Of a stretch of 64,000 nt of DNA, positions 1 through 64,000 are shown piece after piece. The notes beneath the pieces were generated by a model. That model was not told the origin of the DNA. It ran no database searches and was given only the letters and a program-made list of their open reading frames with translations. Source of the DNA: Parcubacteria group bacterium Gr01-1014_8 (GTDB taxonomy: Bacteria > Patescibacteriota > Minisyncoccia > Phycocordibacterales > UBA2100); assembly GCA_007376385.1 (NCBI GenBank), contig VMGC01000005.1, positions 119,386-183,385 on the forward strand, given 5' to 3'. How positions within the stretch are numbered: position 1 is the first letter of the stretch; every line of letters begins with the position of its first letter. A program made the position numbers and the translations under genes.

Positions 1-292
1 TTGCTCCGGCGACGAAAAAACGACTGGCTTTGGATTCGTCGGTCCGCGCACGCGTGCAGCCCTCATGCAATTTGCAAAGGATAACGTGTACGTTCAGCCA
101 GAGCCGATAATTGTGACTGTGCCCCTGGACGGGCAGGCCGGCAGCTCTTCAACGTCTACAGCGTCGACTACACCACCAGGTTCTTCCGGCTCACCGACTT
201 CCATGACGCCAGAAAAAGCTGCTCAAATAGATCTCTTGCAAGCACAGATACATGAGTTGCAACATCGAATTGCCGAACTAATGGATACGTGA
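1..292 (+). CDS. 3' end of a gene that starts upstream of the window; the fragment carries a peptidoglycan-binding-like motif (GFGFVGPRTRAALMQFAKDNV) and a Ser/Thr/Pro-rich tail
   Basis: The reading frame is open from position 2 with no upstream stop. The motif resembles PG_binding_1 (G-FGP-T--A---FQ). Confidence 0.35.
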   Translation, partial: CSGDEKTTGFGFVGPRTRAALMQFAKDNVYVQPEPIIVTVPLDGQAGSSSTSTASTTPPGSSGSPTSMTPEKAAQIDLLQAQIHELQHRIAELMDT

Positions 293-510
293 GCACAAGA
301 ACCTGATATCGACCGGATATGGTGCCGTAGACCCCCGAACTCGCGCGGCGATAGCGGCTGTGTGCAGCTTTTGAATAGAATGTTAGTCAGCAGAATTGCC
401 GAAGCTGTAGATACGTGAGCTAATATTTTGGGGTCAGTTTTCCACTGGCACATTGCCGGACGGCCTGCTATTCTGCAGCCAATGACTCACCCCGGAACGG
501 CCGTCATGAT

Positions 511-3036
511 GTGTATATGAAAAAACACATCCGACCGAGCGGCGTGCGACAACCGAGTGGCGAACGAGGACGTGGTGAGGACAGCAGTCCGAATCCAGGA
601 AGTGCTGAGGCCAGCAGAGCGAACGTGGTCTGGATGGAGGAGGTCGGGATGAACGATGTCGCGAGCGTGGGGGGAAAGAACGCCTCGCTGGGCGAGCTTC
701 TCGGTTCTGTCGGAAAAAAAGGAGTTCGAGTGCCGAGCGGTTTCATCGTCACTGCAGCAGCGTACGAGTACATATTGAAGAAAAATAATCTGAATGCATT
801 TATTAAAGAGACTCTTAGTGGCATCCAGGTCCGCAACATCAAGGAACTTGCACGCCGCGCAAAGAAGATACGCGACAAGATAATCGCCTCAAAACTCCCG
901 CCAGACCTGGCGGGAGAAATCGTTAAAGGGTATCGGGAGATGGAAAGGCAATACGGTAAAAATGTGGATGTTGCGGTCCGCTCCAGCGCGACTGCAGAAG
1001 ACTTGCCGGATGCGAGTTTTGCAGGGCAACAGGAGACATACCTCGGCATCCGCGGAGAAGCAGCAGTCCTGAAAGCGGTGATGTGGACCATAGCGTCGCT
1101 CTTCAACGATAGAGCAATCGTATATCGCGCCGAAAAAGGATATTCCCATACACACATCGCACTTTCCGTCGGTGTTCAGAAAATGGTGCGGGCAGGGGAG
1201 GGCTCATCGGGCGTCATGTTTACGCTCGACACCGAATCCGGATTCAAAGATGTGGTGCTGATCACCGCCTCGCTGGGGCTAGGCGAGCTTATCGTCCAAG
1301 GCCGCGTTTCTCCCGATGAGTACATCGTATTCAAGCCGACGCTCGGCAAGTTTCCGAAACCAATCATCTCAAAGGCAATGGGCCAGAAGGAAGGCAAGAT
1401 GGTGTACTCCAAGCAAAACGAATCAGTGGATATTTCGCGCGTAAAAGAAATTAAGACAAGTGAAAAAGAACGAAGCACGTTCTGTCTCTCGGACAAAGAT
1501 ATTCTTACGCTCGCAAAATGGGCGACGATGATAGAGGACCACTATACGAGGCGCCGCGGTTCATGGTCGCCGATGGACATCGAGTGGGCGAAAGATGGCG
1601 ACGGGAAACTGTATATCTTGCAGGCGCGGCCGGAGACCGTGCAAGTGAAGCGTGACGTCACGGTCTTTCGAGAATATTTGCTTCGCGGCAAACCGCGCAA
1701 ACTTCTTGCGAAGGGTATATCAGTGGGGCACAGCATCGTCTCTGGACGTGCACGCGTTATCCATCACCCCAAGGAAGCAGAACAATTCAAGAAAGGCGAA
1801 ATTCTCATCACGAAAATGACAGACCCTGACTGGGGCCCGATCATGAAAATGGCAACCGCCATCGTAACGGATAGTGGCGGCAGGACCTCGCACGCGGCAA
1901 TCGTCTCTCGCGAACTTGGCATTCCGGCCATCGTCGGCGCTCATGACGCGACAAAAAAGATAAGGACGGGAGACATCATCACCATAGATGTCGCAGGCTC
2001 GGAAGGCAGGATTTATCCGGGCAAGGTCTCCTTCACGATGACCGAACAGAACATCAAGGCGCTCCCGAAAACAAAAACGAAGCTCATGCTGAACCTCGCG
2101 TCGCCCGACATGGCATTCGGCTATTCGCACTTGCCGGTGCAGGGCGTGGGCCTCGCGCGCGAAGAATTCATCATCGCGTCCTACATCGGCATCCATCCAT
2201 CGGCGGTTCTCAATTTCAAAACGTTGCCCCCGGACATAAAGAAAAAAGTCGCGAACCGTACGCGCGGTTGGAGCGACCCGAGACAATTCTACATAGACAA
2301 GCTTGCCTTCGGTATCGCCAAGATCGCGGCCGCATTCTATCCGAAGCAGGTCATCGTCCGTTTTTCTGATTTCAAGTCGAACGAGTATGCAGGCCTCATA
2401 GGCGGTGACTTGTACGAGCCTAAAGAAGAAAACCCGATGATAGGGTGGCGTGGTGCGTCCCGCTACTACGCGCCGGCATTCCGCAAAGCGTTCGAGCTGG
2501 AAATAAAGGCGTTCTTGAAAGTGCGCAACGATATGGGGCTTAAGAACGTGATACCCATGGTGCCGTTCTGCCGCACTATTGAAGAGGCGAAAAAGGTTCT
2601 TGCGTTGATGGCGGAGGACGGACTTGTCCCGCGCTCGCTCGCGAAGAAGAAGAGCGAAGGAGTCGAAACCATCATGATGTGCGAGATACCGTCAAACGTC
2701 GTCCTTGCTGATGAATTTCTCAACTACTTCGACGGTTTTTCCATCGGCTCGAACGACTTAACCCAGCTTGCGCTCGGACTCGACAGAGATTCTGGCACTA
2801 TCGCCAAGGTGGGCAACGAGAACGACCCGGCTATCCGAAAACTCATCAGTGGCGCAATAGATGCCTGCAAGAGGCGAAAGAAATATTCAGGCATCTGCGG
2901 CCAGGGTCCGTCGGATCTTCCTGATTTTGGCGACTTTCTGGTGCGGAAGGGAATTGGGAGCATGTCGCTGAACCCCGACACGGTCGTCAAAACGCTGGTG
3001 CGGATCGCGAAGCTGGAGAAAAAGTTGAAGTTCTAA
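511..3036 (+). CDS. ppsA: phosphoenolpyruvate synthase (pyruvate, water dikinase)
   Basis: 841-aa ORF. The N-terminus GMNDVASVGGKNASLGE matches the PpsA ATP-grasp start. A PEP-utilising His domain (GGRTSHAAIVSRELGIPA) and a C-terminal PEP-binding TIM barrel are present. The true start may be an internal Met near 634-649. Confidence 0.9.
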   Translation: MYMKKHIRPSGVRQPSGERGRGEDSSPNPGSAEASRANVVWMEEVGMNDVASVGGKNASLGELLGSVGKKGVRVPSGFIVTAAAYEYILKKNNLNAFIKETLSGIQVRNIKELARRAKKIRDKIIASKLPPDLAGEIVKGYREMERQYGKNVDVAVRSSATAEDLPDASFAGQQETYLGIRGEAAVLKAVMWTIASLFNDRAIVYRAEKGYSHTHIALSVGVQKMVRAGEGSSGVMFTLDTESGFKDVVLITASLGLGELIVQGRVSPDEYIVFKPTLGKFPKPIISKAMGQKEGKMVYSKQNESVDISRVKEIKTSEKERSTFCLSDKDILTLAKWATMIEDHYTRRRGSWSPMDIEWAKDGDGKLYILQARPETVQVKRDVTVFREYLLRGKPRKLLAKGISVGHSIVSGRARVIHHPKEAEQFKKGEILITKMTDPDWGPIMKMATAIVTDSGGRTSHAAIVSRELGIPAIVGAHDATKKIRTGDIITIDVAGSEGRIYPGKVSFTMTEQNIKALPKTKTKLMLNLASPDMAFGYSHLPVQGVGLAREEFIIASYIGIHPSAVLNFKTLPPDIKKKVANRTRGWSDPRQFYIDKLAFGIAKIAAAFYPKQVIVRFSDFKSNEYAGLIGGDLYEPKEENPMIGWRGASRYYAPAFRKAFELEIKAFLKVRNDMGLKNVIPMVPFCRTIEEAKKVLALMAEDGLVPRSLAKKKSEGVETIMMCEIPSNVVLADEFLNYFDGFSIGSNDLTQLALGLDRDSGTIAKVGNENDPAIRKLISGAIDACKRRKKYSGICGQGPSDLPDFGDFLVRKGIGSMSLNPDTVVKTLVRIAKLEKKLKF

Positions 3037-3066
3037 TCAAGAGTCTCTGCATAGAGCTCAAATCCA

Positions 3067-3106
3067 AAATACCATAATGGTGCCGGTCGGCACCATTATG
3101 GTATTT
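3067..3106. repeat. palindromic hairpin repeat copy 1 (AAATACCATAATGGTGCCGGTCGGCACCATTATGGTATTT), followed by a T-rich run; probable bidirectional terminator between convergent genes
   Basis: Perfect 18-bp inverted repeat around the CCGGTCGG core. It belongs to a 5-copy family in this window. Confidence 0.6.
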
Positions 3107-3127
3107 CGTTTTTCATGGTGAGAAGCG

Positions 3128-3658
3128 TCAACCTGCGCTCTCTCGCTCGATAACGTCCTGTATCTCGCGAATATCTTTTACGTTCTCCATCCATCTGAGT
3201 TCTCTGTCTGTTTTCGAAATACCGAGGTGATGGTGCAAGGCATCATGCATACGCAATATTTTCGTTATTTCTGCTTCCGCACGCACGTCTATTTCGAAAT
3301 CCATCTGTTGGCGTAGGTCCGCAATTTTGCTCTGTCTGTTCTGGCTGATGAGGACGACGATGGCGAGACCGATTGCTTCAAGCGAGACTACCATCGTAAG
3401 GAGCCCGAATGGGAACGGGTCAAATATAGGGAGTCCTAGCCATCCCAGATTCCACTCTATCCAGCCGATGAAGAACCCCGCATGCCAGATCAGGAACCAG
3501 ACAGTGCCGAACTGTACGGTCATGAAATCGGCGACTTTATCGGTCCAGTGCCGCTCAAACTTGAGCTGGGACTTGAACATTTCAGCCTTATGCTTCGCCT
3601 TCTTTTTGTGCTCCTCTTTTACTTCAAGGGTATGTTTTATTGGCTCCATCTCCGGCAT
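3128..3658 (-). CDS. DUF1003 family membrane protein
   Basis: The motif LLTMVVSLEAIGLAIVVLISQNRQ is typical of DUF1003 and there are two TM segments. The ORF extends to 3685; an internal Met is the preferred start. Confidence 0.55.
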   Translation of the reverse strand: MPEMEPIKHTLEVKEEHKKKAKHKAEMFKSQLKFERHWTDKVADFMTVQFGTVWFLIWHAGFFIGWIEWNLGWLGLPIFDPFPFGLLTMVVSLEAIGLAIVVLISQNRQSKIADLRQQMDFEIDVRAEAEITKILRMHDALHHHLGISKTDRELRWMENVKDIREIQDVIERESAG

Positions 3659-3729
3659 CCTACCCCCGGCTCGACTTCTCCTCAACTGGCGTCTCGCGTT
3701 GGGCTCTCAAGCATGCCGATTGCGGAGGC

Positions 3730-3817
3730 CTTTATTGGCGAGCGTTGCGAGCGAAGCGAAAATGTATTCATTTTCATTTTCGAGCCGAGGAGCCAACATA
3801 GGGTCGAATACCCCGCG
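3730..3817 (-). repeat. element of about 88 nt, copy 1 (inverted relative to copies 2 and 3); a structured intergenic repeat
   Basis: Reverse complement of CCGCGGGGTATTCGACCCTATGTTGGYTCCTCGGCTCGRAAATG-hairpin-CATTTYRCTCGCAACGCTCGCCAATAAA. Copies 2 and 3 are at 38341 and 62216. The internal hairpin differs in sequence between copies but stays paired. Confidence 0.55.
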
Positions 3818-3830
3818 GTATGAATACCCT

Positions 3831-4196
3831 TTATTTTAAGAGCCTGTCGATAGCATCAATGATGCCTTGTGCTGATTCATCTGATTTCACTACGTAGCCG
3901 CGGATACCGAGCGCCATTCCTTCCGCGATGTTATCCATTGAAGACACGTTGGAGGTAATGAGTACAGGCGTTTTACCCTCGCCGTATTTTTTGTTCAGTT
4001 CCTTCAGGAATTGGAGGCCGTCCATTCCAGGCATCTTGATATCAAGAAGGATGCCGTCGGGCTGTGATTCGCTCATTTTTTGCAGCCCCTCGCTTCCGTC
4101 ACTCGCACATACCACTTCGTACTCTGCGCTGTCCAGCTCTCCTTTCATGAGACTCTTGAAAGTCTCGTCATCATCGATAATAAGTATTTTCTTCAT
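3831..4196 (-). CDS. single-domain response regulator (CheY-like receiver)
   Basis: An IIDDDE acidic pocket, the phospho-acceptor Asp context LLDIKMPGMDG, and a length of 121 aa. Confidence 0.85.
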   Translation of the reverse strand: MKKILIIDDDETFKSLMKGELDSAEYEVVCASDGSEGLQKMSESQPDGILLDIKMPGMDGLQFLKELNKKYGEGKTPVLITSNVSSMDNIAEGMALGIRGYVVKSDESAQGIIDAIDRLLK

Positions 4197-4416
4197 GGAC
4201 TAGTTGTTTCTTTTTGCGCCACCGGGAGGGTGAAATAAAATGTACTTCCGACCCCAACTTTGGTCACAACGCCGGTAATACCTCCGTGCCCCTATTATAC
4301 CCTTGGCGATGGCGAGCCCAAGGCCTGATCCTCGCATTCTCGGGATTGCCTTGTTATCGAAAACCAAAACGCCCAGCGATAGCGCGGGGCGTTCTCCACT
4401 CCTTTGTTAGAAGAAG

Positions 4417-5751
4417 TTACGGTTGGACGAATGACTGGGTCGAACTCGTTGCCGTGTTGTTCGCTGCGTCCGTCGTCTCTATAGCGTAGTAGTACGTTGT
4501 ACTTGCCGTAAGCCCAGAGAGTCCGAGCAGGTGGTTTGTTACGAGCGTGCTATTAAACGCGTTCAAGGTCGGACTCGCCAGCGTGACAGGCGTTGTTGTG
4601 CCGTACCATACTTTACTCGAGGCGTTTTCGTTCGTCGCCCATATCACGTTTGCTGCCGTTGCAGAGGTAGACGATGCGTTTAGACCCGAGATAATTGGTG
4701 CGGTTGTGTCAGGCGTTCCTGTCGTGAACGTCGAATCTCCCGAAGTTGCACTGTTGCCCGCAGCATCTTTCGAGATAACGCGGAAGTGGTACAGCGTTCC
4801 GTTGGTGAGACCCGTAATCGCGACGCTGTGACTTGTCACAAGCGTTGCATTAAGCGTTGTCGTTGCCCCGTAGGAAGTTGTTGTTCCGTATTCGACTTGG
4901 GATGTTGCGCCTTCGTTGGTGTTCCACTGGATCGTTGCTCCTGCAGTTGTGATGCTTGTCGCAGCAATGTTGCTGAACGTCGGAGCAGTTGTGTCGGTTG
5001 GTGTCCCGCCCCCTGCACATACGCCGACAGAGTCGCCGTGAGCGAGGTGGGCTCCGAGAGCCGGAATTGCGATGACGAGTGTTTGCGGAGACGCACCGGC
5101 TGGCTTGTGGCACAGAGTCACAAATCCTTGTCCCGGCGTCGTCGAGCTGATCTCAAGTCCAAGTCTCTTGATGATGCCGAACGGAAGTTCTCGGCCGATG
5201 AAGAGCGAAAGGATTTTAGCCTGCGTCTTTGGGCCAAAGATACCGATGGAATCAATGCCGTGCTTTTTCTGGAACAGGCGCAGCGCTGCTTCGGTTCTCG
5301 GGCCAAAGAATCCAGTTATGAATTCCGGCGAGAAGAGCGAAGGATCCTGTGCAAGAAGTTCCTGCAAGTCGCGCACGTCATCGCCTGACATGCCGCGTGA
5401 GAGCGAGCGAAGGAATTTCAGGTCCTTTCTCACATCCTTTATATCGGATTTTGTTTCTTTTATCTCGACTTTGAGCGCTGCTCGCGCTGCGTCGTTCGAA
5501 TCGTCGTTGCTCAAGGCCTTCTTGTCCGCCTTCAGCTTTGCGAGCTCTTCTTGCAGAATCTTAATCTGCTGCATGAGCGCATCGGTGGTTGTGCCAAGTG
5601 CTCCGAAGTTGAACACCCACGACTTGTTGCCGTTGTTACTCTTTCCCGACTTTCCATGTTCGCCGTCATTATCGTTGTCTGCATATGCGAGCGGTGCCAT
5701 AGCGAGGCCCATGAACATTGCAGAGATTATTCCTACTCGTAATAGATACAT
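4417..5751 (-). CDS. secreted protein with a signal peptide, a coiled-coil, a peptidoglycan-binding domain and two fibronectin type III-like domains
   Basis: Signal peptide MYLLRVGIISAMFMGLAMAPLAYA. A PG_binding_1-like segment (DVRDLQELLAQD...FGPRTEAALRLFQKKHGI). Two Thr-rich Fn3-like repeats (TAPTFSNIAATSITTAGATIQW...YHFRV). The ORF track extends the start to 5865. Confidence 0.6.
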   Translation of the reverse strand: MYLLRVGIISAMFMGLAMAPLAYADNDNDGEHGKSGKSNNGNKSWVFNFGALGTTTDALMQQIKILQEELAKLKADKKALSNDDSNDAARAALKVEIKETKSDIKDVRKDLKFLRSLSRGMSGDDVRDLQELLAQDPSLFSPEFITGFFGPRTEAALRLFQKKHGIDSIGIFGPKTQAKILSLFIGRELPFGIIKRLGLEISSTTPGQGFVTLCHKPAGASPQTLVIAIPALGAHLAHGDSVGVCAGGGTPTDTTAPTFSNIAATSITTAGATIQWNTNEGATSQVEYGTTTSYGATTTLNATLVTSHSVAITGLTNGTLYHFRVISKDAAGNSATSGDSTFTTGTPDTTAPIISGLNASSTSATAANVIWATNENASSKVWYGTTTPVTLASPTLNAFNSTLVTNHLLGLSGLTASTTYYYAIETTDAANNTATSSTQSFVQP

Positions 5752-6048
5752 ATTTGCTATTGCTTTATTACTAAGTTTATAAGCCGCACGAATGTGGATT
5801 ATACACCCGTACTTGTAGGTAGGACGGTGGGGGAGTGCGCTTCTTGCGGTTGCCCAGATTAGCACACGTTTACAGCGTACTTGTCAATTTTCGGCAGTCC
5901 CAACCAATCATCAAGCACTGACGATAGTCTTGAATCCACCGTACGCCATCTTTTTCGTTCTTCCCGGCCAGCAAATAGGGCAGGGACCGCTTCCGCGAAA
6001 CTTGTGACCGCGGTTGCAAGTTCTCCATGGAGATTTCTTTTTCATTGT

Positions 6049-6315
6049 TCAATCTTCGTTGTCGTGAATGTTATCGATTGGGACCCACCATTTTGTTGGC
6101 ACCCCGTTAACAGCAATCATAACCTCTCCTTCAGGCTGACCCTGAAAGTTTTCTCTGACGCGTGTTAATTTATATTCTCCATGAGGACCGGGTTCCTTTA
6201 CTCCCGTCCAATCAACACTTACACGAAGTCCTATTTTGCCGCGAAGTTTTGGGTACTTCCAAAGCAGTCTCGCGTCGTTTTCTTCTTGAGGTGGAGTAAT
6301 ATTTTCCGGACTCAT
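6049..6315 (-). CDS. hypothetical protein
   Basis: 88-aa ORF overlapping the upstream membrane-protein gene by 4 nt (operon-like). No motif recognised. Confidence 0.35.
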   Translation of the reverse strand: MSPENITPPQEENDARLLWKYPKLRGKIGLRVSVDWTGVKEPGPHGEYKLTRVRENFQGQPEGEVMIAVNGVPTKWWVPIDNIHDNED

Positions 6316-6737
6316 ACCACTGGAATTGCAGGTTGTGTATTACGCATGCGCAATTTTCCGCCGAGCCACACGAGAGGGAATGCAGTGACCGCAAGCAGGG
6401 TGGGGTACCAATGTTGAGAGAGATTCCATCCTGCAACCACGCCGGCTATCCCGCCGATGACTCCCAAAACCGCGAGAATTTTTACATGTCGCATTTGTTC
6501 GTCCGGTGCGAGCATAGCGGTCACATATCCGCCTACGATTGCGTACAGACTGCGGTACAGAAAGGCCACAACGAGCATCCATGTGACAAATAATCCTTGG
6601 TCAGACACGGGAGGGAAAATGCCCACTTGTTCGAGCACCCAATCAGTGCCCATTGATAAAACAACAACGGTGATAAGACCTGCAAGAACTGCACCAATGC
6701 TTTTAAGGATTGTCATGCGGTAATTATTTACCCTCAA
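6312..6737 (-). CDS. hypothetical integral membrane protein
   Basis: 141 aa with about 4 hydrophobic helices. 4-nt overlap with the downstream gene. Confidence 0.45.
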   Translation of the reverse strand: MRVNNYRMTILKSIGAVLAGLITVVVLSMGTDWVLEQVGIFPPVSDQGLFVTWMLVVAFLYRSLYAIVGGYVTAMLAPDEQMRHVKILAVLGVIGGIAGVVAGWNLSQHWYPTLLAVTAFPLVWLGGKLRMRNTQPAIPVV

Positions 6738-6838
6738 ATGCTTTCTGCAAAGTCGCGATGTACGATGAATGAGATGGCCTCGCTGACTTTTGTGAGGGCA
6801 CGGGGGAGATCATATCAAATCGAGGCTGGATTGAGTGT

Positions 6839-7411
6839 CTACTGCACAAGACAGTATGAGGGGTAGTATCCGCACATGAAGCCCCGAAGTTGTATCCTGT
6901 TGGCTTCTGTCTGCCTTTCGGTAAATTCATTGAACTGTCGCCACGCCTCTTGTTCGTCGATACTTCCGCTACGCAGTCTTCTTTCAATAGCGCCAAGCCC
7001 TTCAGCGATGAGGAGACCGGGATATGAGCGAGTCCCGTTTGCTTCGTATGCGCGTAATGCCATGCCGTATTCACGGGAGAACCGGGTAAGATTTTCCACC
7101 AACTTTCCTAACGCTGGCTGTCCCGTTTTGTTATACACGGCGGAGTCGTAATTCATGCGCGCGATTTGCATACGCTCTTGGGCGTCATCGACTGCTTCAT
7201 CGAACGGTCCGAACGGAGGATCTCCCGGGCGCCATCTCGGTACAGGCCGCAATTCGGCAGGAAGTTCATCAGGATTTTCCTGTGCGAATGCCGGTCCGAA
7301 CATCATCACTCCGGCCGCTACTCCTGCCGCTTCTCCTGTCATTCGCAGAAAGTCTCTTCTGCTTGGAAGATTATTTGGAAGCGGTAGTTTTTCCTTGCCG
7401 TCCATTGTCAC
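6839..7411 (-). CDS. Tat-signal secreted hypothetical protein
   Basis: The N-terminal twin-arginine motif SRRDFLRM is followed by a hydrophobic h-region and AFA. Confidence 0.5.
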   Translation of the reverse strand: MTMDGKEKLPLPNNLPSRRDFLRMTGEAAGVAAGVMMFGPAFAQENPDELPAELRPVPRWRPGDPPFGPFDEAVDDAQERMQIARMNYDSAVYNKTGQPALGKLVENLTRFSREYGMALRAYEANGTRSYPGLLIAEGLGAIERRLRSGSIDEQEAWRQFNEFTERQTEANRIQLRGFMCGYYPSYCLVQ

Positions 7412-7482
7412 ACGTTAACTATACTCTCCTCGACAACCTTTCAAAATGGCGGGGATGCCACCGTCCTGCGAAAAACCGTGTT

Positions 7483-7884
7483 TTACATTTCTTTTGGCTG
7501 TATCACGCCAACACGGTTGCCTTCGGTGTCGAGAATGCTCACGTAGAGTCCAATGCCCGGAATGTCGTCGGGAACGCCGGGCTTTTGTCCGCCCAAGACC
7601 GTGCCTCCCGCGTCGGCCACTTTCTTCATCGCCTCTCGAATATCTTTGACCGCTATGACGACATTCGGGTATTGGTCGGATTTTGTTCTCTTAAATATTC
7701 CGCCGTTTATTCTGCCTGGCTTTGTCGGCATTCTGTCTTTATCCATTTCCGTTGTGTGAATGACAGTATAATTTGCCATTTCCGGTCCGAGGTGCTGTGC
7801 GTGCCAGCCGAACGCCTTTCCATAAAAATCTGCGGCGCGCTTCTGGTCGTCCGCAGGCATCTCAAAGTGAACTACAGGGTCCAT
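7483..7884 (-). CDS. VOC (glyoxalase/bleomycin-resistance) family protein
   Basis: 133 aa. HFEMPADD...FYGKAFGW is the typical VOC N-terminus, and GGTVL...PGIG...DTEGNRVGV is the typical C-terminal strand pattern. Confidence 0.7.
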   Translation of the reverse strand: MDPVVHFEMPADDQKRAADFYGKAFGWHAQHLGPEMANYTVIHTTEMDKDRMPTKPGRINGGIFKRTKSDQYPNVVIAVKDIREAMKKVADAGGTVLGGQKPGVPDDIPGIGLYVSILDTEGNRVGVIQPKEM

Positions 7885-8057
7885 AGTGTGTGCTCATTAT
7901 GATGATAATTATTAGGAACCCAGTATAGCAAAATCACCTTTTCAGAAGACTTGAAACAAATTGCCTGTCCGCAGCGTACTAGGGGCAATGCGGGGTAGGT
8001 TTATCCGTGCATTAAGCGCTGTAAGACGCCAGCAATCGTTTGCGTCTGTATACACAT

Positions 8058-8789
8058 ATGAATCAGATCTTATTTGGGGTTATTGCATTATTTATGTTCA
8101 CAATTACCGGTATAGGTATTGCGGAAGTAAAGACGCAAATGTTTACCAACGCAAACGGCGAGACTAACTCGGAGGTCATCTCTGACGACTCAGGGGCTGC
8201 GCGCGTCACATCTCAATCGCAAGTTTCAGCAGCGGCCGCTGCCTCTCCTAAGAATAGCGGCGGGGTTTCGGCGAGTGTAGGCGTAAACGCGAAGGCCGCC
8301 ACCACTGTTCCGGAAGTTTTGGCGGCGGTTGCCCGCGAGGTTGAGGGCGCACTATTTAGCGGCTGGAGCGATGACGGTGAGGACGAAAATGAGCACGAAT
8401 ATGGGGACGACGATGAGGACGATGAGGATAATCGCTCGTCGAATCGCACGTCTCAAACGAACACGGCTCCCGCGCCAACGCCAGCTCCTGCTCCAGCACC
8501 GACAGCATCATCGAACACAAGTACAAACACAAGCACTTCCGTGAGCACCGTTGCGACATTTACAATGTCCGATGTTGCAGCGCACAATTCATCAGCAAGT
8601 TGCTATTCGGCAATTGGCGGGTCAGTCTACGATCTCTCCTCGTTCGTGACAAAACATCCGGGCGGACAGGCGGCGATAAAATCCCTGTGCGGGGTAGACG
8701 GAACTGCGGCATATAACGGCCAGCATGGCGGGCAAGGCACTCCCGCATCGGTACTCGCACAATACAAAATCGGCGTCGTTGCCAACTAG
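8058..8789 (+). CDS. membrane-anchored protein with a C-terminal cytochrome b5-like heme-binding domain
   Basis: An N-terminal TM segment, an acidic/Pro-Ala-Thr-rich low-complexity linker (EDENEHEYGDDDEDDEDN, APAPTPAPAPAP), and a C-terminal FTMSDVAAHNS...YDLSSFVTKHPGG motif (HPGG heme-binding signature). Confidence 0.6.
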   Translation: MNQILFGVIALFMFTITGIGIAEVKTQMFTNANGETNSEVISDDSGAARVTSQSQVSAAAAASPKNSGGVSASVGVNAKAATTVPEVLAAVAREVEGALFSGWSDDGEDENEHEYGDDDEDDEDNRSSNRTSQTNTAPAPTPAPAPAPTASSNTSTNTSTSVSTVATFTMSDVAAHNSSASCYSAIGGSVYDLSSFVTKHPGGQAAIKSLCGVDGTAAYNGQHGGQGTPASVLAQYKIGVVAN

Positions 8790-8795
8790 ACGCAT

Positions 8796-9206
8796 ATGTT
8801 AGTGCTTCACATCCTTTCATTTGGGTTTGTTCTCGGTATAACCGCGATAGCCGATAAAGATGCGTTTCTGTGGCTCCGCGGAAAAAAGAGGGTGCTTGAG
8901 CGAAAAACGCTGCGGAACTACCATCTGATGATCTGGCTCGGTCTTATCTCGCTGACAATATCTGGATTCTATCTCTTCTATCCGATGCGGTTATTCTTGC
9001 TCTCGAATCTTCTCTTCGACGTGAAGTTGTTATTCGTCGCAATACTATTCGCGAACGCGATTCTCATCGGGCGTCTCATGAACCTTGCGCTTACGAGACC
9101 TTTTGCCGCCTTGACGCGAAACGAGAAACTCTCGCTCGTATTGAGCGGTGCAATTTCCGCATTCAGCTGGTTCTGCGCCTCAGCGATTGCTCTTTGGATT
9201 TTTTAG
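8796..9206 (+). CDS. hypothetical membrane protein
   Basis: 136 aa with four hydrophobic segments. Confidence 0.4.
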   Translation: MLVLHILSFGFVLGITAIADKDAFLWLRGKKRVLERKTLRNYHLMIWLGLISLTISGFYLFYPMRLFLLSNLLFDVKLLFVAILFANAILIGRLMNLALTRPFAALTRNEKLSLVLSGAISAFSWFCASAIALWIF

Positions 9207-11072
9207 AGATTCTGTTGTTAGGCCGAAGCCGCGCGGGAAAAGAGGCCGCGCACTAGCACTCGAATCTGTCCAGTCGAATGGAAGTTGCTTGATTGAGCGC
9301 GGCCAGTACATGGGAAGTTTTCCGCCAAAAGGGACGTTGCCGAAGAGCGCGTCAGCGACACCTTCTCCTTCGCTGCCGGGAAGCCATGAAGCAACGAGAG
9401 CGTCCCAGTTGGAAATATCGTCGGTGATGATGAGCGGTCGCCCGGAGATAAGTATAACTATAAGATGCCGCGTCGAAGCGCGGAGCCGTTTGATTGCGGC
9501 CATGTCATCCGCACTCAGCGTCGGATTCGCCGCATCTCCCCATCCTTCAGCATATGGCTTTTCGCCGACGATCGCGATGCCGATGTCCGCGATATCTTTT
9601 TCAGCAAATGTGCCGTCTTTGTCATATTGCACGATCGCGTCTGGACCAGTTGCCTGGCGGATGCCGGCAAGGATCGATGTCGCGCCGGGAAGCCAATTGC
9701 CGTCAACGCCTTGCCATTCCACGGTCCACGCACCTGATTGCATACCGATATTGTCCGCTGCGCTGCCCGCAATGCGTATCTTTTTTGAATGTATGGAAAG
9801 AGGGAGGATACTATCGTCATTTTTTAGAAGAACGAGAGATTTCCCAACGGCTTCGCGCGCGAGCGCTCGATGCAGCTCCGAGCCGATGACAGAAAGGTCC
9901 ACAGCAGCATCATCTGCATCAAAGAGCCCGAGAGCAAATTTCGCTCGGAGGATCCGTCTCGCCGCATCATCGATGCGACTCTCGGAGATTGCGCCTCGCC
10001 CTACTGCTTTTTTAACGTCGGAAATGAATTGCACATAGTCATAGGGGAGCATCACCATATCAACACCGGCGTTGATGGCAGTAACGGTCGAATCATACGT
10101 ACCAGGAGCTATCTCATATATCCCGTACCAATCGGAAACGACGAACCCATTGAAATGAAGTTCATTTTTCAAGACGTCGGTCAGTAAGTAGCGGCTTGCC
10201 GACACTTTCGTATCGCCCCATGCATTGAGGCCCGTCATGATGCTGAGCGCATTTGCTTCGATTGCGCGCTGGAATGGAGGAAGATATGCGTCTCTCAGCG
10301 TTTTTTCGTCAGGCGGAGTGATTCCTTGATCGATAAAAAAATCTTTGTTGCTGGAAGTCTGCCATGCCATGCTCCCCGCGCCGATATAATGTTTCGCAGC
10401 TGCCGCAACCGCAGGCGTAAATTCTTGAAGACCGCGGATATACGCGGCGCCAAGCTCTCCAGCAAGTTCTGGGTCATCTGAAAAGGCTTCGTAGATGCGA
10501 CCCCATCGTATATCTGTTGGCAGATCAAGAGAAGGTGAGAAATTCCACTGTGCGCCTGTTGCAAGCGATTCTTCCGCAGTTGCGCGCGCTATATGTTCAA
10601 CAAGTTCAGGATCTCGCGTTGCGCCGAGTCCCAGTGCGTGCGGAAAAATAGTTGCGTCCGGTACGTTTCCGTTTCCGTGGTTTGCATCGACTCCGTAGAG
10701 AATCGGAATGCCGATGCGTGACGAGCGGGATGCGTTCGTGAATTGTCCTATCATCGCGCGCCAGCCTTCGGGGGTATTGTTCTCCGGCTTGCCGCCAGCG
10801 CCGCTGAGAATCGCACCGAGGCCGTATGTTGCAACGTCATCAAGTTCGTGCACGCTGTTTTTTTCGACGAGCGCCATCTGACCTATTTTCTCTTCGAGCG
10901 TCATATGAACGAGCAGGTCGTTGACGCGCGCATCGATGGGGAGCGTTTCATCCCCATATATCGCACCATTCAGTGAGGGTGGCATGTTCCGCGGCGATGC
11001 CACCAATACGAGGGCGACGATGCCTGCGGCAATGAAGAGTAGATGTATTACATGAGAAGGAGAAATCTGCAT
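9180..11072 (-). CDS. glycoside hydrolase family 3 (beta-glucosidase / beta-hexosaminidase-like), signal-anchored
   Basis: 630 aa. GH3 N-terminal domain motifs GQMALVE, IPILYGVDANHG and the FVVSDWYG nucleophile context, plus a C-terminal GH3 domain. The N-terminal hydrophobic segment acts as a signal anchor. Confidence 0.85.
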   Translation of the reverse strand: MQISPSHVIHLLFIAAGIVALVLVASPRNMPPSLNGAIYGDETLPIDARVNDLLVHMTLEEKIGQMALVEKNSVHELDDVATYGLGAILSGAGGKPENNTPEGWRAMIGQFTNASRSSRIGIPILYGVDANHGNGNVPDATIFPHALGLGATRDPELVEHIARATAEESLATGAQWNFSPSLDLPTDIRWGRIYEAFSDDPELAGELGAAYIRGLQEFTPAVAAAAKHYIGAGSMAWQTSSNKDFFIDQGITPPDEKTLRDAYLPPFQRAIEANALSIMTGLNAWGDTKVSASRYLLTDVLKNELHFNGFVVSDWYGIYEIAPGTYDSTVTAINAGVDMVMLPYDYVQFISDVKKAVGRGAISESRIDDAARRILRAKFALGLFDADDAAVDLSVIGSELHRALAREAVGKSLVLLKNDDSILPLSIHSKKIRIAGSAADNIGMQSGAWTVEWQGVDGNWLPGATSILAGIRQATGPDAIVQYDKDGTFAEKDIADIGIAIVGEKPYAEGWGDAANPTLSADDMAAIKRLRASTRHLIVILISGRPLIITDDISNWDALVASWLPGSEGEGVADALFGNVPFGGKLPMYWPRSIKQLPFDWTDSSASARPLFPRGFGLTTESLKNPKSNR

Positions 11073-11141
11073 TGCGTAAGTATACCGTTTCCAGAAACAG
11101 CTGCTCAGAATACAGAGTGGTCGCGCTATTCTTCTTGAATT

Positions 11142-11864
11142 CTATATTCCTGCGACTCCGAACAATTTTCCTATCCCGAATGTTACGGCCATCGCAAGCG
11201 CGCCGCCGAGGACGACTCGCATTGTGGCTTGCGTCTTGTTTGCCTCGCCTGCATACGCGCTCAACGTTCCCGTTATAGCGAGCGCGAAAACGACAGAAAT
11301 AAACGTCACGGGTATGCGCATGGATGGTGTGGGAAGAGTAATGGCAAGCATCGGAATAACAGCACCCGCAAAGAATGATGCAGCGGATGCATATGCCGCA
11401 TGCCACGGATTCGTGAGTGCATTAGGGTCAATGTGAAGCTCTGCGTCCAGGTGAGCGGCAAATGCGTCGCGCGCGGTCAATTCATTCGCAACAGTGCGCG
11501 CGGTGTCGCGAGAGAGTCCCTTTGCCTCGTACAGCGTTACGAGTTCTTCTAATTCGTGTTCGGGTTCTTCTTCAAGTTCACGTTTCTCTTTTCCGATGAG
11601 AGCTCGTTCAGTATCGCGTTGGGCGCTGACCGATACATATTCTCCGACTGCCATGGAGAGCGCTCCGGAAAGAACGCCGGCGATACCGGCGGTAAGAATA
11701 AAACTTGCGGAATCTGTCGCTCCCGCAACGCCGACGACAAGTGCGGCAACGGATACGATGCCGTCGTTAGCTCCAAGAACGGAAGCCCGCAGCCAATTCA
11801 ACATGGAGCCCGACCCGCCTGAATGCGGTTCTCTGTGTACTGCTGCGCTCGGAAGCGCGTTCAT
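11142..11864 (-). CDS. VIT1/CCC1 family iron/manganese transporter
   Basis: LRASVLGANDGIVSVAALVVGVAGA and a C-terminal repeat of the same TM pattern are typical of the VIT family. The ORF extends to 11915. Confidence 0.8.
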   Translation of the reverse strand: MNALPSAAVHREPHSGGSGSMLNWLRASVLGANDGIVSVAALVVGVAGATDSASFILTAGIAGVLSGALSMAVGEYVSVSAQRDTERALIGKEKRELEEEPEHELEELVTLYEAKGLSRDTARTVANELTARDAFAAHLDAELHIDPNALTNPWHAAYASAASFFAGAVIPMLAITLPTPSMRIPVTFISVVFALAITGTLSAYAGEANKTQATMRVVLGGALAMAVTFGIGKLFGVAGI

Positions 11865-11986
11865 GTGCGGAGTATACCAAACGGTCCTCATGTTCCGGAT
11901 TGAAACAAACCGCATTTGTGCTGTGTAGTACGGGAAGGAGCAGGAGGACGCTCATGTTCCGAATTAAAAAGTTAGAAGAATATAGT

Positions 11987-12397
11987 ATGACAAAATTGCA
12001 GAAAGTAACCTCGATACCCTTGCTTGCGGCGTTGCTGTTCGCAGGAGGCGGAATTGCAGGATATGCGGGAATGGCCGCAGCGCAGGGGGCCGACACGGGC
12101 TCTGACGTAGAGCAGAGCGAATCTGCGGGGAGCTTCGACCGCACGAAGGGCGGGCATGTCGGCAAGAACGGTTCGAAAGAAGAACTGCTTACCGGCGAGA
12201 CGGCAGCGAAAGTAACTGCAGCCGCAGAGGCAGCTGTTCCTGGCGCTACTATCGACCGCGTCGAGACCGACGCCGAAGGCGCGGCCTACGAAGCACACAT
12301 CACGAAAGCGGACGGCTCGCACGCTACGGTGAAGTTTGATACCGACTTCAACGTGACAATGACCGAAGATGGTCCACGCGGCCGCATGGGTCGCTAA
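11987..12397 (+). CDS. secreted PepSY-like domain protein
   Basis: A signal peptide followed by an ...AKVTAAAEAAVPGATIDRVETDAEGAAYEAHITKADGSHATVKFD... pattern resembling PepSY. A stem-loop lies downstream. Confidence 0.45.
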   Translation: MTKLQKVTSIPLLAALLFAGGGIAGYAGMAAAQGADTGSDVEQSESAGSFDRTKGGHVGKNGSKEELLTGETAAKVTAAAEAAVPGATIDRVETDAEGAAYEAHITKADGSHATVKFDTDFNVTMTEDGPRGRMGR

Positions 12398-12465
12398 GTC
12401 TTTCCGCTCGCGCACGCAAGCCCGCATAAAGCGGGCTTGCGTCGTGAAAGAAAAATACGAAAACT

Positions 12466-13032
12466 GTGTACTATATGCATGTGGAGCAGACTGAATCAGA
12501 TGAAGAGATCGCATGTCGCGTGCAGGGCGGCGACATTGACGCTTTCGGAATACTGGTTGATAGGTACGAGCAGAAACTTGCTCGCTACGGACGCCGATTC
12601 GTTGCCCGCGACGAAGATATTCAGGACATTGTTCAAGACGTATTCGTCAGTGCATACCAGAATATCCAAGGTTTTGACGCGACGCTTCGTTTTAGCCCGT
12701 GGATATATCGCATCGCGCATAATGCATGTGTCAACGCTCTTCGAAAGAGCGGACGAACTGCTTTTAGTTACGATTTTGATGCACTTGTGTCTCACCATGT
12801 ATATGAGGACCCTGCAGAAAGCGAGCGTGATGTAAAAGACATGCGCCTGTTACTAGACAGGGGGCTCGACAAGATGCAGGCAAAATACCGCGAAATCCTC
12901 ATTCTCCATTACTATGAGGACATGCAATACAGGGATATTGCCGACATCCTTCAAATTCCTATCGGCACGGTGAGCATACGAATGAAGCGGGCAAAGGAAG
13001 CGCTTCGCGAGAACATCAAAAACGAACTATGA
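12466..13032 (+). CDS. ECF (sigma-70 family group 4) RNA polymerase sigma factor
   Basis: Region 2 (VQDVFVSAYQNI...FSPWIYRIAHNACVNALRK) and region 4 (YREILILHYYEDMQYRDIADILQIPIGTVSIRMKRA). Confidence 0.85.
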   Translation: MYYMHVEQTESDEEIACRVQGGDIDAFGILVDRYEQKLARYGRRFVARDEDIQDIVQDVFVSAYQNIQGFDATLRFSPWIYRIAHNACVNALRKSGRTAFSYDFDALVSHHVYEDPAESERDVKDMRLLLDRGLDKMQAKYREILILHYYEDMQYRDIADILQIPIGTVSIRMKRAKEALRENIKNEL

Positions 13033-13772
13033 ATAATTTAAGGGACAAATTGCTTGGGGATATCCGCTCGGGAAAAGTGGCAATGACGCCGCGCGCCTAT
13101 TTTGTTGCAAAGATAGTGGCGCTTCTTGCTGTGTCGCTCGGCATCGTGTTCGTAACGATATTCATATTCAACTTCATATTCTTCAGCTTGCGTATCAATG
13201 GACACGAAACGCTGCTCGGCTTCGGACCTCGCGGCATGCAAGCATTCGTGTATTTCTTTCCATGGTATCTCTTGGTTCTGGATGTCGCACTTGTCGGGCT
13301 CCTCCAGTGGCTGCTTAGAAACTTCCGGCTTGGGTATCAGATACCGGTTCTCTATCTAGTCGCGGGTCTCCTCCTCGGGGCATTTGCCTTTGGTTTTGCC
13401 TTGGACCGCGGCACTCCTTTGAACGATGTTTTGCATGAGGGAAGGGAACATCTGCCCCGGCCGATTGGCGGGTTTTACGAAGGAGCCCAAAGATCGCCGA
13501 CTGCGGGAAGCGGCATGTGTCATTGCGTTATCCTTGCGATTGATGGCAGCACGCTCACTGTTCGGGACACACGGGACTCCGGAGGGGAAGGGGGGGATGT
13601 TTCTACATTGCGTATCACGCTCCCGCCAAATGACCGTCACGCAACGACGAGCGGTCTGAAGGTTGGAGACGTCATATTCATCGCCGGCGATGAGAGCGAG
13701 GGCGTGATTGAAGCCTTCGGGATCCGCAGGGAAGATGATTCGCATTCTTTTTTCAAGCCTGCGCGGCAGTAA
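13029..13772 (+). CDS. membrane protein, candidate anti-sigma factor (co-transcribed with the ECF sigma factor)
   Basis: 4-nt overlap with the sigma factor gene. Multiple TM segments. The anti-sigma role is inferred from context only. Confidence 0.4.
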   Translation: MNNLRDKLLGDIRSGKVAMTPRAYFVAKIVALLAVSLGIVFVTIFIFNFIFFSLRINGHETLLGFGPRGMQAFVYFFPWYLLVLDVALVGLLQWLLRNFRLGYQIPVLYLVAGLLLGAFAFGFALDRGTPLNDVLHEGREHLPRPIGGFYEGAQRSPTAGSGMCHCVILAIDGSTLTVRDTRDSGGEGGDVSTLRITLPPNDRHATTSGLKVGDVIFIAGDESEGVIEAFGIRREDDSHSFFKPARQ

Positions 13773-13850
13773 CAGACGTGCTCTATATTGTCTTGAAGCG
13801 ATGTCCAGCATAGCTTGTCGAAAAAACACAAACGGGTATAGTAGCGAGAT

Positions 13851-14132
13851 ATGAAAATCAAAAGAATCACGCCTAAGTCGCTCGCAAAAATGTCAGGGCT
13901 TCTGTACGCCATATTTGGTTTTATTGCAGGATTGTTTTTTCTCGCCGCGTCGCTTATTGCCGGTGTGCAGTCGCAAACAGCTGGTGTCGGTGCAATTATG
14001 TTTGGCATCGGTGCGCCGATACTTTTGCCGCTTTTTTATGGCGCCATGGGCGTCGTGTTCGGTGCTGTTACGGCCTGGCTATATAATTTTGTTGCAAAAC
14101 GAGTAGGGGGAATTGAGTTCGAGACGGAATAG
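13851..14132 (+). CDS. small membrane protein
   Basis: 93 aa with two Gly-rich TM helices. Confidence 0.4.
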   Translation: MKIKRITPKSLAKMSGLLYAIFGFIAGLFFLAASLIAGVQSQTAGVGAIMFGIGAPILLPLFYGAMGVVFGAVTAWLYNFVAKRVGGIEFETE

Positions 14133-14133
14133 T

Positions 14134-14144
14134 GGGGGGGGGGG
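14134..14144. repeat. homopolymeric G11 tract, 2 nt after a stop codon
   Basis: Counted directly in the sequence (agt GGGGGGGGGGG acaatg). Confidence 0.85.
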
Positions 14145-14356
14145 ACAATGCTGGCTATTTGTCTTTCTTTTCTGTCCCATGTTTTCCGTCAGTGCAATTG
14201 CATTCGGTGAGAGGATGCTTGTGTTTTGGACAGCCTTCCGCTTGGCATACACCCGGTCTATCCGACACGCCCTTGCATCCTCCTGTACAAATATAGTGTG
14301 TCATATCGTTTGATAGTAGCACTCGAGAACGGTGTTAACGAGCGAATGTCGATTGC

Positions 14357-14998
14357 CTATGAAGAGAAGTGGGGAAGTATCTCCCGCACATTCGTAAGTA
14401 TCGTATCCGCCGCTGAAAAATCATTTGTGTGGGAGAATTCTGTGGGGCATGCAAAGCAGGTGAGGCCAGCCGCTTTTGCCGCAGTGAGTCCATGCTCAGT
14501 ATCTTCAATAGCAAGACAGTCCTCTTTTTCAAACCCGCTTTGCTCCCATGCTCGTAGATACGCTTCAGGGTTTGGCTTGATGTTCGTTACGTCGTCGGCG
14601 CAAATTGAGAAATCAAAATATTTTCCTAGTCCGGTGGTTTTCATTATCTGCTCAAAATGCATACGTAAGGCGGCTGTCACGATTCCCATAGGTACTTTTT
14701 TATGCAACCTGTCGAGAGTTTGAATGACGCCATCATTAACAGGTACGTATTTTTTCAGCAGCTCTAAATAGTCGCCATTACGAATAGTCCGCAAGCGTTG
14801 AACTTCTGCTTCTGGAATACCCTGTGATAGTGCGTATGCCATCGAACTTGCGCCTTTTTTGAGCATTTCGTTCACATACCACTCCCTGGTGATGTGTACT
14901 CCCGCAGACGCAAGAACCGACTTCGTGCTCTCGAAGTATAGATATTCGGTATTAACGAGCGTCCCGTCGCAGTCCCAAAATATGGTCTTAAACTGCAT
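14357..14998 (-). CDS. HAD family hydrolase (beta-phosphoglucomutase/phosphatase-like)
   Basis: The DxD motif FWDCDGTLVNTE at the N-terminus, with later motifs (GIVTAALRMH, AIEDTEHG). Confidence 0.8.
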   Translation of the reverse strand: MQFKTIFWDCDGTLVNTEYLYFESTKSVLASAGVHITREWYVNEMLKKGASSMAYALSQGIPEAEVQRLRTIRNGDYLELLKKYVPVNDGVIQTLDRLHKKVPMGIVTAALRMHFEQIMKTTGLGKYFDFSICADDVTNIKPNPEAYLRAWEQSGFEKEDCLAIEDTEHGLTAAKAAGLTCFACPTEFSHTNDFSAADTILTNVREILPHFSS

Positions 14999-15825
14999 TA
15001 TTGTTGCGGGTACCAATTTGCGAGGATGACTTCAATGCTTGGGTCGCCAGCATTCACCAGTTCCTTAAAACGGCCTACGTCGCTTAAGCCTCCCTGGCCT
15101 CGGTAGTGGTACGGGTACACTTGTTTTGGTTTGAACTCGAGCACAGCATTAGCCGCCTCGTCCACATCCATCGTGTAGGGAAGATTCATCGGTACGAGAG
15201 CAATATCAATGTCAGTGAGCGCACGCATTTCTGGAATGCCCGCGGTGTCACCTGCAATGTAAACGCGGAACCCATCTATTTCAATTAAATAGCCATTGCC
15301 TCGGCCTTTCGTATGATATTTCTCGTTTGATGAACCGGGAAGGTTGTACATTGGTATCGCAGTGATGGAGAGGCCGGGAGAGTCCAATGATTCTCCGTTC
15401 TTGAGTACTGTTGCATGTGCTGCAAGCTTCGGAGGAAGTTGATCTTTGACCGCTTGAGGAACGATAAGCCCGGTAACAGGCATTACGACCACTGATTCGA
15501 GTGTCGAGGGACTGAAATGGTCGTCGTGGATGTCGGTTACCAAAACTTCATCGGCTGCGGGCAAACCCGCAAACGCCGACGGATCACCGACAGGGTCAAG
15601 GTAAAAGGTCGTATTGTGTGTTTGTGCCTGCCAATGTATGACAGCTGTCGCATGCTCGATCGGAAATATTTCAACGGGTGAGTCTGATGAATTTTGCATA
15701 GGTGTATTTTGAGCTTCTCCTCCTGACCGGACAGGTTGCTTCTCATTATATATGTAGCTATTAAGGGCATAAAACCCACCCGCCAAGATGATGACGATTC
15801 CGACAAGCCAGTGGAGTGTTTTCAT
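14998..15825 (-). CDS. MBL-fold metallo-hydrolase with an N-terminal membrane anchor
   Basis: HDDHF and DVDEA motifs with MBL-fold topology. A signal-anchor sequence (MKTLHWLVGIVIILAGG). The ORF extends to 16080. Confidence 0.65.
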   Translation of the reverse strand: MKTLHWLVGIVIILAGGFYALNSYIYNEKQPVRSGGEAQNTPMQNSSDSPVEIFPIEHATAVIHWQAQTHNTTFYLDPVGDPSAFAGLPAADEVLVTDIHDDHFSPSTLESVVVMPVTGLIVPQAVKDQLPPKLAAHATVLKNGESLDSPGLSITAIPMYNLPGSSNEKYHTKGRGNGYLIEIDGFRVYIAGDTAGIPEMRALTDIDIALVPMNLPYTMDVDEAANAVLEFKPKQVYPYHYRGQGGLSDVGRFKELVNAGDPSIEVILANWYPQQ

Positions 15826-15866
15826 ATGTCTGTATTTTACCGCATGTTTTGTTATACACTTAGACA

Positions 15867-17888
15867 ATGGATCATTCTGCCCACCACGGACACTATCAAC
15901 ACGAAGACAAGGCACATGTTTCAGGCGGCGTTGCAGCGGACAGGCATGAAGGTCATCACGCTGAAGATTTTCTAAAGAAATTCTGGGTAACACTTGCCCT
16001 AACAATACCCATCGTTCTTTATTCCGATCTGCCGGACACGTTCTTTTCCTTGACAGCGCCGGTATTCCCCGGCTCGGCATATCTTCCGCTTTTCTTAGGT
16101 TCGATTATTTTTTTTTACGGCGGATGGGTTTTCATCAAGGGTGCACTGCGCGAACTTCAGGCTCGACTGCCTGGCATGATGACGCTCATCGCGCTTGCTA
16201 TCACCGCTGCGTATCTTTACAGCGCAGGAGCAGTTCTCTTTGGGAACGGCATGACCTTGTTTTGGGAACTCTCAACGCTTATCGCTGTCATGCTCATTGG
16301 GCACTGGATAGAAATGAAGGCTGTGCAAAGTGCAAAGGGAGCCTTGCGCGAATTGGCAAAACTTCTGCCAGATACGGCAGAGGTCATGCGGGATGGCAAA
16401 CTGGCGACTGTTGCTCTCTCTGAATTGCGTGAAGGTGATAACGTACTCGTCCGCCCCGGCGGCAAAGTGCCTGCAGACGGAATTGTCATTGAAGGGGAGT
16501 CCGAAGTGGATGAGTCACTCATAACCGGCGAATCAAGACCTGTTCTCAAAAAAAAGGGTGCAGAAGTCATCGCGGGAGCAACAAACGGAGATGGAAGTTT
16601 GCAGATACGTCTTCTGAAGCTCGGTGAACACACATTCTTGGCGGGTGTTATGCGGCTTGTTGCTGAAGCCGAACGCTCGAAATCCCGTCTTCAGTTGCTC
16701 TCTGACAAAGCTGCCTTTTATCTTACTGTTCTCGCGGTGGTTGCTGGCGCCATCACGTTCGTCGCATGGCTTGCAGTCGGGGAAAGCTTCGGATTTTCCG
16801 TTGAGCGGCTTGTCGCAGTGCTTGTTATCGCATGTCCGCATGCGCTTGGGCTTGCGATCCCGCTTGTCGCATCCATTTCGACGACGATGGCGTCAAAAAA
16901 TGGTTTTTTTGTAAAACGGCGTCTCGCGCTTGAGGCAGCTCGGAACATTACAACCGTATTGTTCGACAAGACAGGGACACTCACCAAAGGTTCTTTCGGA
17001 GTAGTGTCTGTTGTTGGTGCGGAAGAGACTCTCCAACTTGCCGCAGCAGCTGATCTAAAGTCGGAGCATCCGCTCGCGCGGGCAATTGTAGCGCATGCAC
17101 AGGAACACAACATCAAAATTCCGGCAGTTTCTTCGTTCAAGAATACACGTGGAATGGGTGTTGCCGTTGAAGTGAACGGGAGGCGAGTTTTTGTCGGGTC
17201 TTCACGATTGTTGGAGGAGCAAGGGGCAACAATATCTGCTGAGATCGAAAAACTCATTCGCGCGCACGAACGTGATGGGAAGACGGTCATTCATGTTGTG
17301 CGCGAAAAAGAGTGGGTCGGTGCGGTGGCTCTTGCGGATGTTATCCGTGAAGAATCGCGTGAAGCTGTTCGCGCGCTCCGCGCTATGGGTATCAAGGTGG
17401 CGATGATAACAGGGGACGCTGAAGATGTTGCTGCGTGGGTTTCGAAAGAACTATCAATAGACGAGTATTTTGCGCACGTCCTGCCGGGGCAAAAAGCTGA
17501 CGCTGTTAAAGATCTTCAAGCACGTGGCGAACGAGTCGCGATGGTGGGCGACGGCGTAAATGATGCCCCGGCGCTTACGCAGGCGGACCTTGGTATCGCG
17601 ATCGGGGCGGGTACAAATGTCGCGATAGAATCTGCGGGTATCATCCTCGTAAAAAATGACCCCGGCGACATTCCTAAAATAATCAAACTCTCTCGGCTCA
17701 CGTACTCGAAAATGATCCAAAATCTTTTCTGGGCGAGCGGGTACAACATCATCGCGCTCCCGATCGCAGCAGGAGCTCTTGCGGTCTACGGCATTATGCT
17801 TCAGCCCGCAGTTGCCGCCGTATTTATGTCGCTCTCTACGGTTATCGTAGCGGTGAATGCGTCGCTTCTTCGAAGCACGAACATATAG
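15867..17888 (+). CDS. copB: heavy-metal (copper) translocating P1B-type ATPase, CopB-like
   Basis: A His-rich N-terminus (HHGHYQHEDKAH...HEGHHAED), the CPH motif in TM6 (IACPHALGLAIP), DKTGTLT, GDGVNDAPAL and TGES. Confidence 0.9.
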   Translation: MDHSAHHGHYQHEDKAHVSGGVAADRHEGHHAEDFLKKFWVTLALTIPIVLYSDLPDTFFSLTAPVFPGSAYLPLFLGSIIFFYGGWVFIKGALRELQARLPGMMTLIALAITAAYLYSAGAVLFGNGMTLFWELSTLIAVMLIGHWIEMKAVQSAKGALRELAKLLPDTAEVMRDGKLATVALSELREGDNVLVRPGGKVPADGIVIEGESEVDESLITGESRPVLKKKGAEVIAGATNGDGSLQIRLLKLGEHTFLAGVMRLVAEAERSKSRLQLLSDKAAFYLTVLAVVAGAITFVAWLAVGESFGFSVERLVAVLVIACPHALGLAIPLVASISTTMASKNGFFVKRRLALEAARNITTVLFDKTGTLTKGSFGVVSVVGAEETLQLAAAADLKSEHPLARAIVAHAQEHNIKIPAVSSFKNTRGMGVAVEVNGRRVFVGSSRLLEEQGATISAEIEKLIRAHERDGKTVIHVVREKEWVGAVALADVIREESREAVRALRAMGIKVAMITGDAEDVAAWVSKELSIDEYFAHVLPGQKADAVKDLQARGERVAMVGDGVNDAPALTQADLGIAIGAGTNVAIESAGIILVKNDPGDIPKIIKLSRLTYSKMIQNLFWASGYNIIALPIAAGALAVYGIMLQPAVAAVFMSLSTVIVAVNASLLRSTNI

Positions 17889-17927
17889 AACCAGCTCTCA
17901 ACCTGGTTGGGCATCGCCGGTACGATC

Positions 17928-18230
17928 TTATGCGTAGAGAAAATGCCAGACAAAAAACGCAAAGATAACGATGCCTGCCGCAATCGCACTCAGCGAGAGA
18001 AGTATCGCGCTCGAGAGCACGGACGTTGATTTTCCTATGCGACTGAACAGCGTATAGAAGATAACAAATGCGGCAAAAGAAAGAATGCTTTTTGCTGTCC
18101 AGTGCTGGCCTGCGAGCGACGTGAGGAACGATTTGAGAGGGGCGGAAAGTTCCGTGCCGATGGCGAGTGCTGCGATGAGCCAGATCGTCAGCGCTCCTGC
18201 TCTTAACGTTGCAACGGTGTTGAGGTTCAT
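17928..18230 (-). CDS. hypothetical membrane protein
   Basis: 100 aa, hydrophobic, with a 4-nt overlap with the upstream gene. Confidence 0.35.
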   Translation of the reverse strand: MNLNTVATLRAGALTIWLIAALAIGTELSAPLKSFLTSLAGQHWTAKSILSFAAFVIFYTLFSRIGKSTSVLSSAILLSLSAIAAGIVIFAFFVWHFLYA

Positions 18231-18697
18231 AGTGCTTTCGACTCAAGTGCGCTTCTGAATCCGCTGGAGATCATGAATCCCATACCCGCTATGGAGAACG
18301 CCATAAGGACGATGAGGGCCGATACGATGATAGCGGCAGCCGCAGTCCTGCGATTTTGCATCATTTCGCTGCCGTGCCGTTTGAGGATGCTCCATGCTCC
18401 GAGGGCGAGAAATGGCAGGAAAAGGAATACATGCTCCTTTGTTTCAGTGATGACCGAATGTGTCCAAGGAAGCGGTCCTGCTTTTATCACCGGCTTTACG
18501 ATGCTTTGGTATTCTGTGAGGTAATAATACCCCCCGACGATCCAAGCGAGAAAAAGAAAAAGGACGCCGATGCCAGCGATGCGAGTCGCCCGACGCACGC
18601 GCGATTCTGATGGAGACAAAAGTTCAACGAGCACCCACAAAAAAGCGAGTGCGCCGGCTTCTCCGAGAAAGGCGTGAATGCCGATAAGGGCGTGCAT
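18227..18697 (-). CDS. hypothetical membrane protein
   Basis: 156 aa with 4 TM segments. Confidence 0.4.
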   Translation of the reverse strand: MHALIGIHAFLGEAGALAFLWVLVELLSPSESRVRRATRIAGIGVLFLFLAWIVGGYYYLTEYQSIVKPVIKAGPLPWTHSVITETKEHVFLFLPFLALGAWSILKRHGSEMMQNRRTAAAAIIVSALIVLMAFSIAGMGFMISSGFRSALESKAL

Positions 18698-18882
18698 ACC
18701 TGGTTAACTTTACCACAAATTTTCTCACGCAATCAAATATCCGCGCGTACATATGAGCGGCCAAAAACATGCATACACGTACACCTTACGCACCGATCAA
18801 CGTTGCGAACGACAAACCGGTGCTACGATTAACGTGATTGAAGCACGGTACCATTAAAGCGAGTCGAATCGAAGTTAACATT

Positions 18883-19032
18883 ATGAATACCAAACTGAAG
18901 CACTATGAAAAGACGGCTCTCATTCCTGCATCCGCTGAGGAGTTCTTCGCGTATGTAGACGATCACACGCGTTTTTCTTCTCATATGAGCAGTTCATGGA
19001 TGATAGGAGGTGCTCAGAATCAATCCAAATAA
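18883..19032 (+). pseudogene. possible N-terminal fragment of an SRPBCC-like protein (truncated)
   Basis: MNTKLKHYEKTALIPASAEEFFAYVDDHTRFSSHM resembles the first beta-alpha of SRPBCC proteins, but the ORF stops after about 50 aa. Confidence 0.2.
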
Positions 19033-19034
19033 CC

Positions 19035-19664
19035 ATGTGTTTTTCCGCTGCAGCAAGTTTTGTCGCGGGAGGAGCCTTGAGTGCAGTCGGAGTCATTACC
19101 GTTTCGCAAGCAAAGACAAAGAGGGAATTGCCGTTCGCAATGGTGCCGATTCTGTTCGGCGTTCAGCAACTGACAGAGGGATTTGTATGGTTTTCGCTCA
19201 GCTCCCACGCGGCGACCCTCAATCTGGTCGCAACATATATCTTTTCATTGTTTGCCTTTGTGGTGTGGCCGATCTATGTGCCATTCGTTGTAGGATTGTT
19301 GGAGACAGTGCAGTGGCGGAAGAAAGCACTCTATATTTTTCAGGCTGCGGGTCTCGCTGTTGGAGTGTACCTGCTCTACTCGCATACGCTAAGTTATGTC
19401 ACTTCGGAAATTGTAACTAGGCATGTTGTCTACAATAATTCGCATTTTTACGGGCTTACGGTAATGCTGCTGTATTTTGGAGCGACGATCGTTAGCTGCC
19501 TTTTTTCAAGCAAGAGAGTGATCAATACGTTCGGGATCCTGACTTTTCTGTTCGCGATGATCGCATATTTGTTTTACACAAATGCCTTTGTGTCGGTCTG
19601 GTGCTTCTTCGCGGCGATATTAAGTGTGCTTGTATACGTGCATTTCGCGCACCGGGCGGCATAG
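19035..19664 (+). CDS. hypothetical polytopic membrane protein
   Basis: About 210 aa with 6 hydrophobic helices. Confidence 0.45.
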   Translation: MCFSAAASFVAGGALSAVGVITVSQAKTKRELPFAMVPILFGVQQLTEGFVWFSLSSHAATLNLVATYIFSLFAFVVWPIYVPFVVGLLETVQWRKKALYIFQAAGLAVGVYLLYSHTLSYVTSEIVTRHVVYNNSHFYGLTVMLLYFGATIVSCLFSSKRVINTFGILTFLFAMIAYLFYTNAFVSVWCFFAAILSVLVYVHFAHRAA

Positions 19665-19738
19665 GGTGTCGGAATGGAGTGCTACGATTGAGGAGGTCGA
19701 TGCATATTAACAGCCTCATTCATGGCAAAACTAAAACT

Positions 19739-19939
19739 ATGACTCAAAATCTCGGACGTCTTGATAGGATACTGCGTTTCGCGCTCGCATTCTGGTGGCT
19801 TGGTCCATGGGCGCCATCGTACGGCATCCCCTTCGTTGACTGGGCAATTTTCCTTGTGGCGTGGATAGCGCTTATCGAGAGTTTCTCGGCGTGGTGTCTG
19901 TTGCATACGTGGTTTGGCATTGATAACAAGGATCAGTGA
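19739..19939 (+). CDS. DUF2892 (YgaP-like) small inner-membrane protein
   Basis: LGRLDRILRFALAF...GIPFVDWAIFLVAWIALIESFSAWC is typical of DUF2892. Confidence 0.6.
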   Translation: MTQNLGRLDRILRFALAFWWLGPWAPSYGIPFVDWAIFLVAWIALIESFSAWCLLHTWFGIDNKDQ

Positions 19940-19966
19940 GTTTTAACAGGTTAGAAAAAAGTTCCT

Positions 19967-20233
19967 GTGGAAAACACATCTCGTATTTCGGGAGTTGCTG
20001 CCGGGGCAGGGGTTGCAGCGGCACTTGTTGTTGCTTTCGTACTGTGTGCGATAGTGCAGGCCGTTGCACCGAGTATTCAGGCAACACATATGTGGGTAAG
20101 CCTTTTCACTTCGTCGCCGATCGGGTCCGCAGGTGCGTGGATAAGCGGTATCGCGAGCAGCGCTGTCGCGGGGTTTGTTTCTGGATGGATATTTGCGAGG
20201 GTTTATAATCTCATATCTTCACGCAAGGCGTGA
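19967..20233 (+). CDS. small Gly/Ala-rich membrane protein
   Basis: 88 aa with two TM segments. Confidence 0.35.
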   Translation: MENTSRISGVAAGAGVAAALVVAFVLCAIVQAVAPSIQATHMWVSLFTSSPIGSAGAWISGIASSAVAGFVSGWIFARVYNLISSRKA

Positions 20234-20772
20234 ACGGGGCAATGCGGGCGAATACACAGTGGTACGTTGTCACCGGAGGTCCCAGCTCCGGCAAAACGAC
20301 GACGGTAAATATATTGAAAGAGCGCGGATACAAGACGACCATTGAGCACGCGCGCCATTACATAGACACGAAGCGCGTCACAGGGAAGACCACGGATGAG
20401 ATACGCGCGAATCAGGTAGCATTTCAACAAGGCGTTCTCGATATGCAAATACGAGAGGAGAAGGCCCTCTCAAGGGACGAGGTAGTTTTTCTTGACCGGG
20501 CAGTTCCCGATGCGCTCGCATATTACCGTTTTCAATCTCTGCCAGAAGATGAGAAGCTGCAAAACGCTCTCCGGAGTGCGTCGTATAAAAAGGTATTCAT
20601 TCTGGATCCACTCCCGCTTGCTCCTGATTATGCCCGCACTGAAGATGAGACAGCGCAGAAACGATTACACGAGTTGCTCACCGAAGTATATGAGTCTCTC
20701 GGTTTTCCGGTTGTTCATGTTTCTGTTCTTCCACCGAAAGAGCGTGTGGATTTTATTTTGAAGAATCTATAG
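20230..20772 (+). CDS. P-loop NTPase (AAA_28-like small ATPase)
   Basis: Walker A motif VVTGGPSSGKTT and a Walker B-like motif VVFLDR. Confidence 0.6.
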   Translation: MNGAMRANTQWYVVTGGPSSGKTTTVNILKERGYKTTIEHARHYIDTKRVTGKTTDEIRANQVAFQQGVLDMQIREEKALSRDEVVFLDRAVPDALAYYRFQSLPEDEKLQNALRSASYKKVFILDPLPLAPDYARTEDETAQKRLHELLTEVYESLGFPVVHVSVLPPKERVDFILKNL

Positions 20773-20826
20773 CAAAAGTCCGTCCGCCAAATTGGCGAGC
20801 GGGCTTTGCAGTGAAGAGCTAAAATT

Positions 20827-20949
20827 CTATTTTTTCGATATCTGTTGCCACAACCAGATGCCAACGAGAACCAGGTCCACAAGCACTATGATCACAAAGA
20901 GAGAGCCAAAAATGCCTGCTCCGCCCATCATTCCGTATCCACCCATCAT
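20827..20949 (-). CDS. unannotated mini-protein (about 40 aa): MMGGYGMMGGAGIFGSLFVIIVLVDLVLVGIWLWQQISKK
   Basis: Hand translation of the minus strand. It is not in the ORF track because it is under 60 aa. A Met/Gly-rich N-terminus followed by a single TM segment. Confidence 0.3.
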   Translation of the reverse strand: MMGGYGMMGGAGIFGSLFVIIVLVDLVLVGIWLWQQISKK

Positions 20950-21142
20950 ATGAGAAATAGTTTTACTGCTAGTAAGGCGACCTCCGGCTAGTATACCCCA
21001 TGAGATGAATCATTCATCGTAAATTGGAGACATAATTTTAGGGTAAAAAGTCCCATTTGATGTCTGAAACTGTACGTTTTTCTATCTCACGGGGTATACC
21101 CTGGTATCTTGCGTTCATTTTGTCTAGGTATAGAGTGGGGAT

Positions 21143-21520
21143 GTGGACATGCGAGCATATACACCTTTGTTTCTCGCTATCGTCGTTATGGCGGCGGTTT
21201 TCGGGATGCCATTATTGCTCTCCGGCCCGATGCACCATGAAATGGGCTGTCCGTTTGATCAAGGAGAGGCAGCAATGTGCGCGATGAGCGTACTTGAACA
21301 CATGAAGTATTGGCAGCTCGCGTTTGCAAGCATCGTTCTTGAATTGCTTGCAGTTGCTGCGCTGACGTTTATTGCATATGGAAAGTGGAAAGGCATTGCA
21401 CCTCGAACGCCGGGCTTCGGGAGAATACTCGCACACAGTCATGTACCAGCGAGACCGACCTTGTTCCAGGAACTTTTTTCGCGAGGAATACTTAATCGTA
21501 AAGAATCCTACATTTTCTAG
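21143..21520 (+). CDS. membrane protein with a His/Met/Cys-rich loop (possible metal-binding)
   Basis: GPMHHEMGCPFDQGEAAMCAMSVLEHMKYW sits between two TM segments. Confidence 0.4.
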   Translation: MDMRAYTPLFLAIVVMAAVFGMPLLLSGPMHHEMGCPFDQGEAAMCAMSVLEHMKYWQLAFASIVLELLAVAALTFIAYGKWKGIAPRTPGFGRILAHSHVPARPTLFQELFSRGILNRKESYIF

Positions 21521-21550
21521 TTTTTGCTTTAGCAGTTAACTAGAAAATGT

Positions 21551-21724
21551 ATGGAACATACAAGCGCAATTTTTGTAACAGTACTTACGATCGGTCTCTT
21601 TGGGCTTATCATAGGTTTAGCTTCTGGCTACAACTTGGGTCTGCACAGGCTTGGCGCGCCGTCTATCGGCAACCACATCATGTCTAATGGTTACATCATG
21701 AAAGATGGTTCTATGGGCATGTAA
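21551..21724 (+). CDS. small hydrophobic ORF (57 aa)
   Basis: Hand-translated MEHTSAIFVTVLTIGLFGLIIGLASGYNLGLHRLGAPSIGNHIMSNGYIMKDGSMGM. Confidence 0.2.
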   Translation: MEHTSAIFVTVLTIGLFGLIIGLASGYNLGLHRLGAPSIGNHIMSNGYIMKDGSMGM

Positions 21725-21807
21725 AAGTGCGAGCCGCTTGCTTGGCATCCGCCAAGCAAGCGGCCTCCCGCACCTCTCAAACAATTAAACGGATAAATAG
21801 TACACTC

Positions 21808-22221
21808 ATGAAAACAATACTTATCGGCGGCATCGTCATATTGCTTCTCATCGGCGGGGCATGGTGGACGAAGAGCCTTCAAAAGAGCGATCCGGATGTC
21901 GTATCAAGAAACGGCCTACACTGGCATCCGACGCTTGCCATATATGTGAAGGGTGAAAAACAGGACATACCGAAGGGTATAGGACTTGGGGCAACGCATC
22001 TTCCGATGCACACGCACGATGACCTTCCTATTATTCACCTCGAATTCGGCAGCGTTGTCAGAAAGGAAGACTTGATGCTCGGACAATTCTTCAAGAATTG
22101 GGGAAAAGACATGCACTCGTTCGGAACAAATGTACACATGACGGTCAACGGGGAAACGAATACTGAGTTCGAGAACTACAGCATGCACGATAAAGACGTA
22201 ATAGAATTGCACTATGACTAA
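21808..22221 (+). CDS. signal-anchored His-rich protein co-transcribed with the multicopper oxidase (possible copper-handling accessory)
   Basis: His clusters (HWHP, HLPMHTHDD, HLEF, HMTV, HDKD). 8-nt overlap with the multicopper oxidase start. Confidence 0.45.
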   Translation: MKTILIGGIVILLLIGGAWWTKSLQKSDPDVVSRNGLHWHPTLAIYVKGEKQDIPKGIGLGATHLPMHTHDDLPIIHLEFGSVVRKEDLMLGQFFKNWGKDMHSFGTNVHMTVNGETNTEFENYSMHDKDVIELHYD

Positions 22222-23755
22222 GGCACAACTATTCAGTATTTTTCTCGCCATAGCGGTTCTAGGGATCGCTATGTATACGACTCAAGGGTATCTCTGGCCC
22301 GCGTCTCCTGTTGTGGCGAGTCAGGTGGTAGAGCTTGCGGACGGCGCCACATACGAGCTCACTGCGAGCGCAGTTGAAAAGGAAATAGGCGGTAGGACGT
22401 ATCGCATGCTCGCGTACAACGGTTCCATACCCGGTCCGCTCATTAAAGTTGCACAAGGTTCAGAAGTGACCATTAACTTTACGAACGATACCGGCATGAA
22501 GACGCTGCTCCATTCGCACGGAGTCCGCATGGACAACGCGTTCGACGGCTCGCAGACATCGCAAAAAGAAATGGAGCCTGGCGAGACATTCTCGTATACG
22601 CTTACGTTTCCCGATGCGGGCATGTACTGGTACCACCCGCATGTACGGGAGGATTATCAGCAGGAGCTTGGGCTCTATGGTAACTTCCTTGTCGTTTCAG
22701 TAGACGCGAACTATTGGTCGCCGGTAAACCGCGAAATACCGCTCTTCCTCGATGACCTTCTCATCGAAGGCGGGAATATCGAGTTAAGCACGCGCGGCGC
22801 AGATAGAACGCTCATGGGCCGATTCGGCAACGTCATGTTGATAAACGGCGACGACAATTACACGCTTTTAGCTAAGAAAGGGGAAGTCATCCGATTCTAC
22901 GTAACGAATTCAGCCAATGTACGACCGTTCAACTTTGCGATCGACGGCGCGCGGCTCAAGCTGGTTGGCGCGGACAACGGCGCGTACGAACACGATGCGT
23001 GGAAGGATTCGGTTCTTATCGGACCGTCGGAACGAGCGATAGTAGAAGTCTTGTTCGACAAAAGCGGTTCTTTCTCCCCGCAGAACCGAACGCCTAATAG
23101 AACGTACACATTGGGGCGCATAGATGTGTCAGCCGAAACCATTGGGGTCTCGTACGCTAATGAATTTGCAGAGTTGCGGACACACGAGGCGACGGTGCGA
23201 AGCATTGATGCGCTCCGTCCGTTATTCGCAAAGGTCCCGGACAAGCGCATTTCGCTTTCTATCGACATGATGGGGGGAATGATGGGTGGAGGCGGTCAGC
23301 ACAGGATGTCGGACGGCTCGATGATGGACAACGGCATGACGATGGGAATTCCTGAAGGTGGCATAGAGTGGGAGGACGATATGCAGATGATGAATGCGAT
23401 GTCGGATGCAGATTCAGCAAAATGGAAAATAGTCGACGAGGATACTCGAAAAGAGAATATGGATATTGATTGGTCGTTCAAGCACGGCGAGCCTGTGAAG
23501 ATCCGCATATTCAACGACCCGAGATCCATGCATCCCATGCAGCATCCGATACACTTTCACGGTCAGCGATTTCTCGTCGTGGCGCGTGACGGCGTCCCAC
23601 AGACAAATCTCGTATGGAAAGATACGGTACTCGTAAAAGCCGGTGAGACGGTTGATATTGTGCTCGACACATCAAATCCAGGGAAATGGATGGCCCACTG
23701 CCATATCGCGGAACACCTTGAAGCGGGGATGATGTTCACCTTCAAGGTCGAATAG
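22214..23755 (+). CDS. multicopper oxidase (CueO/laccase-like) with a Met-rich insert
   Basis: Cu-ligand motifs HSHG, WYHPH, HPIHFHG and HCHIAEHLEAGMM. The Met-rich segment MMGGMMGGGGQHRMSDGSMMDNGMTMG...MQMMNAM. Confidence 0.9.
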   Translation: MTKAQLFSIFLAIAVLGIAMYTTQGYLWPASPVVASQVVELADGATYELTASAVEKEIGGRTYRMLAYNGSIPGPLIKVAQGSEVTINFTNDTGMKTLLHSHGVRMDNAFDGSQTSQKEMEPGETFSYTLTFPDAGMYWYHPHVREDYQQELGLYGNFLVVSVDANYWSPVNREIPLFLDDLLIEGGNIELSTRGADRTLMGRFGNVMLINGDDNYTLLAKKGEVIRFYVTNSANVRPFNFAIDGARLKLVGADNGAYEHDAWKDSVLIGPSERAIVEVLFDKSGSFSPQNRTPNRTYTLGRIDVSAETIGVSYANEFAELRTHEATVRSIDALRPLFAKVPDKRISLSIDMMGGMMGGGGQHRMSDGSMMDNGMTMGIPEGGIEWEDDMQMMNAMSDADSAKWKIVDEDTRKENMDIDWSFKHGEPVKIRIFNDPRSMHPMQHPIHFHGQRFLVVARDGVPQTNLVWKDTVLVKAGETVDIVLDTSNPGKWMAHCHIAEHLEAGMMFTFKVE

Positions 23756-23805
23756 CCGGAGTGATGGTGTACTATTCAGAGACTAGCAGTAATGTATCAA
23801 GACAT

Positions 23806-23979
23806 ATGTCATGTAAAACATGCGGCGGCGCAACAGAAGGTTATAAGTGCGATGTCTGTGGCACCGAGGCGAAAGAGCACGATGACAAGCATTCGTGCGG
23901 AGGGCAGCACTGCATGCAGAAGTGCGCGATGTGCAATGAGGCGGAAACGAAATGCAGCTGCAGTTCAGTCGAGAGGTAA
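23806..23979 (+). CDS. small Cys-rich protein (12 Cys in 57 aa), putative metal-binding
   Basis: MSCKTCGGATEGYKCDVCGTEAKEHDDKHSCGGQHCMQKCAMCNEAETKCSCSS, immediately downstream of the multicopper oxidase. Confidence 0.45.
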   Translation: MSCKTCGGATEGYKCDVCGTEAKEHDDKHSCGGQHCMQKCAMCNEAETKCSCSSVER

Positions 23980-24033
23980 CATGCTGCCTAGGCGCGAGAC
24001 TGGCGCGGACAATGGGCGGGAGGGCAGATAGAG

Positions 24034-24062
24034 AAAAAAGGACGGCTCTGCCGTCCTTTTCT
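24034..24062. terminator. rho-independent terminator (bidirectional)
   Basis: AAAAAGGACGGCTCTGCCGTCCTTTTCTT sits between convergent genes. Confidence 0.65.
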
Positions 24063-24086
24063 TGCGGCTTTCGAGCTGCTCAAAGC

Positions 24087-24326
24087 TCAAATTTTAATGA
24101 GACTCAATTTCTTTTTTCGGGACCATTGTTTTATCTCAAACTCGCGCTTAAGTGCTGAACTTCTATTCCTCTTTTTTTCCGAATACAATACTCTTACAAC
24201 GCCTCTGCTTCGTGTGTAATTACCACCGAGTCCTTTCTGGTGTTCCTTGAAACGACGTCGTATATCCATCGTGATGCCCGTATATATAGAGCTATCTTTG
24301 CACTCTATGATGTATACCCAGTACAT
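24087..24326 (-). CDS. GIY-YIG nuclease family protein
   Basis: MYWVYIIECKDSSIYTGITMDIRRRFKEHQKG is the GIY-YIG signature. Confidence 0.75.
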   Translation of the reverse strand: MYWVYIIECKDSSIYTGITMDIRRRFKEHQKGLGGNYTRSRGVVRVLYSEKKRNRSSALKREFEIKQWSRKKKLSLIKI

Positions 24327-24569
24327 TATGTCCGTCGCTTCTTGCGTGTCTCAATTTTACTTTCTATAAGTTTCGTCCAACCTAAGATCTCTATCGCGCT
24401 TAATACAGCCTCCTTTTCTTCTTCATTCAAGATATTTTTGTGCAGCAACACAGTCAAAATATCTATTGCTTTCTTGTCTTCCATAGGTTTCTTCATAGTA
24501 TCGCATTACAGCGTGGAAGATCTGTCTCTCTGCCGGGCAGATCCAGAGCGATCGATGAGAGGAAAATCG

Positions 24570-24947
24570 CTAAAGAGCTGGAGGCGGCAAAGTCTGTTTT
24601 CGCAGTTTCCACCACCCGACGACAATCGGGAGGAAAAACGTGAGGGCGTAGTATAAATACACATCTAATTTGTAGTAGCCGTCCGCCGGTTGGAAGGCTT
24701 TGTACAGGAAGAAGTAATCGCAGACGATGGCGATCAGCACCCAGGCAGCGCCGACGAGTGCGTAGTATTGCACCGTACTCCCGTTAATTTTCTTCAAGAG
24801 CACCCACGTCGTGATGACAATCCCGATTGGTGTGATGATCCATCCAATTGCCGCAGAGGACACAAGCGTAAACAGGATGATGCCAAGCGCATACCCGATA
24901 AGCCAGAGCAGGAGTCCCCACCCGATTGTGTCTTTCAGAAGCTGCAT
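24570..24947 (-). CDS. hypothetical 4-TM membrane protein, paralog A (of 31679..32059)
   Basis: Shares GY-LGI-LF, IGWI-TPIG, YYAL, AW-LIAIV-DY-FL and FKPADGYYKLDVYLYYALT with the second copy. Confidence 0.5.
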   Translation of the reverse strand: MQLLKDTIGWGLLLWLIGYALGIILFTLVSSAAIGWIITPIGIVITTWVLLKKINGSTVQYYALVGAAWVLIAIVCDYFFLYKAFQPADGYYKLDVYLYYALTFFLPIVVGWWKLRKQTLPPPAL

Positions 24948-24973
24948 GTTCACGCGTTGATTATATCTCATTT

Positions 24974-25519
24974 TTAAAACAGCCTTATTTTCGCGTACGA
25001 AGATCCGTCTCCTATTCGTCCCTTGCCAATGTTTGTAAGACGTACCTGGCCTTGCGGATTAAATGCGCAAAATGTTGTCTTTCTCCCTTCCGGTCCGACA
25101 AGCATCCGGACGCGGCGTTCGTACAGCGGCAGCTTGTGAAGTTCCGCACGAAGGATGTCCATAGTATTCGTATCTCGTACTATCCATCCTACGTGCCAAG
25201 TATCGATATCGGGCTCCACTTCGAGTACCACATAATTTCTCCATCCGCCAATAAGCGGAATATGAAATAGGGGACCTGCACCGCTCTTTATTGATGATGC
25301 ATCATCACCCTCGATCACCACGCATTTTTTTAAGTCTATAGATGCTATTTCATCGTCATTGAATTTCTGAGCGTGCCATGCATGCGACTCTTGCGGCCGC
25401 TCGAATAGAGCCATCGACATAAGCCGCATGAATGGAGACATCGCGTAATCAATCAACTGCCACGACATGTGCAGGGACCTCGGCTTCATGGTTCTAGTGT
25501 AGCAAGTACCCAACTTCAA
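24974..25519 (-). CDS. hypothetical protein
   Basis: 181-aa ORF. No motif recognised. Confidence 0.4.
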   Translation of the reverse strand: MKLGTCYTRTMKPRSLHMSWQLIDYAMSPFMRLMSMALFERPQESHAWHAQKFNDDEIASIDLKKCVVIEGDDASSIKSGAGPLFHIPLIGGWRNYVVLEVEPDIDTWHVGWIVRDTNTMDILRAELHKLPLYERRVRMLVGPEGRKTTFCAFNPQGQVRLTNIGKGRIGDGSSYAKIRLF

Positions 25520-25532
25520 ATCATTCCCCCTG

Positions 25533-26231
25533 CTATGAAATCGCTGGTGGTGGCCACGTATGCGAGATCATCACAAGCGCCACATAAAACGTTAGGTGGA
25601 TCATGTAGTTGTATACGAAACCGCTCGGAACACGCAGGATCAAGTAGGGAAATATGAATGCGGAAGCAACGGCGCCGAGTGTCATGACCATCGTATATGG
25701 CGTGGGCGCGCCGCCGATTGCAAAGAGCAGAATGTGCACGCCGCCGAAACATACTGCGTATACAATGGATGTTTTTTTAACCGAACGAAATGTTGTAGCG
25801 AGTGCCAAGATGAGTGCAGCTATCAATACTTGCTGGATCAAAATATCAAGCGCTTTCGGGAGAAAGTACCACGGTGTTGCGAATATAATATCGGTATATT
25901 GCGCGATGCGAGGTACCTGCGGAATCGGAAGCTGTGAAAGGACGAAGAGCATAAAGAAAATGAATGCGCCATACGCTCCACAGAGTAGTCCATATACCCA
26001 GACACGATTTTCGGTCGGGAGCCATTTGGAGAAAATATCCCAAAAAACATACACGCTGATCAAAAGCCACACCACATAGTAGAGCGTGATCGCAACCGGG
26101 GTATTGTTGTAACTGAGATCAACTCCGAGAATGGGGAGGAACGTGTAGAAGCCGATGTTTACGGCGGCCCATAACGCCGCTATCTTACCAAGCGTTTTGT
26201 AGAGGGGGACGCGTAAATGTTCGATGGCCAT
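25533..26231 (-). CDS. hypothetical polytopic membrane protein
   Basis: 232 aa with about 7 TM segments. Confidence 0.5.
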   Translation of the reverse strand: MAIEHLRVPLYKTLGKIAALWAAVNIGFYTFLPILGVDLSYNNTPVAITLYYVVWLLISVYVFWDIFSKWLPTENRVWVYGLLCGAYGAFIFFMLFVLSQLPIPQVPRIAQYTDIIFATPWYFLPKALDILIQQVLIAALILALATTFRSVKKTSIVYAVCFGGVHILLFAIGGAPTPYTMVMTLGAVASAFIFPYLILRVPSGFVYNYMIHLTFYVALVMISHTWPPPAIS

Positions 26232-26388
26232 GATTGTGCGAGTGCGCGTAATTGTACACGAATATGGCTACGAAGGTCGTAGCCACGCTGAATTGTATGT
26301 CGTTATTTTTTGATGAGCCCTAAGCACATCACCGAATATATGCGGTCGGATTTTCAAATGACCAGTTTCCTCCCTGGCATATGCCATC

Positions 26389-26619
26389 TTGGTGCTCTAC
26401 CTTGAGTTCGGTGCCGCACATGTGCTTTTACTGCTGGCGGTGTCTCCGACTCAATATGCCGCAATCATGACAATCGGCGCGCTGGTCTCAACACTCATAT
26501 TTCCGTACTTGATGTTGCGTATACGCGGAGGTTTTGTTATTTCGTATACCATCCATCTTGTCTTTTACATCATTTTGGCGACACTGTTGCACACGTGGCC
26601 GCCGGATCACACGGGATAA
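26389..26619 (+). pseudogene. inverted C-terminal fragment homologous to 25533..26231 (gene remnant; TTG start in the ORF track)
   Basis: Hand-aligned: HVLLLLAVSPTQYAAIMTIGALVSTLIFPYLMLRIRGGFVISYTIHLVFYIILATLLHTWPP against VHILLFAIGGAPTPYTMVMTLGAVASAFIFPYLILRVPSGFVYNYMIHLTFYVALVMISHTWPP. Confidence 0.4.
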
Positions 26620-26673
26620 AAACTTTCAGACGAACAGTCCCGAAATCTGCGCAGGACGTGGTGATGACCCCGC

Positions 26674-27090
26674 TTACTTTGTCTCTAGTCGGATGCTTGT
26701 TCCTGCTTTATTGGTGCGGTAAATATATGTTTCTCCTTTCGCGAGCATTTCGACGGTAAATCCTGGTACTAATGCCTGAAGGCAGCTCTCCGCTGGTCCA
26801 CCAAGTCCGAGACAGCCGTCGGTCCACGTGGTCTCCGTTATCTGCATAATTACTATGCTTTTCTCCTCAACAGAAAGCTTTGAGGCAAGGTCTTTGCGAG
26901 CTACGGCTGCCGCGGGCTCTACGGGGAGGTCGTGAACTATGCTGCCTTGTTGAGGATTCTCGCCAGAGGTAACAGTCATCTGGTTCGTGACAGATGATTC
27001 TGTCGTTGGTTGATCCGCAAAAATCAAATACGCACCTGCTCCAAGAATTAGGACGCCAATAATTGCGAACAATGTTGTGTTGGTGTTCAT
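26674..27090 (-). CDS. signal-anchored hypothetical protein
   Basis: 138 aa with an N-terminal TM segment. Confidence 0.4.
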   Translation of the reverse strand: MNTNTTLFAIIGVLILGAGAYLIFADQPTTESSVTNQMTVTSGENPQQGSIVHDLPVEPAAAVARKDLASKLSVEEKSIVIMQITETTWTDGCLGLGGPAESCLQALVPGFTVEMLAKGETYIYRTNKAGTSIRLETK

Positions 27091-27223
27091 ATGAATAGTA
27101 TAGACGATGATTCCAAAATAATCTTACGCACTAGCGTGATGCGATAATCGTACTCCGAACATCACAAAAAGACTGACTGTGTGGGTTGGCGTTGTCGCGC
27201 TCATACTGCTGGATCGTCACTTT

Positions 27224-27309
27224 ATCTTGCGAGGATAGCGAGAGAAATGCGAGTGCTTGCACTCGCATTTCCGAGCGACGCAGCAAGCAAAGGTTTGAAA
27301 CCTTTCATA
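27224..27309. repeat. structured repeat element of about 80 nt, copy 1
   Basis: TCTTGCGAGGATAGCGAG-hairpin-TTCCGAGCGACGCAGCAAGCAAAGGTTTGAAACCTTTCATA. The second copy is at 27856. Confidence 0.55.
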
Positions 27310-27841
27310 GTTCCACCAAAACGCTCGTTTTTATGCTGCCGTCTTTTGAAGACTCGTCATAGCGCTCGATGCGGAATCCACCTTTCTGGATAAATGCGGC
27401 GAATCTGGTTCCAGTGAGTGCATCGTTGCAGTCCACTTTGCCGAGCATTATCTTGTGATCCTCGATCTCATTCATTTCTTTGCCGGTGCAGCCCATCGCG
27501 GTACCAAGATCGTAGCGCTTCGTTGTGCCGTCCAAAGTGGACACGTCGGCCGCAATCGTCTGTTCGTTGATGCGGTAATCGTCCTCACTCTTGATCTGGG
27601 GATTCGCCTTCTCGATGCTCCAGGTTACTTTCATGACTGTCGTTGCGTCAAGATTCCACAGTGGGAGGAGTGAACCGCCGGTGAGGAAGAAGCCGAGGTC
27701 TCCGACTATGCGGATTGGAGGCGGTGCATCCTCCGCCGGTTGGACAGCGTTGTAATGGATGACCGAGCCAATGTAGCGGACGCCAAGAAAGAGCCCGACG
27801 ATAATAATAACGATTGAAAACATTGTTAGATATCGATTCAT
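27305..27841 (-). CDS. signal-anchored hypothetical protein
   Basis: About 178 aa from MNRYLTMFSIVIIIVGLFL. Flanked by the two 80-nt repeat copies. Confidence 0.45.
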   Translation of the reverse strand: MNRYLTMFSIVIIIVGLFLGVRYIGSVIHYNAVQPAEDAPPPIRIVGDLGFFLTGGSLLPLWNLDATTVMKVTWSIEKANPQIKSEDDYRINEQTIAADVSTLDGTTKRYDLGTAMGCTGKEMNEIEDHKIMLGKVDCNDALTGTRFAAFIQKGGFRIERYDESSKDGSIKTSVLVEL

Positions 27842-27855
27842 ATACTTATTTTTTG

Positions 27856-27932
27856 TCTTGCGAGGATAGCGAGTGAAGCGAAAGCACGCTTTCGCTTTCG
27901 AGCGTCGCAGCAAGTAAAGGTTTACCTTTCAT
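27856..27932. repeat. structured repeat element of about 80 nt, copy 2
   Basis: TCTTGCGAGGATAGCGAG-hairpin-TTTCGAGCGTCGCAGCAAGTAAAGGTTTACCTTTCATA. The internal hairpin has a different sequence from copy 1 but is still self-complementary. Confidence 0.55.
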
Positions 27933-28122
27933 ATTCTAATAATTCTCCCGGCTGACAATCCAGCGCTTTGCAGATCGCCTCGAGGGTTGAAAACCGGATT
28001 GCCCGTGCTTTTCCGTTTTTTAATATAGAAATATTGGCCATCGTGATGCCTACCTTTTCCGTAAGCTCGGTAACGCTCATCTTCCGCTTGGCGAGCATGA
28101 CATCTAAATTGACGATTATCAT
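27922..28122 (-). CDS. XRE-family helix-turn-helix transcriptional regulator
   Basis: LAKRKMSVTELTEKVGITMANISILKNGK is a classic Cro/C1-type HTH. Confidence 0.85.
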   Translation of the reverse strand: MIIVNLDVMLAKRKMSVTELTEKVGITMANISILKNGKARAIRFSTLEAICKALDCQPGELLEYER

Positions 28123-28580
28123 ACCGTTAGGTCGTTCTCTGATTTAATGTCGATAGCATTCTGCAGGAGCTTCTCCAGGACCGCCGCAAAAACGCCGGTG
28201 ATGAGCGGAGCCATGATAAAGACGAGTCCGATGGGTACGGCACCCGGCGCGTCGTCTTTGTCTGCGATATAGATGATGACTGGCATGCCGGCTGCATACA
28301 ATGTGCTGATAGCAAACGCACAATATTTAATAGTCTTGATGGCCTTCACTGATTCCTCCGAGAAAGCGGTGTTCTTGTCTATGTAGCGAAGCAAGAGCAA
28401 GCCCTGATAGAGCGCATAGAAGAAGGGAATAGCCGCTGCACCCATAATGAGCAACAGGGGGAGATACATTCCCGCATTTCCCGAGAGACTCACCCCGGCG
28501 ATGATGATGCATAGTCCGAGCACCGCGAGTCCTAGACAGTAGATAACTACTTTCAGAAATAGAGTCGAGCCCTTTTTCAT
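28119..28580 (-). CDS. DUF2975-like membrane protein (partner of the XRE regulator)
   Basis: 4 TM segments. The gene pair with the downstream small XRE HTH and the 4-nt overlap fit the usual DUF2975-XRE arrangement. Confidence 0.65.
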   Translation of the reverse strand: MKKGSTLFLKVVIYCLGLAVLGLCIIIAGVSLSGNAGMYLPLLLIMGAAAIPFFYALYQGLLLLRYIDKNTAFSEESVKAIKTIKYCAFAISTLYAAGMPVIIYIADKDDAPGAVPIGLVFIMAPLITGVFAAVLEKLLQNAIDIKSENDLTV

Positions 28581-28707
28581 ACAATCAAGTCTATCCTGTC
28601 ATTTATCGTTTGTCAATATATTGTTATCGTTTATATGCTGTTGCCAGGATCTTTAGCAGACGTATAGTTTCGAAGGTGGAAGTAGTCTTGTTTTTGAAAA
28701 AGTCGAA

Positions 28708-29319
28708 TTGGTAGCTCTGTTGCCCATAATTGACGCTCTTAAGTTAAATTTGATGCTTGAATTTCTTAGTAATTACTCCGGCGCTCTAACTGGAGTCGCT
28801 GCGCTGATAGGTGCCTGCGTTGCTATCTACGGTATCAGTGAGTGGAAGCGCCAATTTAAATGGCGGATTGAATATGAAACCGCTCGGCGATATATCAGGG
28901 CTCTTTATGACGTGCGTGAAGCGATAAATCGGGACGTCAGAAACCCAACTATTTCTCATGCAGAAATGAAAGCTGCCGAGGAGGCAGCACAGTTTAAAGG
29001 CCTAGATGTTACTAGAGCAGATACACAATGGATTATTTACAATCGCCGATGGGAAAAAGTCTCAGTTGCAAGAACGAATTTGAGGGAAGCGCTGCTCGAA
29101 ACGGAGGTACTCTGGGGAAACGAAATAAAAAATGCGCAATCTGCTTTAGACGCACTGATTGGGATTTTATATGGAAAAATATGGGCAATTTTTCACAATG
29201 TTCCGACGCCGGATGCTGACATATATTTGTATCATACGGACGGCAAAGATAGTTTTACTGCAGAAATAGACAATGTTATTGAGGGCGTCGCAAAACCACT
29301 CCGCTCCCACTTACGCTAG
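28708..29319 (+). CDS. hypothetical protein with an N-terminal TM segment
   Basis: 203-aa ORF. No motif recognised. Confidence 0.4.
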   Translation: MVALLPIIDALKLNLMLEFLSNYSGALTGVAALIGACVAIYGISEWKRQFKWRIEYETARRYIRALYDVREAINRDVRNPTISHAEMKAAEEAAQFKGLDVTRADTQWIIYNRRWEKVSVARTNLREALLETEVLWGNEIKNAQSALDALIGILYGKIWAIFHNVPTPDADIYLYHTDGKDSFTAEIDNVIEGVAKPLRSHLR

Positions 29320-29350
29320 CTTCACGATTGTTTAAGACTTTTGAAAATGC

Positions 29351-29420
29351 TAGGTTCTTGCGGTGATGTTGACCATCCATTCGATACCAAATTTTTCGGT
29401 GAGCATGCCGAACGTGTCAC
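29351..29420 (-). pseudogene. 3'-terminal remnant of a PhnB-like VOC gene (…GDTFGMLTEKFGIEWMVNITART*)
   Basis: Hand translation of the minus strand. Matches the C-terminus of the intact gene at 32210..32638 (…FGMFRDKYGIEWMVEF…). Confidence 0.45.
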
Positions 29421-29548
29421 CCCGCGGTAGTTGAGGATGGGAGCCTGACTTCACCAATCCCGTCACCGACGCACAATCGGCTCAAGCGCTAAAAGTACCT
29501 TTTCAAAAAGGCAAATCGGTATCCAAAATATAGATTTGTAATTTAGAC

Positions 29549-30334
29549 TTATTTTCGAGTCGCATACAGAACCGCTACTGTACCGAATACTAAAAATGGC
29601 CATAACAGCCACGTTGCAAGAGGAATCCCAAGAAAAAGCGAATCTAAGATTGTGCTAGTCTGCCATGTATAGGCCCACTGCTTTGCCGCGATGTTTGGAA
29701 GTTCTTGGATAAGCATGAAAACGTATGTCGCAGAGAGCGCCGCCACAAGTGTCGCGCGCCAATTCTGTAAAAAGTCTCGGACAAACGAACTGTGGGAACG
29801 TCGTTCTGAGATGATAGAAAGCATTGCGCAGACAACAAGCAGAAACGAATATGAACCGAGCACAATAGAAAATCTTGAATGAAGGTTAGCAAAGAAATAC
29901 AGCGTAAGAATTGTTGAGGCGATGCAAATGACTTTTGCGATGCGTACAGGATTTTGGCGCACTTCGGTCGCAGGAGTTTCCTTTGCGCCGAAAACTTTTC
30001 TCCCATACAAATATGACAGCACTATTATGAATCCGCCTGCAGGGTATGCCCATGCAAACAAAAGAATATATTCAACAAGCGAATCGTAATTATAGTGCCA
30101 TGCGTGCGCGAGACGCAGACCACTAAATTCAACCGCGAGCCCGCCCATAAGAAATACAACGTACAGAAGAATAATTTTCCCACGCGAGCGCAATTCTGCG
30201 GAGATCGTTGGAATGAGTAAAAGGAGAAGCCCCAACAGAAGAAATTCAAAGAAATGATTGTAATGAAAGGAATACGCAAGGCTGAGAGAGAGGAGTGTAA
30301 TGAACCCCCCTGCCGCGACAAGAACCTTGGTCAT
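29549..30334 (-). CDS. hypothetical polytopic membrane protein
   Basis: About 260 aa from MTKVLVAAGGF with about 8 TM segments. The ORF track extends to 30493 through the gene-remnant repeat. Confidence 0.45.
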   Translation of the reverse strand: MTKVLVAAGGFITLLSLSLAYSFHYNHFFEFLLLGLLLLLIPTISAELRSRGKIILLYVVFLMGGLAVEFSGLRLAHAWHYNYDSLVEYILLFAWAYPAGGFIIVLSYLYGRKVFGAKETPATEVRQNPVRIAKVICIASTILTLYFFANLHSRFSIVLGSYSFLLVVCAMLSIISERRSHSSFVRDFLQNWRATLVAALSATYVFMLIQELPNIAAKQWAYTWQTSTILDSLFLGIPLATWLLWPFLVFGTVAVLYATRK

Positions 30335-30404
30335 GAAGAAAAGTATATCACCCCTACCGCCACACGAACGGCTGGCGTTTTCCTGCGCGACGAGCTCTAA
30401 ATTA

Positions 30405-30470
30405 CGACTTTTTTGCGGTGATGTTGACCATCCGTTTCGTTCCGAATTTGTCGGTGAGCATGCCGAACGT
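30405..30470 (-). pseudogene. second 3'-terminal remnant of a PhnB-like VOC gene (…GDTFGMLTDKFGTKRMVNITAKKS*)
   Basis: About 85 percent nucleotide identity to the 29351 copy over about 70 bp. Confidence 0.45.
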
Positions 30471-30547
30471 GTCACCCGCCGCGACTTATCCAAAGGGACG
30501 ACAGGTGCGATGCCTGACGAGAGCTTGTGCTATAGTGTGGCCATCAT

Positions 30548-30763
30548 ATGTTGACAACGATATACAAGAAAGTTCGCTCCGGGTACGTTGCATGGGTTGA
30601 GGAAATCCCGGGTGTTAATACACAGGGGGCCACTAAAGCGGAGGCCAAGGCTAATCTTGCAGATGCGCTACGGGAGTTTGTGGCCGCTCGCCGAATGCTC
30701 ACGAAGCGGGAATCTGCTCGTGGCGAGTCGCTTGTGCGCGAAAGCATCCCTGCCTTCCGCTAA
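30548..30763 (+). CDS. hicB: HicB-family antitoxin
   Basis: YVAWVEEIPGVNTQGATKAEAKANLADALREF is the typical HicB/UPF0150 fold sequence. Confidence 0.75.
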   Translation: MLTTIYKKVRSGYVAWVEEIPGVNTQGATKAEAKANLADALREFVAARRMLTKRESARGESLVRESIPAFR

Positions 30764-30957
30764 TGAAGCGAACAGAACTTGAACGGTATTTGCGTGCGCA
30801 TTCGTGTTACCTGCTCCGAGAGGGCAGCAAACATTCGGTATTTCACAATACGAAGAATGGCTAGACCTCAACAGTTCCAAGGCATACTGAAATCTTTCCA
30901 ACACTTGCGCGGAAAATCTGCAACGACCTTGGAATTCCACCCATCAGGAAGAAATAG
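30763..30957 (+). pseudogene. hicA: HicA-family toxin gene inactivated by an in-frame TAG at codon 34
   Basis: MKRTELERYLRAHSCYLLREGSKHSVFHNTKNG-TAG-TSTVPRHTEIFPTLARKICNDLGIPP. The start overlaps the hicB stop (TAATG). Confidence 0.6.
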
Positions 30958-30970
30958 AAAAGTGTTCTTT

Positions 30971-31216
30971 TTACCGATGAATACAGCCGGCCCAGCAGCA
31001 GGGGCGGCGCATGCCGCTTTTCATCTTTGAAAGCGCCTTCTCGATACGGATATTTCTCGTTTCCGCTTTCTTACCGGAGATTACCCAGCAAATCCATTCA
31101 TTGCGCGCGAGCGGCGTAATATCCTCCCACAATGCCCGTACCTTAGGCGTCTGGCTTATGGCATTTCGTAAATCCTCAGGTAGTTTATGTACCGTACCGT
31201 TGGCGAGCTTGGTCAT
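30971..31216 (-). CDS. YdeI/OmpD-associated family protein
   Basis: KLPEDLRNAISQTPKVRALWEDITPLARNEWICWVISGKKAETRNIRIEKALSKM matches the family pattern. Confidence 0.6.
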   Translation of the reverse strand: MTKLANGTVHKLPEDLRNAISQTPKVRALWEDITPLARNEWICWVISGKKAETRNIRIEKALSKMKSGMRRPCCWAGCIHR

Positions 31217-31261
31217 GGGATCATTCTATCAAATCTCTTACGCTGGGCTCGCAAAGTATAG

Positions 31262-31591
31262 TTATCTTTTGTCGTGCATGGTCACGGCTCTTGGCAAATG
31301 TGGTTTTATTTTTTCGTATTCTCTGTGGCGAGAAATAAGGTCGAAGAACGATTTGCCTGCGTTAGCCAAAATTACGTCATTGTTATAGGGCAACCCGGAG
31401 CCCGACAATTGATGCGTAATTCTTCCCCATACGCCCTGTACCCAGAGTTTTATTTCTTCGGGATTATTGAAATGCTTGACCGCGAGATTGCTATTCTCAA
31501 TGTAATACTTATCGATCCAGTCTATCACGACACTCTCGATCACGTCTCGTGTCGTTGCGTTGAGCTGACGAAATCCTTTGTCTTCTTTCAT
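31262..31591 (-). CDS. hypothetical protein
   Basis: 109-aa ORF. Confidence 0.4.
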   Translation of the reverse strand: MKEDKGFRQLNATTRDVIESVVIDWIDKYYIENSNLAVKHFNNPEEIKLWVQGVWGRITHQLSGSGLPYNNDVILANAGKSFFDLISRHREYEKIKPHLPRAVTMHDKR

Positions 31592-31678
31592 ATAGAAATA
31601 GGAAAAAGGCGAGGAAAAAGAAAAAGATGTCCGACACTTTTTTCTCTTTTTCCAACGACCGCATTCATAGTGTTTTAT

Positions 31679-32059
31679 TTATGTGCCCGAATCGATCATA
31701 TTTTGAGTTCTGTTCTTATACCAACCGACTGCGAGGGGGAGAATGAGCGTCAAAGCGTAGTAGAGATATACATCTAACTTGTAGTATCCATCTGCCGGCT
31801 TGAATATCATCACGAGAAATATGTAGTCGAGAACTATCGCAATAAGTGTCCATGCGACCGCGAGGAGAGCATAGTGTTCAAATGATGCGCTTATTTTCTT
31901 GAACAGCACCCAAAGCGTGATCAGTACACCGATCGGCGTAAGGATCCACCCGATCATGGAGGGCGATACTACAAAGAAGAGTACGATGCCAAGCACATAG
32001 CCGATGAACCAAAGCGCAAAACCCCACAAAATCGCATTTTTGTAGAACGCCTTATTCAC
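31679..32059 (-). CDS. hypothetical 4-TM membrane protein, paralog B (of 24570..24947)
   Basis: See paralog A. Confidence 0.5.
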   Translation of the reverse strand: MNKAFYKNAILWGFALWFIGYVLGIVLFFVVSPSMIGWILTPIGVLITLWVLFKKISASFEHYALLAVAWTLIAIVLDYIFLVMIFKPADGYYKLDVYLYYALTLILPLAVGWYKNRTQNMIDSGT

Positions 32060-32209
32060 GCTCTGATTGTATCAGAAGTTCGAACGTCAACTGCCATCCA
32101 AAAAAGAATGGTTTTGTTAAGAGACAAAATCACGTGCTCCTCTGTGTCTCCAATCTTCGAACCTTCTTTACTGCCAATAGAGTGTTTGTACCTCTATAAG
32201 CCTATTAAG

Positions 32210-32638
32210 TTATTTAGCGGCTGGAAACTCAACCATCCACTCGATACCATATTTGTCTCGAAACATGCCGAAATAGGAACCCCAAGGGCTATTAGCCATA
32301 GGCATCTCTACAGTGCCACCTGCCGAAAGCCCGTTGAATATTAGTTCTGCTTCTTCCTTACTCTCTGTACTGACCAAAATTTTACTTCGATTTTCGTTTT
32401 CATTCACTTTACCCATAAACGCAGGTACGTCATTGGCCATCAACACGTTACTTTTACCGATGGGTAAAGTGATGAGCATAATTTTCTCTGCCTCGGTGTC
32501 TGACACTGGAAATTCTGGACTCGCTAGATCTTTGAAACGAGTAATCTTTGTAAAATCACCCCCAAATATTGATTTATAAAATGTAAACGCTTCTTCAGCA
32601 TTGCCGTTGAAGTTAATCCAAGGATTTATCGTTGTCAC
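32210..32638 (-). CDS. VOC family protein, PhnB-like
   Basis: 142 aa. Carries FYKSIFGG, …VLMANDV… and the C-terminal …DKYGIEWMVEF. Confidence 0.7.
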   Translation of the reverse strand: MTTINPWINFNGNAEEAFTFYKSIFGGDFTKITRFKDLASPEFPVSDTEAEKIMLITLPIGKSNVLMANDVPAFMGKVNENENRSKILVSTESKEEAELIFNGLSAGGTVEMPMANSPWGSYFGMFRDKYGIEWMVEFPAAK

Positions 32639-32672
32639 ATGATGAGTATATCAGAAGGGTCGAACTAATTTG

Positions 32673-32744
32673 CTCCCCGGGTAGGACTCGAACCTACAAC
32701 CAACTCCTTAACAGGGAGCTGCGCTACCATTGCGCTACCGGGGA
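32673..32744 (-). tRNA. tRNA-Asn (anticodon GTT)
   Basis: Hand-folded cloverleaf: acceptor TCCCCGG/CCGGGGA, D-stem GCGC, anticodon loop CTGTTAA, T-loop TTCGAGT. Confidence 0.85.
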
Positions 32745-32806
32745 ATGTCCGGCCCAGTATAGACGAATGTGTTAGAATTTCCAGCATAGTCAGTAACCGC
32801 ATTTTT

Positions 32807-33133
32807 ATGATTGGAAAAGGCAGCGGATTTGGGATGAGGAATATACGACCACAATCGCAGGTTGAACGCGAACCGAGAGCATTGGTGGCCGATGAGTTAA
32901 CGGCAGAGGGCGGCCTCTATCATACGAACGGTAAGATAAAGGAACTAGTTAATCGATGGGTAGAGATGCGGGATATGCGAGGTCAAGGAGCGGAACATGA
33001 AGACTCAAAGCAACGTGATCTTGTTTTCGCACAGATCAGTCAAGAGCTGGACGGCTTGTCCGCCAAGACTTCAATCTTTCGGCTGTTGAAGTTGTCGATA
33101 AGTCGAGAAGAATTGAACAAAGTACAGATATAA
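32807..33133 (+). CDS. hypothetical protein
   Basis: 108-aa ORF followed by a terminator hairpin. Confidence 0.35.
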   Translation: MIGKGSGFGMRNIRPQSQVEREPRALVADELTAEGGLYHTNGKIKELVNRWVEMRDMRGQGAEHEDSKQRDLVFAQISQELDGLSAKTSIFRLLKLSISREELNKVQI

Positions 33134-33138
33134 CACAA

Positions 33139-33165
33139 AACCACCTCGCGAGAGGTGGTTTTGAT
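33139..33165. terminator. rho-independent terminator
   Basis: AAAACCACCTCGCGAGAGGTGGTTTTGATT. Confidence 0.6.
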
Positions 33166-33439
33166 TCAGTCTGCAGCGTTAGGCAAGAATTCCGATGGGG
33201 AAATGGGCGCCGGCCATCACGAGAATCGTGATGAAGCTCCAGAGCGACACTTTTTTCTTGCCGGTACTCCGGCTTAGAAAAATGGAAGTACTCTTGTGGT
33301 GCTTCGACATCATAAATGTTTTTGTTTGCGATCGTTAAATTAAGGTAGCAGACCAAGGTCTAACTTTCACAGAGGGTGAAAAACTCCTGGAGTACAGCCC
33401 TAACGCAGGCATGGTACCACATAAGCAGTAACTAGTCAA

Positions 33440-33466
33440 GGTACCAAAAAGCCGCCTTCAAGGCGG
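33440..33466. terminator. bidirectional rho-independent terminator
   Basis: AAAAAGCCGCCTTCAAGGCGGCTTTTT, downstream of the minus-strand giant gene. Confidence 0.65.
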
Positions 33467-33490
33467 CTTTTTGACCCGTACGAAGGCGAA

Positions 33491-35593
33491 TTAAGGAAGC
33501 TCTGGCATCGGGATTTCTGTTCCCGGACACATAAGCATATTTATCATACGCTGTGTTGTCTTATAGACGTAGCCGGTCGGCATGTTTTGCTTGAGGCCGA
33601 ACGGTATCCATGGAGCAAGAATTTCATCCGCATACTTTAATTGGAATGCTTTGACAGCACCCCTGGTAGCCGCGTCAAATTCTCCGTTCACTTCAAGAGC
33701 AAGCCCCATTTCCTTGTTTAGGAATTCCTGAAGAATCTTAACGTCATCAGCTGTTTCTTTTCCTTTACCAATGTAAGACGTGAGGAGAATGGCCGAGCAC
33801 GATGCGCTCGCGACTTCGCCTGCCACCTCTTCAACAACCGCTTCGCCGATGTCAGACGTAGCAGGTTCTGCCGGCGTTTCAGGTGCGGACGGAGGACACG
33901 GAACGCCCCAGCAGAATATGACCCCCTCATAAGGAGACGGATCTGTCGTGCCACCGTTGTCCGGTGTAGAAGTGCCCTGCGGCGTTTCTACAGTTTCTGC
34001 GCACGGAAGTTCCGTCTGTATTCCGTCTTCTGGGCAGAGATCGGTCTCTTCTTCCGATACTTCACTGCAATCCTCTTCGCTCAACTGAATGCCATCAGTA
34101 TCAGGGCAGACATCATCGCTTGAGCAGGGACCGATCAACTGGAAGTCAGGATCTTCAGGGCATGCATCCGGAAGGGGAATTTCTATGCACACCGGAGGAA
34201 TGCCGATATATCCGGGCGGGCACGACTCGGGAGTTACTTCGTCGCAATCGTTGGTTTCAGAATTGTATACCTGACCTTCCGAGCATGTCGGAATTTCCTC
34301 GCAGGTGCTTCCGTTCCAGGATCCGGCGGGATCGAGTGCGAGGCACTCTTCTTCTGTATCAACAGGGTTTGGCGGGAACGGAGTGTCATCACATACATCA
34401 CCAATACCGTCGCCATCGCTGTCGAGTTGGTCTGCATTTGCGTCAACAGGACAATTGTCTTCCTCGTTTACGACTTCGTCGCCGTCTACATCATCGTCGC
34501 AGACATCTCCTATGCCGTCGCCGTCGCTATCAGCCTGATCGGCGTTCGCGGTAACAGGACAGTTATCCTCTTCATCAGTAATGCCGTCGCCATCCGCGTC
34601 AGTATCCGGTGCGGGAATTTCCACTTCAAATGAGAATACTGCGTCGCCGGACGATTCAGCGCCCGGAGGATTCTGGTGGTACAGCTTCACCGTCACCGTG
34701 TATGTGTCCGGTGTCGAGTAGGCGTGAGAGTTGGTCCAAGGGCCGGAGAATGTTTTGTTGCCGCTCGTCGAACCGTCCGGATCGACAAAATTGAGCGTCG
34801 AGAAATCGTCAACATTTCCGTCGCCCCAATTTACCTGCACATCGTGCTGGCTGAACTGGCCTACGTAGGGGTCGGCCGAACCGGTACCCGTAAGAGTCAA
34901 CATGAGGAGCTCAATGTCTACAGGCTGGTCGACGGTGACTTGGTAGCCTCCTGTGTCCCCGACAACGTCACCCGTTATGGCAACGCCGTCGATGCGGAAA
35001 TTCTCTGCGCTATGGTTTGCACTGTTTCGGAAGCGGATAAGGAAATCGCTATCAGATGATGCGGGCACAGCGACACTTTGCTGTGAGCTCCAGCTCGCAG
35101 AGTTTGCGTCCGTATCATCGAGCTCGTGGGTCGCGAGCGTGTTCCAATCGGTGTCGCCGTCGCCACACTCATTTTCGTTGCCACTTTCGCTGTATTCTAC
35201 AACGCCTTTTTCGCCGTCTTCGGCATCGATATCGCCTCTCCAGTAATAGTTGATGTTGAAGTTTGTGAAGCCGTTAACTCCAGCGTCGCCATCTATTTCG
35301 CGGCAAATCCACTCGCCGTTTGCTATCTTTGCAAAACGTGCGCCGTTTGGGCTCGCCACGTCTTCACCTGAAACCTGCGCGGCGCGTGCGAGCGTTGTGG
35401 AATCGTTATCGTTTCCTTCCTCATCCCAGTTGGAAATGTTGCTAGAATCTGTCACCCCAGTACCGAATGACTCCACGGAAAGAACCGTAGCGGCCATGAC
35501 GCCCGTGGGGTAGAAGACCCCTGTGGTGACGAGAATAGTAATAAAGCTCAATACCTTGACCGAAATTGACCCTCTGATGTCGTGCTTAAACAT
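33491..35593 (-). CDS. large secreted protein with thrombospondin type 3 (Ca-binding) repeats and a C-terminal peptidoglycan-binding domain
   Basis: A signal peptide. TSP3 repeats (DTDADGDGITDEEDNCPVTANADQADSDGDGIGDVCDD repeated twice). A Cys-rich acidic region. A C-terminal PG_binding_1-like segment (DVKILQEFLNKEMGL...ATRGAVKAFQ). Confidence 0.75.
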   Translation of the reverse strand: MFKHDIRGSISVKVLSFITILVTTGVFYPTGVMAATVLSVESFGTGVTDSSNISNWDEEGNDNDSTTLARAAQVSGEDVASPNGARFAKIANGEWICREIDGDAGVNGFTNFNINYYWRGDIDAEDGEKGVVEYSESGNENECGDGDTDWNTLATHELDDTDANSASWSSQQSVAVPASSDSDFLIRFRNSANHSAENFRIDGVAITGDVVGDTGGYQVTVDQPVDIELLMLTLTGTGSADPYVGQFSQHDVQVNWGDGNVDDFSTLNFVDPDGSTSGNKTFSGPWTNSHAYSTPDTYTVTVKLYHQNPPGAESSGDAVFSFEVEIPAPDTDADGDGITDEEDNCPVTANADQADSDGDGIGDVCDDDVDGDEVVNEEDNCPVDANADQLDSDGDGIGDVCDDTPFPPNPVDTEEECLALDPAGSWNGSTCEEIPTCSEGQVYNSETNDCDEVTPESCPPGYIGIPPVCIEIPLPDACPEDPDFQLIGPCSSDDVCPDTDGIQLSEEDCSEVSEEETDLCPEDGIQTELPCAETVETPQGTSTPDNGGTTDPSPYEGVIFCWGVPCPPSAPETPAEPATSDIGEAVVEEVAGEVASASCSAILLTSYIGKGKETADDVKILQEFLNKEMGLALEVNGEFDAATRGAVKAFQLKYADEILAPWIPFGLKQNMPTGYVYKTTQRMINMLMCPGTEIPMPELP

Positions 35594-35775
35594 ATAAAGG
35601 TGGCTAATTACTTGATTAATTTAGGTCTTCAAATCAAAAACGCTTCTTGCTATGGAGCAAGAAACGCTTAACCTAGCGAACTTCGGACGGCGCATCTGTA
35701 CCACAGGGACAAGGACTGCGCAAGGGTCGGCCGTTTTTCCGCACATGTGGGGCAATTGGCGGTTATACTGGTCGT

Positions 35776-36006
35776 ATGCGCGTAAAAGTGCGTGTTACCG
35801 CAAAAGCACGAAGAGAACTCTTCGAGCAGACCGGCGAATTCGCTTTTTCAGTGTCAGTGAAGGAACCGCGAGAGAGAAATGAAGCAAACACGCGAGTACA
35901 ACAGCTAATTGCAGAACATTTCAATCTTCCAGTGACGTCCATTCGATTTATCACCGGCATGCGTTCTAAAAATAAGGTTTTTGAGGTGGTCCGCCCCGTG
36001 AGATAG
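35776..36006 (+). CDS. DUF167 (YggU-like) protein
   Basis: MRVKVRVTAKARRE...VSVKEPRERNEANTRVQQLIAEHFNLPVTSIRFITGMRSKNKV. Confidence 0.55.
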   Translation: MRVKVRVTAKARRELFEQTGEFAFSVSVKEPRERNEANTRVQQLIAEHFNLPVTSIRFITGMRSKNKVFEVVRPVR

Positions 36007-36101
36007 CACGACGGCACTTCCTGCAAAAATAGGATAGTGTTTGAAGTCTGAATTTCGCAATTATTTCGAATGCATTATCTCATGGGGTACAATAGCTCCA
36101 T

Positions 36102-36467
36102 ATGGATACACGAATAAAGTCGGACTTTACGATGACGAGTGAGATAGCGAACTATCTCGACAGCAGGCTTAGTTCGCTGGAGAAGCAGATGGGCTCAGAT
36201 ACGAGTGGCGCGCGGTGTGAAGTAGAAATATCTCGCGCTGCAGGGAAGAAGCACAGCAGCGATTATATGTGGACTGCCGAAGTGAGAATAATCATTCTTG
36301 GTAAAAAAGCAGCGTACGCGAAGAATTCCGCAGCAAGCGTGAATGCGGCCATCGATGATGTTAAGGAAGAGATAGAGCGGCAGCTGCGAAAAAGCAAAGG
36401 AAAGAGCACGAAAGAGTCGAGGCGAAAAGGAAAAAGATTCAAGGACGCAATTCGGGGTGGCAAATAA
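36102..36467 (+). CDS. hpf: ribosome hibernation-promoting factor (RaiA/HPF family)
   Basis: IKSDFTMTSEIANYLDSRLSSLEK...EVRIIILGKKAAYAKNSAASVNAAIDDVKEEIERQLRKSK. Confidence 0.7.
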   Translation: MDTRIKSDFTMTSEIANYLDSRLSSLEKQMGSDTSGARCEVEISRAAGKKHSSDYMWTAEVRIIILGKKAAYAKNSAASVNAAIDDVKEEIERQLRKSKGKSTKESRRKGKRFKDAIRGGK

Positions 36468-36480
36468 TCCGTATACCGTA

Positions 36481-36514
36481 TACCTTAATGGTGCCGGTCG
36501 GCACCCTTAAGGTA
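36481..36514. repeat. palindromic hairpin repeat copy 2 (TACCTTAATGGTGCCGGTCGGCACCCTTAAGGTA)
   Basis: Same core as copy 1, with one stem mismatch. Confidence 0.6.
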
Positions 36515-36652
36515 CGCGCGTTCCATTGATGCTTTGATGCTATCGATAGGGAAAGAGTTTCTCATTTTAATTGGCAGCAATGCCTGAGAAGCTCCCCTTA
36601 CCGGAAATCGGCTCCGGTATGCGATTGACTATACATCCGTGTTAGAAAAGAA

Positions 36653-37555
36653 TTAGGCAGGTGTGTTGATATCAGGCCCTGAAGGAGCGATGATTGATGT
36701 ACCTGGCACAGCAAAATCGGCATATTTCATCTCCCTTTTGCCCTCGGGTTTAACCGTATCAATGACGATCTTCTTGTTTTCCATATGTGCATCCAATATT
36801 TTTACGCGCATCTTTTCCCCGTCCTTTTCAAAAAAAGTATACGTACCAGGCCAGCCGTCAAAGGCGCGGATTTTTAGCAGATTCGTATAGGGGTCGCCAT
36901 TCACGAGGTCAAGTAAGCCGTCTTCTTTTTTGAACAGCGTTGAAATCGTTGCAACGTCGTGGTTCTGCTCGTGAGATTCAACATCTCCGGAAACCCAGTG
37001 AGGCAGGATTTCGGCAAGTAATTTCCCGCCCTGATGAGAGAGAAGGGCGTCAAGGTCGCGCCCGCGCGACGGCCAATCGGGAATAGAAACGGGCCGGCTC
37101 GCGATGATGGGCCCATGGTCCATCTTAGAATCGACACGCATGATAGAGACGCCAGTTTTCTTTTCGTCGGTCAATATCGCGGAGCGTATCGGCGATGGGC
37201 CGCGAAGGCGCGGTAGCAGCGAGGGGTGCATGTTGATGACACCGCGCGCCGGTATGTCGAGCAGCGCTTTGGGAAGGAATTTTCCGTAGTCGACTACGAC
37301 GTATACATCTGCTTTTGTCTTCGCTAGTTCATAAAAAAAATCTTGGTCTAATTTCTCTGGCTGTACTGTTTTGATCCCGTGCGCAACAGCCCAAACTTTT
37401 GCCGGCGGGGGAGTCATAGTTCGACCCCGACCTGCAGGCCTATCAGGCACTGTTACCAAAAGGGATGGCATGAGGAGTGCTTTCTCGAGTTCTTCAAGCG
37501 CGCCCACTGCAATTTCGCCGGTTCCGAAGAAAACATACGGAATCATAGGCATCAT
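36653..37555 (-). CDS. fmt: methionyl-tRNA formyltransferase
   Basis: N-terminus MIPYVFFGTGEIAVGALEEL, the formyltransferase core (HPSLLPRLRGPSPI), and a C-terminal domain. Confidence 0.9.
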   Translation of the reverse strand: MMPMIPYVFFGTGEIAVGALEELEKALLMPSLLVTVPDRPAGRGRTMTPPPAKVWAVAHGIKTVQPEKLDQDFFYELAKTKADVYVVVDYGKFLPKALLDIPARGVINMHPSLLPRLRGPSPIRSAILTDEKKTGVSIMRVDSKMDHGPIIASRPVSIPDWPSRGRDLDALLSHQGGKLLAEILPHWVSGDVESHEQNHDVATISTLFKKEDGLLDLVNGDPYTNLLKIRAFDGWPGTYTFFEKDGEKMRVKILDAHMENKKIVIDTVKPEGKREMKYADFAVPGTSIIAPSGPDINTPA

Positions 37556-38127
37556 GCAGGCGCTCCGTTCACGTCTTTTTCCTCATCGTAGAGCTCTGTC
37601 GCCTTATCTATATAGAGGACGCCTTCTAGATGGTCGAGTTCATGCTGAAAGATGTGTGCTAGAAATCCGGATGCACCTCGTGTGAACCTTTCTCCCTTCT
37701 CGTTGTATGCGCGTACGCTTGCCTTTTCCGCGCGCGGCACGATGCCCCATTTCCCGCGTACGGAGAGACAGCCTTCGTGCTTGCCGGTCTTTCCGCGCGA
37801 CATCTTAACGAGTTCCGGGTTTATGTAGACAGCATCCTCAGGGGACAATCCGGAGAAGTCAGTATCGTCGGGCTCGCCTTCAGGTTTGTGAGCCTTTCGC
37901 TTTTTTTCAATAAGCGCTTTGCCGGCGACGACAAACAGACGAAGTGATTCGCCGACCTGCGGCGCTGCTATGGCGACTCCGTATTCTTCTTTAGAAAGGA
38001 GTGCTTTCATGTCAGCGATGAGAGATTGGATTTTTGTGCTTCGTATCTCATCAATAGGAATTATCTGCGCAGTCTCGCGCAGGATGGGGTCTCCTTTTTG
38101 CACAATAGTTCGCATCGTAGCCATCAT
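37552..38127 (-). CDS. def: peptide deformylase
   Basis: The motifs GVAIAAPQVG, EGCLSV and HELDHLEG. 4-nt overlap with fmt. Confidence 0.9.
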   Translation of the reverse strand: MMATMRTIVQKGDPILRETAQIIPIDEIRSTKIQSLIADMKALLSKEEYGVAIAAPQVGESLRLFVVAGKALIEKKRKAHKPEGEPDDTDFSGLSPEDAVYINPELVKMSRGKTGKHEGCLSVRGKWGIVPRAEKASVRAYNEKGERFTRGASGFLAHIFQHELDHLEGVLYIDKATELYDEEKDVNGAPA

Positions 38128-38340
38128 ACCGTGAGGCTATATTTATTCGAAGGCCGGTCTGGAGCGCGCGAAGCAATGCTGTGCGCTTGCACTCCGACCG
38201 GCCTTGCGCTCGCAAACACCCTCCCAGGGTTTGCGCGCGATCCACTATGAGAAAGTATATAGCCAATAAAGGGTATACATACCGGCGGGGCAAACCCCGC
38301 CATGAGGAACGCGCTTCGCGCATCCTCCCTAGCCGGCAAG

Positions 38341-38428
38341 CCGCGGGGTATTCGACCCTATGTTGGTTCCTCGGCTCGGAAATGAACATGAGTACACGTT
38401 CATTTCACTCGCAACGCTCGCCAATAAA
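38341..38428 (+). repeat. element of about 88 nt, copy 2
   Basis: CCGCGGGGTATTCGACCCTATGTTGGTTCCTCGGCTCGGAAATGAACATGAGTACACGTTCATTTCACTCGCAACGCTCGCCAATAAA. Confidence 0.55.
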
Positions 38429-38592
38429 CAGAGAACCATCGCAGAGCAGCAAGCGATGGTCCTCCCAGAGTCGCCCGTGGGGGCGCCACTGATCCGCTTG
38501 TCCCGGCGCGGGGGGCCGGGTGCGGAGTTCAATGTTCAAGACAGCCGGCATTCTACAATACATATGATTTTTGCGCACGTTATACTGCGGGT

Positions 38593-38868
38593 ATGAAGCA
38601 CATTGGGGCACATTTAAAGACGCGCAAGCATATTCTTCGCGAGACGGAGCGGGGGGAATTGATGAAATTCTTTTGCGAGCGCCTGAATTCGACGCGCCGG
38701 TTTGACGGTCTGCCTCGTATAACGATGGCCCGCATGGGGAAAATACTTGAAGGCATTCCGACAAAGGACCTCTATTATCTAAAGCGGGTTTGTAATGATG
38801 CTGGCAATTTCTCCAAAAAATTCTGGTGGGAGGTAAATCCAAAAAAGCATCCTGACGCTAAGATCTGA
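38593..38868 (+). CDS. hypothetical protein
   Basis: 91-aa ORF. Confidence 0.35.
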   Translation: MKHIGAHLKTRKHILRETERGELMKFFCERLNSTRRFDGLPRITMARMGKILEGIPTKDLYYLKRVCNDAGNFSKKFWWEVNPKKHPDAKI

Positions 38869-38879
38869 CCTCGATGCCT

Positions 38880-38919
38880 AAATACCTTAGTAGTGCCGGT
38901 CGGCACTACTAAGGTATTT
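38880..38919. repeat. palindromic hairpin repeat copy 3 (AAATACCTTAGTAGTGCCGGTCGGCACTACTAAGGTATTT)
   Basis: Perfect 18-bp stem with the same CCGGTCGG core. Confidence 0.6.
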
Positions 38920-39152
38920 AGTGATGCGGGGAGGGGGATGCACGAAAGTAGCCGGGAGCAAAGAGCAGGGAGGAAAAGCGCTCTTCACGTCACCGGCTAC
39001 CAGCCTGCGCAGCCTTCTTAGGGCGCGCAGTAACGTTGCTCGAACCTGGAGCTCAAGCAACGCGTTATCCATAGGCACAATACGTTTGTGTCCAAAGCGA
39101 GTCAACCATTTGCGGGAATGCCTTTCAAAGATACAATGCCACTCCAACCTCT

Positions 39153-40169
39153 ATGGCCTTTTCTTTCAGTCCAAAGCTCGGCATTGACCTCGGCACGACG
39201 ACCGTTCTCGTCTTTGTGCCGGGTAAGGGCATCGTATTGAACGAGCCGTCGGTCGTGGCTGTCTCCCAAGAAGAAAACCGCATTCTCGCGGTAGGAAACG
39301 ACGCGAAGGAAATGATAGGCCGAACCCCCGAATCTATCGTCGCGTATCGTCCTATGAAGGACGGCGTGATCGCCAACTACCGCGTAACCGAAGCAATGCT
39401 TCGCTATTTCATACGGAAGGCCCTCGGACGGTGGAATTTGTTCCGTCCCGAAGTAATGGTCAGCGTGCCAGCCGGGGTTTCTTCAACAGAGAGGCGCGCC
39501 GTCGTCGAGGCGGCGACAAAGGCGGGAGCGCGCCACGCATATGTGGTCAAAGAACCTATTCTTGCCGCGATAGGCGCTGGTATTCCTATCCACGAAGCGC
39601 GCGGACACATGATAGTGGACATCGGCGGAGGCACGACCGACGTTGCGGTTATCTCGCTCGGCGGTATCGTTGCGTCCACATCGGTAAAATGTGCGGGCAA
39701 TCGTATTGACCATGCGATAGCGGACTACGTGAAAAAAACATTCAATCTTTCAATTGGCGACAAAATGGCGGAGGAAATAAAAATTCACATCGGCTCTGCC
39801 GTTCCCGTTGATGAGGAATTGACGATGACGGTTAAAGGGCGGGACCATCTTACGGGACTTCCGCGTTCGATAGAACTCGGAACGAACGAAGTCGTACGTG
39901 CGGTGAGCCGTGAGCTTCGCATGATGGTTGGAGCAATTCGCGATGTGTTGCAGGAGACACCGCCAGAGCTCGCATCTGACATCATAGATAACGGCATTAC
40001 GATGACGGGAGGCTCTTCACAGCTTCGTAATCTGACGGAACTTGTATTTCGGCGCACAGGAGTGAAAGCGCGCGTAGCAAAAGATGCCCCATACTGCGTT
40101 GCAAAAGGCACTGGCGAAGCACTCAAACACTTGGACGTCTACAAAAAAGCGATTATCAGTAAACGATAA
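39153..40169 (+). CDS. mreB: rod shape-determining protein MreB (paralog 1, solitary)
   Basis: GIDLGTTTVLVFV, MIVDIGGGTTDVAVISLGG and the actin-fold phosphate loops. 338 aa. Confidence 0.9.
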   Translation: MAFSFSPKLGIDLGTTTVLVFVPGKGIVLNEPSVVAVSQEENRILAVGNDAKEMIGRTPESIVAYRPMKDGVIANYRVTEAMLRYFIRKALGRWNLFRPEVMVSVPAGVSSTERRAVVEAATKAGARHAYVVKEPILAAIGAGIPIHEARGHMIVDIGGGTTDVAVISLGGIVASTSVKCAGNRIDHAIADYVKKTFNLSIGDKMAEEIKIHIGSAVPVDEELTMTVKGRDHLTGLPRSIELGTNEVVRAVSRELRMMVGAIRDVLQETPPELASDIIDNGITMTGGSSQLRNLTELVFRRTGVKARVAKDAPYCVAKGTGEALKHLDVYKKAIISKR

Positions 40170-40300
40170 CGTTGTTGGAGTTTGATGTGGCTCGCCCAGT
40201 TAGAGGCGAAGCTCTCTGATGGGGACAAGAAAGCCATCATTAGCAAACGATAGGGTATCCTACAGGTAGCATCGTGCCCTTTTAGCGAGGGCTATTTGCG

Positions 40301-41686
40301 GTGTTGCCGATGGTCATAGATACAAAACCTTTGGAGGGAAGCCAGGAAGCGCAACTTCAGGCCGCGAAGGCCGTCTTCGACGTACTCGTCGCCAAATTCG
40401 AGCAGCCCGATCCGGAGGATCCGAATGCGGATCATTCGTTGCGCGACTTAGCCGTGCTGAATCCTTCCGACGAGAAGGAAAAATCTCCCGTCGAGAAGCG
40501 CCTATCGACAGAGTATGGTTACATGCCAGCAGAGATACAGTATGTCATTCGTAAGTTGTCCGAGATACGTGCGTTCGTCGATAATAATAAGAACTTCAGA
40601 ACAAAACAAAATCCTAATCCGGATGAGCGTGCGAAATTCTTGAAGGAATCTCTCTTTTTTACTGCGCACGCGGGATATTTGGATTCCGTCATCGCGCGGA
40701 AAAAGTATATTGATTTTCATGCCGAGCTAAGCAAGGACGTTAAGCTGCCGACAACGGAAGCTGAACGATTGCGGAAGGAGATATTCGAACATCTCGACAT
40801 GCTGAAGAGCGACCCGAAATTTCCGGAGGTGAGAATAATAGGTATCCGCGACAATGTAGAAGGTTATATGAAGTCGCTTGAGACGAAGGTGCTGGCTCCG
40901 GGTGTCAAAGACACGCATTCGTATCTTCGCGCGATACTGGGAATTACGACGCAGGCAGTGAATAGCCAGTTCAGCGTCGTAACCACGCCAGAACACGACA
41001 TCGCGACGAGAGCAGATGAAATAAAACATGAGGCTGCGCGTGGTCTTCTGGGAAGAGATACGAAAACAATACAGGCCGATATGGATGCGCAGATGGCAAA
41101 AGATGCCGTCATCGAAAAACTTCCGCTCGGCGTTCGAGTAGAAGGCGTCATGCCCGCAGACCCTGACATATCGTTCGTCATGGTACCTTCGCCATCGAGA
41201 CCAGCTGACTATGCGGTGTCATTTCCGGCAATCCCTCGCATTCGCGTGGCGAATGAACATCGATTGGCCAAGACGCCAGAAGGGCCGATAGAATTTCACA
41301 CGCACGTCACCAAACAAAATACTGTTGAAGAGATACGCGATGCTGCGTACGCGATCATGGAAAAAGAAGTCGGGCTCGTGAAGTTGTCCGCACAACCCGA
41401 GAAAATCGACCAAGGTGGCGATGATGCTTTTGCACGATTAGAGCAGCAGCTTGCGAATGCCTCGATGGTGCAAGTTCCGGACGTAGTGGGGGGAGAAACG
41501 TCTAGTGCCGCGCGTGCGGATGAGAATGCTCTCGATATTGATGAGCTGGAAACAAGATTGGCAAAGCAACTCGAGGAAGCAGTCGGCACATCAGCACCCA
41601 TTGATCGCGGTGACGGAGCCTTGCGGGTAGAAGATGTGGATACTGAAGAACTTATTCGGCGTTTGGACGCTATTATGCAACCATGA
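40301..41686 (+). CDS. hypothetical protein (gene A of the uncharacterised 10-gene block)
   Basis: 461 aa. No motif recognised. 4-nt overlap with the next gene. Confidence 0.45.
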   Translation: MLPMVIDTKPLEGSQEAQLQAAKAVFDVLVAKFEQPDPEDPNADHSLRDLAVLNPSDEKEKSPVEKRLSTEYGYMPAEIQYVIRKLSEIRAFVDNNKNFRTKQNPNPDERAKFLKESLFFTAHAGYLDSVIARKKYIDFHAELSKDVKLPTTEAERLRKEIFEHLDMLKSDPKFPEVRIIGIRDNVEGYMKSLETKVLAPGVKDTHSYLRAILGITTQAVNSQFSVVTTPEHDIATRADEIKHEAARGLLGRDTKTIQADMDAQMAKDAVIEKLPLGVRVEGVMPADPDISFVMVPSPSRPADYAVSFPAIPRIRVANEHRLAKTPEGPIEFHTHVTKQNTVEEIRDAAYAIMEKEVGLVKLSAQPEKIDQGGDDAFARLEQQLANASMVQVPDVVGGETSSAARADENALDIDELETRLAKQLEEAVGTSAPIDRGDGALRVEDVDTEELIRRLDAIMQP

Positions 41687-43785
41687 CCGACATTGGGGGT
41701 ATCAAGCCACCTTTGAAAGAACCAGAAACGCTCGATGATGTGATAGAGCTTGGTAAACCTCTGCGGACTGCGCTTACAGAGATTCTTCGGCGTGAACATG
41801 AGAATCGTTCGCTACCGGATGACGTAAAACGAAAAGCGGAAATAACCGAGGAAATTCGCAAATTAGCCGCGCATAAGGCACGGATCGTTTCCGCGATACC
41901 CACGGAAGAGCCCGCAGACGCAGAAACGGTCGAAACTGATCCACGGCCAGCTGAATCTGCCGGAGCAGCATTTGACCAACAAAAATTTAGAGATGCGGGA
42001 GAAGCATTCAAGCTCGTCGCCAGCGGACTGCATTTTTTTGTTGAACGAAATCTTGGGATGCCGGGTGTGCCCGTTGATGAGTCTCTCGCATCTGCGCTCG
42101 CAAATCCCAGAGGTGAGATTCTTGCAAAAATGAATGCTTTGGGATTGGGCAAGTCTGAGAGTAAACAAGATATGGACACAGTGGGGTTTGCTGCGGTCGC
42201 ATTTGGGCAAGCCCTCGCTATTTTTGGCGGGGACGATGCGCACATATCTGCGGAGCAAATGAAAAGTTTGGAATTAATGAAATTGCCGGAGCGGCTGCAA
42301 CGGCTTGCGAGCGCAATGGGAGTGATTCTCAATAAATATCCGCCTGTTGAGACCCCTGCACCCCAGCGTCCGGAAGCTGTGCCTCCTGTGGCGGCTCCTA
42401 ATATTCAGGATACAGCCGCTGCAGAAGCGTTGGAAGCTCTGAAAGCAGGTCTCGGACCCGCCGCGTCCGCCGCGGATACCCCGTCAAAGAATGGAGATGC
42501 AGCCGGGGGAGGCAGGGGAAGAAGAAAACGTCGAGGAAAAGGCGGAAACGCTCCGCCTGTTGGACCAGAAGCTCGTCCTCCAACAGATGCTCCAGAAAGA
42601 ATCGTTGAACCCGCGCCTGCGGCGAAGCCCAGGAAAGCGGAGCGAAAAGATGGGATAGTTGATGTCGGTCTGAAAAGAGCGGGAGCAGCAATTGCCGGTG
42701 GCTATAGAGGTGTTCAATCATGGCGCGAAACACGGCGGCAAGAAAATGAAGACAAATTATTGCAATCAGACGTTGACGCCAACACCCGTGCCAAATTCAA
42801 TGAACTCCAGAATCTTACAGATAAACACGGTAAGCTCACGTGGTCCGAGGCGGAAATGCGTAATCTGATGCTTGCTGTCGCGAAGATGGGTGAGTTGAAG
42901 CCAGAGGATTGGTGGAAATATCGGCCGTCGCTCTCGGGAGACGAAGCGCGCGCCTTACGCAGAGCACAACTACACTTCAGGAGAATCGACGTGAAGGCAG
43001 CTCGAAAGTTACGAAGTGAAGCTGATACGAAACGGAGAGCAGCAGAAGCTGCAGAATCGAAACGGCTGGAAGATATCGCGGCTCAAAAAAGAAACGTCGA
43101 CCGAATGAACCGGCGGGCTGAGAAAGGGAAGGGAAAATTGTCCCCCGAGGAGGTCGTAGCACTTGGGCAGGCGTGGAAAAGTAGAAAGAAACTTGCCGAT
43201 GGAAGCACATTCACTGAAACAGATGCGCTGAAGTATATGGCCTTGTTCGGAGGTCTATTGGGAAAAGCGGCCGACACGATCATACTCACGGCTGAGAAAC
43301 AAAAAATAATTGACCGTGCTGCTGAAGTGCTATTTCCATTGTGGGAAAAGGAGCGGATTGAAAGACGAGATAAAAGACGCGCTGCGGTCGCCGACGTCGC
43401 TCGCCGAAGCATGGCAGCAACCCGCAGTGGTTTAAGAGGTGCGGTGACCGGAGCGAATACACGGGTTCGAGAACGATGGACCAAGCGACAGGAACGTCAA
43501 CGCGCGGAAGCCGCTAAAAAAACGGCACCGGCTGTAGAAACACCGCTCGCAGTATCTCCTGAAACGGGCAAAGCAGATCTGACGCCTGTCGAGCGCAATG
43601 TTCTTGAAGGGCTGGTCATCGGTGGCAATGTTAAAAGGGCTGACGCGGACGTATTTCTCGCAGTATGGGGTCGCCCCGGCAATAAGGGTGCACCGCAAAG
43701 TGATGTCGAGCGTGCAGCTTTTGATACGGTCAATAAAGCACTTGAGCCTCATCGCAGATACGTGCAGTCGACTCTTACGGCCTAG
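41683..43785 (+). CDS. hypothetical protein, highly charged with a disordered Gly/Arg/Lys/Pro-rich region (gene B)
   Basis: 700 aa. The low-complexity segment GGGRGRRKRRGKGGNAPPVGPEARPP and Lys/Arg/Glu-rich helical stretches. Confidence 0.45.
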   Translation: MTDIGGIKPPLKEPETLDDVIELGKPLRTALTEILRREHENRSLPDDVKRKAEITEEIRKLAAHKARIVSAIPTEEPADAETVETDPRPAESAGAAFDQQKFRDAGEAFKLVASGLHFFVERNLGMPGVPVDESLASALANPRGEILAKMNALGLGKSESKQDMDTVGFAAVAFGQALAIFGGDDAHISAEQMKSLELMKLPERLQRLASAMGVILNKYPPVETPAPQRPEAVPPVAAPNIQDTAAAEALEALKAGLGPAASAADTPSKNGDAAGGGRGRRKRRGKGGNAPPVGPEARPPTDAPERIVEPAPAAKPRKAERKDGIVDVGLKRAGAAIAGGYRGVQSWRETRRQENEDKLLQSDVDANTRAKFNELQNLTDKHGKLTWSEAEMRNLMLAVAKMGELKPEDWWKYRPSLSGDEARALRRAQLHFRRIDVKAARKLRSEADTKRRAAEAAESKRLEDIAAQKRNVDRMNRRAEKGKGKLSPEEVVALGQAWKSRKKLADGSTFTETDALKYMALFGGLLGKAADTIILTAEKQKIIDRAAEVLFPLWEKERIERRDKRRAAVADVARRSMAATRSGLRGAVTGANTRVRERWTKRQERQRAEAAKKTAPAVETPLAVSPETGKADLTPVERNVLEGLVIGGNVKRADADVFLAVWGRPGNKGAPQSDVERAAFDTVNKALEPHRRYVQSTLTA

Positions 43786-43849
43786 ACATATCCACTGCCA
43801 CCTCGACCTCTGCCACCTGAGGTTTGTTTAGTTGTTATTATGAGAGTTC

Positions 43850-45091
43850 ATGACGGACCTGTCCGATGCGCAACGACGGAATGAGCCTATCGTGGAGCTG
43901 GCAAATGCTCCGACCAAAGACATCCGTAATGAAGCGATTTTGATGGCAGTCCAGCGGTCAGGGCATCCACCGGCGAGTTTCGTTGAGATACGCGGCCATA
44001 TTACAAATGCGGCCGAAATGAAGCGTGTGGAACAAACCACTCGCCTTACATCAGGAACAAGTATTCGGCTTGGCGCTATCGTAAACGACGCTACGACTAT
44101 CATTAAGAATGCCCAAAATACGGTGAGAGGAAGACTGCTTCGTGCGTGGGCAAGAGAGATTGCAGAGAGAGCGGGGCCCATCGTAATGTCAAATCGGTTG
44201 AACGATGACATCACAAATGAAGTGTACGCGGCGCTTACAAGCGCTAATCCGCTGCAGACATTGCAAGCTTTTCGCACCAACCCGAATAGCAATGGACTGC
44301 GAAGAGTGTTGGACCCTCGTTGGCAAGCAATAGTAAAGGGCGTCCAACAGTATGAGCCGCGGACCGCGAAAAATTCTATAACGGATAACGGCGAAATTCT
44401 GCAGATCATCCAAAGTTGGCGCACGGCCGGCATACCGATCGGCGGGGTTCACGCGGACCCGTTGCTCGCAACCCTTCCCCGTGATGAGGATAGAGTGCGC
44501 GCAAAAGCGCTGATAAAAGGGAATCAATATCTTGCCAATCTGAAGCCAGAGGATCTCGGCAAGTTATCCGACTCACAGAGGAGTCTTTTGGCTGAATACA
44601 AAGGCTCTTCGACAAGGCGAAAGGGGCAGCTTCGCGGACAATTTGCCGGAATTGCCGCCATCGAAGCAACGGCTGAAGGACGACCTTACGGAAGAGCGGA
44701 AAAAGCACGGGCGAGAGGGGCGGAAGCAGAAAGTGCTGAATTCCTTGCATTGCTTCACTCTGGATATTCCGATGCATCTCCGCCGATACCTGGACTAACG
44801 CAGCCCGAATATGATTGGTATTTGCAGAACAGAGGTGCGCGCGTTCGTGGTCTCTCTGCACGCGCTCCAGCCGGTACGACTGGTCGTTCTATAATGGCGA
44901 AAGTTCAGGCGATCCGTACCGAGCAGGTCAGACGGTCAACACCCCACGCATCGCCTGAATCACCAGCGCGCAGAACAGCTCCCGTAGAGCAACGGGTACC
45001 TGAAGCATCTGCTGCCGGTGCGGACAACTTAAGTAAGCAGGTTGATGCTGAGATCGCAGAGATGCTTAGAAAGTATGGTGGCGCGCAGTAA
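43850..45091 (+). CDS. hypothetical protein (gene C)
   Basis: 413-aa ORF. Confidence 0.45.
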   Translation: MTDLSDAQRRNEPIVELANAPTKDIRNEAILMAVQRSGHPPASFVEIRGHITNAAEMKRVEQTTRLTSGTSIRLGAIVNDATTIIKNAQNTVRGRLLRAWAREIAERAGPIVMSNRLNDDITNEVYAALTSANPLQTLQAFRTNPNSNGLRRVLDPRWQAIVKGVQQYEPRTAKNSITDNGEILQIIQSWRTAGIPIGGVHADPLLATLPRDEDRVRAKALIKGNQYLANLKPEDLGKLSDSQRSLLAEYKGSSTRRKGQLRGQFAGIAAIEATAEGRPYGRAEKARARGAEAESAEFLALLHSGYSDASPPIPGLTQPEYDWYLQNRGARVRGLSARAPAGTTGRSIMAKVQAIRTEQVRRSTPHASPESPARRTAPVEQRVPEASAAGADNLSKQVDAEIAEMLRKYGGAQ

Positions 45092-45111
45092 CCCAGTAGA
45101 AAATATTTGAT

Positions 45112-45912
45112 ATGATTGACCGTAATGCTTTACCAAATGGGATACGAAAACTTGCTATGAGCCTGGATAGACTAGGACCAGCCGGAGGTACACCAGAAGG
45201 GCCGGAGCGAGCGAATCATGAGCTCGAGAAATTCATGCAGCATCTGGCGCTGAAAGAGGGCATCAACGTCAATGACATGCGGCATTACCGCAATAAAGGT
45301 ATGCGGCGCGGCTTTGCCCACGTTCGCGAGACAGGATGGGATGTGGCAAAGTATTTTGTCGGCGGTATAGCGGCTCAACTTATACATAAGCTCGCTGGTA
45401 ATGTAATTGGGGGAATGAACAGTGCCGGTGCAAAAATACCAAAGTTCGTACAAACCGCTTCATTTTTTATACCAGCAATTGCGCTAAGGCGTTACTCCGG
45501 TTTGGTCAATGAGAATCGAGCTGTGCTCGATGCGGCACGAGTGGTGGATAGGGTATGGAAGGACCCAGTTGCCCGTCAGCAGCTCATTGATGCCGTGAGA
45601 GATAATAATACGGGAGAGTTAGATCGTCTCCAAAAAGATAAGGACCACGGTCCAGTGTTTAAAACGATCCGAAAATGGTTGCCACGAACTCTTGCTGGGC
45701 TCTCGGGTATCGGAGTAGCAGCTTCAGGTTATGAAGGACTTGCTTCATTTATCACTACGCTTTACTTGCGACCAGATCTGATGCCTGCCGCGCTCGCCAA
45801 TCTTCCCGTGAAGGGTGTTTCAGAGGTTGGGAAAATGGGTGTGGAGATAGGCGGTCATTTGAAAGATGGAGCCATGGGAATCTGGGGATTCATTTCAAAA
45901 TTTATTAGATAA
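45112..45912 (+). CDS. hypothetical protein with hydrophobic segments (gene D)
   Basis: 266 aa. Two hydrophobic stretches (FFIPAIALRRY…, LAGLSGIGVAASGYEGLASFITTLYL). Confidence 0.45.
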   Translation: MIDRNALPNGIRKLAMSLDRLGPAGGTPEGPERANHELEKFMQHLALKEGINVNDMRHYRNKGMRRGFAHVRETGWDVAKYFVGGIAAQLIHKLAGNVIGGMNSAGAKIPKFVQTASFFIPAIALRRYSGLVNENRAVLDAARVVDRVWKDPVARQQLIDAVRDNNTGELDRLQKDKDHGPVFKTIRKWLPRTLAGLSGIGVAASGYEGLASFITTLYLRPDLMPAALANLPVKGVSEVGKMGVEIGGHLKDGAMGIWGFISKFIR

Positions 45913-45993
45913 CATCTGACTATTATTCAAGAGTGCAATAAAATCGGTGCTATGATGAGGGGCAATGCATCGCACGCGGTGTTTTCATAAAAA

Positions 45994-46377
45994 GTGCATA
46001 TGACAAACAATAAACAGACTTGGGATGAATTTCGGACGATGATTGCGACTGAACTTGGTATTCAGAGCCTTCCGGCGGAAAAACAGGTAGAAATCATTGA
46101 AGAAATTGGTGAGGCTCTGATGGACAGAGTAATTCTTGCCGTGTGGAAAAAAGTCCCGCCGCAAGAACTAGCAAAGATGGCAGAAAAAGCCAAGCGTGAG
46201 GATGATGAAACTGGTTCCGACCCGCGTCGCGCGCTGGAATTCTTACAGCAATATGAACAGTACATTCCAAATTTTGCACAGTTTCTGGATAGCGAAATAC
46301 GCGCAGGGCTTCAAGCGTATCGAGCATTCATGCTCGGTGCGGGCGCCACTCAAACTTCTTCGAAAAAAGCGGCCTAA
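45994..46377 (+). CDS. small helical protein, paralog E1 (divergent member of the E family)
   Basis: 127 aa. Shares the pattern (LG/IGE-L--RV-L-----P-E......Y-P......EIRAG) with E2 and E3. Confidence 0.45.
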   Translation: MHMTNNKQTWDEFRTMIATELGIQSLPAEKQVEIIEEIGEALMDRVILAVWKKVPPQELAKMAEKAKREDDETGSDPRRALEFLQQYEQYIPNFAQFLDSEIRAGLQAYRAFMLGAGATQTSSKKAA

Positions 46378-46392
46378 TGTGGGTCACGTCGT

Positions 46393-48081
46393 ATGATTCG
46401 ACTGTGGCCTCGAGGTGCAGAAAGTGCGACGGCAGCTCCGGAGATGAGTGCGCCTCTTCGCGAACTGAGTAATGTTCTGCAGAGGGGTCGCGGCGGGTCG
46501 CTCGCTGATGCGGCAAGAAATATTGAGAACCGAGCGAGGAATATTTCCAACGTGCAAGGCCCCGAAGCGGAGCAGCTATTGCGAGATAATAATTTGCTTC
46601 GATTGAGAGCTCTTCAGCAAGAGAATCGACTCAATCCGGGGCGTGCGGCGCACATTCAACAGGAAATAAGAGAGATAAATCAAGAAATGGCTGGGTTGAC
46701 GGGAATCGCAGCGACGCCCGCGGGCTCACCCGCGATTGATAATGTCGCCGCAGGACATTCAGACCCGACCGTGCAAGCGCTTGGCGCTCAAATGTCTCGT
46801 ATCGAAGCGATGCTTCGCGGAATGCCGGGCGGCGCAGTCGGAGGAACCGGGATGCACCCCATGTGGATGGCGCATCCGATGTGGTCTGTAGGGGGATACG
46901 GTGGCGCTCCTGGCGGCGGGAGGCCGTATCAACTAGGCGATATCGGGCCTGATGGCACGCCTATTGTTGCGGCTGGAAATGCGCTAAACGAGCAAAGAAT
47001 TCGAGAGATATTTGCAGAAGAGCTGGCGAAACATAAGGCTGCGACCGATGCGCAATTGCAGGCGCAGAATGGAGATCCGAATATCAAACACATCAGTGAA
47101 GGGCTTCAGAAGATCGGAAAGGGTCGATGGTTCCGCGCTGCGTTAGTTGCGGCGGGCATAGCGGGAACAACCGCGATACTTACCGGTTCAGGCGGTTTTG
47201 CAGCACCTGTTGTGCCGTATCTCATGAACGCGTTGCTTGCGTGGGGTGCCTCCAGTACCGTTGCCACTGTAGGAACAGGCGCTGCGGTGGGCGCAGGTGT
47301 GTTCACGCCGCTTTGGGCAATGCGCGGAGTTGGACGCACGATCAAGGCTGATCGAGCTCTGCGAAGAGAATATGGTAACAACATATATGTCTCGGGGAAA
47401 CTGCGTCAGATGTTATTTAAGGAACCGTTTAAGGGCGCACTTCTTGGCGGAGTCATTGGTGCGTTGCTTGGGTATCCGTATCCCGGGGGCAAGACGGGCG
47501 CGGAGTACGTTAAGGGGGGCGCACTAAACGTATGGAAAGATCCTTGGACCCTCTGGACTACGCCAAAGGGCTGGCTCTCGTGGTTATGGTCAAACATTCC
47601 GTGGCCAACCTCTTCTCCCGACTGTCTGCGCTGTTCACCTGGGATACACTTTTCAGCTCTTACTGAGCAACTTAATTTTATTTCTCCCGCCGTCGCTGCA
47701 GAAGCCGCGACAGCAGCCGCGCCAGCTTCTTCATGGCCGGTTTCTCTTGGTTCAGTCGGATTGGGAGCTGCAGGAGGCATGGCTCTCAATAGATTAACTA
47801 CGCCGAAAGCTGCCGCGCTCGATGCCGGAGCAGAAGCAGTGAAATTTACGCCAGAGGCTGTCTGGAAAGATGCGAAGCTAACGCCTGCACAAAAAAATAC
47901 GTTGACAGGATTCGCGAATACGATCATGCCCGGCGAAACGGACATGCGAAAGATAGTAGAAAAAGTCAGCAATCGCGACTTGGGTTCGGATCTGCTGCTC
48001 GCTATCTCAAGGTCCGGATGGTCTCCGCCCGAAATGGAACAAGCGATGATACCCCTGAGGAAACTGCGCAATCCACTTTGA
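46393..48081 (+). CDS. hypothetical membrane-associated protein F1 (coiled-coil N-terminus, Met/Trp-rich segment, Gly-rich hydrophobic helices)
   Basis: 562 aa. GMHPMWMAHPMWSVGGYGG. TM-like RAALVAAGIAGTTAILTGSGGFAAPVVPYLMNALLAWGASSTVATVGTGAAVGAGVF. Confidence 0.45.
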   Translation: MIRLWPRGAESATAAPEMSAPLRELSNVLQRGRGGSLADAARNIENRARNISNVQGPEAEQLLRDNNLLRLRALQQENRLNPGRAAHIQQEIREINQEMAGLTGIAATPAGSPAIDNVAAGHSDPTVQALGAQMSRIEAMLRGMPGGAVGGTGMHPMWMAHPMWSVGGYGGAPGGGRPYQLGDIGPDGTPIVAAGNALNEQRIREIFAEELAKHKAATDAQLQAQNGDPNIKHISEGLQKIGKGRWFRAALVAAGIAGTTAILTGSGGFAAPVVPYLMNALLAWGASSTVATVGTGAAVGAGVFTPLWAMRGVGRTIKADRALRREYGNNIYVSGKLRQMLFKEPFKGALLGGVIGALLGYPYPGGKTGAEYVKGGALNVWKDPWTLWTTPKGWLSWLWSNIPWPTSSPDCLRCSPGIHFSALTEQLNFISPAVAAEAATAAAPASSWPVSLGSVGLGAAGGMALNRLTTPKAAALDAGAEAVKFTPEAVWKDAKLTPAQKNTLTGFANTIMPGETDMRKIVEKVSNRDLGSDLLLAISRSGWSPPEMEQAMIPLRKLRNPL

Positions 48082-48121
48082 TATGCAGGGAAATCAATAT
48101 TAACAGTTATACTTAACACAT

Positions 48122-48469
48122 ATGGACCCACAGCAATTAATGGCACAGGGGAGAGAGATGCTCGTGAAGGAGCTGAACCTTGCGCATTTGACGGAAGAGG
48201 AACAGGACCAGATACTCGACGGGCTCGGGGAGGTGTTGCTCCGCCGCGTACTTTTGAAGATGTTGGAACTAATGCCAGAGAGCGAGCGGGAGAATTTTGG
48301 TAAATTATTTGCCGCGCAAGACGCTGAAGGTATGCAAGCGGTCGTCGTAAAGTACATTCCGAACGCGAACGACGTCATCAAGGCAGAACTTCGCGCGGGA
48401 ATCGACGAACATAAGCGATTGGTTGGAGAAGCCGTCGCGAGAGATGCAGCAAGCGCACCGACTCCATAA
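48122..48469 (+). CDS. small helical protein, paralog E2
   Basis: 115 aa. About 65 percent identity by eye to E3 (PQQLM-QGR-ML--ELNL-HL…ILD-LGEVLL-RVLLK…NFGKLFA-QDA-GMQAVV-KY-P…AELRAGIDEHKRLV). Confidence 0.5.
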   Translation: MDPQQLMAQGREMLVKELNLAHLTEEEQDQILDGLGEVLLRRVLLKMLELMPESERENFGKLFAAQDAEGMQAVVVKYIPNANDVIKAELRAGIDEHKRLVGEAVARDAASAPTP

Positions 48470-48474
48470 GAAAC

Positions 48475-49317
48475 ATGAACGGGCTTGATTCGCCCACAGG
48501 CGATAGGAACTCACACCCCGATCCCGTGATTAGACAACTGATTGAGCAGGCAAATAGGATTGAGGCGCTGGTGCAAGAGCGGATGTCGGGAATGGGGGGC
48601 ATGAGTGCGATGTGGCAGTCTCCCGTAGCATTCCAGAGGGTTAATCAATTCGCGCCAGCAAGTGCGGCTTCACTGCGTGGACAATTGAATACACCGACGA
48701 GGCCGGAAAGCGCCCTCGCAGACATAGCGACCCTGAAACGCGTCGTTGGCGAACAACAGGCGTGGATAGATGCACAGCCGGTGAGAAAACACATTAAAGA
48801 AGGTTTAGAATTGTTGAAGAAAGAGCCAACCACGTGGGGGCGCATCTTGCAAAATACGCTTCTCGTCGCGAGCGGCATCACGTATACGGCGCTCGCTTCC
48901 AAACATCTAACGTCAGGGTTTTCGTTGGCGATGCTTACCGGCCTCGGCATCCCCGCGGCGATTGCGGCCTCTGCTATCGTTGCAGTACTTCCTGCACTTG
49001 CCATCACCGGTCTGAGGGCCAGACGAGCAATACGCGAGGCATCCGACCTTTTGAAACAAAAATATGGACAAGGAGGTAAAGACGTTATCGTCGAAGGAAA
49101 AGGCTGGCGGTTCCTTCGAATGACCGGACGTTCCGCCACAATAGATGTCGTCGTCGCGGCGCTCCTCGTTGGAGGTTTAATGGAAATGAAAATGCCATGG
49201 CTAGGGCCAGATACATCTCCGGCAGATGTGGTGAGGCAAACCGCAGAAACGGTTTGGAAAGGCGCAGGCAATGCAATAAGTACCTTGTGGGGGCTCATCA
49301 TGCGCCGAACGCCATAG
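48475..49317 (+). CDS. hypothetical membrane protein F2
   Basis: 280 aa. A GMGGMSAMWQSP motif resembling F1. 3-4 TM helices. Confidence 0.45.
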   Translation: MNGLDSPTGDRNSHPDPVIRQLIEQANRIEALVQERMSGMGGMSAMWQSPVAFQRVNQFAPASAASLRGQLNTPTRPESALADIATLKRVVGEQQAWIDAQPVRKHIKEGLELLKKEPTTWGRILQNTLLVASGITYTALASKHLTSGFSLAMLTGLGIPAAIAASAIVAVLPALAITGLRARRAIREASDLLKQKYGQGGKDVIVEGKGWRFLRMTGRSATIDVVVAALLVGGLMEMKMPWLGPDTSPADVVRQTAETVWKGAGNAISTLWGLIMRRTP

Positions 49318-49332
49318 AACGGTCATACGTTA

Positions 49333-49692
49333 ATGTATACTCTTTCTATGAACCCTCAACAGTTAATGACACAAGGGCGAGCGATGCTCATTGAAGAGTT
49401 GAACCTGATGCATCTGCCGGAACTTGAGCAAAATGAGATACTCGACCAGCTTGGGGAAGTATTGCTTCAAAGAGTGCTTCTCAAGTTGCTAGACATGCTG
49501 CCGGAGAATGAGCGAGACAATTTTGGAAAACTTTTCGCTTCGCAGGATGCGCAGGGTATGCAGGCGGTTGTCTCAAAATACGTGCCACATGTAGACGAAG
49601 TGATTAGAGCAGAACTTCGCGCAGGAATCGACGAACACAAACGGCTCGTCAATGAAGCCGCAGCAAAGGAAGAAACTGCGCAGGCCGCATAA
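49333..49692 (+). CDS. small helical protein, paralog E3
   Basis: 119 aa. See E2. Confidence 0.5.
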   Translation: MYTLSMNPQQLMTQGRAMLIEELNLMHLPELEQNEILDQLGEVLLQRVLLKLLDMLPENERDNFGKLFASQDAQGMQAVVSKYVPHVDEVIRAELRAGIDEHKRLVNEAAAKEETAQAA

Positions 49693-49698
49693 CGCAGC

Positions 49699-50325
49699 AT
49701 GGACACGCTGCGCGCATCGGGAGCCGAGAAACAAAAAGCCATGGAAGTTGCCGCGCGAGCGGCGTTCGGAGAGCTCGAAGAAAAATTGGCGCAGCTCGGG
49801 AAAGTTTCCGAGGAGGATTTGTGGTCTTACGGTGTCCCCACTGGAGACAGTCGTGATGCGATTCGCAGGCTAGTTGCGATACGAGAAGTTGTTGCGAGAC
49901 ACAAACCGTTAGCCGAGAAACCAGAGCTTTTAGGCAGTGAAGCTGAAAAGTTTGTTCAGTGGTCTTCTACTTTTTCAAACGCTGTCAGTTATCTCAACTA
50001 TTTGCTCGGGAAGCGAGACGATACTGATACATTTCAAGAAAAGCGTAAGGAAGAAAGCGCCAAGTGGACATCGGTAGTGGCAGCGCATCGAGATATCACA
50101 ACTCTATTGAACTCTCTCGCGGAGCAGAAGCTGCAGAAATATTCGGCGGAGACGATACTGGGCCTTTCTCGCAATGCGGAGACGCTTGTCGAAGAAGCGA
50201 GAAACTCCAGCGAACAAAGGGACGGTGCTCTTAAGTCTTTGCAGGATATGTTGGGTGGACTTCGAAAAGACGCGCTTACCGCGCAATACGAACGGGAGCA
50301 CGCAGACGATTTCCCACACATGTAA
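49699..50325 (+). CDS. hypothetical helical protein (gene G, last of the block)
   Basis: 208-aa ORF. Confidence 0.45.
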   Translation: MDTLRASGAEKQKAMEVAARAAFGELEEKLAQLGKVSEEDLWSYGVPTGDSRDAIRRLVAIREVVARHKPLAEKPELLGSEAEKFVQWSSTFSNAVSYLNYLLGKRDDTDTFQEKRKEESAKWTSVVAAHRDITTLLNSLAEQKLQKYSAETILGLSRNAETLVEEARNSSEQRDGALKSLQDMLGGLRKDALTAQYEREHADDFPHM

Positions 50326-50332
50326 GAAATCG

Positions 50333-50881
50333 TTAGAACATCGGCTTTACGTCCTTCGGTTTTTCAGTTCTTTTGAGCTGCTCGACTTCCTCAATTAGTT
50401 TTTGAAGTGTTGATTCGATGCTCACAAGCGTTTCTTTCTGCTGTTCTTTGCGCCTCTCTTCTTCCGCGGCTTCTGCATTTTCTTCTTCGGTCATCTCCTC
50501 GACATCTTCTCCTATTCCCTCAACGTCTTCGCCTATCTCTTCGATGTCTTCCTGCAATTCATCAACGTCTTCCGAGATCTCCTCAACGTCCTCTTGAATT
50601 TCGCCCACGTCTTCCTGGATTTCTTCCACATCCTCCCGCACTTCCGCGATGCTTGCCGCTTGATAGTTAATCGTCATTTGGATGAAAATCGCGAGATAAA
50701 TGGCTTCCAGCGAAACTATTGTCGTAAGCACAAGTAGCATGCGGTCGAGGTTGAGGATGTCGAACCATACCGCGAGGAAGCTTCCCGCAAACAGGATCGT
50801 ATGGATGATGATGGAGGCGGGGGAGCCCACAAAGCGCGTAACGGTCAATGCCGTTTTTTGAATGTCTTTAAATTCGGACAT
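50333..50881 (-). CDS. DUF1003 family membrane protein with a C-terminal acidic tandem repeat
   Basis: LTTIVSLEAIYLAIFIQMTINYQA is the DUF1003 motif. The repeat is (EDVEEIQ/EDVGEIQ/EDVEEIS…) over 7 units, encoded by 24-bp tandem DNA repeats at about 50470-50650. Confidence 0.6.
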   Translation of the reverse strand: MSEFKDIQKTALTVTRFVGSPASIIIHTILFAGSFLAVWFDILNLDRMLLVLTTIVSLEAIYLAIFIQMTINYQAASIAEVREDVEEIQEDVGEIQEDVEEISEDVDELQEDIEEIGEDVEGIGEDVEEMTEEENAEAAEEERRKEQQKETLVSIESTLQKLIEEVEQLKRTEKPKDVKPMF

Positions 50882-50962
50882 CGCGCCGAGTATACCTTAA
50901 GAGAAATTAACTGTCCTGTCGGTTACGCACAGTTTTTCGTCTCAATTGTTTAGTTCATTGTA

Positions 50963-50998
50963 ATACCTTAGTGGTGCCGGTCGGCACCACTAAGGTAT
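50963..50998. repeat. palindromic hairpin repeat copy 4 (ATACCTTAGTGGTGCCGGTCGGCACCACTAAGGTAT)
   Basis: Perfect 16-bp stem with the same core. Confidence 0.6.
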
Positions 50999-51128
50999 AT
51001 CGAAAGAATCTTCGCGCCTTGTCTGTCGAGACTATATAAAAAATGCTTTTGGCTCGCAGCGGGTACACAGAGAACATTGTTTGTTGTATCACGGGGTATG
51101 CAGCATAAATTGATATACTAAAGGGGTC

Positions 51129-51794
51129 ATGGAAAAAAAAAGTGCAGAACTAGTCTCCGCATATTTAGTAGCCGGCGGAGCCGAGAAAATAACTGCGATA
51201 GAAGAATTTCTTCTCAATGCCGGTTTCGACACGAAGGGAAGTCCTGACGTGTACATCCGAGAGTATCTCAATTTTGGGATTGACGACGCGCGCGCTCTTC
51301 GCGACAGGGCGAACATGCGGGCCGTGCAGAGCTCGAGACGAGTATTTATCCTCATCGCGCCGAGTATGACCCACGATGCTCAAAATGCTCTCCTGAAAAC
51401 GCTGGAGGAACCGCCCGCGGACTGTGTTTTCTTTTTTGTGGTTGCGGCGCCTGCGGCGTTATTGTCAACGCTGCGCTCGCGTGGAGAGATGCTTGTATTG
51501 GAAGGAAGTGCCGATGAACGGCTCATTGAGCCGGGAGCATTTCTCATTGCAACACCAGAGAGCAGGCTGGAAATGCTAAAACCGCTCTATGCGAAAACAG
51601 ACGATGATGAACGCGATGTGCGTAAAGCCGTCCGATTTCTTCAAGACCTGGAATATGCTCTTGCCAATGAAAAAAGAGGGGAGGTTAAAGAGGGGCTCCA
51701 CGCCGTCTATCGCGCCCGGAAGTATCTTATGGATAAAGGCGCTCTATTGAAGCCTCTTCTTGAACAAGTAGCTCTTCTTACACCGCAGGTATAG
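51129..51794 (+). CDS. holB: DNA polymerase III delta-prime subunit-like (short HolB)
   Basis: The motifs KTLEEPP and TLRSRG (SRC-like). The P-loop is degenerate. 221 aa. Confidence 0.5.
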   Translation: MEKKSAELVSAYLVAGGAEKITAIEEFLLNAGFDTKGSPDVYIREYLNFGIDDARALRDRANMRAVQSSRRVFILIAPSMTHDAQNALLKTLEEPPADCVFFFVVAAPAALLSTLRSRGEMLVLEGSADERLIEPGAFLIATPESRLEMLKPLYAKTDDDERDVRKAVRFLQDLEYALANEKRGEVKEGLHAVYRARKYLMDKGALLKPLLEQVALLTPQV

Positions 51795-51887
51795 TCCACC
51801 CCGTGAGATAAGGTTTTAATTAGCCTTTAGCTCGGGACTTCTTCAGTAGCGGCATGTCCATCGCAATTATATTACGCAAATTATCTC

Positions 51888-52460
51888 ATGGGGTATAATG
51901 GTTCGACAATGGCATACGATTTTAAGGTGTTAGAGGGAAAACTAGCAAAGGCGAAGGAATGGCTTGGGAGCGAATTTCGCACTCTGCGCACAGGCAGGGC
52001 CACGCCGGCAATTCTGGACGGTGTCTCCATATCTGCGTACGGCTCCATGATGCAATTGAAGCAACTCGCGACCATATCAATAGAAGACGCTCGCTCCCTT
52101 CGCGTGCAGGCGTTCGACCCTTCGACTATCAAGGATATCGAGCGGGGTATTACGAATGCGAATCTGGGGTTAGGCATCAGCTCTGACAATACCGGCGTGC
52201 GCGCCACGTTTCCCGAACTTACCGGCGAGCGCCGGGAGCAGTTGATTAAATTAGCGAAAGCGAAATTGGAGGATGCGCGTCAGACTGTTCGTATTGCGCG
52301 CGACGAGACGTGGAAGGACATTCAAGAACAGGAGAAAGCGGGCGGCATCAGCGAGGATGATAAATTTCGCCTCAAAGACGAGATGCAAAAGAAAGTCGAC
52401 GCGATGAACGAAGAATTGGAAAAGGCGTTCGAACATAAGGAGAAGGAGATGAATAGCTAA
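51888..52460 (+). CDS. frr: ribosome recycling factor
   Basis: RTGRATPAILDGV, the central RRF fold, and a C-terminal KDEMQKKVDAMNEELE. The start is possibly at 51909. Confidence 0.9.
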   Translation: MGYNGSTMAYDFKVLEGKLAKAKEWLGSEFRTLRTGRATPAILDGVSISAYGSMMQLKQLATISIEDARSLRVQAFDPSTIKDIERGITNANLGLGISSDNTGVRATFPELTGERREQLIKLAKAKLEDARQTVRIARDETWKDIQEQEKAGGISEDDKFRLKDEMQKKVDAMNEELEKAFEHKEKEMNS

Positions 52461-52465
52461 GACAT

Positions 52466-53200
52466 ATGGCCACTCCAGAGGGAGAACAAAAGAATCCGCC
52501 GGTCCCTAAAGGGGACGAATACTGGAAGAACTATTCCGAGCTTGCGAAAAGAAAACGAGTGATGCCGCGGCTCGATGGAAGACTGGCGTATGATGTCATA
52601 AAGACCGTGCGCGAGATCGAATCTCGGTTGCTGATGTTCCCTGGTTTCGTCGGGATCGGTCCCAGGGGTTCTAGGTGGGATGGATATGCGCTGCCGACTT
52701 CCGACTACGATATCGTGGTTCTCATCGATTCGTCGGCGCCTAATTACAATCCGGCCGTTATGAAAGCGGCCGCATACGATATCCGTGATTCGTGGGCTCC
52801 TGAACAGGGGATACGCATACATTTCGATTTTGAGGACATGGCACGCATCGTTCACGACGATGATCTTACGCGCGTTGGCGTGGGACATTTGCAGACGCTG
52901 GCGGCTCTTGGTGGCGATGTCATCGGACCGAAATTGAAGGAGTATCGGAAAATAGCGCACGACAAATTAGAGAACCTGCCCACAGAGAGACGTGAGAAAT
53001 TGCTCTCCAATGTCGCTGCCTTGCGTCTTGATCAGGAAGATACGCGTTCTACGAGGATCCATGAGCGCATCAATGGCCACGCGTTACAGACATATTCACC
53101 GGCACGAGCCCGAGCAGCCCGCACTCGGCTTTGGGAAAGGAAGATCTTCAAGACCTTTGGCATTCGCGATACATCTTTGCCCGAGAAACCGAAATCATGA
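52466..53200 (+). CDS. minimal nucleotidyltransferase (Pol-beta superfamily) domain protein
   Basis: GSRWDGYALPTSDYDIVVLID matches the hG[GS]x(9-13)DhDhhh motif. It sits between frr and rseP, with a 4-nt overlap with rseP. Confidence 0.55.
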   Translation: MATPEGEQKNPPVPKGDEYWKNYSELAKRKRVMPRLDGRLAYDVIKTVREIESRLLMFPGFVGIGPRGSRWDGYALPTSDYDIVVLIDSSAPNYNPAVMKAAAYDIRDSWAPEQGIRIHFDFEDMARIVHDDDLTRVGVGHLQTLAALGGDVIGPKLKEYRKIAHDKLENLPTERREKLLSNVAALRLDQEDTRSTRIHERINGHALQTYSPARARAARTRLWERKIFKTFGIRDTSLPEKPKS

Positions 53201-54285
53201 CAACAGCGCTTCTTGTCATCGGGATACTCGTGTTTCTTATCGTCGTCCATGAATTTGGGCACTTTGCGGCCGCAAAGATATTCAGAGTACGTGTTGAGGA
53301 ATTCGGCGTCGGGTACCCGCCGCGTGCGTTTCTCATCGTAAAATTTGGGGATACTGAATATACGTTGAACTGGATTCCTTTTGGAGGATTCGTGCGGCTG
53401 TATGGCGAGAGCGAAGCGGCCCCGAAAGTTCGGGGGAGTTTTATCGGCTCTCCTCGGTATGTGCAAGCCCTCATTCTTGTTGCGGGAGTCCTGATGAACG
53501 CCGTCGCAGCATGGGTGCTTTTCGCAGGGGCGCTCTACGTCGGCATCCCGCACGCGGTTCCAAGCGATGCTAAGGCAGAGAATGTTCGACTCCTCGTGAG
53601 TACCGTCGTAGACGGTTCTCCTGCTGCTGCATCGGAAATTCGGCAAGGAGACGAAATAATGTCTATCACTGATGAAAAAGGGAAATCACCGGCATTAAAT
53701 CCGGAAGCGGTAGTGGAATTTGTCGGAGGGCGCGGTGGCGAGGCGCTTGAAATAACGTATCTTCGCGGACTGGAAAAGAAGACTGTCATCGTACATCCGG
53801 CGCACGCAGTTCTTTCAAAGGAAGCGAATAGACCAGCTCTCGGGGTAGGGCTCGTCATGGTAACCAGCGATCCGGTTCCTGCATGGGAAGCGCTTAAACA
53901 ATCGTTGCCGATAACAGCAGATAAATTGTGGTCGGTATTCCAAGGTCTTGGCGGGATGATCACGAATGCGTTCAGAGGGGCCTCTGTGTTGGAGGGGGTT
54001 GTTGGGCCTGTCGGGCTCGTTGGCGTGGTTGGGAACGCAGCGCAACATGGCTTCGGGAGCGTGCTTATTCTCGCCGGATTCATTTCGTTGAATCTAGCGG
54101 TCGTGAATTTGTTGCCGGTTCCGGCATTGGATGGAGGAAGGCTCGTGCTCCTAGGAGTTGAGGCTCTCATGCAGCGAAATGCCCCGAAGCTTGCAGTGCA
54201 TTTGCTGAACACGCTTGGCGTCGGGCTCATCATCGTCTTGATGGTTGCGGTAACGTACAACGATATTGTGCGTCTGGTTGGGTAG
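53197..54285 (+). CDS. rseP: RIP metalloprotease RseP (site-2 protease)
   Basis: HEFGHFAAAK (the HExxH in TM1), a PDZ domain, and a C-terminal LDGG motif. The ORF track start at 53131 is disfavoured. Confidence 0.85.
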   Translation: MTTALLVIGILVFLIVVHEFGHFAAAKIFRVRVEEFGVGYPPRAFLIVKFGDTEYTLNWIPFGGFVRLYGESEAAPKVRGSFIGSPRYVQALILVAGVLMNAVAAWVLFAGALYVGIPHAVPSDAKAENVRLLVSTVVDGSPAAASEIRQGDEIMSITDEKGKSPALNPEAVVEFVGGRGGEALEITYLRGLEKKTVIVHPAHAVLSKEANRPALGVGLVMVTSDPVPAWEALKQSLPITADKLWSVFQGLGGMITNAFRGASVLEGVVGPVGLVGVVGNAAQHGFGSVLILAGFISLNLAVVNLLPVPALDGGRLVLLGVEALMQRNAPKLAVHLLNTLGVGLIIVLMVAVTYNDIVRLVG

Positions 54286-54301
54286 GCTCTAACTTTTCGA
54301 C

Positions 54302-54339
54302 CATACCTTACTTGTGCCGGTCGGCACACCTAAGGTATG
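54302..54339. repeat. palindromic hairpin repeat copy 5 (CATACCTTACTTGTGCCGGTCGGCACACCTAAGGTATG)
   Basis: Same core, with one stem mismatch. Confidence 0.6.
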
Positions 54340-54410
54340 CTCATGTTGAGGGGTGAGGTGTTGAAGGGCTCGAATTGCTCTATTGTGTGGATAGCGATAG
54401 TATGCACGGG

Positions 54411-55667
54411 ATGCGCCAATCTGAACTTTTCACAAAGACAAGAAAACAAGCACCGAAAGACGAGGTATCGAAGAACGCGCAGCTCCTTATTCGTGCCGGA
54501 TTCATCCATAAAGAAATGGCGGGGGCATACTCGCTTCTTCCTCTGGGACTTCGCGTTTTCAATAACATCGTGGGGGTCATCCGCGAAGAGATAAACGCCA
54601 TCGGCGGGCAGGAGATAGTGCTTACGGCTCTTCAAAATCCTGCACATTGGAAAAAGAGCGGGCGATGGAGCGATGATGCCATCGATGTCTGGTTCAAAAC
54701 AGCGTTAAAAGGCGGCGGAGAACTTGGACTCGCAACGACGCATGAAGAGCCCCTCACCGCGCTTATGAGCGAATATGTTTCTTCATACAAAGACCTGCCG
54801 AAATATGTGTATCAATTCCAGACAAAATTCCGCAACGAGCTCCGTGCAAAGAGCGGCATCATGCGCGTTCGCGAATTTGTGATGAAAGATTTGTATTCGT
54901 TCAGCAGGAACGAGAAAGAATTCCGCACATTCTATGAACAGTGCGCAAAAGCATATGAGAAGATTTTCCGGCGAGTAGGGATAGGAGATATAACGTATCG
55001 CACATTCGCCTCGGGCGGCTCATTCTCGAAATTTAGCGACGAGTATCAAATGCTCTGCGACGCAGGCGAGGATGTCATATACGTCAATAAAGCGAGGAAA
55101 TTAGCCGTAAATAAGGAAGTGTACACGGACGATGTTCTTGCCGAACTCGGCATTGCAAAGGCGGACCTGACGGAAGAAAAGGCAATCGAGGTCGGGAATA
55201 TTTTTCCGCTCGGGACTCGTTTTTCGGATGAACTTGGATTGAAATATAAAGATGAAGGAGGCAAAGCAATATCTGTTGTTATGGGCTCTTACGGCATTGG
55301 TCCGGGACGTTTGATGGGAGCAGTTGCGGAAGCGCTTTCTGACGAAAAAGGATTAGTGTGGCCAAAAGAGATAGCGCCGTTCAAGATACACTTGCTTTCG
55401 ATCATCGGAAGCGATGAAACCATACGAGGCGAAGCGGACAAGCTCTACGAGCTGCTCAAGGAAAATGATATTGACGTGTTATACGACGACCGCGACGTCA
55501 GGGCCGGAGAGAAATTTGCAGACGCAGACCTTATCGGAATTCCGACACGATTGGTAATATCAGAAAAAACAGTATCAGCTGGCGGCGCCGAAATGAGCGG
55601 TCGAAAGAATGGCCCCGCGTCTCTTGTCTCTGATAGCGCAGTTATACAAAAAATCAAAGGAGAATAG
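54411..55667 (+). CDS. proS: proline--tRNA ligase (short form without an editing domain)
   Basis: Class II aaRS motifs (FRNELRAKSGIMRVREFVMKDLYSF). An anticodon-binding domain. A C-terminal zinc-binding-like segment absent. The ORF opens at 54375. Confidence 0.9.
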   Translation: MRQSELFTKTRKQAPKDEVSKNAQLLIRAGFIHKEMAGAYSLLPLGLRVFNNIVGVIREEINAIGGQEIVLTALQNPAHWKKSGRWSDDAIDVWFKTALKGGGELGLATTHEEPLTALMSEYVSSYKDLPKYVYQFQTKFRNELRAKSGIMRVREFVMKDLYSFSRNEKEFRTFYEQCAKAYEKIFRRVGIGDITYRTFASGGSFSKFSDEYQMLCDAGEDVIYVNKARKLAVNKEVYTDDVLAELGIAKADLTEEKAIEVGNIFPLGTRFSDELGLKYKDEGGKAISVVMGSYGIGPGRLMGAVAEALSDEKGLVWPKEIAPFKIHLLSIIGSDETIRGEADKLYELLKENDIDVLYDDRDVRAGEKFADADLIGIPTRLVISEKTVSAGGAEMSGRKNGPASLVSDSAVIQKIKGE

Positions 55668-55671
55668 GTGT

Positions 55672-56757
55672 ATGGAACAAGGATTAAGGGCACGGCTGAG
55701 AGCCTGGCGAGAACGCGTCCTCGGACTTTTTTCCAACGATATAGGCATTGACCTCGGCACAGCAAATACGCTTGTGTACGTGAAAGGGCGCGGCATTGTT
55801 ATCAACGAGCCTTCAATAGTTGCAGTCAATCAAAAGACCGGGCAGGTCGTCGCTGTAGGTCAGCAGGCAAAAGACATGCTGGGCCGTACGCCGGCGCATA
55901 TCGCGGCAGTCCAGCCTGTTATAGACGGTGTCATCTCCGATTTTGAAATAACGTCAGAGATGCTTTCATATCTCATCAATAAAGCACAGGAAGGGCACAC
56001 GAAACTGCTCGGTCCCCGCGTGGTGGTAGGTGTTCCATCTGGAATTACATCGGTGGAAGTGCGGGCTGTGCGGGACGCGGCGAAGGCAGCCGGCGCGCGC
56101 GAAGTGCACGTTGTTGAGGAACCGCTTGCGGCGGCAATCGGCATCGAGCTTCCCATTCACGCCGCACGGGGGAGCATGATAGTGGACATTGGCGGGGGTA
56201 CAACTGATATTGGGGTCATTTCACTAGGAGGTCTCGTCACGGCTCGAAATGTGCGCATTGCAGGCGACAAATTCAATTCCGATATTACGACGCACGTTCG
56301 TAATGAATCAAAGATACTTATCGGAGCGAAGACCGCTGAAGAAGTGAAGATAGCCGTTGCGTCTGTGAATAGAAGCGGAACCGCGCTCGAGATCGTTGCT
56401 CGCGGGCGCGATCTCGCGACAGGGCTTCCTCGGGAGATAATCATCACGGACGAAGATATACGGAACGCGATCGGGCATTCTATTGACGAACTGGTCGAGG
56501 CGATAAAAGAGGTTCTTGAATTGACTCCGCCAGAATTGATAGCGGATGTTATGCAAAAGGGCATCTATCTTGCTGGCGGCGGCGCACTCATCCGCGGACT
56601 TCCTGAATTCCTGTCTGCTGCGCTCGGCGTTCCGGTCATTGTCGCCCCTGATCCTCTGACGGCTGTCGTGCGGGGAACAGGCATCGTACTCGATGACATT
56701 GATGCGTATAGGGAAGCGCTCCTCAAAACTGATGATGAACTTGTACCAACGGAATAA
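55672..56757 (+). CDS. mreB: rod shape-determining protein MreB (paralog 2, in the mreBCD-mrdA operon)
   Basis: GIDLGTANTLVYV and MIVDIGGGTTDIGVISLGG. The ORF track start at 55609 is rejected. Confidence 0.9.
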   Translation: MEQGLRARLRAWRERVLGLFSNDIGIDLGTANTLVYVKGRGIVINEPSIVAVNQKTGQVVAVGQQAKDMLGRTPAHIAAVQPVIDGVISDFEITSEMLSYLINKAQEGHTKLLGPRVVVGVPSGITSVEVRAVRDAAKAAGAREVHVVEEPLAAAIGIELPIHAARGSMIVDIGGGTTDIGVISLGGLVTARNVRIAGDKFNSDITTHVRNESKILIGAKTAEEVKIAVASVNRSGTALEIVARGRDLATGLPREIIITDEDIRNAIGHSIDELVEAIKEVLELTPPELIADVMQKGIYLAGGGALIRGLPEFLSAALGVPVIVAPDPLTAVVRGTGIVLDDIDAYREALLKTDDELVPTE

Positions 56758-57544
56758 GTTTAAGATCCGCGCGACGACCAGTAATCCCCGGCAAGGCCTT
56801 CTTGTTGCAACATTCCTTATTCTTGTTGTTATCGGTGCCGATGTATTTATGGATGGAGCGATCCGCTCCCGTATTCGCCCGATGCTCGTGCCAGTTGCAA
56901 GTTTTGGAAGAAGCGCTGTTGCAGCCGTAGCTGGGCAGGATTTCTGGTCGTCCAGGCAGGCGCTTCTTAATGAGAATGAGAGTCTGCGCGAGCGCATCGA
57001 GAAAATGGAGGCGCAGAATGCGGGTTTTGAGGCGCTCCGCGATGACTACGAGGCGCTGCAAAAAATGATGGCGGTCACCGATGAGGAGGGAGAAAAAGGG
57101 CTCATCGCACCTATCGCTTCATCGTTTCGCGCATCACCCTACGGGACATTCATAATCGGTGCGGGTTTTACAAAAGGTGTGCGTGAGGGCGATATTGTTC
57201 TATCCGAAGGCGGGTTTGTTCTGGGCGCCGTGAGTGAAGTGAACGCAAAGAGTTCGCTGGTGCGCATGGTATTTGCTCCAGGACAAAAAACTGAAGTCGT
57301 TTCCGGTTCTACTGGTTTTACCATTTCCGGTCGCGGAGGCGGGAACGCAAGCGCGGAAGTTCCTCGTGAAGCCGCGCTTGCAGAGGGTGCGCCAGTACGT
57401 GCATCGATATATGAGGGCCGGCCCATCGGAATAATCGGGAACATAGAATCTGCGTCGTCGAGCGCATACGCGGAAATTCATGTTGTTTTTCCAATAAATT
57501 TAAATACCGTGCGATACGTATATATCGTGCCTGGAAATGAGTAA
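56732..57544 (+). CDS. mreC: rod shape-determining protein MreC
   Basis: An N-terminal TM segment, a coiled-coil (LLNENESLRERIEKMEAQNAGFEALRDDYEALQ) and a beta-rich C-terminal domain. The start is uncertain, between 56693 and 56735. Confidence 0.75.
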   Translation: MMNLYQRNKFKIRATTSNPRQGLLVATFLILVVIGADVFMDGAIRSRIRPMLVPVASFGRSAVAAVAGQDFWSSRQALLNENESLRERIEKMEAQNAGFEALRDDYEALQKMMAVTDEEGEKGLIAPIASSFRASPYGTFIIGAGFTKGVREGDIVLSEGGFVLGAVSEVNAKSSLVRMVFAPGQKTEVVSGSTGFTISGRGGGNASAEVPREAALAEGAPVRASIYEGRPIGIIGNIESASSSAYAEIHVVFPINLNTVRYVYIVPGNE

Positions 57545-57803
57545 TATGCGGCTTCTGTTAGCTATCCTCGGCATCGTCTTCGTTTTTATCGCGCCGCCGT
57601 GGCTTACGGCGATGTGCATCCTAGCCCTTTCACTGCGTTGGCGAGCGTGGGAAGTTCTGCTTATTGGCGCATGTGCAGACATCCTGTGGTTCCCGGGCAC
57701 TTTTTCGTATGGAATCCCGGTTGTTACGCTTTTTTCTCTCGTTGTGTTGATAATTCTTGAGCCACTGCGAAATGAACTGCTTGTCGACAGGAGGATGATT
57801 TAG
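57537..57803 (+). CDS. mreD: small membrane protein at the mreD position (MreD-like)
   Basis: 88 aa with 3 TM segments. The identity is inferred from the position between mreC and mrdA. Confidence 0.4.
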   Translation: MSNMRLLLAILGIVFVFIAPPWLTAMCILALSLRWRAWEVLLIGACADILWFPGTFSYGIPVVTLFSLVVLIILEPLRNELLVDRRMI

Positions 57804-59597
57804 TTGTATCGAATTCTGCTCACTCGACGTGATCCCGGTAGTGCGTATTATTTGTGCATGTGGCCGCTTCAGAGGCGAATACAAGTGCAGGAGATAGACC
57901 CTGACGAGATATTTCTCGATTCTTCGAACCTTCCGCGTTTAGACGAAGCGCAATTCGAAGGTCGCGTCGAGTTTCCAGTGACGCACATGGCGCTCATGGG
58001 CGTCGGGCTCGTATTCGGCCTGGGGGCGATTGTATTTCTTGGCCGAGCGTTCGATCTACAGATCCTGAATGGTTCTGAGTATGCAGACATATCACGTGAT
58101 AACCGCCTTGAGCGTTCCATAATCTTCGCAGAGCGCGGCATTATGCATGATAGGAGAGGGGTACCCGTAGCCTGGAACGAAGCGCCAGTGGACGATTCGC
58201 ACATCACTGTTGCAACGACGTCTGCGTACGTCGCCACGACAACTCCGTTCGCGTTCCGCACATATATTGCTTCCCCCGGATTTTCGCACCTTGTCGGCTT
58301 TGTTCGATATCCGAAGCAGGACACGTCCGGAGCGTGGTGGCGCGAAGATCATGTCGGGGTCTCTGGCCTCGAGCTTCTCCTCGATGGCGAGTTGCACGGG
58401 CAAAACGGCAGCCAGATGATAGAAACTGATGCGCGTGGCAATCTTCAGCGGGAACATATTGTCATTCCAGCGAGGAAAGGGCAGGACGTCACTATTTCAA
58501 TAGATGCCGATGTGCAGGCAAAATTGTACGAACTGCTTTCAGCGCACGCTGCAAACAATAATTTTCAAGGAGGAGCATCTGTCATCATGGACGTGAAGAC
58601 CGGCGAACTTCTAGCGCTCACTAGTTTTCCAGAATATGACCACGCGGCATTTTCCGCGGGAGATACAGACGCGATACGACGCGCGAATCTCGACAAACGC
58701 GTTCCGCTTTTGAATCGCGCGGTCGCAGGATTGTATACGCCGGGCTCGATAGTGAAGCCCATCCTTGCAGCGGGGGCGCTTCAAGAAAAGCTTATTGACC
58801 CGGAAAAGGAGATACTTTCGACGGGTCAGCTCGTTGTGCCGAATCCCTATGATGCGTCGGATCCGACTATTTATCGAGACTGGAAAGCTCACGGATACGT
58901 AGACATGCGCCGCGCCATTGCAGTCTCGTCCGACGTGTACTTCTACACCATTGGCGGCGGTTTTGGAGATCAGAAGGGGCTCGGCATCGCCCTCATTGAT
59001 ACATATGCGCGTGCGTTCGGCCTTGGCGCCGCAACCGGCATTCCGCTCATCGGCGAAGCGGCGGGTGTTATCCCGACACCCGAATGGAAAAAAGAGATAT
59101 TTGGTGAGCATGATCCGTGGCGACTTGGCGATACGTATATAACCGCGATCGGTCAATTCGGATTTCAAATCACACCTATTCAAGCGGTTCGATACACGGC
59201 TGCTATCGCGAACGGCGGCAATCTCGTAACGCCTAAAGTAGTGATGGGGGGAAAGGTGGAGTCATCGTCCGTCGGTATTTCAGATGACAAGTTGGGAATT
59301 ATTCGTGAAGGCATGAGAGCCGCTGTCTCATCCGATGCAGAAAGTCGGACCGCACGCGCGCTTGATATGCCGGGTTTTGCCATCTCGGGCAAGACGGGCA
59401 CAGCAGAAGTCGGCGAGCGAAATCAGTTCATGAACTCGTGGTCGATAGGGTATTGGCCGTCGGACAATCCGCGATTTGCATTTGCCACTGTTCTCGAGCG
59501 TGCCCCAGCGGGAACGCTTTCCGGCGCGGCTCCCGGTATGCGGCCTTTTTTTGAATGGCTCGCGGCGAATAAACCGGAATACGTGAGCGCCAATTGA
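57804..59597 (+). CDS. mrdA: penicillin-binding protein 2 (peptidoglycan D,D-transpeptidase)
   Basis: Active-site motifs GSIVKP (SxxK), SSD (SxD/N) and KTGTA. TTG start in the ORF track; an internal ATG is possible. Confidence 0.85.
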   Translation: MYRILLTRRDPGSAYYLCMWPLQRRIQVQEIDPDEIFLDSSNLPRLDEAQFEGRVEFPVTHMALMGVGLVFGLGAIVFLGRAFDLQILNGSEYADISRDNRLERSIIFAERGIMHDRRGVPVAWNEAPVDDSHITVATTSAYVATTTPFAFRTYIASPGFSHLVGFVRYPKQDTSGAWWREDHVGVSGLELLLDGELHGQNGSQMIETDARGNLQREHIVIPARKGQDVTISIDADVQAKLYELLSAHAANNNFQGGASVIMDVKTGELLALTSFPEYDHAAFSAGDTDAIRRANLDKRVPLLNRAVAGLYTPGSIVKPILAAGALQEKLIDPEKEILSTGQLVVPNPYDASDPTIYRDWKAHGYVDMRRAIAVSSDVYFYTIGGGFGDQKGLGIALIDTYARAFGLGAATGIPLIGEAAGVIPTPEWKKEIFGEHDPWRLGDTYITAIGQFGFQITPIQAVRYTAAIANGGNLVTPKVVMGGKVESSSVGISDDKLGIIREGMRAAVSSDAESRTARALDMPGFAISGKTGTAEVGERNQFMNSWSIGYWPSDNPRFAFATVLERAPAGTLSGAAPGMRPFFEWLAANKPEYVSAN

Positions 59598-59664
59598 ACT
59601 CTCTTTGTTAGGCAAGAGCATGTGATACTGCCTTTTCCCCACTCCGCACCTCTACCCTTGGCAA

Positions 59665-60177
59665 ATGTCATATGCCCTGTACAATACGCAGGCTATGAAT
59701 CCGAGAGAGGACGAAAACACATACTTGTCGCAAGAAAAGTTTGACGAATTGACGGAAGAATTGGAGCACCTGAAAACGGTGCGCCGACGCGAGATAGCCG
59801 AACAGCTTGAATACGCACGCTCGCTTGGCGACCTATCCGAGAACGCAGAATATGAGGAAGCCCGGAATTTACAGGCTGCGACAGAAGACCGCATCCGGGT
59901 CATTGAAGAGCAGCTCTCCCATGCGCGCATCATCGAGCACGCAAAAGGGAAGGGGAACACCGTCAGCCTCGGGACCACCGTCAGCATTCAAAAACAGGGC
60001 GATAAAGACGACCATATCTATGAGATAGTCGGTTCCGCTGAAGCAAACATGCAGGAGCGAAAAATATCGCACCTGTCGCCGCTCGGCTCTGCACTCATGG
60101 GCAAAAAGAAAGGTGATGTGTTCACGTTCGAAACCCCCAAAGGAGCTCAAAAGTACAAGATAGTCAGCATTAAATAG
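59665..60177 (+). CDS. greA: transcription elongation factor GreA
   Basis: An N-terminal coiled-coil (EEARNLQAATEDRIRVIEEQL) and a C-terminal FKBP-like domain. The alternative start at 59695 gives 160 aa. Confidence 0.85.
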   Translation: MSYALYNTQAMNPREDENTYLSQEKFDELTEELEHLKTVRRREIAEQLEYARSLGDLSENAEYEEARNLQAATEDRIRVIEEQLSHARIIEHAKGKGNTVSLGTTVSIQKQGDKDDHIYEIVGSAEANMQERKISHLSPLGSALMGKKKGDVFTFETPKGAQKYKIVSIK

Positions 60178-60251
60178 GAGCAAGAAGGGTTATCCACTGG
60201 GCGCGCTCAGGAGAGCGCGTTACGATGAAATGACTTAGTCTTAATCAATTC

Positions 60252-60713
60252 GTGCGTATGACATGGAAATATGGCAGTGCAGGTTCGTACTTTCCCGTAG
60301 TTGGGCGGGTTTTTATCGGGTTTCTCTTTTTGGCAGGTGCGTTTAAGTTTATGGATATGGCGGGAATCGCCGTGTACATCGGTTCGGTCGGGCTTCCGAT
60401 GCCGACGTTACTCGCGTGGGTCTCGACAGTGGCGGAAGTTGGAGGTGCGCTTATGCTTATCACTGGCTTTCACGCGAGAACAGCAGCGCTGGGGCTTGTG
60501 GTGTATACAGCACTTGCGACCGTCTTCTTTCACAATAATCTTGCCGACCAAATGCAATTCACGATGGCGCTCAAAAATATCGCCATTATTGGAGGACTTC
60601 TCTACATCGCAAAATTCGGTTCGGGAATGATGTCGGTGAAGGTCAACAAGGATTGCGGATGTTGTGATGACGGAAGTTGCGTGTGCGGCGCAGATCAAAA
60701 GAAAGCAATATAG
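60252..60713 (+). CDS. DoxX family membrane protein with a C-terminal Cys-rich tail
   Basis: DoxX-type 4-TM topology, with the tail DCGCCDDGSCVCGADQ. Confidence 0.7.
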   Translation: MRMTWKYGSAGSYFPVVGRVFIGFLFLAGAFKFMDMAGIAVYIGSVGLPMPTLLAWVSTVAEVGGALMLITGFHARTAALGLVVYTALATVFFHNNLADQMQFTMALKNIAIIGGLLYIAKFGSGMMSVKVNKDCGCCDDGSCVCGADQKKAI

Positions 60714-60723
60714 GCGGATGCAG

Positions 60724-60757
60724 TGGTCCTCCCGGCAGGAATCGAACCTGCATTAGT
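60724..60757 (-). other. orphan tRNA 3'-end fragment (variable loop, T-arm, 3' acceptor strand and encoded CCA) resembling the 3' half of the adjacent tRNA-Arg
   Basis: Minus strand: CTAATGCAGGTTCGATTCCTGCCGGGAGGACCA against tRNA-Arg GTAATGTAGGTTCGATTCCTACTGGGAGCA. No matching 5' acceptor strand was found within 170 nt. Confidence 0.5.
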
Positions 60758-60897
60758 CATGCATTATCTTCCGCTGAAGATATGCGCGACCCCGCCTCGT
60801 CCGCCCAAGGCGGACTCCGGCCTTGCGAAGCTGCGCACGCTCGCTTCTCACCCCTCGGAATGGACAATCCTACCTGCCCGTTCGCTGCTTATATCTG

Positions 60898-60969
60898 TGC
60901 TCCCAGTAGGAATCGAACCTACATTACAAGCTTCGGAAGCTTGCGTTCTATCCGTTGAACTATGGGAGC
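60898..60969 (-). tRNA. tRNA-Arg (anticodon CCG)
   Basis: Hand-folded: acceptor GCTCCCA/TGGGAGC, D-arm GTTC-AACGGATA-GAAC, anticodon stem CAAGC/GCTTG, loop TTCCGAA, T-loop TTCGATT. Confidence 0.85.
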
Positions 60970-61004
60970 AGCGACTTCGGGTCCATTGAACGACGGGAGG
61001 TATG

Positions 61005-61075
61005 TGGACCTACGGGGAGTCGGACCCCGACCTCGTCCATGCCATGGACGCGTTCTACCGCTGAACTATAGGCCC
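61005..61075 (-). tRNA. tRNA-Ala (anticodon GGC)
   Basis: Hand-folded: acceptor GGGCCTA with a G3:U70 wobble (the Ala identity element), anticodon loop ATGGCAT, T-stem CGGGG/CCCCG. Confidence 0.8.
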
Positions 61076-61124
61076 CATGTGAAGGACGTGAGAAAGAATA
61101 TACTACTGGCGCGAGAGCGTCCAA

Positions 61125-61358
61125 CTAATCTTCGAGCGGGCACGTGTTTCTGACTATCGCCAAAAAAATGAGTGTACTTACGACAAAAAAAGGAGCGAAA
61201 CTAAGCAATGTGTCACTCGCTGAATGTGATGCGAGATCAAGGCGTCGAAAATAAATGACATTGCCGAGCACCCAAACGATAGTGATGAGCCATGCCTGCC
61301 ACGTAATCGGTTTCCAGCACCATCCGTTGAAGGTCTTTCTAAACCAGTGTTGGTTCAT
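61125..61358 (-). CDS. small 2-TM ORF embedded in the tRNA array (questionable)
   Basis: 77-aa ORF ending 6 nt from the tRNA-Pro 3' end. It is hydrophobic but has no support beyond the ORF. Confidence 0.2.
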   Translation of the reverse strand: MNQHWFRKTFNGWCWKPITWQAWLITIVWVLGNVIYFRRLDLASHSASDTLLSFAPFFVVSTLIFLAIVRNTCPLED

Positions 61359-61363
61359 ATTTT

Positions 61364-61434
61364 TCGGGCTGTCGAGAATCGAACTCGAGCCACATGACCC
61401 CCAGCCATGCGTACTGCCACTATACTACAGCCCG
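61364..61434 (-). tRNA. tRNA-Pro (anticodon GGG)
   Basis: Hand-folded: C1:G72 acceptor CGGGCTG/CAGCCCG, anticodon loop CTGGGGG, T-loop TTCGATT. Confidence 0.8.
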
Positions 61435-61512
61435 GCAAAAAGGCAGGCCTCCAGTCCATCGTCGGGCCGTCTGGTGAGGATGTGGCGACGCACATTCGGA
61501 GAAATTCTTTTG

Positions 61513-61583
61513 TCGGGCCGCCGGGAATCGAACCCGGTCTTTACGAACCCGAATCGTACGTACTACCGGTATACTACGGCCCG
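61513..61583 (-). tRNA. tRNA-Pro (anticodon CGG)
   Basis: Hand-folded: acceptor CGGGCCG/CGGCCCG, anticodon loop TTCGGGT, T-loop TTCGATT. Confidence 0.8.
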
Positions 61584-61744
61584 GTAAAAGAATTTCTCAC
61601 CAACTCGTTCATGCTACCTTATTTACGGCCCGACGATGGACTTGAATGCTGGCCTACAACATACCGTGATTCGTACGGTCTGTTGTTGGAGAATCGTAAC
61701 AGAATCTGTGAATATCTGCACTTCAGAAAGTGCGTGTGGTCACG

Positions 61745-61942
61745 GATAATTTCTTGCTAGAAATTTCCGCGACCCCGGCTTGGCCCGTCGGCCTCCGCCT
61801 TGCACATGCTGCGCTTCGCTCGCTACAGTGGTCAGGAATATTTTCCTTGTCGACACAAGGAAAATTTCACGACCCTGGCTCGCGGTTTCGTTTGCTAACG
61901 AAACATCGCTCCGCCTTGCACAAGCTACGCTTCGCTCGCTTG
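61745..61942. repeat. two imperfect tandem units of about 100 bp (GAAATTTCCGCGACCCCGGC…CTCCGCCTTGCACANGCTNCGCTTCGCTCGCT) directly 3' of tRNA-Val; a related motif also lies 3' of tRNA-Arg (about 60790-60855)
   Basis: Hand alignment of the three copies. Each carries a different but self-complementary hairpin after the shared motif. Confidence 0.5.
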
Positions 61943-62016
61943 TGCACCCTTCAGGATTTGAACCTGAGACCTTTCGAATGTGAATCGAACGCTCTAACCA
62001 GCTGAGCTAAGGGTGC
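61943..62016 (-). tRNA. tRNA-Val (anticodon CAC)
   Basis: Hand-folded: acceptor GCACCCT/AGGGTGC, D-arm GCTC-AGCTGGTTAG-AGC, anticodon loop TTCACAT, T-loop TTCAAAT. Confidence 0.85.
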
Positions 62017-62215
62017 GTTACGGGATTATAAAGGCTAGCGAGTGGTATTGCGAGACACAGGTAAGCAGGAGTTGGTAGTCTCGTCTATTACCATACCACC
62101 ACACCAGGTTTCCTCGATCCGACTGGTGTGGTGCGACCAATTTTTTTTCCGGTATCCGGCTTAGAAAAATGGAAGTGCCCGTGTGGTAGTATGACAAAGG
62201 TTCCTCGAAGCGAGC

Positions 62216-62300
62216 TCCTAGGTATTGAACCTGTGTTTGTTCCTCGGCTCGGAAATGCAAAAGTGCTCTTTTGCATTTCACTCGCAACGCTCGCAAATAA
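62216..62300 (+). repeat. element of about 88 nt, copy 3 (5' part diverged)
   Basis: …GGTATTGAACCTGTGTTTGTTCCTCGGCTCGGAAATGCAAAAGTGCTCTTTTGCATTTCACTCGCAACGCTCGCAAATAAA. Confidence 0.5.
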
Positions 62301-62306
62301 ATCTAC

Positions 62307-62771
62307 ATGGAGACGAAATATATCTTAGTGCCATTCGCAGCTGCTTTTGGTCTTTTTATGGTGGCGTGGCTTTTTGCTTCAATGATAGGGGTACCGTCTC
62401 CGGGCCATGCGATAACAAATTTTGATGAATGTGCAGCGGCAGGGAATTCGATAATGGAATCGTATCCAAGGCAATGCTCTGCAAACGGACAAACGTTCGT
62501 CGAAGAAATTTCGTCAGGAATGCCTGTACCAGGCGCTGTGGTGTTTAACAGCTGTGCTGTTGCAGGTTGCAGCGGTCAGCTCTGCGTCTCTGCCGTCGAA
62601 GCGGAAAATATAATGACAACGTGCGAGCATCGCCCGGAATATATTTGTTATCGCGATGCATCATGTGAGCCGCAGCAAAACGGCGAGTGCGGATGGACAG
62701 AGACGTTGGAGCTGAAACAGTGCCTTACGAACCCGCCACCCGAGGAGCCTATTGATGTCGAGATGATCTAG
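62307..62771 (+). CDS. secreted Cys-rich hypothetical protein
   Basis: 154 aa with a signal peptide and 12 Cys in the mature part. Confidence 0.4.
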   Translation: METKYILVPFAAAFGLFMVAWLFASMIGVPSPGHAITNFDECAAAGNSIMESYPRQCSANGQTFVEEISSGMPVPGAVVFNSCAVAGCSGQLCVSAVEAENIMTTCEHRPEYICYRDASCEPQQNGECGWTETLELKQCLTNPPPEEPIDVEMI

Positions 62772-62946
62772 TCGCGGCATAAGAAACTTTTTGCTACCAT
62801 TGTCCCGCACGGGCCTATATACAGGAGCCATATAGACCCTTCGTTCGAAAAGAATGTAAGCGAGCTTCCGCTCTTTTCTCATTGGGGCCTATAGTAAAGT
62901 GGCATTACGCAGCATTCGCATTGCTGAGGCAGGGGTCCGATTCCCC

Positions 62947-64000
62947 TTAGGTCCACCAAAATTGATTTGCCGAAGAAGTTGCCTCGGGGCTTCGCCCCTC
63001 GGCATTGGTTTCCGCCAAGAAATTCCAGGGGGTTTTGAATTCCGCCAAAAGCATTCCCGCCGGTTCGAGCCAATGATTGCCTTTTCGTTCAAAATCACTC
63101 AATTTCTCCTCAATCGTTTTCTTTTCCGCCATTAAAATATTTTTATTTTCTTGATACTCGGCAAGCTCCAACGCCTCTGCTAAATATGCGTCTGTTAGTC
63201 GCTCCAATCGTATTTTAATGGCGGAAATATTATCGCGGAGATTTTGAGCGAAAAGGTCTGACGAGTGGCGGGATTCCGATTGCTCGCTTTCAAGGCGAGC
63301 AAGATATTTTTCCCGCCATTCGTCGGGCAAAGAAACTTTTTGACAAAGATTTTTCACTTGCTCGGTTAGCACTTCTTCCCGCAAAAAGCGATTTTCAGTA
63401 CATTCAATAGTTTTGCTCTTGTGGGTGCAACGATAGTAAATAAATTTCAAACCACTTTTCTTTATATGTCGCTCGGCGGTTATGGCGTAGCCACATACCC
63501 CACAAGTAGCAAAGCCTAAAAACTGAAAATTCTTTGGTCCTCGCTTTTTGCGGGGTTTACCATTCGCTATACGCGCCTCTTGGATTTGGTCAAAAAGTTT
63601 CTTTGAAATCATTGGCTTATGCGATCCGGCATGCACCTCGCCACGATATTGAAAATGTCCGTAGTAAAAAGGATTAGTCAAAATATGCTCAACCGAGGCA
63701 AGAGCGAGGTGCTTGCCGGTCTTGCCAACCAAGCCGACAGAAAACATTTTGCGCTGAATACCAGTGAGCGTAAATTGTCCCGTAGCAAAAGCCCCTAAAC
63801 ACTCCTTTACTTTGCCAAAAGTTTTTCTATCAGGTTCAATCGTCCGAAGTCGTGGCTCGTTGAAATATCCGAGAGGGGCTTTTGCCGAAAGTTCACCACG
63901 ACGTATTTTTTGCCGAATACCGCGCAAAATGTTTTCTCTTAAATTGTCGGTGTAATATTTTGCTTGTCCGAAAGCGACACTCAACATAAATTTTCCTTGG
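62947..64000 (-). CDS. large serine recombinase (recombinase domain plus zinc ribbon); the N-terminal catalytic domain lies beyond the window edge
   Basis: …YYTDNLRENILRGIRQKIRRGE… (resolvase/recombinase linker region). The recombinase-domain zinc ribbon CGVCGYAITAERH…YYRCTHK. A C-terminal coiled-coil. The ORF is open to the window end. Confidence 0.75.
   Translation of the reverse strand, partial: QGKFMLSVAFGQAKYYTDNLRENILRGIRQKIRRGELSAKAPLGYFNEPRLRTIEPDRKTFGKVKECLGAFATGQFTLTGIQRKMFSVGLVGKTGKHLALASVEHILTNPFYYGHFQYRGEVHAGSHKPMISKKLFDQIQEARIANGKPRKKRGPKNFQFLGFATCGVCGYAITAERHIKKSGLKFIYYRCTHKSKTIECTENRFLREEVLTEQVKNLCQKVSLPDEWREKYLARLESEQSESRHSSDLFAQNLRDNISAIKIRLERLTDAYLAEALELAEYQENKNILMAEKKTIEEKLSDFERKGNHWLEPAGMLLAEFKTPWNFLAETNAEGRSPEATSSANQFWWT

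Follow-up and report, generated by a model that had tools for sequence, protein, structure and literature searches.

Two unequal 3′ fragments of a VOC-type gene on either side of a membrane-protein gene in a Parcubacteria genome

How did a single gene for a membrane protein come to lie between two copies of the end of another gene? This question is raised by a locus of Parcubacteria group bacterium Gr01-1014_8, contained in a stretch of 64,000 nucleotides (VMGC01000005.1:119386-183385 of GCA_007376385.1) which is called the window in the following. The window is taken from a metagenome contig of this groundwater bacterium (ENA ERZ27284378 k139_616945, 189.8 kb). On the minus strand, at 29549..30334, it contains a gene encoding a polytopic membrane protein of 261 amino acids, the 8-TM gene. 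A first-pass annotation had described this gene as flanked by two direct repeats of 70 bp and about 85 percent identity, had assigned both repeats to the 3′ end of a PhnB-like VOC gene, and had proposed a partial tandem duplication or a repeated insertion as their origin. It is the nature of these two pieces and the history that may have left them there which are examined here.

The repeats and their layout are borne out. A repeat search in the window yielded direct repeats of 79 nt at 29344-29422 (copy 1) and 30399-30477 (copy 2), which are 84% identical and offset by 1055 nt, and BLAST of the window against itself aligned 29355-29422 with 30410-30477 (88%, E 1.5e-17), far above chance. The 8-TM gene between them has the same orientation as both VOC remnants, which are named rem1 and rem2; copy 1 is the portion of rem1 that can be aligned with rem2, copy 2 its counterpart. 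The repeat search also returned a third copy with 62% identity at 32204-32282, which is the 3′ end of an intact VOC gene. Copies 1 and 2 differ at 12 of the 79 positions, and the longest exact block common to both is 27 nt long (GGGTGACACGTTCGGCATGCTCACCGA) and sits at the 5′ edge of the repeat. Outside the 79 nt the flanks of the two copies have no sequence in common, either by self-BLAST or by alignment. For a stretch of 68 nt the chance that its initial 27 nt show no difference was calculated post hoc by ourselves as P ~0.013, a value which ancestry or constraint may explain since the motif is strongly conserved. That the repeat has so sharp a 5′ edge is due in part to the invariant motif of the family starting there.

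An assembly artefact, either a chimeric join or a mis-resolved repeat, had been named beforehand as the finding that could undo this pattern. The window does derive from a metagenome contig, and the Logan assembly of run SRR8863434 is broken at window position 31082-31110. This break, however, lies inside the OmdA gene, 0.6 kb away from the locus, and Logan contigs are 100% identical to window positions 19549-31110 and 31082-32701. The former contig (L002), which is an independent assembly product, runs unbroken through hicB, rem2, the 8-TM gene and rem1. As the copies have at most 27 exact nucleotides in common, which is less than the k of both assemblers (at least 31), and as they carry the 12 differences already mentioned, k-mer assemblers could neither collapse nor mis-join them. 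That the arrangement is an artefact is therefore barely credible.

The assignment of both pieces to the C-terminus of a PhnB-type VOC protein on the minus strand proved correct. Translated on this strand, rem1 ends with LPRGDTFGMLTEKFGIEWMVNITART and rem2 with GDTFGMLTDKFGTKRMVNITAKKS, each followed by a stop codon, and the intact paralog at 32210..32638, VOC-1, ends with SPWGSYFGMFRDKYGIEWMVEFPAAK. A protein profile of 102 full-length genes from the subfamily with the ending ...PWGDTFGMLTDKFGxxWMVNI... matched rem1 at profile positions 112-136 of 138 (E 8.8e-12), rem2 at positions 115-137 (E 1.6e-10) and VOC-1 over its full length (E 7e-35), and had no further match in the whole window. The Pfam models PF06983 and PF00903 gave no score on the remnant peptides, as is expected for a length of only 42-43 amino acids. 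The tail of VOC-1 is 62-67% identical to the remnants. A complete VOC domain of ~140 amino acids in an open reading frame is absent from both pieces, which makes them fragments and not genes.

The two fragments are not of equal size, as had been assumed when both were described as 70 bp long. Rem1 (29350..29427, minus strand), a PhnB/YjdN-like VOC 3′ remnant of ~78 nt, consists of codons ~113-138 and a TAG stop codon, with tryptophan 114 changed to arginine. A codon-aware DNA profile searched with nhmmer aligned to rem1 only from 29426 to 29358 (E 2.9e-19), and upstream of rem1 no VOC similarity was detected, the anchored frameshift-tolerant alignment yielding a score of 0. Rem2 (30402..30532, minus strand) is ~131 nt long and consists of codons ~96-139 and a TAA stop codon; the same DNA profile aligned to 128 nt of it, from 30529 to 30402 (E 6e-19). 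The nhmmer alignment places a deletion of 1 nt inside the codon for tryptophan 114, and in the shifted frame rem2 reads HKLSSGIAPVVPLDKS, in exact register with ekLseggkvtmPLeKa of the family. The upstream extension HKLSSGIAPVVPLDK resembles profile positions 97-111 with p ~0.004-0.012 in the anchored frameshift-tolerant alignment, as compared with shuffles and random windows. At TGGGACAAGCTCTCGGCAGGC, 18 of 21 nt are identical to the functional VOC gene of another Parcubacteria metagenome-assembled genome (L009), and comparison with this gene identifies a nonsense codon at 30532-30530 as a former tryptophan codon (TGG to TAG). In addition, rem2 carries a tryptophan to arginine exchange within the WMVNI motif. 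Only ~55 nt of VOC sequence are left 5′ of the repeat part of rem2 before the ATG of hicB is reached.

Further candidate traces of VOC and other sequence around the remnants were tried and rejected. Between the stop codon of the 8-TM gene and rem1, the translation RYF*RLS...GEVRLP resembles by eye the family sequence GYFEKLS...G.V.MP, but a banded, local and frameshift-tolerant alignment gave 10.3 bits (p ~0.03-0.05), the anchored score was 0 and nhmmer returned nothing, and this trace was dismissed as unproven. An alignment of profile positions 69-94 upstream of rem2, which reaches into the antisense strand of hicB (p ~0.01), was attributed to chance because hicB is conserved at this place in the nearest syntenic relative. 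The peptide SGSHPQLPRGD upstream of rem1, considered as a decayed N-terminus of OmdA, had no Pfam match and was not retained.

Both pieces are best read as dead, functionless 3′ fragments of a lost second VOC gene, VOC-2, of the ...PWGDTFGMLTDKFGxxWMVNI... subfamily. On this reading the lineage would formerly have had a second PhnB-type VOC gene, which is mainly of value for annotation. It could be argued instead that the repeats have been retained for a present function, as a promoter or terminator, as a small RNA or as a small peptide, since rem2 occupies the intergenic region between the 8-TM gene and hicB, and rem1, situated in the 3′ flank of the 8-TM gene, still retains a nearly perfect family consensus. 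A scan for promoters and terminators, however, revealed no excess over shuffled sequence, neither excess folding energy nor an Rfam match was found, no open reading frame of at least 40 amino acids is contained in either piece, and the pieces are absent from relatives, so that a present function is extremely improbable. Whatever their exact history, the two pieces can be regarded with high confidence as non-functional scars of gene turnover.

What the identity of the two tails means can be judged from the parent subfamily. A degenerate DNA pattern for DTFGMLT[DE]KFG was found in at least 119 genomes from many phyla, including Saccharibacteria, Gottesman-, Levy-, Peri- and Parcubacteria, Actinobacteria, and Chloroflexi. 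In nearly all of these genomes it belongs to a single VOC gene of ~140 amino acids with the ending given above. Over the 63 nt from glycine 115 to alanine 135, the span used for comparison, rem1 and rem2 are identical at 56 positions. Exactly the same number of identical positions is found between rem1 and the functional VOC gene of L009, and between rem2 and this gene there are 54, so that the three sequences are roughly equidistant (7, 7, and 9 differences). Unrelated members of the subfamily have a median of 46 of 63 identical positions in this motif and a 99th percentile of 56. As the motif is so extremely conserved, the identity between the tails says little about recency, and, judged by these comparisons, a recent duplication cannot be deduced from the value of 85-89%. 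The identity of about 85 percent, which had been taken as a sign of duplication, thus loses this meaning, genes from other genomes being just as similar. More generally, short "repeats" of a highly conserved protein motif may reach 85-90% identity at the DNA level with no recent copying involved.

That the 99th percentile of unrelated family genes coincides with the value for rem1 and rem2 would also suit a start from two tandem VOC genes of the same subfamily, which would have lost their 5′ parts independently, one by arrival of the 8-TM gene and the other by a rearrangement on the hicB side, the repeat being then nothing else than the most conserved motif of the family. The different 5′ ends of the remnants would be in line with this, as would the clustering of VOC paralogs in L137, in L009, and in 10 of the 119 subfamily loci. 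In the 119 genomes, however, the neighbouring paralog always belongs to another subfamily. Two copies of the motif in one locus were found in none of the 119 loci, where extra matches turned out to be full paralogs of other subfamilies or single genes with a frameshift, and this argues against tandem genes of one subfamily as the starting point. Two separate truncations, each sparing only the tail, would moreover be needed. Independent truncation is therefore rather unlikely.

The surroundings of the remnants were compared with L132, the nearest syntenic relative, a JGI contig of 61 kb in which VOC-1 has 88% nucleotide identity. BLAST revealed two conserved blocks, one with OmdA, hicA and hicB (window 30545-31198, 68.5%) and the other with the DUF2975 gene and an HTH gene (window 27927-28631, 70%). 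Between them is a variable slot of ~1.9 kb (28640..30543), with breakpoints 3-5 nt upstream of the ATG of hicB (~30543) and in the promoter region of the DUF2975 gene (~28640). In the window this slot is occupied by a gene for 203 amino acids, rem1, the 8-TM gene, and rem2, and in L132 it measures ~0.47 kb and contains part of a membrane-protein gene, namely the N-terminal portion of a DUF817 gene (E 2e-8). The presence of this fragment there and of other content here indicates that the slot turns genes over, and with its content differing wholly between the two, sequence comparison points to gene turnover and accumulation of fragments in both lineages. The stretch from hicB to the DUF2975 and HTH genes can accordingly be viewed as a replaceable slot. 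The point at which rem2 is truncated is the boundary of the slot beside the start codon of hicB. The 203 amino acids reading frame (28708..29319, plus strand; 188 amino acids in public records) is the fourth occupant of the slot and is convergent with rem1; no VOC remnants were found near its homologs, the contigs of which are very short.

For the origin of the two fragments we tentatively prefer a displacement of the VOC-2 tail by homology-facilitated illegitimate recombination, followed by a loss of the 5′ part of VOC-2. The slot would formerly have harboured a whole VOC-2 gene convergent with the 203 amino acids gene. Incoming DNA consisting of a related VOC tail and the 8-TM gene would have recombined into this resident gene, on the left end by a homologous crossover inside VOC-2 and on the right end by an illegitimate join at about codon 112. 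The resident tail would thereby have been pushed downstream to become rem1, and the incoming tail, now rem2, would have formed the new end of the gene. Later, VOC-2 may have lost its 5′ two-thirds by a deletion or replacement extending as far as the ATG of hicB, and afterwards rem2 would have acquired its stop codon, its frameshift and the tryptophan to arginine exchange, with hicA decaying as well. Since no relative turned up whose slot holds an intact VOC-2, this history is inferred in all its steps. Neither the donor arrangement (VOC-2 followed by the 8-TM gene) nor the recipient arrangement (VOC-2 alone) was encountered in related genomes, in which there is one close 8-TM homolog on a contig of 932 nt and, in L132, a slot with different content.

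Displacement is supported by the membership of both pieces in one VOC subfamily, by their disabling mutations, by the turnover of the slot, and by the unequal extents of the remnants, rem2 reaching to about codon 96 and rem1 ending abruptly at about codon 113. Rem1 is just what displacement would leave behind, a co-oriented piece that lies beyond the 8-TM gene and has an abrupt 5′ junction. The nearly equal distances among rem1, rem2 and the L009 gene are more easily reconciled with an origin of the tails from two different alleles than with a recent copy made in place, although with only 63-79 comparable nucleotides the error of these distances is wide. Against displacement it counts that two events are required. 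It is the explanation needing the fewest assumptions for tails of one orientation and unequal extent, for the lack of a recombinase, and for a replaceable slot.

Both origins proposed in the first-pass annotation are possible, with the qualification that a simple tandem duplication requires an additional deletion. In such a duplication a segment of 1055 nt, beginning near codon 112 of VOC-2 and including the 8-TM gene, would have been copied in place, giving VOC-2, the 8-TM gene, a tail and a second 8-TM gene, of which the second 8-TM gene and later the 5′ part of VOC-2 would have been lost. The repeats are indeed direct, a tail and a gene together make up their period of 1055 nt, the tails are identical in their initial 27 nt, and there are other old duplications nearby. 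In addition, 13 of the 15 degenerate codons which specify the same amino acid in both tails are identical, a value within the top 0.7% of family pairs. A Rhodococcus gene, however, scores 0.85-0.86 against both tails in the same measure, and each tail resembles this gene or the gene of L009 as closely as it resembles the other tail. Only a single 8-TM copy exists, with no second copy or trace of one in the window, which calls for an extra precise deletion, and nothing is common to the two sites beyond the 79 nt, where a copy of the whole unit or a junction repeating the flanks would be expected. Taken together, duplication in place appears unlikely.

The protein of the bracketed gene has no match in Pfam or NCBIfam and belongs to a small uncharacterised family with 55 cluster representatives among 1.84 billion proteins. 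An AF2 model with a pLDDT of 93.7 could be obtained, for which no matching fold was found in the PDB. The only close homolog, with 70% amino acid identity, is encoded on the 932 nt contig L005, where an OmdA-like start follows. In the 72 nt upstream of this homolog no VOC tail was detected by protein or DNA profile, which counts against the donor arrangement proposed above; the first 30 nt of the contig, encoding VLEFHKSRM and a stop codon, had been considered as such a tail, and the negative profiles leave this hint unsupported. Members of the family are found in unrelated contexts, next to a tRNA and L19, next to leuB and leuD, or next to OmdA. As these contexts differ and have no VOC tail nearby, an association of the wider 8-TM family with VOC genes was discarded. 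A distant relationship to DUF817, suggested by the fragment in the slot of L132, was rejected as well (hhalign probability 2.5%). A search for related loci with an alignment of 7 sequences returned one JGI locus.

These contexts also bear on the idea that the 79 nt VOC tail is the recombination site of a mobile 8-TM cassette, used either by a site-specific recombinase, as with integrons or with phages entering icd, or by a Campbell-type crossover with a circle. The succession of repeat, single gene and repeat with the identical block of 27 nt at the 5′ edge has the appearance of such an element, and the unit of 1055 nt is of cassette size. The genes called between 19.5 and 42.6 kb, however, include no member of a Pfam family of integrases, transposases or recombinases, and the folding of the repeat is no better than that of shuffled sequence on either strand (z -0.9 to +0.4). 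A second tail occurs in none of the 119 loci, other members of the 8-TM family lie in unrelated contexts with no VOC tails, and rem2, like a gene remnant, is continued by VOC sequence on its upstream side. A mobile cassette is thus a very improbable origin. An equally improbable extension of this idea would be that the conserved VOC tail serves as a landing pad for integrase-free cassette exchange in Patescibacteria, with small membrane-protein genes travelling together with a tail of ~80 nt and entering by homologous or Campbell-type recombination. If this were true, arrays of tails should occur downstream of VOC genes, and VOC-1, rem2 and rem1, which all have one orientation and are contained in 3.3 kb, would represent an array of this kind.

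Tail displacement, the history preferred here, has precedents. Homology-facilitated illegitimate recombination was called upon to account for orphan arrays in Vibrio type VI secretion system (T6SS) clusters (PMC5361080), and in a paper on Rhs C-terminal displacement the scheme is invoked for displaced 3′ pieces (PMC2935791). As in these systems, an incoming segment would have been anchored by homology in a resident gene and joined illegitimately downstream, so that the old 3′ piece was shifted in the same orientation, with no need for an integrase and with remnants of unequal length as the outcome. In the Rhs and T6SS cases, however, what is swapped under selection is a variable 3′ toxin tip together with the immunity gene belonging to it, and many strains have arrays, whereas at the locus described here the repeated piece is a conserved tail, that of a small enzyme-like gene, a single event is seen, and the parent is dead, with no toxin and immunity logic evident.

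When e14 or phage 21 inserts into icd of E. coli, the 3′ end of the target gene is duplicated at the insertion site. Direct repeats of a gene 3′ end bracket inserted DNA there as they do here, and the identical core outside which those repeats have diverged may have a counterpart in the block of 27 nt. Insertion into icd, however, depends on an integrase, and the target gene survives it intact, whereas here no integrase is found, the VOC target is truncated, the insert is a single gene of 0.8 kb, and the site is reused in none of the 119 other genomes. With integron cassettes, which consist of an open reading frame and attC, the locus has in common one promoter-proximal reading frame between repeats of ~80 nt, but there is no IntI, the repeat has neither an attC-like imperfect palindrome nor a folding signal, and it consists of VOC coding sequence. 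From ordinary pseudogene fragments in variable regions of the reduced genomes of CPR bacteria (Patescibacteria) there is no essential difference: the pieces are truncated, frameshifted and nonsense-mutated and lie in a variable slot, with a decayed hicA nearby and a DUF817 fragment in a relative. The sole feature which is unusual for such fragments is that two pieces of one gene end bracket a live gene. The locus thus adds one more example to what is already known of pseudogene fragments or displaced gene tails at variable sites, and it is not a new kind of element. Once closer relatives are sequenced, it could become a clean natural case of tail displacement in CPR bacteria.

The wider neighbourhood, 24-33 kb, had been described as a recombinationally active accessory region ending at a tRNA-Asn gene. 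This view holds insofar as the remnants lie in a replaceable slot, as seen from L132, but the region lacks the marks of an island targeted to tRNA-Asn. In VOC orientation the order of features is tRNA-Asn, VOC-1, a 4-TM gene, a gene for 109 amino acids, OmdA, hicA (a pseudogene) and hicB on the opposite strand, rem2, the 8-TM gene, rem1, the 203 amino acids gene on the opposite strand, the DUF2975 gene, and the HTH gene. The tRNA-Asn(GTT) gene (32672..32744, minus strand) is located directly upstream of VOC-1, and no pieces of it of at least 12 nt were found elsewhere in the window. VOC-1 (32210..32638, minus strand) is an intact, conserved paralog of 142 amino acids which matches PF06983 (3-dmu-9_3-mt) and PF00903 (Glyoxalase) and, weakly, the NCBIfam model YjdN, and it has hundreds of orthologs in Patescibacteria with 80-90% identity. 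As the adjacency of tRNA-Asn and VOC-1 is repeated in L139, gene order marks the two as a conserved backbone pair rather than the border of an island.

The other irregularities which had been listed for this region were confirmed. The 4-TM paralogs at 24570 and 31679 are duplicated, with 62% amino acid identity (E 3e-47); a tblastn indication that their similarity extends into the 3′ end of the upstream gene was not supported by DNA alignment. The inverted C-terminal fragment at 26389-26619 has 47% amino acid identity (E 5e-20). At the antitoxin gene hicB (30548..30763, plus strand) the similarity to L132 breaks off 3-5 nt upstream of the ATG, and it is there that rem2 starts on the opposite strand. 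The adjoining hicA toxin gene (30763..30957, plus strand) is indeed a pseudogene, interrupted by a single nonsense codon at 30862-30864 in place of which L132, where hicA is intact, has a glutamine codon. When this stop codon is repaired, the translation matches HicA_toxin with an E value of 8e-8.

In the nearest syntenic relative, a 61-kb JGI contig (L132), the variable slot which lies between the OmdA-hicAB and DUF2975-HTH blocks (about 1.9 kb in the window, about 0.47 kb in L132) has as its sole content an N-terminal fragment of a DUF817 membrane protein gene (17436-17678, minus strand; profile positions 1-61 of 237). The slot has therefore collected gene debris a second time, independently of the VOC remnants rem1 and rem2 of the window. 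Damaged copies of the VOC subfamily to which these two dead 3' ends belong are also present in other genomes (contigs L048, L082, L049, L034, L091, and L098), for example at 341-784 of L048 (minus strand) and at about 4180-4290 of L082 (plus strand). In a copy from a Saccharimonadales MAG the mutated codon is again Trp-114, changed from TGG to TGA, several copies are frameshifted, and one tail remnant of 38 amino acids is located 3' of an unrelated gene. The gene is often lost through decay.

In the adjoining hicAB pair hicB is intact, and the sequence 5' of its ATG, comprising the promoter and ribosome binding site region, has been entirely replaced by rem2 antisense. The toxin gene hicA (30763-30957, plus strand) is a pseudogene with a lone stop (30862-30864) in place of a glutamine codon when compared to the intact L132 ortholog. 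Within the OmdA gene the Logan assembly of SRR8863434 is broken at 31082-31110, and the contigs on either side have 29 nt in common, a pattern that points to strain variation or to a shift in coverage there.

The intact paralog VOC-1 (32210-32638, minus strand) is strongly conserved in many Patescibacteria, with 80-90% amino acid identity. Among the genomes inspected (L139, L132, L135, L137, and L140) its downstream neighbour was never the same, being pyruvate kinase, TspO, HupE, GlnA, or a 402 amino acid reading frame, and tRNA-Asn was found upstream only in the window and in L139 (tRNA at 9840-9912, VOC-1 at 10001-10429).

Two further duplications, both of which predate the pair of VOC tails, occur nearby. 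The C-terminal 80 residues of a 232 amino acid membrane protein (25533-26231, minus strand) have a diverged inverted copy at 26389-26619 (plus strand; 47% amino acid identity), and two 4-TM paralogs (24570-24971 and 31679-32059, both minus strand) share 62% of their amino acids and about 65% of their nucleotides.

A hairpin-centred short repeat family, GAAATG-stem...stem-CATTTC followed by a conserved tail resembling CGAGCGACGC-AGCAAGTAAAG, has copies at 38341-38428 (plus), 3731-3818 (minus), and 62221-62301 (plus), and a second subtype at 27221-27309 and 27846-27933. The subtype-2 copy of L132 (19674-19755) is 82-87% identical, above the adjacent coding DNA (about 70%). Two-sided changes preserve pairing at seven of the twelve stem pairs. 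The family had no Rfam match; candidate identities are a small RNA, a leader, and a terminator-like element.

Self-BLAST of the window also revealed a dispersed family of palindromes, each about 36-44 nt long and self-complementary, with 87-95% similarity among the copies (3067-3106, 36480-36514, 38878-38921, 50962-50998, and 54299-54342). A 48-nt direct repeat (87.5% identical) has one copy just past tRNA-Asn (33253-33300) and the other at the tRNA cluster near 62 kb (62141-62187).

Follow-up and report, generated by a model that had tools for sequence, protein, structure and literature searches.

An intact hicB beside a hicA frame interrupted by an in-frame TAG: probable toxin-first erosion of Class 2 hicBA in the genome of a Parcubacterium

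The Class 2 hicBA modules described by Gerdes (2024, mBio, PMC10865869) are the most common arrangement of this gene pair and form an experimentally untested class, in which hicB precedes hicA, the genes overlap, and the antitoxin spans 63-103 codons and lacks a recognisable DNA-binding domain. Within HicA, alpha2 is the helix contacted by HicB in both modelled and solved complexes (PMC10865869). The HicAB systems of E. coli K-12 (PDB 6hpb) and Burkholderia pseudomallei (6g26) have the same HicA fold as the locus studied here, as judged from a model of its closest intact relative (TM 0.59-0.77, probability 1.00), and the N-terminal domain of their HicB is weakly similar to the HicB of our locus; the sequence similarity to these systems is marginal (E 0.011 for HicA and 0.2-0.9 for HicB), and in E. 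coli the gene order is reversed, with hicA first. Toxin-antitoxin systems are also known in an eroded state. In Photorhabdus, pseudogenised copies were reported for 41 of 50 functional toxin-antitoxin systems, pseudogenisation was called frequent and 'toxin only' pseudogenes made up one category, while the non-functional toxins were mostly truncated and point mutations were found in only two of them (Belot et al. 2026, Mol Biol Evol, PMC13617665).

The locus described here lies in a 64,000-nucleotide stretch of the genome of Parcubacteria group bacterium Gr01-1014_8, an uncultured organism from groundwater; this stretch is hereafter the window. The locus and is very likely a Class 2 hicBA type II module in which hicA was knocked out by a real, single C-to-T transition and hicB was left intact. 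The module has the hicB-then-hicA order of Class 2, a HicB of 71 codons that falls within the class range and carries no recognisable DNA-binding domain, and genes that overlap in a TAATG; it differs from the class in the premature stop within hicA, with which the pair would no longer work. Its likeness to the eroded systems of Photorhabdus (PMC13617665) consists in a disabled toxin open reading frame with a retained partner gene and neighbourhood, and its difference from them in that one point mutation interrupts an otherwise complete frame, which indicates an early stage of erosion. The features of the locus, in window positions, are the following.

30548..30763, plus strand: hicB, intact open reading frame of 71 aa, with ATG at 30548 and stop TAA at 30761-30763
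30761..30765, plus strand: TAATG overlap of the hicB stop and the hicA start, one base common to both genes, context cgcTAATGaag
30763..30957, plus strand: hicA, read as a pseudogene, a 64-codon frame broken at codon 34
30763..30864, plus strand: 5' part of hicA, still translatable, 33 codons and a stop, covering alpha1, beta1 and beta2 and including Gly21 and His24
30862..30864, plus strand: premature TAG, codon 34, in the beta2-beta3 turn
30865..30954, plus strand: 3' part of hicA, untranslated, codons 35-64 with beta3 and alpha2, in frame and conserved
30955..30957, plus strand: natural hicA stop, TAG, at the same end position as in all homologues

The antitoxin gene is annotated by NCBI as a hypothetical protein (TSC85654.1, locus tag G01um10148_1040). 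The initial annotation had called it an intact hicB, and this holds, as all columns that are invariant among the HicB relatives are kept in the window gene. Its product was assigned to the single-domain (UPF0150/HicB-like) type, from which a DNA-binding domain is absent: the Pfam family UPF0150 matches residues 4-48 with 25.4 bits, slightly under the gathering score of 27.3, and is the sole Pfam match, with no match to HTH, RHH or Phd/YefM families. The protein shares 74-86% identity with the 69-75-aa proteins whose genes lie immediately 5' of intact hicA genes (L001, L002, L004, L005 and L006 aligned), and each of the intact hicA loci that were read is preceded by a hicB of 69-75 aa. A HicB-type gene lies directly upstream of hicA and is co-oriented with it in L001, L002, L003, L004, L005, L006 and L086; for the HicB homologue of L004, a precomputed hit to a profile of this kind is listed, unmarked. 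When a profile of the HicB relatives was compared with the PDB, the top four matches were HicB structures, all of them weak (E 0.2-0.9).

The hicA frame runs as it had been described at the outset: it begins at the hicB stop, with its ATG at 30763-30765, and codons 1-33 translate as MKRTELERYLRAHSCYLLREGSKHSVFHNTKNG before the TAG at 30862-30864, beyond which the frame continues for 30 codons, TSTVPRHTEIFPTLARKICNDLGIPPIRKK, up to the TAG at 30955-30957. The overlap of stop and start suggests that translation of hicA may be coupled to that of hicB. The proposal that the frame after the TAG also belongs to HicA was confirmed by Pfam, since the read-through product, with any sense residue at codon 34, matches PF07927 (HicA_toxin) with 32.8 bits, above the gathering score of 27, from residue 5 to residue 58 and across the TAG; the match holds only with the TAG read as sense. 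Eight HicA relatives, all intact and 68-86% identical, were recovered from a collection of 5.8 billion proteins and align with no internal gaps; seven of them are 64 aa long and one 61 aa, and one, from Candidatus Kaiserbacteria, carries the annotation type II toxin-antitoxin system HicA family toxin. Gly21 is present in 83 and His24 in all 84 of 84 HicA sequences, and the window frame has both. The histidine of this G-x-x-H motif, which aligns between the HicA profile and the E. coli HicA structure, is taken by us to be the catalytic His of the HicA active site. No PDB entry was matched by the narrow HicA profile at E <= 0.001; at E <= 10 the best match was E. coli HicA, and with E 0.011 this similarity is marginal. 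What sets the window gene apart from its family is the interruption of the frame at codon 34, and because TAG is a working stop in this genome, the locus is to be regarded as a hicA pseudogene and not as a functional member of the family. The gene is uncalled in the ENA, Logan and NCBI records, the NCBI tags _1040 and _1041 being hicB and the OmdA gene, respectively.

The consequence for the protein was read from an AlphaFold model of the closest intact relative (P0001, 86% identical; pLDDT 92.5), whose secondary structure elements are a helix at residues 3-12, strands at 15-20, 24-29 and 35-39 and a helix at 46-56. The six best PDB matches of this model are all HicA toxins, with TM 0.59-0.77, and the structures matched come from E. 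coli (6hpb), B. pseudomallei (6g26 and 4c26), T. thermophilus (1whz) and Y. pestis (4p78). Codon 34 maps just before beta3, in the turn between beta2 and beta3. The 33-aa product thus keeps alpha1, beta1 and beta2 together with Gly21 and His24 and loses beta3 and helix alpha2; on this model, we infer that it would be unable to fold and would be neither toxic nor able to bind HicB. After the premature TAG there is no in-frame ATG, GTG or TTG, so a C-terminal HicA fragment is not expected, and re-initiation as its source was rejected.

The codon from which the TAG arose can be approached through the relatives. The initial annotation had placed the TAG at a usually basic residue and had proposed a change from AAG. 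The first of these statements is true of the wider family, in which residue 34 is Lys in 32 and Arg in 22 of 84 sequences and Gln in 11, and does not extend to the close clade, in which Gln occupies the position in five of the eight proteins. The proposed AAG is probably wrong, since the comparison with hicA alleles of related genomes, which had been recommended and was carried out here, gave a sense codon with C as its first base in all five relatives for which DNA was available (CGG, CAG, CTG, CAA and CAG). This makes CAG (Gln34) to TAG more parsimonious than AAG to TAG, which needs a Lys ancestor, and Lys is encoded by none of these five. The lesion is therefore, on sequence comparison, most likely a single C-to-T transition.

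The two halves of hicA have dN/dS values of 0.02-0.07 relative to these genes, about 0.06 on the 3' side of the stop, at synonymous sites that are saturated (dS >1.4); such values imply that purifying selection has acted on the frame for almost its entire history. Beyond the premature TAG, the hicA frame has neither another stop nor a frameshift. The amino-acid changes private to the window are K31, T47, R50 and N54 in addition to the stop, and three of these four lie after it. The number of private non-synonymous codons (5) is comparable to the 3-6 of the four closest relatives, with 13 in the more distant L006. Position 54 is Lys or Arg in 82 of 84 sequences and Asn in the window, and this K54N change is the only hint that selection on the 3' half may have been relaxed; it is not significant, the comparison being underpowered with saturated synonymous sites. 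As the dead 3' half has acquired no further stops or frameshifts and not many substitutions, the mutation appears to be young, and we infer that the knock-out is recent compared with the split from the nearest known relatives. The earlier suggestion that the toxin was recently inactivated and the antitoxin kept is supported by the undamaged and conserved downstream frame as well as by the intact hicB.

Nonsense mutations of hicA were also found elsewhere. Among the 80 best hicA homologues in GTDB species representatives, two have a single in-frame TGA directly behind an intact hicB.

CP197409.1, ~10010-10012: Pirellulaceae bacterium SH449, complete genome (L049), TGA at hicA codon 4
L059, ~539-541: Methylomirabilales metagenome-assembled genome, TGA at hicA codon 42

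These two genes resemble that of the window in having one in-frame stop in an otherwise alignable frame with an intact hicB upstream, and they differ from it in the use of TGA instead of TAG, in the position of the stop and in belonging to unrelated phyla. Codons 4 and 42 encode Arg in most hicA homologues. The origin of the three stops in different phyla makes them independent events, and their differing codons, positions and phyla read as the signature of random decay.

Two readings in which functional HicA is still encoded have to be weighed against a genuine knock-out, and one of them places the fault in the sequence. It could be suspected that hicA is really intact and that the TAG is an error of sequencing or assembly, or a minority variant which the assembler fixed, because the genome is metagenome-assembled and a single base separates the window hicA from an intact gene. 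The same TAG is present in an ENA contig (L088, ERZ27284378, 189,832 bp, MEGAHIT-style k139) and in a 27,304-bp Logan contig (L089), which was re-assembled from run SRR8863434 and ends elsewhere, at window position 31110. The two contigs show 100% identity to the window across 6.2 and 3.6 kb, respectively. Three recorded contigs encode an identical HicB protein; two of them were read, and both contain the TAG. The occurrence of the TAG in two differently built assemblies makes an artefact of the assembler or of polishing unlikely, with the reservation that the three TAG-bearing assemblies are identical over every base compared and may all stem from one sample or the same reads. Substitution errors are rare in short-read consensus sequences. 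Moreover, the complete isolate genome of the Pirellulaceae bacterium also has a nonsense-mutated hicA behind an intact hicB, which shows that such a state is biologically ordinary. An allele of the same species with a sense codon was not found, the closest relative being 86% identical at the protein level: the scan of genome contigs gave 73% identity as the best among the matches listed, a codon-aware DNA pattern scan of metagenome contigs yielded only two contigs, both with the P0002 (Gln34) allele, and exact-protein look-ups of HicB and OmdA returned only contigs identical to the window. Taken together, we regard an error, which had been among the initial interpretations, as unlikely.

The other reading is that the TAG is decoded, either constitutively, by recoding or pyrrolysine, or conditionally, by leaky near-cognate read-through or with a suppressor tRNA, and that the cell still produces some full-length HicA. 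It fits with the Gln at codon 34 in most close relatives, with the TAG-to-Gln decoding known from recoded phages with suppressor tRNAs (bioRxiv 10.1101/2021.08.26.457843, PMC9523058) and with the well-conserved 3' half of hicA, which a recent mutation explains equally well. In this organism TAG is a normal stop. It terminates 19 of the 51 long non-overlapping open reading frames of the window, compared with 21 for TAA and 11 for TGA, and hicA itself ends with it. The search for TAG codons inside conserved genes, which had been advised as a check for recoding, revealed no excess, since same-frame pairs of open reading frames are split by one TAG in 24 cases and by one TAA in 25; the most striking TAG-split pair consists of two complete unrelated genes, for a VIT1 protein and a family 3 glycosyl hydrolase, and the TAG ends the VIT1 gene at full length in Pfam (model positions 1-214 of 214). 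On stop usage, the split counts and this full-length domain, genome-wide recoding of TAG was rejected. Neither a suppressor tRNA nor a known RNA element was found in the 64-kb window, in which ARAGORN and Rfam detected only seven ordinary tRNAs, none with a CUA anticodon, and no Rfam element near hicBA. A structure that promotes read-through was rejected, as the 116 nt at and after the TAG form no stable RNA structure and fold no better than shuffled sequences (z = +0.62); a scan for promoters and terminators around the hicBA operon gave no signal beyond that expected from shuffled sequences. In the other interrupted hicA genes the stop is a TGA and falls at unrelated positions, which speaks for random decay rather than for a conserved device. 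Decoding of the TAG, put forward earlier as programmed read-through, thus finds no support in these data and is very unlikely, and the hicA TAG is no ground for suspecting that the genetic code of the lineage is altered. A special form of decoding would make hicA a conditional toxin, whose amber codon at a Gln position keeps it silent until a TAG-to-Gln suppressor tRNA, such as those brought by TAG-recoding phages (bioRxiv 10.1101/2021.08.26.457843, PMC9523058), restores wild-type HicA(Gln34); if this were true, the amber hicA would sense phages and set off abortive infection. The Gln position and the conserved 3' half are the sole points in its favour, both are explained by a recent random mutation, and we give this idea hardly any credence. 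It is just as improbable that the 33-aa N-terminal fragment is functional itself, for example as an attenuated toxin or a regulator of HicB. The fragment does keep helix alpha1, strands beta1 and beta2 and the invariant Gly21 and His24, and its TAATG coupling to hicB is still present; against this, it lacks one of the three strands and one of the two helices of a 64-residue single-domain fold, including the alpha2 that HicB contacts (PMC10865869), and the protein collection contains no homologue of 33 aa (all eight matches have 61-64 aa) and no record of the exact 33-aa sequence.

A real knock-out of hicA in a Class 2 module remains by far the most probable explanation. A single CAG to TAG change in hicA would end translation after residue 33. 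From the logic of toxin-antitoxin systems, the toxin is expected to be lost first, whereas loss of the antitoxin first poisons the cell. Loss of the toxin would have been free of cost to the cell and prior loss of the antitoxin lethal, which would explain why hicB is still intact; HicB would now be drifting towards loss or be retained as an orphan antitoxin. The locus thus probably represents a clean, early stage of erosion, in which a Class 2 hicBA module from the candidate phyla radiation has lost its toxin first. Nonsense loss of hicA is an ordinary and common decay route for such gene pairs, for which the window and the 2 of 80 homologues examined provide data points of a nonsense-disabled hicA. 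In practice, the annotation should read "HicB family antitoxin" and "hicA pseudogene (internal stop)", and beyond annotation the finding is of little importance.

The hicBA locus is chromosomal and partly syntenic with L005, a contig from SRR6213120. The order common to both comprises an HTH gene, a DUF2975 gene, hicB, hicA and, on the opposite strand, OmdA. The TAATG overlap is also present in L005, where the hicB frame runs to the overlap and ends with -SR, compared with -FR in the window. Between the DUF2975 gene and hicB, about 1.9 kb differs from L005, which lacks this stretch; within it lie the membrane protein gene and the two PhnB/VOC remnants described below. From these comparisons, the neighbourhood appears to be variable and hicBA to have been inherited with its flanks. 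The surrounding features mentioned below are these.

29549-30334, minus strand: gene of a 261-aa membrane protein, family unassigned, flanked by two PhnB/VOC remnants
30971-31216, minus strand: OmdA/YdeI-family gene, locus tag _1041, beside hicBA
32210-32638, minus strand: intact VOC gene, more distant (62% identity over the repeat)
32672-32744, minus strand: tRNA-Asn gene, directly beside the intact VOC gene, on the margin of the variable stretch in which hicBA lies
33491-35593, minus strand: gene of a 700-aa protein with thrombospondin type 3 repeats and a peptidoglycan-binding domain
60897-62958: six tRNA genes (Arg, Ala, Pro, Pro, Val, Ala)
8040-8789, plus strand: gene of a 249-aa protein with a C-terminal cytochrome b5-like haem/steroid-binding domain (Pfam Cyt-b5, 64 bits)

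The OmdA/YdeI gene lies downstream of hicBA on the opposite strand in the window, L001 and L005, and about 1.4 kb upstream in L002, L003 and L086; the cluster to which it belongs at 90% identity comprises 106 members, drawn from several Parcubacteria lineages. The Logan contig ends inside this gene at 31110, 150 bp past hicA, while the ENA contig continues through, and the break may reflect strain variation or a repeated k-mer. Decayed C-terminal remnants of the PhnB/VOC type were found on the minus strand at 29344-29422 and 30399-30477, and a related stretch lies at 32204-32282. The two remnants are 84%-identical direct repeats, 1055 bp apart, whose translations end with GDTFGMLTEKFGIEWMVNITART and GDTFGMLTDKFGTKRMVNITAKKS, each followed by a stop; either a tandem duplication or an insertion at the 3' end of the VOC gene could have left them as a scar. 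The membrane protein gene enclosed by them was considered as a counterpart of the DUF817 gene that adjoins hicBA in L001 and L005, and this was rejected, as tblastx and Pfam showed no similarity. The 700-aa protein may, from its domains, be a surface or adhesion protein of a presumed episymbiont. The cytochrome b5-like domain of the 249-aa protein is, to our knowledge, unexpected in a Parcubacteria genome.

Follow-up and report, generated by a model that had tools for sequence, protein, structure and literature searches.

RodZ, which is defined by an N-terminal XRE-type HTH, a single transmembrane helix and a C-terminal DUF4115 domain, is together with MreC and MreD one of the closest comparisons for the locus analyzed here, as in both cases (predicted) membrane proteins are encoded beside an mreB gene. 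Furthermore, like RodZ, a g6-type protein of this locus combines a helical part in the cytoplasm with a basic segment next to the membrane and a linker of low complexity. However, the block possesses no HTH, DUF4115, MreC or MreD domains (genuine mreC and mreD genes are located elsewhere in the window, i.e., the whole stretch of 64,000 nucleotides that was analyzed), its proteins have several predicted hydrophobic helices rather than one, and the link to mreB is missing in distant clusters carrying DUF5663 genes. Identity with RodZ was rejected, as none of the ten proteins matched HTH or DUF4115 at E ≤ 1.

T3SS class II chaperone-translocator and T6SS Eag-effector pairs also combine a small acidic helical protein with a larger hairpin protein, one per cargo, in fast-diversifying loci. 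The block differs from them in the absence of secretion machinery nearby, of profile similarity to these chaperones (TPR class II, CesT, Eag/DUF1795) and of any fold match, and membership in these classes was rejected. Magnetosome-type islands (actin-like MamK, acidic repetitive MamJ, Gly/Leu-rich MamG/D/Mms6) resemble the block in that an actin-family gene stands beside genes for orphan acidic/repetitive and small Gly-rich membrane proteins. However, MreB2 is a canonical MreB and not MamK, and the block lacks MamB/M CDF transporters, MamE/O proteases, MamI/L/Q and magnetosome Pfam matches. DUF5663 (PF18908) comprises, like the small proteins of the block, all-helical proteins of about 110-125 aa in Parcubacteria-type genomes. 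It has no described function and is absent from the literature searched; that it is consistently paired with a hydrophobic-hairpin protein encoded upstream has apparently not been described before, as far as we found.

Gene content of the block

The block (positions 40301-50325), located on a contig of the uncultured Parcubacteria group bacterium Gr01-1014_8, consists of ten plus-strand ORFs. The coordinates, lengths and operon-like spacing given by the first-pass annotation were confirmed by an ORF check and by an independent gene prediction for the source contig, which deviates only in the starts of g1, g5 and g9. The first two genes overlap by 4 nt, and the remaining gaps are 5-81 nt. Note that nearly all of 39-60 kb is encoded on the plus strand, so that co-directionality is no special mark of the block. 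The ten ORFs are real genes, since homologs of eight of them are present in related contigs.

Only g7 and g9 could be assigned to a Pfam family (DUF5663 in both cases), and no gene to an unrelated well-known family; NCBIfam yielded zero matches, PHROGs none below E 0.008, and structure and fold searches found nothing. The absence of Walker A, HExxH and phage hallmarks noted previously was borne out by PHROG and by a motif scan, which also revealed neither a CxxC pair nor LPxTG in the ten proteins; N-terminal signal peptides are absent among them as well. A prophage or phage-derived element was rejected, as there is no hallmark (terminase, portal, capsid, tail, integrase) and no similarity to phage genomes: a tblastn comparison of g1 and g3 with 50,697 phage records gave no match, and no DUF5663 was found in a scan of IMG/VR. 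A known anti-phage defence system was rejected too, with just two chance-level PADLOC matches (E 0.011 and 0.018).

The stand-alone mreB2 (39153-40169, plus strand) ends 131 nt upstream of the block and encodes a canonical MreB paralog of 338 aa, which matches PF06723 (MreB_Mbl) with 437 bits over 323 of 327 profile positions; among PDB entries, Geobacillus MreB comes closest (E 4e-107). It is 46% identical to the MreB (55.6-56.8 kb) of the mreB-mreC-mreD-PBP2 operon at 55.7-59.6 kb. Both the solitary gene and this canonical operon had been correctly recognized in the first pass.

The first gene of the block, g1 (40301-41686), encodes an acidic soluble protein (pI 5.0) of 461 aa starting from GTG, or of 458 aa from the ATG at 40310 preferred by the gene caller. 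It has no Pfam, NCBIfam, PHROG or PADLOC match, and an ortholog of 461-469 aa is present in L007 (E 1e-17). Its N-terminal ~190 residues correspond to the domain of g10 (hhalign probability 92.8%, g10 9-166 versus g1 12-192). The last gene, g10 (49699-50325), encodes an acidic helical protein of 208 aa without a hydrophobic segment and without PDB or Pfam matches, with orthologs in L003 (211 aa, 49%) and L009 (215 aa, 41%). The basic g2 protein (41683-43785; 700 aa, pI 9.7) consists of a variable N-terminus, a disordered low-complexity center rich in Pro, Ala, Gly, Arg and Lys, in line with the Gly/Arg/Lys/Pro segment seen earlier, and a conserved helical C-terminal half. Its orthologs (559 aa with 31% identity in L003, 572 aa in L018), as well as the only homolog found for g3 (464 aa in L018), are confined to sister genomes; g3 itself (43850-45091) encodes a basic soluble protein (413 aa, pI 10.0) without any family match. 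The basic, Gly-rich g4 protein (45112-45912; 266 aa, pI 10.1) is weakly hydrophobic, with no 19-residue window reaching a mean Kyte-Doolittle value of 1.2. Its gene occupies the slot of genes for ~300-aa membrane proteins in L003 and L018, and hhalign gave probabilities of 1.6% to the g6/g8 family and 0.7% to L003_324/L018_303.

Membrane-family proteins and their DUF5663 partners

Three small acidic proteins belong to DUF5663. The gathering cut-off of PF18908 (23.7 bits) is passed by g7 (48122-48469; 115 aa, subtype gamma; 28.9 bits) and g9 (49333-49692; 119 aa, subtype gamma; 26.5 bits), which are 71% identical and spanned by a 300-nt direct repeat (D1). The true start of g9 is likely the ATG at 49348, judging by its alignment with g7. 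The third protein, g5 (45994-46377; 127 aa, or shorter if translation starts at 46000 or 46039), has no Pfam match of its own and is a divergent paralog: phmmer connects it with g9 (3e-11), g7 (1.5e-9) and other family members, and it groups with L003_128 and L018_122 (subtype alpha). The AF2 model of g7 consists of five helices (pLDDT 88) and has no fold match. Only 21 close DUF5663 homologs were found.

The basic proteins g6 (46393-48081; 562 aa) and g8 (48475-49317; 280 aa, a short paralog of g6) are related over 289 aa (27% identity, E 8e-8) and are predicted to be membrane proteins, as judged by Kyte-Doolittle windows and scans for uncharged stretches. In g6, a helical N-terminal part is followed by a Gly/Met/Trp/Pro linker, a juxtamembrane motif (DPxxKHIxEGL...GRW) and an uncharged, Gly/Ala-rich stretch of 62 residues. 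Next come a basic loop (LRxxYGxxxxVxGK) and a GxxxGGxxGxxxG helix, and the protein ends with a variable C-terminal part. Uncharged Gly/Ala-rich stretches of 40-60 residues between basic loops are common to g6 and its orthologs (733 aa in L007, 628 aa in L003). The 19-residue Kyte-Doolittle means of g8 are 2.34 (159-177) and 1.72 (220-238); 1.6 is exceeded by g8 and most orthologs, the best value of g6 being 1.43. The AF2 model of g8 is unusable (pLDDT 40), and therefore the membrane topology is a guess from the positive-inside rule only. The g8 ortholog in P0025/L018 has 280 aa and 37% identity. Exhaustive HMMER searching of 1.84 billion representatives revealed only seven members of the g6/g8 family. 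The Met/Trp-rich motif described as shared in the first pass is not a family feature. Apart from g6 and g8, it is retained in a single ortholog (GMHPGWMIHPGW in L003), and in the remaining orthologs it is swapped for other low-complexity sequence rich in aromatic residues, Gly, Pro and Gln. The C-terminal regions of the orthologs are variable and Pro-rich or collagen-like.

The first-pass annotation had described three two-gene modules, each with a small helical protein followed by a larger partner. The three small paralogs g5, g7 and g9 stand, but only g6 and g8 are partners with Gly-rich helices, since g9 precedes g10, and the proposed order is one register off. In fact, all eight gamma-type DUF5663 genes are located directly downstream of a g6/g8-family gene, alpha-type genes follow those for ~300-aa proteins and beta-type genes those for 456-470-aa proteins, whereas the genes downstream of DUF5663 are variable or absent. 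As the DUF5663 subtype tracks the upstream membrane protein, the repeated unit is a gene for a large membrane protein followed by a DUF5663 gene. Three units are present in the window, four in L018, and one each is visible in L007 and L009. Charge alternates along these units (pI 4.7-5.1 for the small proteins versus 9.7-10.2 for the upstream partners), likewise in L003 and L018.

Conservation and divergence among relatives

The order mreB2, block, a DUF948-like gene on the minus strand, holB and frr is conserved in every related contig reaching that far, and mreB2 is directly upstream of the block in all four contigs that extend to this side (the window, L003, L018 and ERZ27297570). Within the block, the window, L003 and L018 have a common order of families, i.e., acidic protein, g2, g3 and then alternating units. 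The identities between the window and L003 are 97% for MreB2, 73% for frr, 71% for the DUF948-like protein and 61% for holB in the flanks versus 75% for g7, 49% for g10, 32% for g6 and 31% for g2 in the block, where counterparts of g1, g3 and g4 were undetectable in this comparison. Judging from these values, the block evolves much faster than its neighbors, and it has almost no relatives elsewhere. Between genomes, mreB2 is 82% identical at the nucleotide and 97% at the amino-acid level. Synonymous sites across these genomes are near saturation, and the block ORFs are still long and intact.

Distant DUF5663 clusters are located between genes for an M50 peptidase and rpsL, without mreB. They encode a large protein that contains an uncharged Gly/Ala hairpin of 38-50 residues and a second Gly-rich helix, followed by DUF5663 proteins. 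Homology of these membrane proteins to those of the window was undetectable (hhalign 1.8%), and the shared architecture could therefore be convergence or coincidence.

Possible functions of the block

The data support the view of the block as specific to its lineage, neither metabolic nor phage-derived, syntenically conserved and in part embedded in the membrane. The lineage specificity and, in view of the hydrophobic segments, the partial membrane location of the envelope or cytoskeleton-linked complex suggested in the first pass are thus retained, whereas its cytoskeletal link comes down to the adjacency of mreB2, because the distant DUF5663 clusters lie without mreB. We tentatively favor, at somewhat less than even confidence, an operon that is restricted to the clade, inherited vertically and responsible for a membrane-embedded assembly of cognate basic/acidic pairs. 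In each unit, the basic protein would insert into the membrane via Gly/Ala-rich hydrophobic hairpins and GxxxG-type helices, and the acidic five-helix DUF5663 protein encoded by the next gene would act as the dedicated adaptor or chaperone of this one partner, binding its basic part in the cytoplasm. The assembly would be completed by g1, g2, g3 and g10, four helical or disordered soluble proteins, two of which (g1 and g10) have a domain in common. Parts of the membrane proteins, especially the variable Pro-rich or collagen-like C-terminal regions, are probably surface-exposed, and such exposure would account for the rapid divergence as well as for units being gained and lost. However, signal peptides, anchors to the cell wall and known extracellular domains are all missing from the block proteins, and the fast evolution could also simply reflect weak constraint. 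The weak hydrophobicity of g6 and g4, and the lack of demonstrable homology of g4 to g6/g8, speak against an assembly of this kind.

The conserved adjacency to mreB2 could also mean that block proteins tether MreB2 filaments to the membrane or envelope like RodZ or MreC/MreD, positioning a family-specific surface or cell-shape structure. The g6-type architecture would resemble RodZ in its logic, and the genome retains a separate mreBCD-PBP2 operon, which leaves the second MreB available for a different role. Nevertheless, we consider this unlikely. The four contigs belong to close relatives in which the whole neighborhood is syntenic, and the adjacency is therefore not independent evidence. 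Stand-alone mreB paralogs are common (e.g., mbl in Bacillus), mreB2 is separated from g1 by a hairpin in each of the three genomes for which DNA was available, the RodZ-type domains are missing, and a conserved interface is hard to reconcile with a nearly invariant MreB2 and putative partners that are 30-50% identical or unrecognizable. Hence mreB2 appears as a conserved upstream neighbor, its adjacency being synteny with possible functional coupling. It is a long shot that the block and MreB2 constitute an undescribed envelope apparatus of one Parcubacteria family, in which the actin-like filament would organize rows of paired membrane and DUF5663 proteins whose hypervariable outer parts would contact a host cell; if true, these would be the genes for one unassigned cryo-ET nanostructure of Patescibacteria.

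Alternatively, the block may be no functional system at all, but weakly constrained orphan genes and local duplicates (g7/g9, g6/g8, g1/g10) at a permissive site between housekeeping genes. The few g6/g8-family and DUF5663 relatives, the very fast divergence with variable gene content and the absence of recognizable catalytic or binding motifs would fit this explanation. It is nonetheless quite unlikely, given that the ORFs remain long and intact near synonymous saturation, that the family order is maintained in three genomes, that DUF5663 subtypes co-vary with their upstream partners and that DUF5663 is conserved on a par with frr.

The pairing of small acidic helical proteins with larger hydrophobic-hairpin proteins, one per partner and co-diversifying, could by analogy point to chaperones that keep the hairpins of membrane-inserting cargo soluble until delivery into the own or a host membrane or, in a variant, to pore-forming toxins and their protectors. 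Loci for interaction partners or effectors typically evolve fast and change in copy number. Patescibacteria form host-contact nanostructures to which no genes are assigned (PMC11880426). This is very unlikely, as the block and its surroundings lack a secretion ATPase, a secretin, a needle and any VgrG-type component, and its proteins have neither a toxin domain nor a match to TPR, CesT or Eag (DUF1795).

Least probable, and hardly to be expected, is regulated intramembrane proteolysis, in which Gly-rich helices would be site-2-protease substrates (helix-destabilizing Gly being typical of these) and cleavage would free the cytoplasmic domain or bound DUF5663 in analogy to anti-sigma/sigma pairs: a short M50 gene abuts that for the first large hairpin protein in the distant clade (gaps of 1-9 nt, 3/3 contigs) and the window itself carries an RseP-type M50 gene four genes beyond the block, but the latter encodes an ordinary frr-linked RseP with a PDZ domain, the short M50 has no ortholog in the window, and the acidic DUF5663 proteins show no sigma-factor or HTH similarity, nor is there an anti-sigma domain match.

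The gene at the distal end (50333-50881, minus strand) is convergent with the block and encodes a membrane-anchored protein with a 7-aa acidic tandem repeat. The repeat noted in the first pass is real (21 nt at the DNA level), while the DUF1003 assignment is below the Pfam cut-off (23.6 versus 27.4 bits), as is DUF948 (32.7 versus 37.2 bits); precomputed matches of its orthologs include both families, mostly weakly. With 71-76% identity in L003, L007 and L009, this gene appears to be a conserved flank that is not assigned to the block.

Composition of the gene block

The block at 40301-50325 consists of ten genes on the + strand (g1-g10), whose positions had been given exactly in the first-pass annotation; an independent gene call, made on contig ENA ERZ27284378 k139_616945, concurs except for the start codons of g1, g5 and g9. 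The genes g1 and g2 overlap by 4 nt, and the remaining junctions are gaps of 5-81 nt. The description of the block as co-directional is correct, yet it carries little weight, since nearly all genes between 39 and 60 kb lie on the + strand and co-directionality alone is uninformative. Promoter and terminator consensus scans stayed at chance level, and a Shine-Dalgarno sequence is absent before every gene, including mreB2 (the stand-alone mreB paralog directly upstream of g1). A motif check agreed that Walker A and HExxH motifs are absent from all ten proteins; LPxTG motifs and N-terminal signal peptides were likewise absent, and NCBIfam, PHROGs and PADLOC gave no match at a meaningful level for any of them. 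No further copies of any block family are present elsewhere within the 64-kb window.

The sole Pfam family in the block is DUF5663 (cut-off 23.7 bits), which g7 and g9 match with 28.9 and 26.5 bits, respectively. These two proteins are 71% identical, and g5 is a distant but significant relative (E 1e-9 to 3e-11). The larger proteins g6 and g8 are paralogs (27% identity across 289 residues) sharing a common order of elements: an initial 'H(P/S)DP...RIE' helix and an aromatic/Gly/Met/Pro linker, a juxtamembrane motif 'DPxxKHIxEGL...K...GRW' followed by 57-62 uncharged Gly/Ala-rich residues, and finally a basic loop 'LRxxYGxxxxVxGK' leading into a GxxxG-type helix. An N-terminal helical domain of ~160 residues is common to g1 and g10 (hhalign 92.8%), and g2 (700 aa) combines a disordered Pro/Ala/Gly/Arg/Lys centre with a conserved helical C-terminal half. 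The block falls into an acidic set (g1, g10 and the small proteins g5, g7 and g9; pI 4.7-5.4) and a basic one (g2, g3, g4, g6 and g8; pI 9.7-10.2). No paralogs of g3 and g4 were found. Kinship of g4 with g6 (blastp E 0.005) was dropped, as hhalign did not link g4 to the g6/g8 family, and that of g10 with g2 (blastp E 9e-4) was dropped as well, hhalign finding no link between the g10 domain and g2. All members of the g6/g8 family were without a match in Pfam, PDB searches with DUF5663, g10 and g6/g8 profiles returned nothing below E 0.09, and an AF2 model of g8 built from 7 sequences reached a pLDDT of only 40, too low to be of use.

Each of g2, g6 and g8 is overlapped by a long antisense ORF of 218-246 aa, at 41673-42332 (-), 47406-48146 (-) and 48645-49301 (-), respectively; none is predicted by the gene finder, and they most likely arise as a side effect of Ala/Gly-rich codon usage in the sense genes. 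Note also that another 700-aa protein, unrelated to the block, is encoded at 33491-35593 (-); with its thrombospondin type-3 repeats and peptidoglycan-binding domain, it is probably a cell-surface protein.

Conservation and distribution

Synteny in related genomes, on which the idea of a lineage-specific system depended, was indeed found: the block occupies the same genomic site in seven related contigs. In every contig covering the upstream side (the window, L003, L018 and ERZ27297570) mreB2 lies directly 5' of the block, and in every contig covering the downstream side the block is followed by the DUF948-like gene on the opposite strand and then by holB and frr. The order of families is kept as well, with an acidic protein followed by g2-type and g3-type proteins, by alternating large basic and small acidic proteins and sometimes by a g10-type end; the alternating units number three in the window when g4 is included, four in L018 and either three or four in L003. 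A mobile element was rejected as an explanation of the block, given the lack of an integrase or an adjacent tRNA, the unremarkable composition and the identical site in all relatives.

The comparison of the window with L003 revealed very uneven identities. MreB2 (window 39153-40169, L003 1-960) is 97% identical at the protein and 82% at the nucleotide level and is thus under very strong purifying selection, compared with 73% for frr in the same genomes; the other flanking genes reach 71% (DUF948-like) and 61% (holB). Inside the block, identity amounts to 75% for g7, 49% for g10, 32% for g6 and 31% for g2, and counterparts of g1, g3 and g4 are undetectable; hhalign could not link g1 and g3 to the L003 proteins that occupy their positions. 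These values depict the block as a fast-evolving locus held by conserved flanks.

The families are rare. HMMER, run exhaustively against 1.84 billion cluster representatives, returned seven g6/g8-family proteins at E <= 1e-3, two of them being the queries, and close DUF5663 relatives numbered 21. A scan of genome contigs with the three DUF5663 paralogs of the window found nothing; with 22 query sequences, only four loci were found in 185,579 species genomes. Scans of JGI metagenomes gave three loci, on short contigs, and a scan of IMG/VR gave none. When g6 or a core alignment of five sequences served as query in word-index searches, the query stood alone among the matches listed, low-complexity words probably interfering. 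None of the papers searched mentions DUF5663 or PF18908.

DUF5663 proteins and their upstream partners

The block had been described as three iterations of a small protein followed by a larger partner. This module is one gene out of register, and its supposed third iteration, g9 followed by g10, is not such a module. In a tree of 13 DUF5663 proteins, three subtypes are distinguished: the gamma proteins (g7, g9 and six orthologs) are each encoded immediately 3' of a g6/g8-family gene, the alpha proteins (g5, L003_128 and L018_122) follow proteins of ~300 aa, and the beta proteins follow proteins of 456-470 aa. The DUF5663 subtype thus tracks the upstream partner. The 3' neighbour varies: it may be a membrane protein, of g10 type or unrelated, or the block may simply end there. 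The conserved unit is therefore a membrane protein followed by DUF5663. The Met/Trp-rich motif reported for the larger partners is a local form of a low-complexity linker, found in g6, g8 and L003 (GMHPGWMIHPGW) and replaced in other orthologs by Gln/Tyr/Pro/Gly-rich sequence. Because orthologs do not conserve it, a copper-binding role of the Met/His/Trp residues was rejected.

A second, more distant clade (L004, L005, L012, L013, L014 and L017) possesses two DUF5663 genes located after large proteins, e.g. at 1540-9550 in L004, 43-7955 in L005, 3073-10354 in L013 and 1231-11241 in L014. The DUF5663 genes of this clade are preceded by one or two large proteins (590-1208 aa), or by up to three across the four loci just listed. 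Most of these have an uncharged Gly/Ala hairpin of 38-50 residues, another Gly-rich helix and low-complexity tails of Arg/Gly/aromatic type. The clusters start 1-9 nt past a gene for a short M50 peptidase (HEVAHG ... NLVPIPPLDG) and end with a protein of 200-310 aa, carrying a Sec or Tat signal in L004 and L005, followed by rpsL-rpsG. Their proteins are 33-58% identical, compared with 85-97% for the flanks. Homology between the hairpin proteins of the two clades is undetectable (hhalign 1.8%). As no mreB is present near the second-clade clusters, the association of DUF5663 with hydrophobic-hairpin proteins is wider than that with mreB.

Possible function of the block and its relation to MreB

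The gene upstream of the block encodes a canonical MreB (437 bits) with Geobacillus MreB as nearest solved relative, and the true mreB-mreC-mreD-PBP2 operon is located at 55.7-59.6 kb, both as annotated in the first pass. MreB2 even outscores the operon MreB against the Geobacillus protein (361 vs 342-345 bits). A 91-aa basic ORF without a Pfam family precedes mreB2 at 38593-38868 (+), and in ERZ27297570 the start of mreB shares 4 nt with a 92-aa gene; judged from position and size, mreB2 may have a conserved partner in this small gene. At the other end, the neighbour at 50333-50881 (-) had been assigned to DUF1003. The acidic tandem repeat ascribed to it is real (about six copies of a 7-aa repeat of the EDVEEIQ type, with a 21-nt period), but its DUF1003 and DUF948 scores are below the curated cut-offs. 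In all seven related contigs the block has this DUF948/DUF1003-like membrane-anchored protein as its invariant convergent neighbour.

We tentatively favour a clade-specific membrane assembly, composed of cognate pairs of basic membrane proteins and acidic DUF5663 proteins together with soluble helical or disordered subunits. Each basic membrane protein would pair with its own DUF5663 protein. Such pairing is proposed because the genes are adjacent, the subtypes co-vary, the copy numbers match and the charges are complementary. The Pro-rich and collagen-like sequence in orthologs and the fast divergence suggest that the variable C-terminal parts are surface-exposed.

Functional coupling of the block to MreB2 would fit the invariable position of mreB2 but appears unlikely: distant DUF5663 clusters lack mreB, MreB2 is far more conserved than the block, a hairpin separates mreB2 from g1, and mreB paralogs that stand alone are nothing unusual. 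Further alternatives are a chaperone/cargo system or intramembrane-proteolysis signalling; the block could not be placed among secretion chaperones, nor with RodZ, phage or known defence systems, and the only tie to a known family that tested positive is that of g7 and g9 to DUF5663. That the block is not a functional unit at all is opposed by its long reading frames and kept gene order, which speak for function and against decay.

Patescibacteria (CPR), which live attached to other cells, account for a large part of bacterial diversity. Cryo-ET has revealed envelope and host-contact structures without known genes in them (PMC11880426). A conserved yet fast-evolving operon of paired membrane and adaptor proteins is a candidate for such a lineage-specific structure, and DUF5663 gains its first testable context, as cognate partner of a hydrophobic-hairpin protein encoded upstream. 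Judged by its sequence, the block would be new solely in having no found similarity to any described system, with no new mechanism implied. The weight of the finding is modest, because nothing points to a specific activity or new mechanism, the family is restricted to a handful of genomes of an uncultured, very narrow lineage, and CPR genomes often contain clusters of orphan genes; the link to MreB, too, is only a putative one.

The mreB2-g1 spacer and a flanking palindrome

In all three genomes with available DNA, the terminal eight codons of mreB2, counting its stop, (K)AIISKR*, recur 64-173 nt downstream, just 5' of the first block gene (40146-40169 and 40230-40253 in the window, about 937-960 and 1001-1024 in L003, about 135-158 and 308-331 in L018), and each spacer carries a hairpin. 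A comparison of the three second copies shows seven variable sites out of 24, every one a third codon position (P about 2e-5, hypergeometric), as would be seen if this copy were translated. The two copies within a genome have 5-6 third-position differences, which makes recent gene conversion between them unlikely. Relative to the mreB2 frame the second copy lies at 0, +1 and +2 among the three genomes. The open frame ending in it starts with GGAG-N4-ATG in the window (22 aa), has TTG or GTG starts only in L018 and is startless in L003. It might represent a small ORF mimicking the MreB tail or, alternatively, translational bypassing across an inserted hairpin.

A perfect palindrome of 36-38 nt, AATACCTTAGT(A/G)GTGCCGGTCGGCAC(T/C)ACTAAGGTAT, occurs exactly twice in the 64 kb (0 expected), at 38881-38917, i.e. 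10 nt 3' of the small ORF preceding mreB2, and at 50962-50998, inside the divergent intergenic region between the DUF948-like gene and holB. The pair thus brackets mreB2, the block and the DUF948-like gene. The palindrome is missing from the related loci, where the matching intergenic regions are far shorter. The single difference between the copies is compensatory (an A:T to a G:C pair), and the predicted hairpins have energies of -37 and -32 kcal/mol (z -8 and -9). This sequence may represent a REP-like element or serve as an operator.

Follow-up and report, generated by a model that had tools for sequence, protein, structure and literature searches.

What is the unit that is iterated at positions 45,994 to 50,325 of the window, and with which of its neighbours does each small protein of this unit go? 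By the window we mean the whole stretch of 64,000 nucleotides that was analysed, which comes from Parcubacteria group bacterium Gr01-1014_8. A preliminary description of this DNA had read six ORFs here as a threefold iteration of a small helical protein followed by a larger partner (E1-F1, E2-F2, E3-G). All six ORFs (E1, F1, E2, F2, E3 and G) are present as described there, on the + strand and at the coordinates given below, and they are part of a tightly packed 11-gene operon whose first gene is a second MreB paralog and whose last gene is G. The genes of this operon are as follows.

39153..40169, + strand: MreB2, an MreB paralog of 338 aa at the head of the operon (Pfam MreB_Mbl, 3.8e-131)
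40301..41686, + strand: A461, acidic and Pfam-less, whose N-terminal domain is G-like (hhalign to the G family)
41683..43785, + strand: B700, a basic, Ala/Arg/Lys/Glu-rich, Pfam-less protein with no family match
43850..45091, + strand: C413, a basic, Pfam-less protein with no family match
45112..45912, + strand: D266, a Gly-rich, basic protein (+13) whose hairpin-like segments are weak; from its position upstream of E1, the proposed partner of E1
45994..46377, + strand: E1, a divergent DUF5663 paralog of 127 aa with a net charge of -4 (BLASTP to E2; hhalign)
46393..48081, + strand: F1, a basic protein of 562 aa with a Gly/Ala-rich hairpin, the proposed partner of E2 (jackhmmer F family)
48122..48469, + strand: E2, a DUF5663 protein of 115 aa with a net charge of -8 (PF18908, 28.9 bits)
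48475..49317, + strand: F2, a short F-family hairpin protein of 280 aa, the proposed partner of E3 (26% identity to F1)
49348..49692, + strand: E3, a DUF5663 protein, 114 aa from the ATG at 49348 (the ORF opens at 49333; PF18908, 26.5 bits)
49699..50325, + strand: G, an acidic, Pfam-less protein of 208 aa, the last gene of the operon (orthologs in the loci L001, L005 and L013)

E2 and E3 align without gaps over 108 aa with 71% identity and 91% positives (E=5e-51 with compositional adjustment), where the preliminary description had estimated about 65% over the full length by eye. It had also taken E1 for a divergent third member, and pairwise alignment and profile comparison of the three small proteins uphold their homology: BLASTP aligns E1 with E2 at 26% identity (E=1e-10) and with E3 at 25% identity over the full length (E=3e-8), and the E1-type and E2-type profiles match in hhalign over 110 columns (98.7%, E=2.9e-16). 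Judged by these comparisons, E1 is a genuine divergent paralog of E2 and E3. A similarity due only to low complexity is ruled out by the composition-adjusted E-values and the ungapped alignment, and an origin of the three proteins as fragments of one frameshifted gene by the fact that each spans the full length of a stand-alone family member (~95-125 aa). The start of E3 is more likely the ATG at 49348 than position 49333, because MNPQQL of E3 then aligns with MDPQQL of E2. At the DNA level, the identity between E2 and E3 is 72% over 300 nt, with the repeat limited to the E coding sequence. As their synonymous sites are saturated (pS 0.75) and pN is 0.17, E2 and E3 are an old duplicate under purifying selection rather than the product of recent amplification. 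Hence the term tandem module amplification, used in the preliminary description, was too strong: the copies are ancient, and one to three copies per locus are usual in related lineages.

The three proteins are assigned to an already catalogued, uncharacterised family, DUF5663 (PF18908), which E2 and E3 match with 28.9 and 26.5 bits, respectively, above the gathering threshold (GA) of 23.7; the precomputed Pfam annotation of the identical NCBI proteins concurs. E1 has no Pfam match and lies beyond the reach of the current Pfam model; profile-profile comparison ties it in as a homologue, and on this evidence we take the three E proteins to be DUF5663 paralogs of ancient divergence. The family comprises no fewer than 1359 clusters (50% identity), almost all of them stand-alone proteins of 95-125 aa, and its members are small (~100 aa), acidic and all-alpha. 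All DUF5663 loci that we recovered come from metagenome-assembled genomes of the candidate phyla radiation (CPR, Patescibacteria); scans with patterns from the E alignment, of which the usable one is clade-specific, gave four loci in genomes and two in metagenomes. A tblastn search of phage GenBank and a scan of IMG/VR did not detect DUF5663, and a literature search on DUF5663 and PF18908 returned no paper. All E proteins carry a net negative charge (-4 to -12) and, since they have neither a signal peptide nor a transmembrane segment, they are presumably cytoplasmic. AF2 models the E2 monomer as a fold of five helices (pLDDT 86.8, pTM 0.68); no structural relative of E, solved or viral, was found, and profile searches with E and F against PDB sequences gave nothing below E=0.2. 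In some family members, C-terminal peptide motifs (..QPAY) are conserved.

As to which larger gene goes with each DUF5663 gene, we counted internal Gly/Ala-rich hydrophobic hairpins in 10 non-redundant loci and found one in 13 of the 14 genes directly upstream of a DUF5663 gene, compared with 30 of the 132 other genes (Fisher p=3e-7); the single exception, D266, falls below the hydrophobicity threshold. Two further loci fit the rule; the sample consists of about 12 non-redundant loci, which are not phylogenetically independent. The rule also holds where the E proteins are only ~25-40% identical (L002, L007, L008, L016, L018 and L021), and an E2-type gene follows an F-family gene in all seven recovered cases. 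In L001, the E1 ortholog (L001:5809-6195, 34% identity) is likewise preceded by a hairpin protein, L001_324, in the position that D266 occupies in the window. The upstream gene is on the same strand, 8-81 nt away (81, 40 and 30 nt for E1, E2 and E3 in the window). Hairpin proteins and E copies match in number, being 3:3 in L001 and in the window (if the sub-threshold D is counted), 2:2 in L007 and L008, and 1:1 in L011, L013, L016 and L018 as well as in L005, where the contig is cut upstream; the exception is L002, with two E genes and one clear hairpin protein before them. Furthermore, in L021, L011 and the JGI and ENA contigs the coding strand switches directly after E, whose operon partner there can only be the upstream gene. 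In the window, a same-strand upstream gene encoding an internal, uncharged, Gly/Ala-rich stretch (30-70 aa) between basic flanks precedes E2 (F1) and E3 (F2) and, in a weak form, E1 (D). The evidence favours (D,E1)(F1,E2)(F2,E3) as the predicted register, all within the operon, and sets G apart from the pairs as a conserved gene of its own. Of the iteration originally proposed, three true paralogs accompanied by larger genes remain, but the pairing is shifted by one gene, as the conserved neighbour is the upstream one.

The upstream partners are Pfam-less, fast-evolving and variable in size (280-1200 aa). Their sole constant is a central, uncharged stretch of 30-70 aa, of two-helix length and rich in Gly/Ala/Ser/Thr (51-64% G/A/S/T), with a Trp/Lys/Arg anchor before it, a basic helix after it and a charge of +2 to +5 in each flank. 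Since both flanks are positive, both ends of these proteins are predicted to be cytoplasmic. In F1, the stretch covers residues 249-310 (62 aa, uncharged and Gly/Ala-rich; flanks +4 and +4); F2 has hydrophobic segments at residues 145-183 and 217-243 with the downstream flank RARRAIREA (+4); and D266 has a GW anchor, then ~50 aa rich in Gly/Ala, then RRY. The partner in L021 is acidic overall (-23), so that charge complementarity is only local. F1 and F2 are weakly homologous (26% identity, E=5e-6) and fall into one jackhmmer family; F1 has no match in Pfam, NCBIfam, PHROG or PADLOC, and the AF2 model of F2, built on a two-sequence alignment, is unusable (pLDDT 35). A search for F1 and F2 homologs in an index of 5.8 billion proteins, in which low-complexity words swamped the candidate list, returned only the query. 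As an HMM of the F core scores hairpin proteins of other clades no higher than reversed or shuffled decoys, we do not claim a common homology of all partners; what the hairpin proteins have in common across clades is their architecture, with no demonstrable homology.

MreB2 shares 46% identity with the canonical MreB (55609-56757). The gene of the latter precedes mreC and PBP2, and this canonical mreBC-pbp2 operon lies in another part of the window. The syntenic operons in L001 and in the ENA contig ERZ27297570 are likewise headed by an MreB gene. However, the MreB linkage is confined to the clade of the window; elsewhere the cassette adjoins rpsL or other housekeeping genes. Residues 11-192 of A461, which has no match in Pfam or NCBIfam, align with the G family in hhalign (93.9%, E=1.5e-7), so that G and the A461 N-terminus are paralogous; an A461 homolog is present in L011. 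G is unrelated to F by pairwise comparison, and its orthologs (41-53% identity) lie directly after an E gene in L005 and L013 and, in L001, two genes later. B700 has homologs in L001 (31% identity) and L013, and no homolog of C413 was found among the fetched loci. PHROGs, PADLOC and NCBIfam gave no match for any operon protein, Rfam gave none in the region, and a scan of the operon for promoters and terminators gave site numbers no higher than those in shuffled sequence.

The best reading of the locus is that of a dedicated small partner together with a larger protein. The iterated unit would be a two-gene cassette, a membrane-hairpin protein followed by DUF5663, present three times in the window. 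The acidic E protein may bind the product of the preceding gene, the hairpin protein, at its basic, cytoplasmic juxta-membrane part, forming 1:1 cognate pairs, and would then be a dedicated partner subunit that stabilises the hairpin protein, chaperones it or regulates its assembly. In the lineage of the window, these pairs could be parts of a membrane or cytoskeletal complex associated with MreB2. Taken as a whole, we consider this explanation, namely cognate E-hairpin pairs that are linked to MreB2 in this lineage, evenly poised between right and wrong.

Several other explanations would account for parts of these observations. If DUF5663 were a neighbour-independent housekeeping factor of CPR bacteria, for example a translation-associated one, its adjacency to hairpin genes would reflect operon history only. 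Indeed, DUF5663 lies directly upstream of rpsL-rpsG-fusA in L002-4, L006, L007, L010, L014 and L020, and E2-type proteins are about as conserved (75% identity, as for E2 and L001:10001-10348) as frr (73%) and rseP (79%), with only ~30% for the neighbours. However, the rpsL linkage is missing in the window clade, L016, L018 and L021, all of which have the upstream hairpin gene, and the matching copy numbers of E and hairpin genes also speak against such independence; we therefore regard this explanation as improbable. It is a little less probable still that each E cooperates with its downstream neighbour, as an adaptor with its cargo or a chaperone with its effector, which is the original pairing of E1 with F1, E2 with F2 and E3 with G. 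The larger ORFs had correctly been noted 5-15 nt after each E, and these gaps (15, 5 and 6 nt) are shorter than those upstream, though the whole operon is tightly packed; besides, G directly follows an E gene in the window, L005 and L013, and an E gene precedes F in L001, too. Nevertheless, the E before F is of the E1 type in the window and of another type in L001, F occurs with no E gene in front of it in L011 and L013, and the downstream neighbour is not conserved, being F, G, a coiled-coil protein, rpsL, UvrD, an SMC_N/AAA protein, an unknown protein or an opposite-strand gene. A hairpin is found in 4 of 13 same-strand downstream genes, which is about background, and all four are in interleaved loci, where they are also upstream of the next E.

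A toxin-antidote or immunity-like system, with F as a Gly-zipper protein that permeabilises membranes and E as its acidic neutraliser, would fit the adjacency of a small acidic protein to a basic one with Gly-rich membrane helices, as well as the fast evolution of F (~30% identity where MreB2 has 97%). We think this very unlikely, since the partners are large, the cassettes reside in stable, syntenic housekeeping contexts of reduced genomes rather than in mobile elements, PADLOC, PHROG, Pfam and NCBIfam give no toxin, antitoxin or defence match for E, F, D or G, and there is no match in phage, IMG/VR or viral folds. The size (~100 aa), helical content and paralog pairs of the E proteins also resemble the pairs of Esx proteins, so E could be conceived as exported substrates of the WXG100/Esx type, with the conserved ..QPAY motifs of some family members in mind and the hairpin proteins as parts of a translocon. 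This idea seems far-fetched: DUF5663 is the only Pfam match, WXG100 gives none at E<=1, the E2 model has five helices instead of a two-helix hairpin, and Pfam and NCBIfam reveal no ATPase of the FtsK/EssC type or any other kind in the operon.

With respect to the preferred reading, cognate pairing with the upstream hairpin protein, the recurring hairpin-DUF5663 gene pair offers something new for an abundant, uncharacterised family, namely a testable hypothesis in which copy numbers are matched, and it corrects the register for co-expression or co-folding of the partners. The CPR accounts for a large part of bacterial diversity, and its lineage-specific genes are mostly uncharacterised; a second MreB paralog, linked to the cassettes in one clade, may open a way into the cell biology of these bacteria. 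As the evidence is contextual, the value at present lies in a well-defined target, not in the discovery of a mechanism. A bolder conjecture, which we deem rather unlikely, is that hairpin protein and DUF5663 form an undescribed two-component membrane module found across the CPR, which here would have been iterated threefold and recruited with a second MreB and five lineage-specific proteins (A, B, C, G and the weak hairpin D) into a CPR-specific, actin-linked membrane scaffold. If true, such a scaffold might serve cell shape, division or host attachment of these ultra-small cells.

The cassette can be compared with several known systems. FliS, FliT, FlgN and the class I chaperones of flagellar and type III export are small, acidic, all-helical cytoplasmic proteins encoded beside their larger cognate partners, with several pairs per locus. 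The E proteins are likewise small, acidic and helical, and come as several paralogous pairs with adjoining larger partner genes. However, they have no sequence or significant fold similarity to these chaperones (Foldseek E=3.4 to the FliT complex 6ch2), and we found neither a family HMM or fold match to FliS/FliT/FlgN/CesT-like proteins nor a linked export apparatus, the apparatus and its ATPase being absent from the operon; moreover, the partner is a secreted substrate there and a membrane-hairpin protein here. WXG100/Esx proteins are helical proteins of ~100 aa that occur as adjacent paralogs in monoderm bacteria, from which E differs by its five helices, the lack of a WXG100 Pfam match and the lack of an EssC/EccC ATPase. 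The SPFH/flotillin-NfeD system is a two-gene unit of a hairpin-anchored, mostly cytoplasmic membrane protein and a smaller partner, and it resembles the cassette in this conserved pairing; the partner in the window, E, is soluble and acidic, and a Pfam search detected neither an SPFH (Band 7) nor an NfeD domain in D, F1, F2 and ten partner proteins of other loci. RodZ combines a helical cytoplasmic domain, a basic juxta-membrane segment and a membrane anchor with genetic linkage to MreB, all in one polypeptide with an Xre-type HTH. The likeness to RodZ-MreB is that an MreB paralog is the first gene of the operon that holds the cassettes, in the window clade only, whereas E has long helices with no HTH Pfam match and no transmembrane segment. 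With DUF5663 itself, in contrast, the agreement is complete: length, helical content and stand-alone architecture are the same in the E proteins.

The small protein E2 is identical in sequence to G01um10148_1060, a hypothetical protein of the MAG 'Parcubacteria group bacterium Gr01-1014_8' (CPR/Patescibacteria). Its gene belongs to a run of 11 closely spaced plus-strand genes, with the genes of the small (E) and larger (F) proteins at the 3' end:

39153-40169, +, MreB paralog (MreB2), first operon gene
40301-41686, +, A461
41683-43785, +, B700
43850-45091, +, C413
45112-45912, +, D266
45994-46377, +, E1
46393-48081, +, F1
48122-48469, +, E2
48475-49317, +, F2
49333/49348-49692, +, E3
49699-50325, +, G, last operon gene

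Past the 3' end lies an opposite-strand DUF948-like gene, followed by holB, frr, rseP and proS; the canonical mreB-mreC-pbp2 cluster comes after these. The GC content of the operon (0.51-0.54) is inside the range of the remaining window (0.45-0.54). PHROGs and PADLOC returned no match for any operon protein, and Rfam none in the operon region. Nor did any match come from tblastn of E2 against phage genomes, from scanning IMG/VR with the E2-type alignment or from searching viral folds with the E2 model. The chromosomal context of the operon is stable, neither mobile nor viral.

We fetched the loci of close and distant family members of the small proteins (L001-L021) and compared their genes. 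The DUF948/DUF1003-like gene (50333-50881, minus strand), which encodes a highly acidic membrane protein with 21-nt tandem repeats (7-aa, EDVEEIx-type), keeps its position and its convergent orientation to the operon in L001, L005, L009, L011/L012 and JGI and ENA contigs. Between G and this gene, L001 has overlapping 88-aa and 91-aa basic proteins (L001:12787-13315), a pair that the window lacks and that could be a small toxin-antitoxin insertion. Between frr and rseP, a 244-aa ORF without Pfam match (52466-53200) overlaps the listed TTG start of rseP (53131); since the L001 RseP alignment begins at residue 23 of the rseP ORF, the true start is probably downstream, near 53197. Elsewhere in the window are a six-tRNA cluster at 60897-62958 (Arg-CCG, Ala-GGC, Pro-GGG, Pro-CGG, Val-CAC, Ala-CGC), a tRNA-Asn at 32672-32744, and a 700-aa, probably cell-surface protein (33491-35593, minus strand) that has a hydrophobic segment at the N terminus, thrombospondin type-3 repeats and, at the C terminus, a PG_binding_1 domain.

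The similarity of E2 and E3 noted in the preliminary description was borne out by an ungapped alignment at 71% identity (E=5e-51), and E1, named there as a divergent third member, aligns with both over its full length at 25-26% identity (E=1e-10 and 3e-8). A profile of E1 and two L001 proteins also matches the E2-type profile (hhalign 98.7%, E=2.9e-16). As judged from these alignments, the three small ORFs are true paralogs; that they are gene fragments is ruled out by stand-alone relatives spanning 95-125 aa. At the DNA level, E2 and E3 are 72% identical across 300 nt, and the repeat stops short of the flanking genes. Since synonymous sites are saturated (pS 0.75) and pN is 0.17, the duplication is old, with both copies under purifying selection, and not a recent amplification. 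Because of the alignment with E2, the start of E3 is most likely the ATG at 49348. F1 and F2 show weak homology, and G is unrelated to F.

E2 and E3 exceed the gathering threshold for Pfam DUF5663 (PF18908), and E1 is tied to it through profile-profile comparison only; the three add new members to a catalogued, uncharacterised family, and our literature search found no paper naming DUF5663 or PF18908. Searching 1.84 billion cluster representatives with a profile yielded 1359 relatives at E<=1e-3, nearly all of them stand-alone proteins of ~100 aa; in one, two DUF5663 domains are fused in tandem. A few are extended by a long disordered tail that terminates in a conserved QPAY: in P0036, P0039 (L020:662-1405), P0051, P0063 and P0111, Pro/Ala/Thr-rich tails of 80-140 aa share a ..FVV.(D/E)SGEA.P.. 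element and the invariant C-terminal QPAY, which resembles a short linear docking motif. Three family members (P0018, P0020, P0021) bear the JGI name 'ATP phosphoribosyltransferase', for which the sequences give no support; this is probably a misannotation that could spread. Tandem paralogs (Ea, Eb) in L006, L007, L008 and L010 form separate conserved clades. Every E protein examined is acidic, its net charge lying between -4 and -12, and lacks any hydrophobic segment.

The neighbours of the DUF5663 genes point to the gene upstream. The F family, collected by local jackhmmer, has seven genes (F1, F2, L001:8072, L011:7763, L012:2, L013:3240 and L005:58), and an E2-type gene is directly 3' of F in 7/7 cases. 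An E gene lies 5' of F in the window and L001 only; in L011 and L013 the genes before F abut or overlap it, and none is an E. In distant clades, where E proteins share ~25-40% identity with E2, the gene immediately before E lies on the same strand, 8-30 nt away, and always encodes a Pfam-less protein of 430-1200 aa. By a simple hydrophobicity criterion for an internal segment, applied to ten non-redundant loci, hairpin genes make up 13/14 of the genes directly 5' of E versus 30/132 other genes (Fisher p=3e-7, the loci not being phylogenetically independent), and L021 and L014 also have a hairpin gene upstream of E. Hairpin and E genes number 3:3 in the window (counting the weaker D266) and in L001, 2:2 in each of L007 and L008, and 1:1 in each of L011, L013, L016 and L018 and in L005, whose contig ends upstream; L002, with one clear hairpin gene and two E genes, is the exception. 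Thus, the pair of a hairpin protein gene followed by a DUF5663 gene (the cassette) is recurrent, with copy numbers matched except in L002. Ortholog tracking agrees with an upstream-partner register: E1 and its ortholog L001:5809 are each preceded by a Gly-rich basic protein (D266 and L001_324), and E2 clusters with L001:10001, both directly after an F gene.

The upstream proteins contain an internal stretch of 28-69 aa without charged residues (51-64% Gly/Ala/Ser/Thr), usually with Trp beside Lys/Arg before it and a basic helix after it. This is long enough for a predicted two-helix membrane hairpin; D266 falls under the hydrophobicity threshold. The 20-aa flanks carry a net +2 to +5 each side, so by the positive-inside rule both termini would be cytoplasmic. 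Scored with an HMM built on the F hairpin core, the hairpin proteins from other clades do no better than reversed or shuffled decoys; what the clades share is architecture and not demonstrable homology. The duplicated motif MHPxWMxHPxWS occurs, within a Gly-rich region, in both F1 (residues ~165-176) and the L001:8072-9958 protein; the latter also has a collagen-like stretch, GPPGPQGPQGLRGFPGDP.

MreB2 is 46% identical to its paralog, the canonical MreB (55609-56757), which is followed by mreC (56693-57544) and PBP2 (57804-59597). MreB2 lacks the ~40-aa N-terminal extension of the canonical copy. A MreB gene is also first in the syntenic operon of L001 and of one ENA contig. Identities between the window and L001 are 97% for MreB2, 79% for rseP, 75% for E2, 73% for frr, 61% for holB, 49% for G and 31-34% for F, B and E1, indicating that genes under strong constraint (MreB2, E2-type) and genes that evolve very fast (hairpin proteins, B) occur together in the operon. 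Since canonical MreB is itself 91% identical to that of L005, the 97% of MreB2 is unexceptional. G is homologous over its whole length to the N-terminal ~190 residues of A461 (hhalign 93.9%, E=1.5e-7), so that the first gene after MreB2 and the last operon gene have a domain in common. In L005 the F-E-G block adjoins no mreB, the canonical mreB cluster being ~5 kb downstream and the contig ending just upstream of F, and in other clades the cassette adjoins rpsL or other housekeeping genes, which makes the link to MreB clade-specific.

Given acidic E proteins and locally basic flanks of the hairpin proteins, each E may pair in a cognate complex, on the cytoplasmic side, with the basic juxta-membrane part of the protein whose gene lies directly upstream; there it would be a dedicated partner, a stabiliser, a chaperone of assembly or a regulator. 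Three such pairs would, in this lineage, work with MreB2, A, B, C and G as part of a complex at the membrane. We give the upstream pairing about an even chance, and any specific cellular role is considerably more doubtful. The preliminary description's pairing of a small partner with a larger protein stands, but its register (E1-F1, E2-F2, E3-G) is probably wrong, with hairpin genes upstream and variable genes downstream (rpsL, uvrD, a SMC_N/AAA gene, an unknown gene or an opposite-strand gene). Only 4/13 same-strand genes downstream of E are hairpin genes, all in interleaved loci where each also precedes the next E, and we consider it unlikely that E works with the downstream gene. A neighbour-independent housekeeping role, suggested by the recurrent rpsL adjacency, seems rather improbable. 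In several other CPR lineages (L002-L004, L006, L007, L010, L014, L020), rpsL-rpsG-fusA is immediately preceded by one or two DUF5663 genes.

We compared the proteins with known systems by HMM tests and, where possible, fold search. By these tests they belong to neither the toxin-antitoxin nor the defence pairs, and a toxin-antidote relationship is very unlikely; they are not WXG100/T7SS members, and E as an Esx-like exported substrate is most improbable. The flagellar and T3SS chaperones, SPFH-NfeD and RodZ likewise do not include them. Neither the cassette rule nor the MreB2 operon seems to have been described so far; the support for both comes from gene context. The finding gives a concrete handle, open to testing, on a DUF that is abundant in CPR bacteria. 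By analogy of function, the E/hairpin pairs come nearest to gene pairs of an export chaperone and its substrate and to operons, such as flotillin-NfeD, of a hairpin scaffold and its partner.
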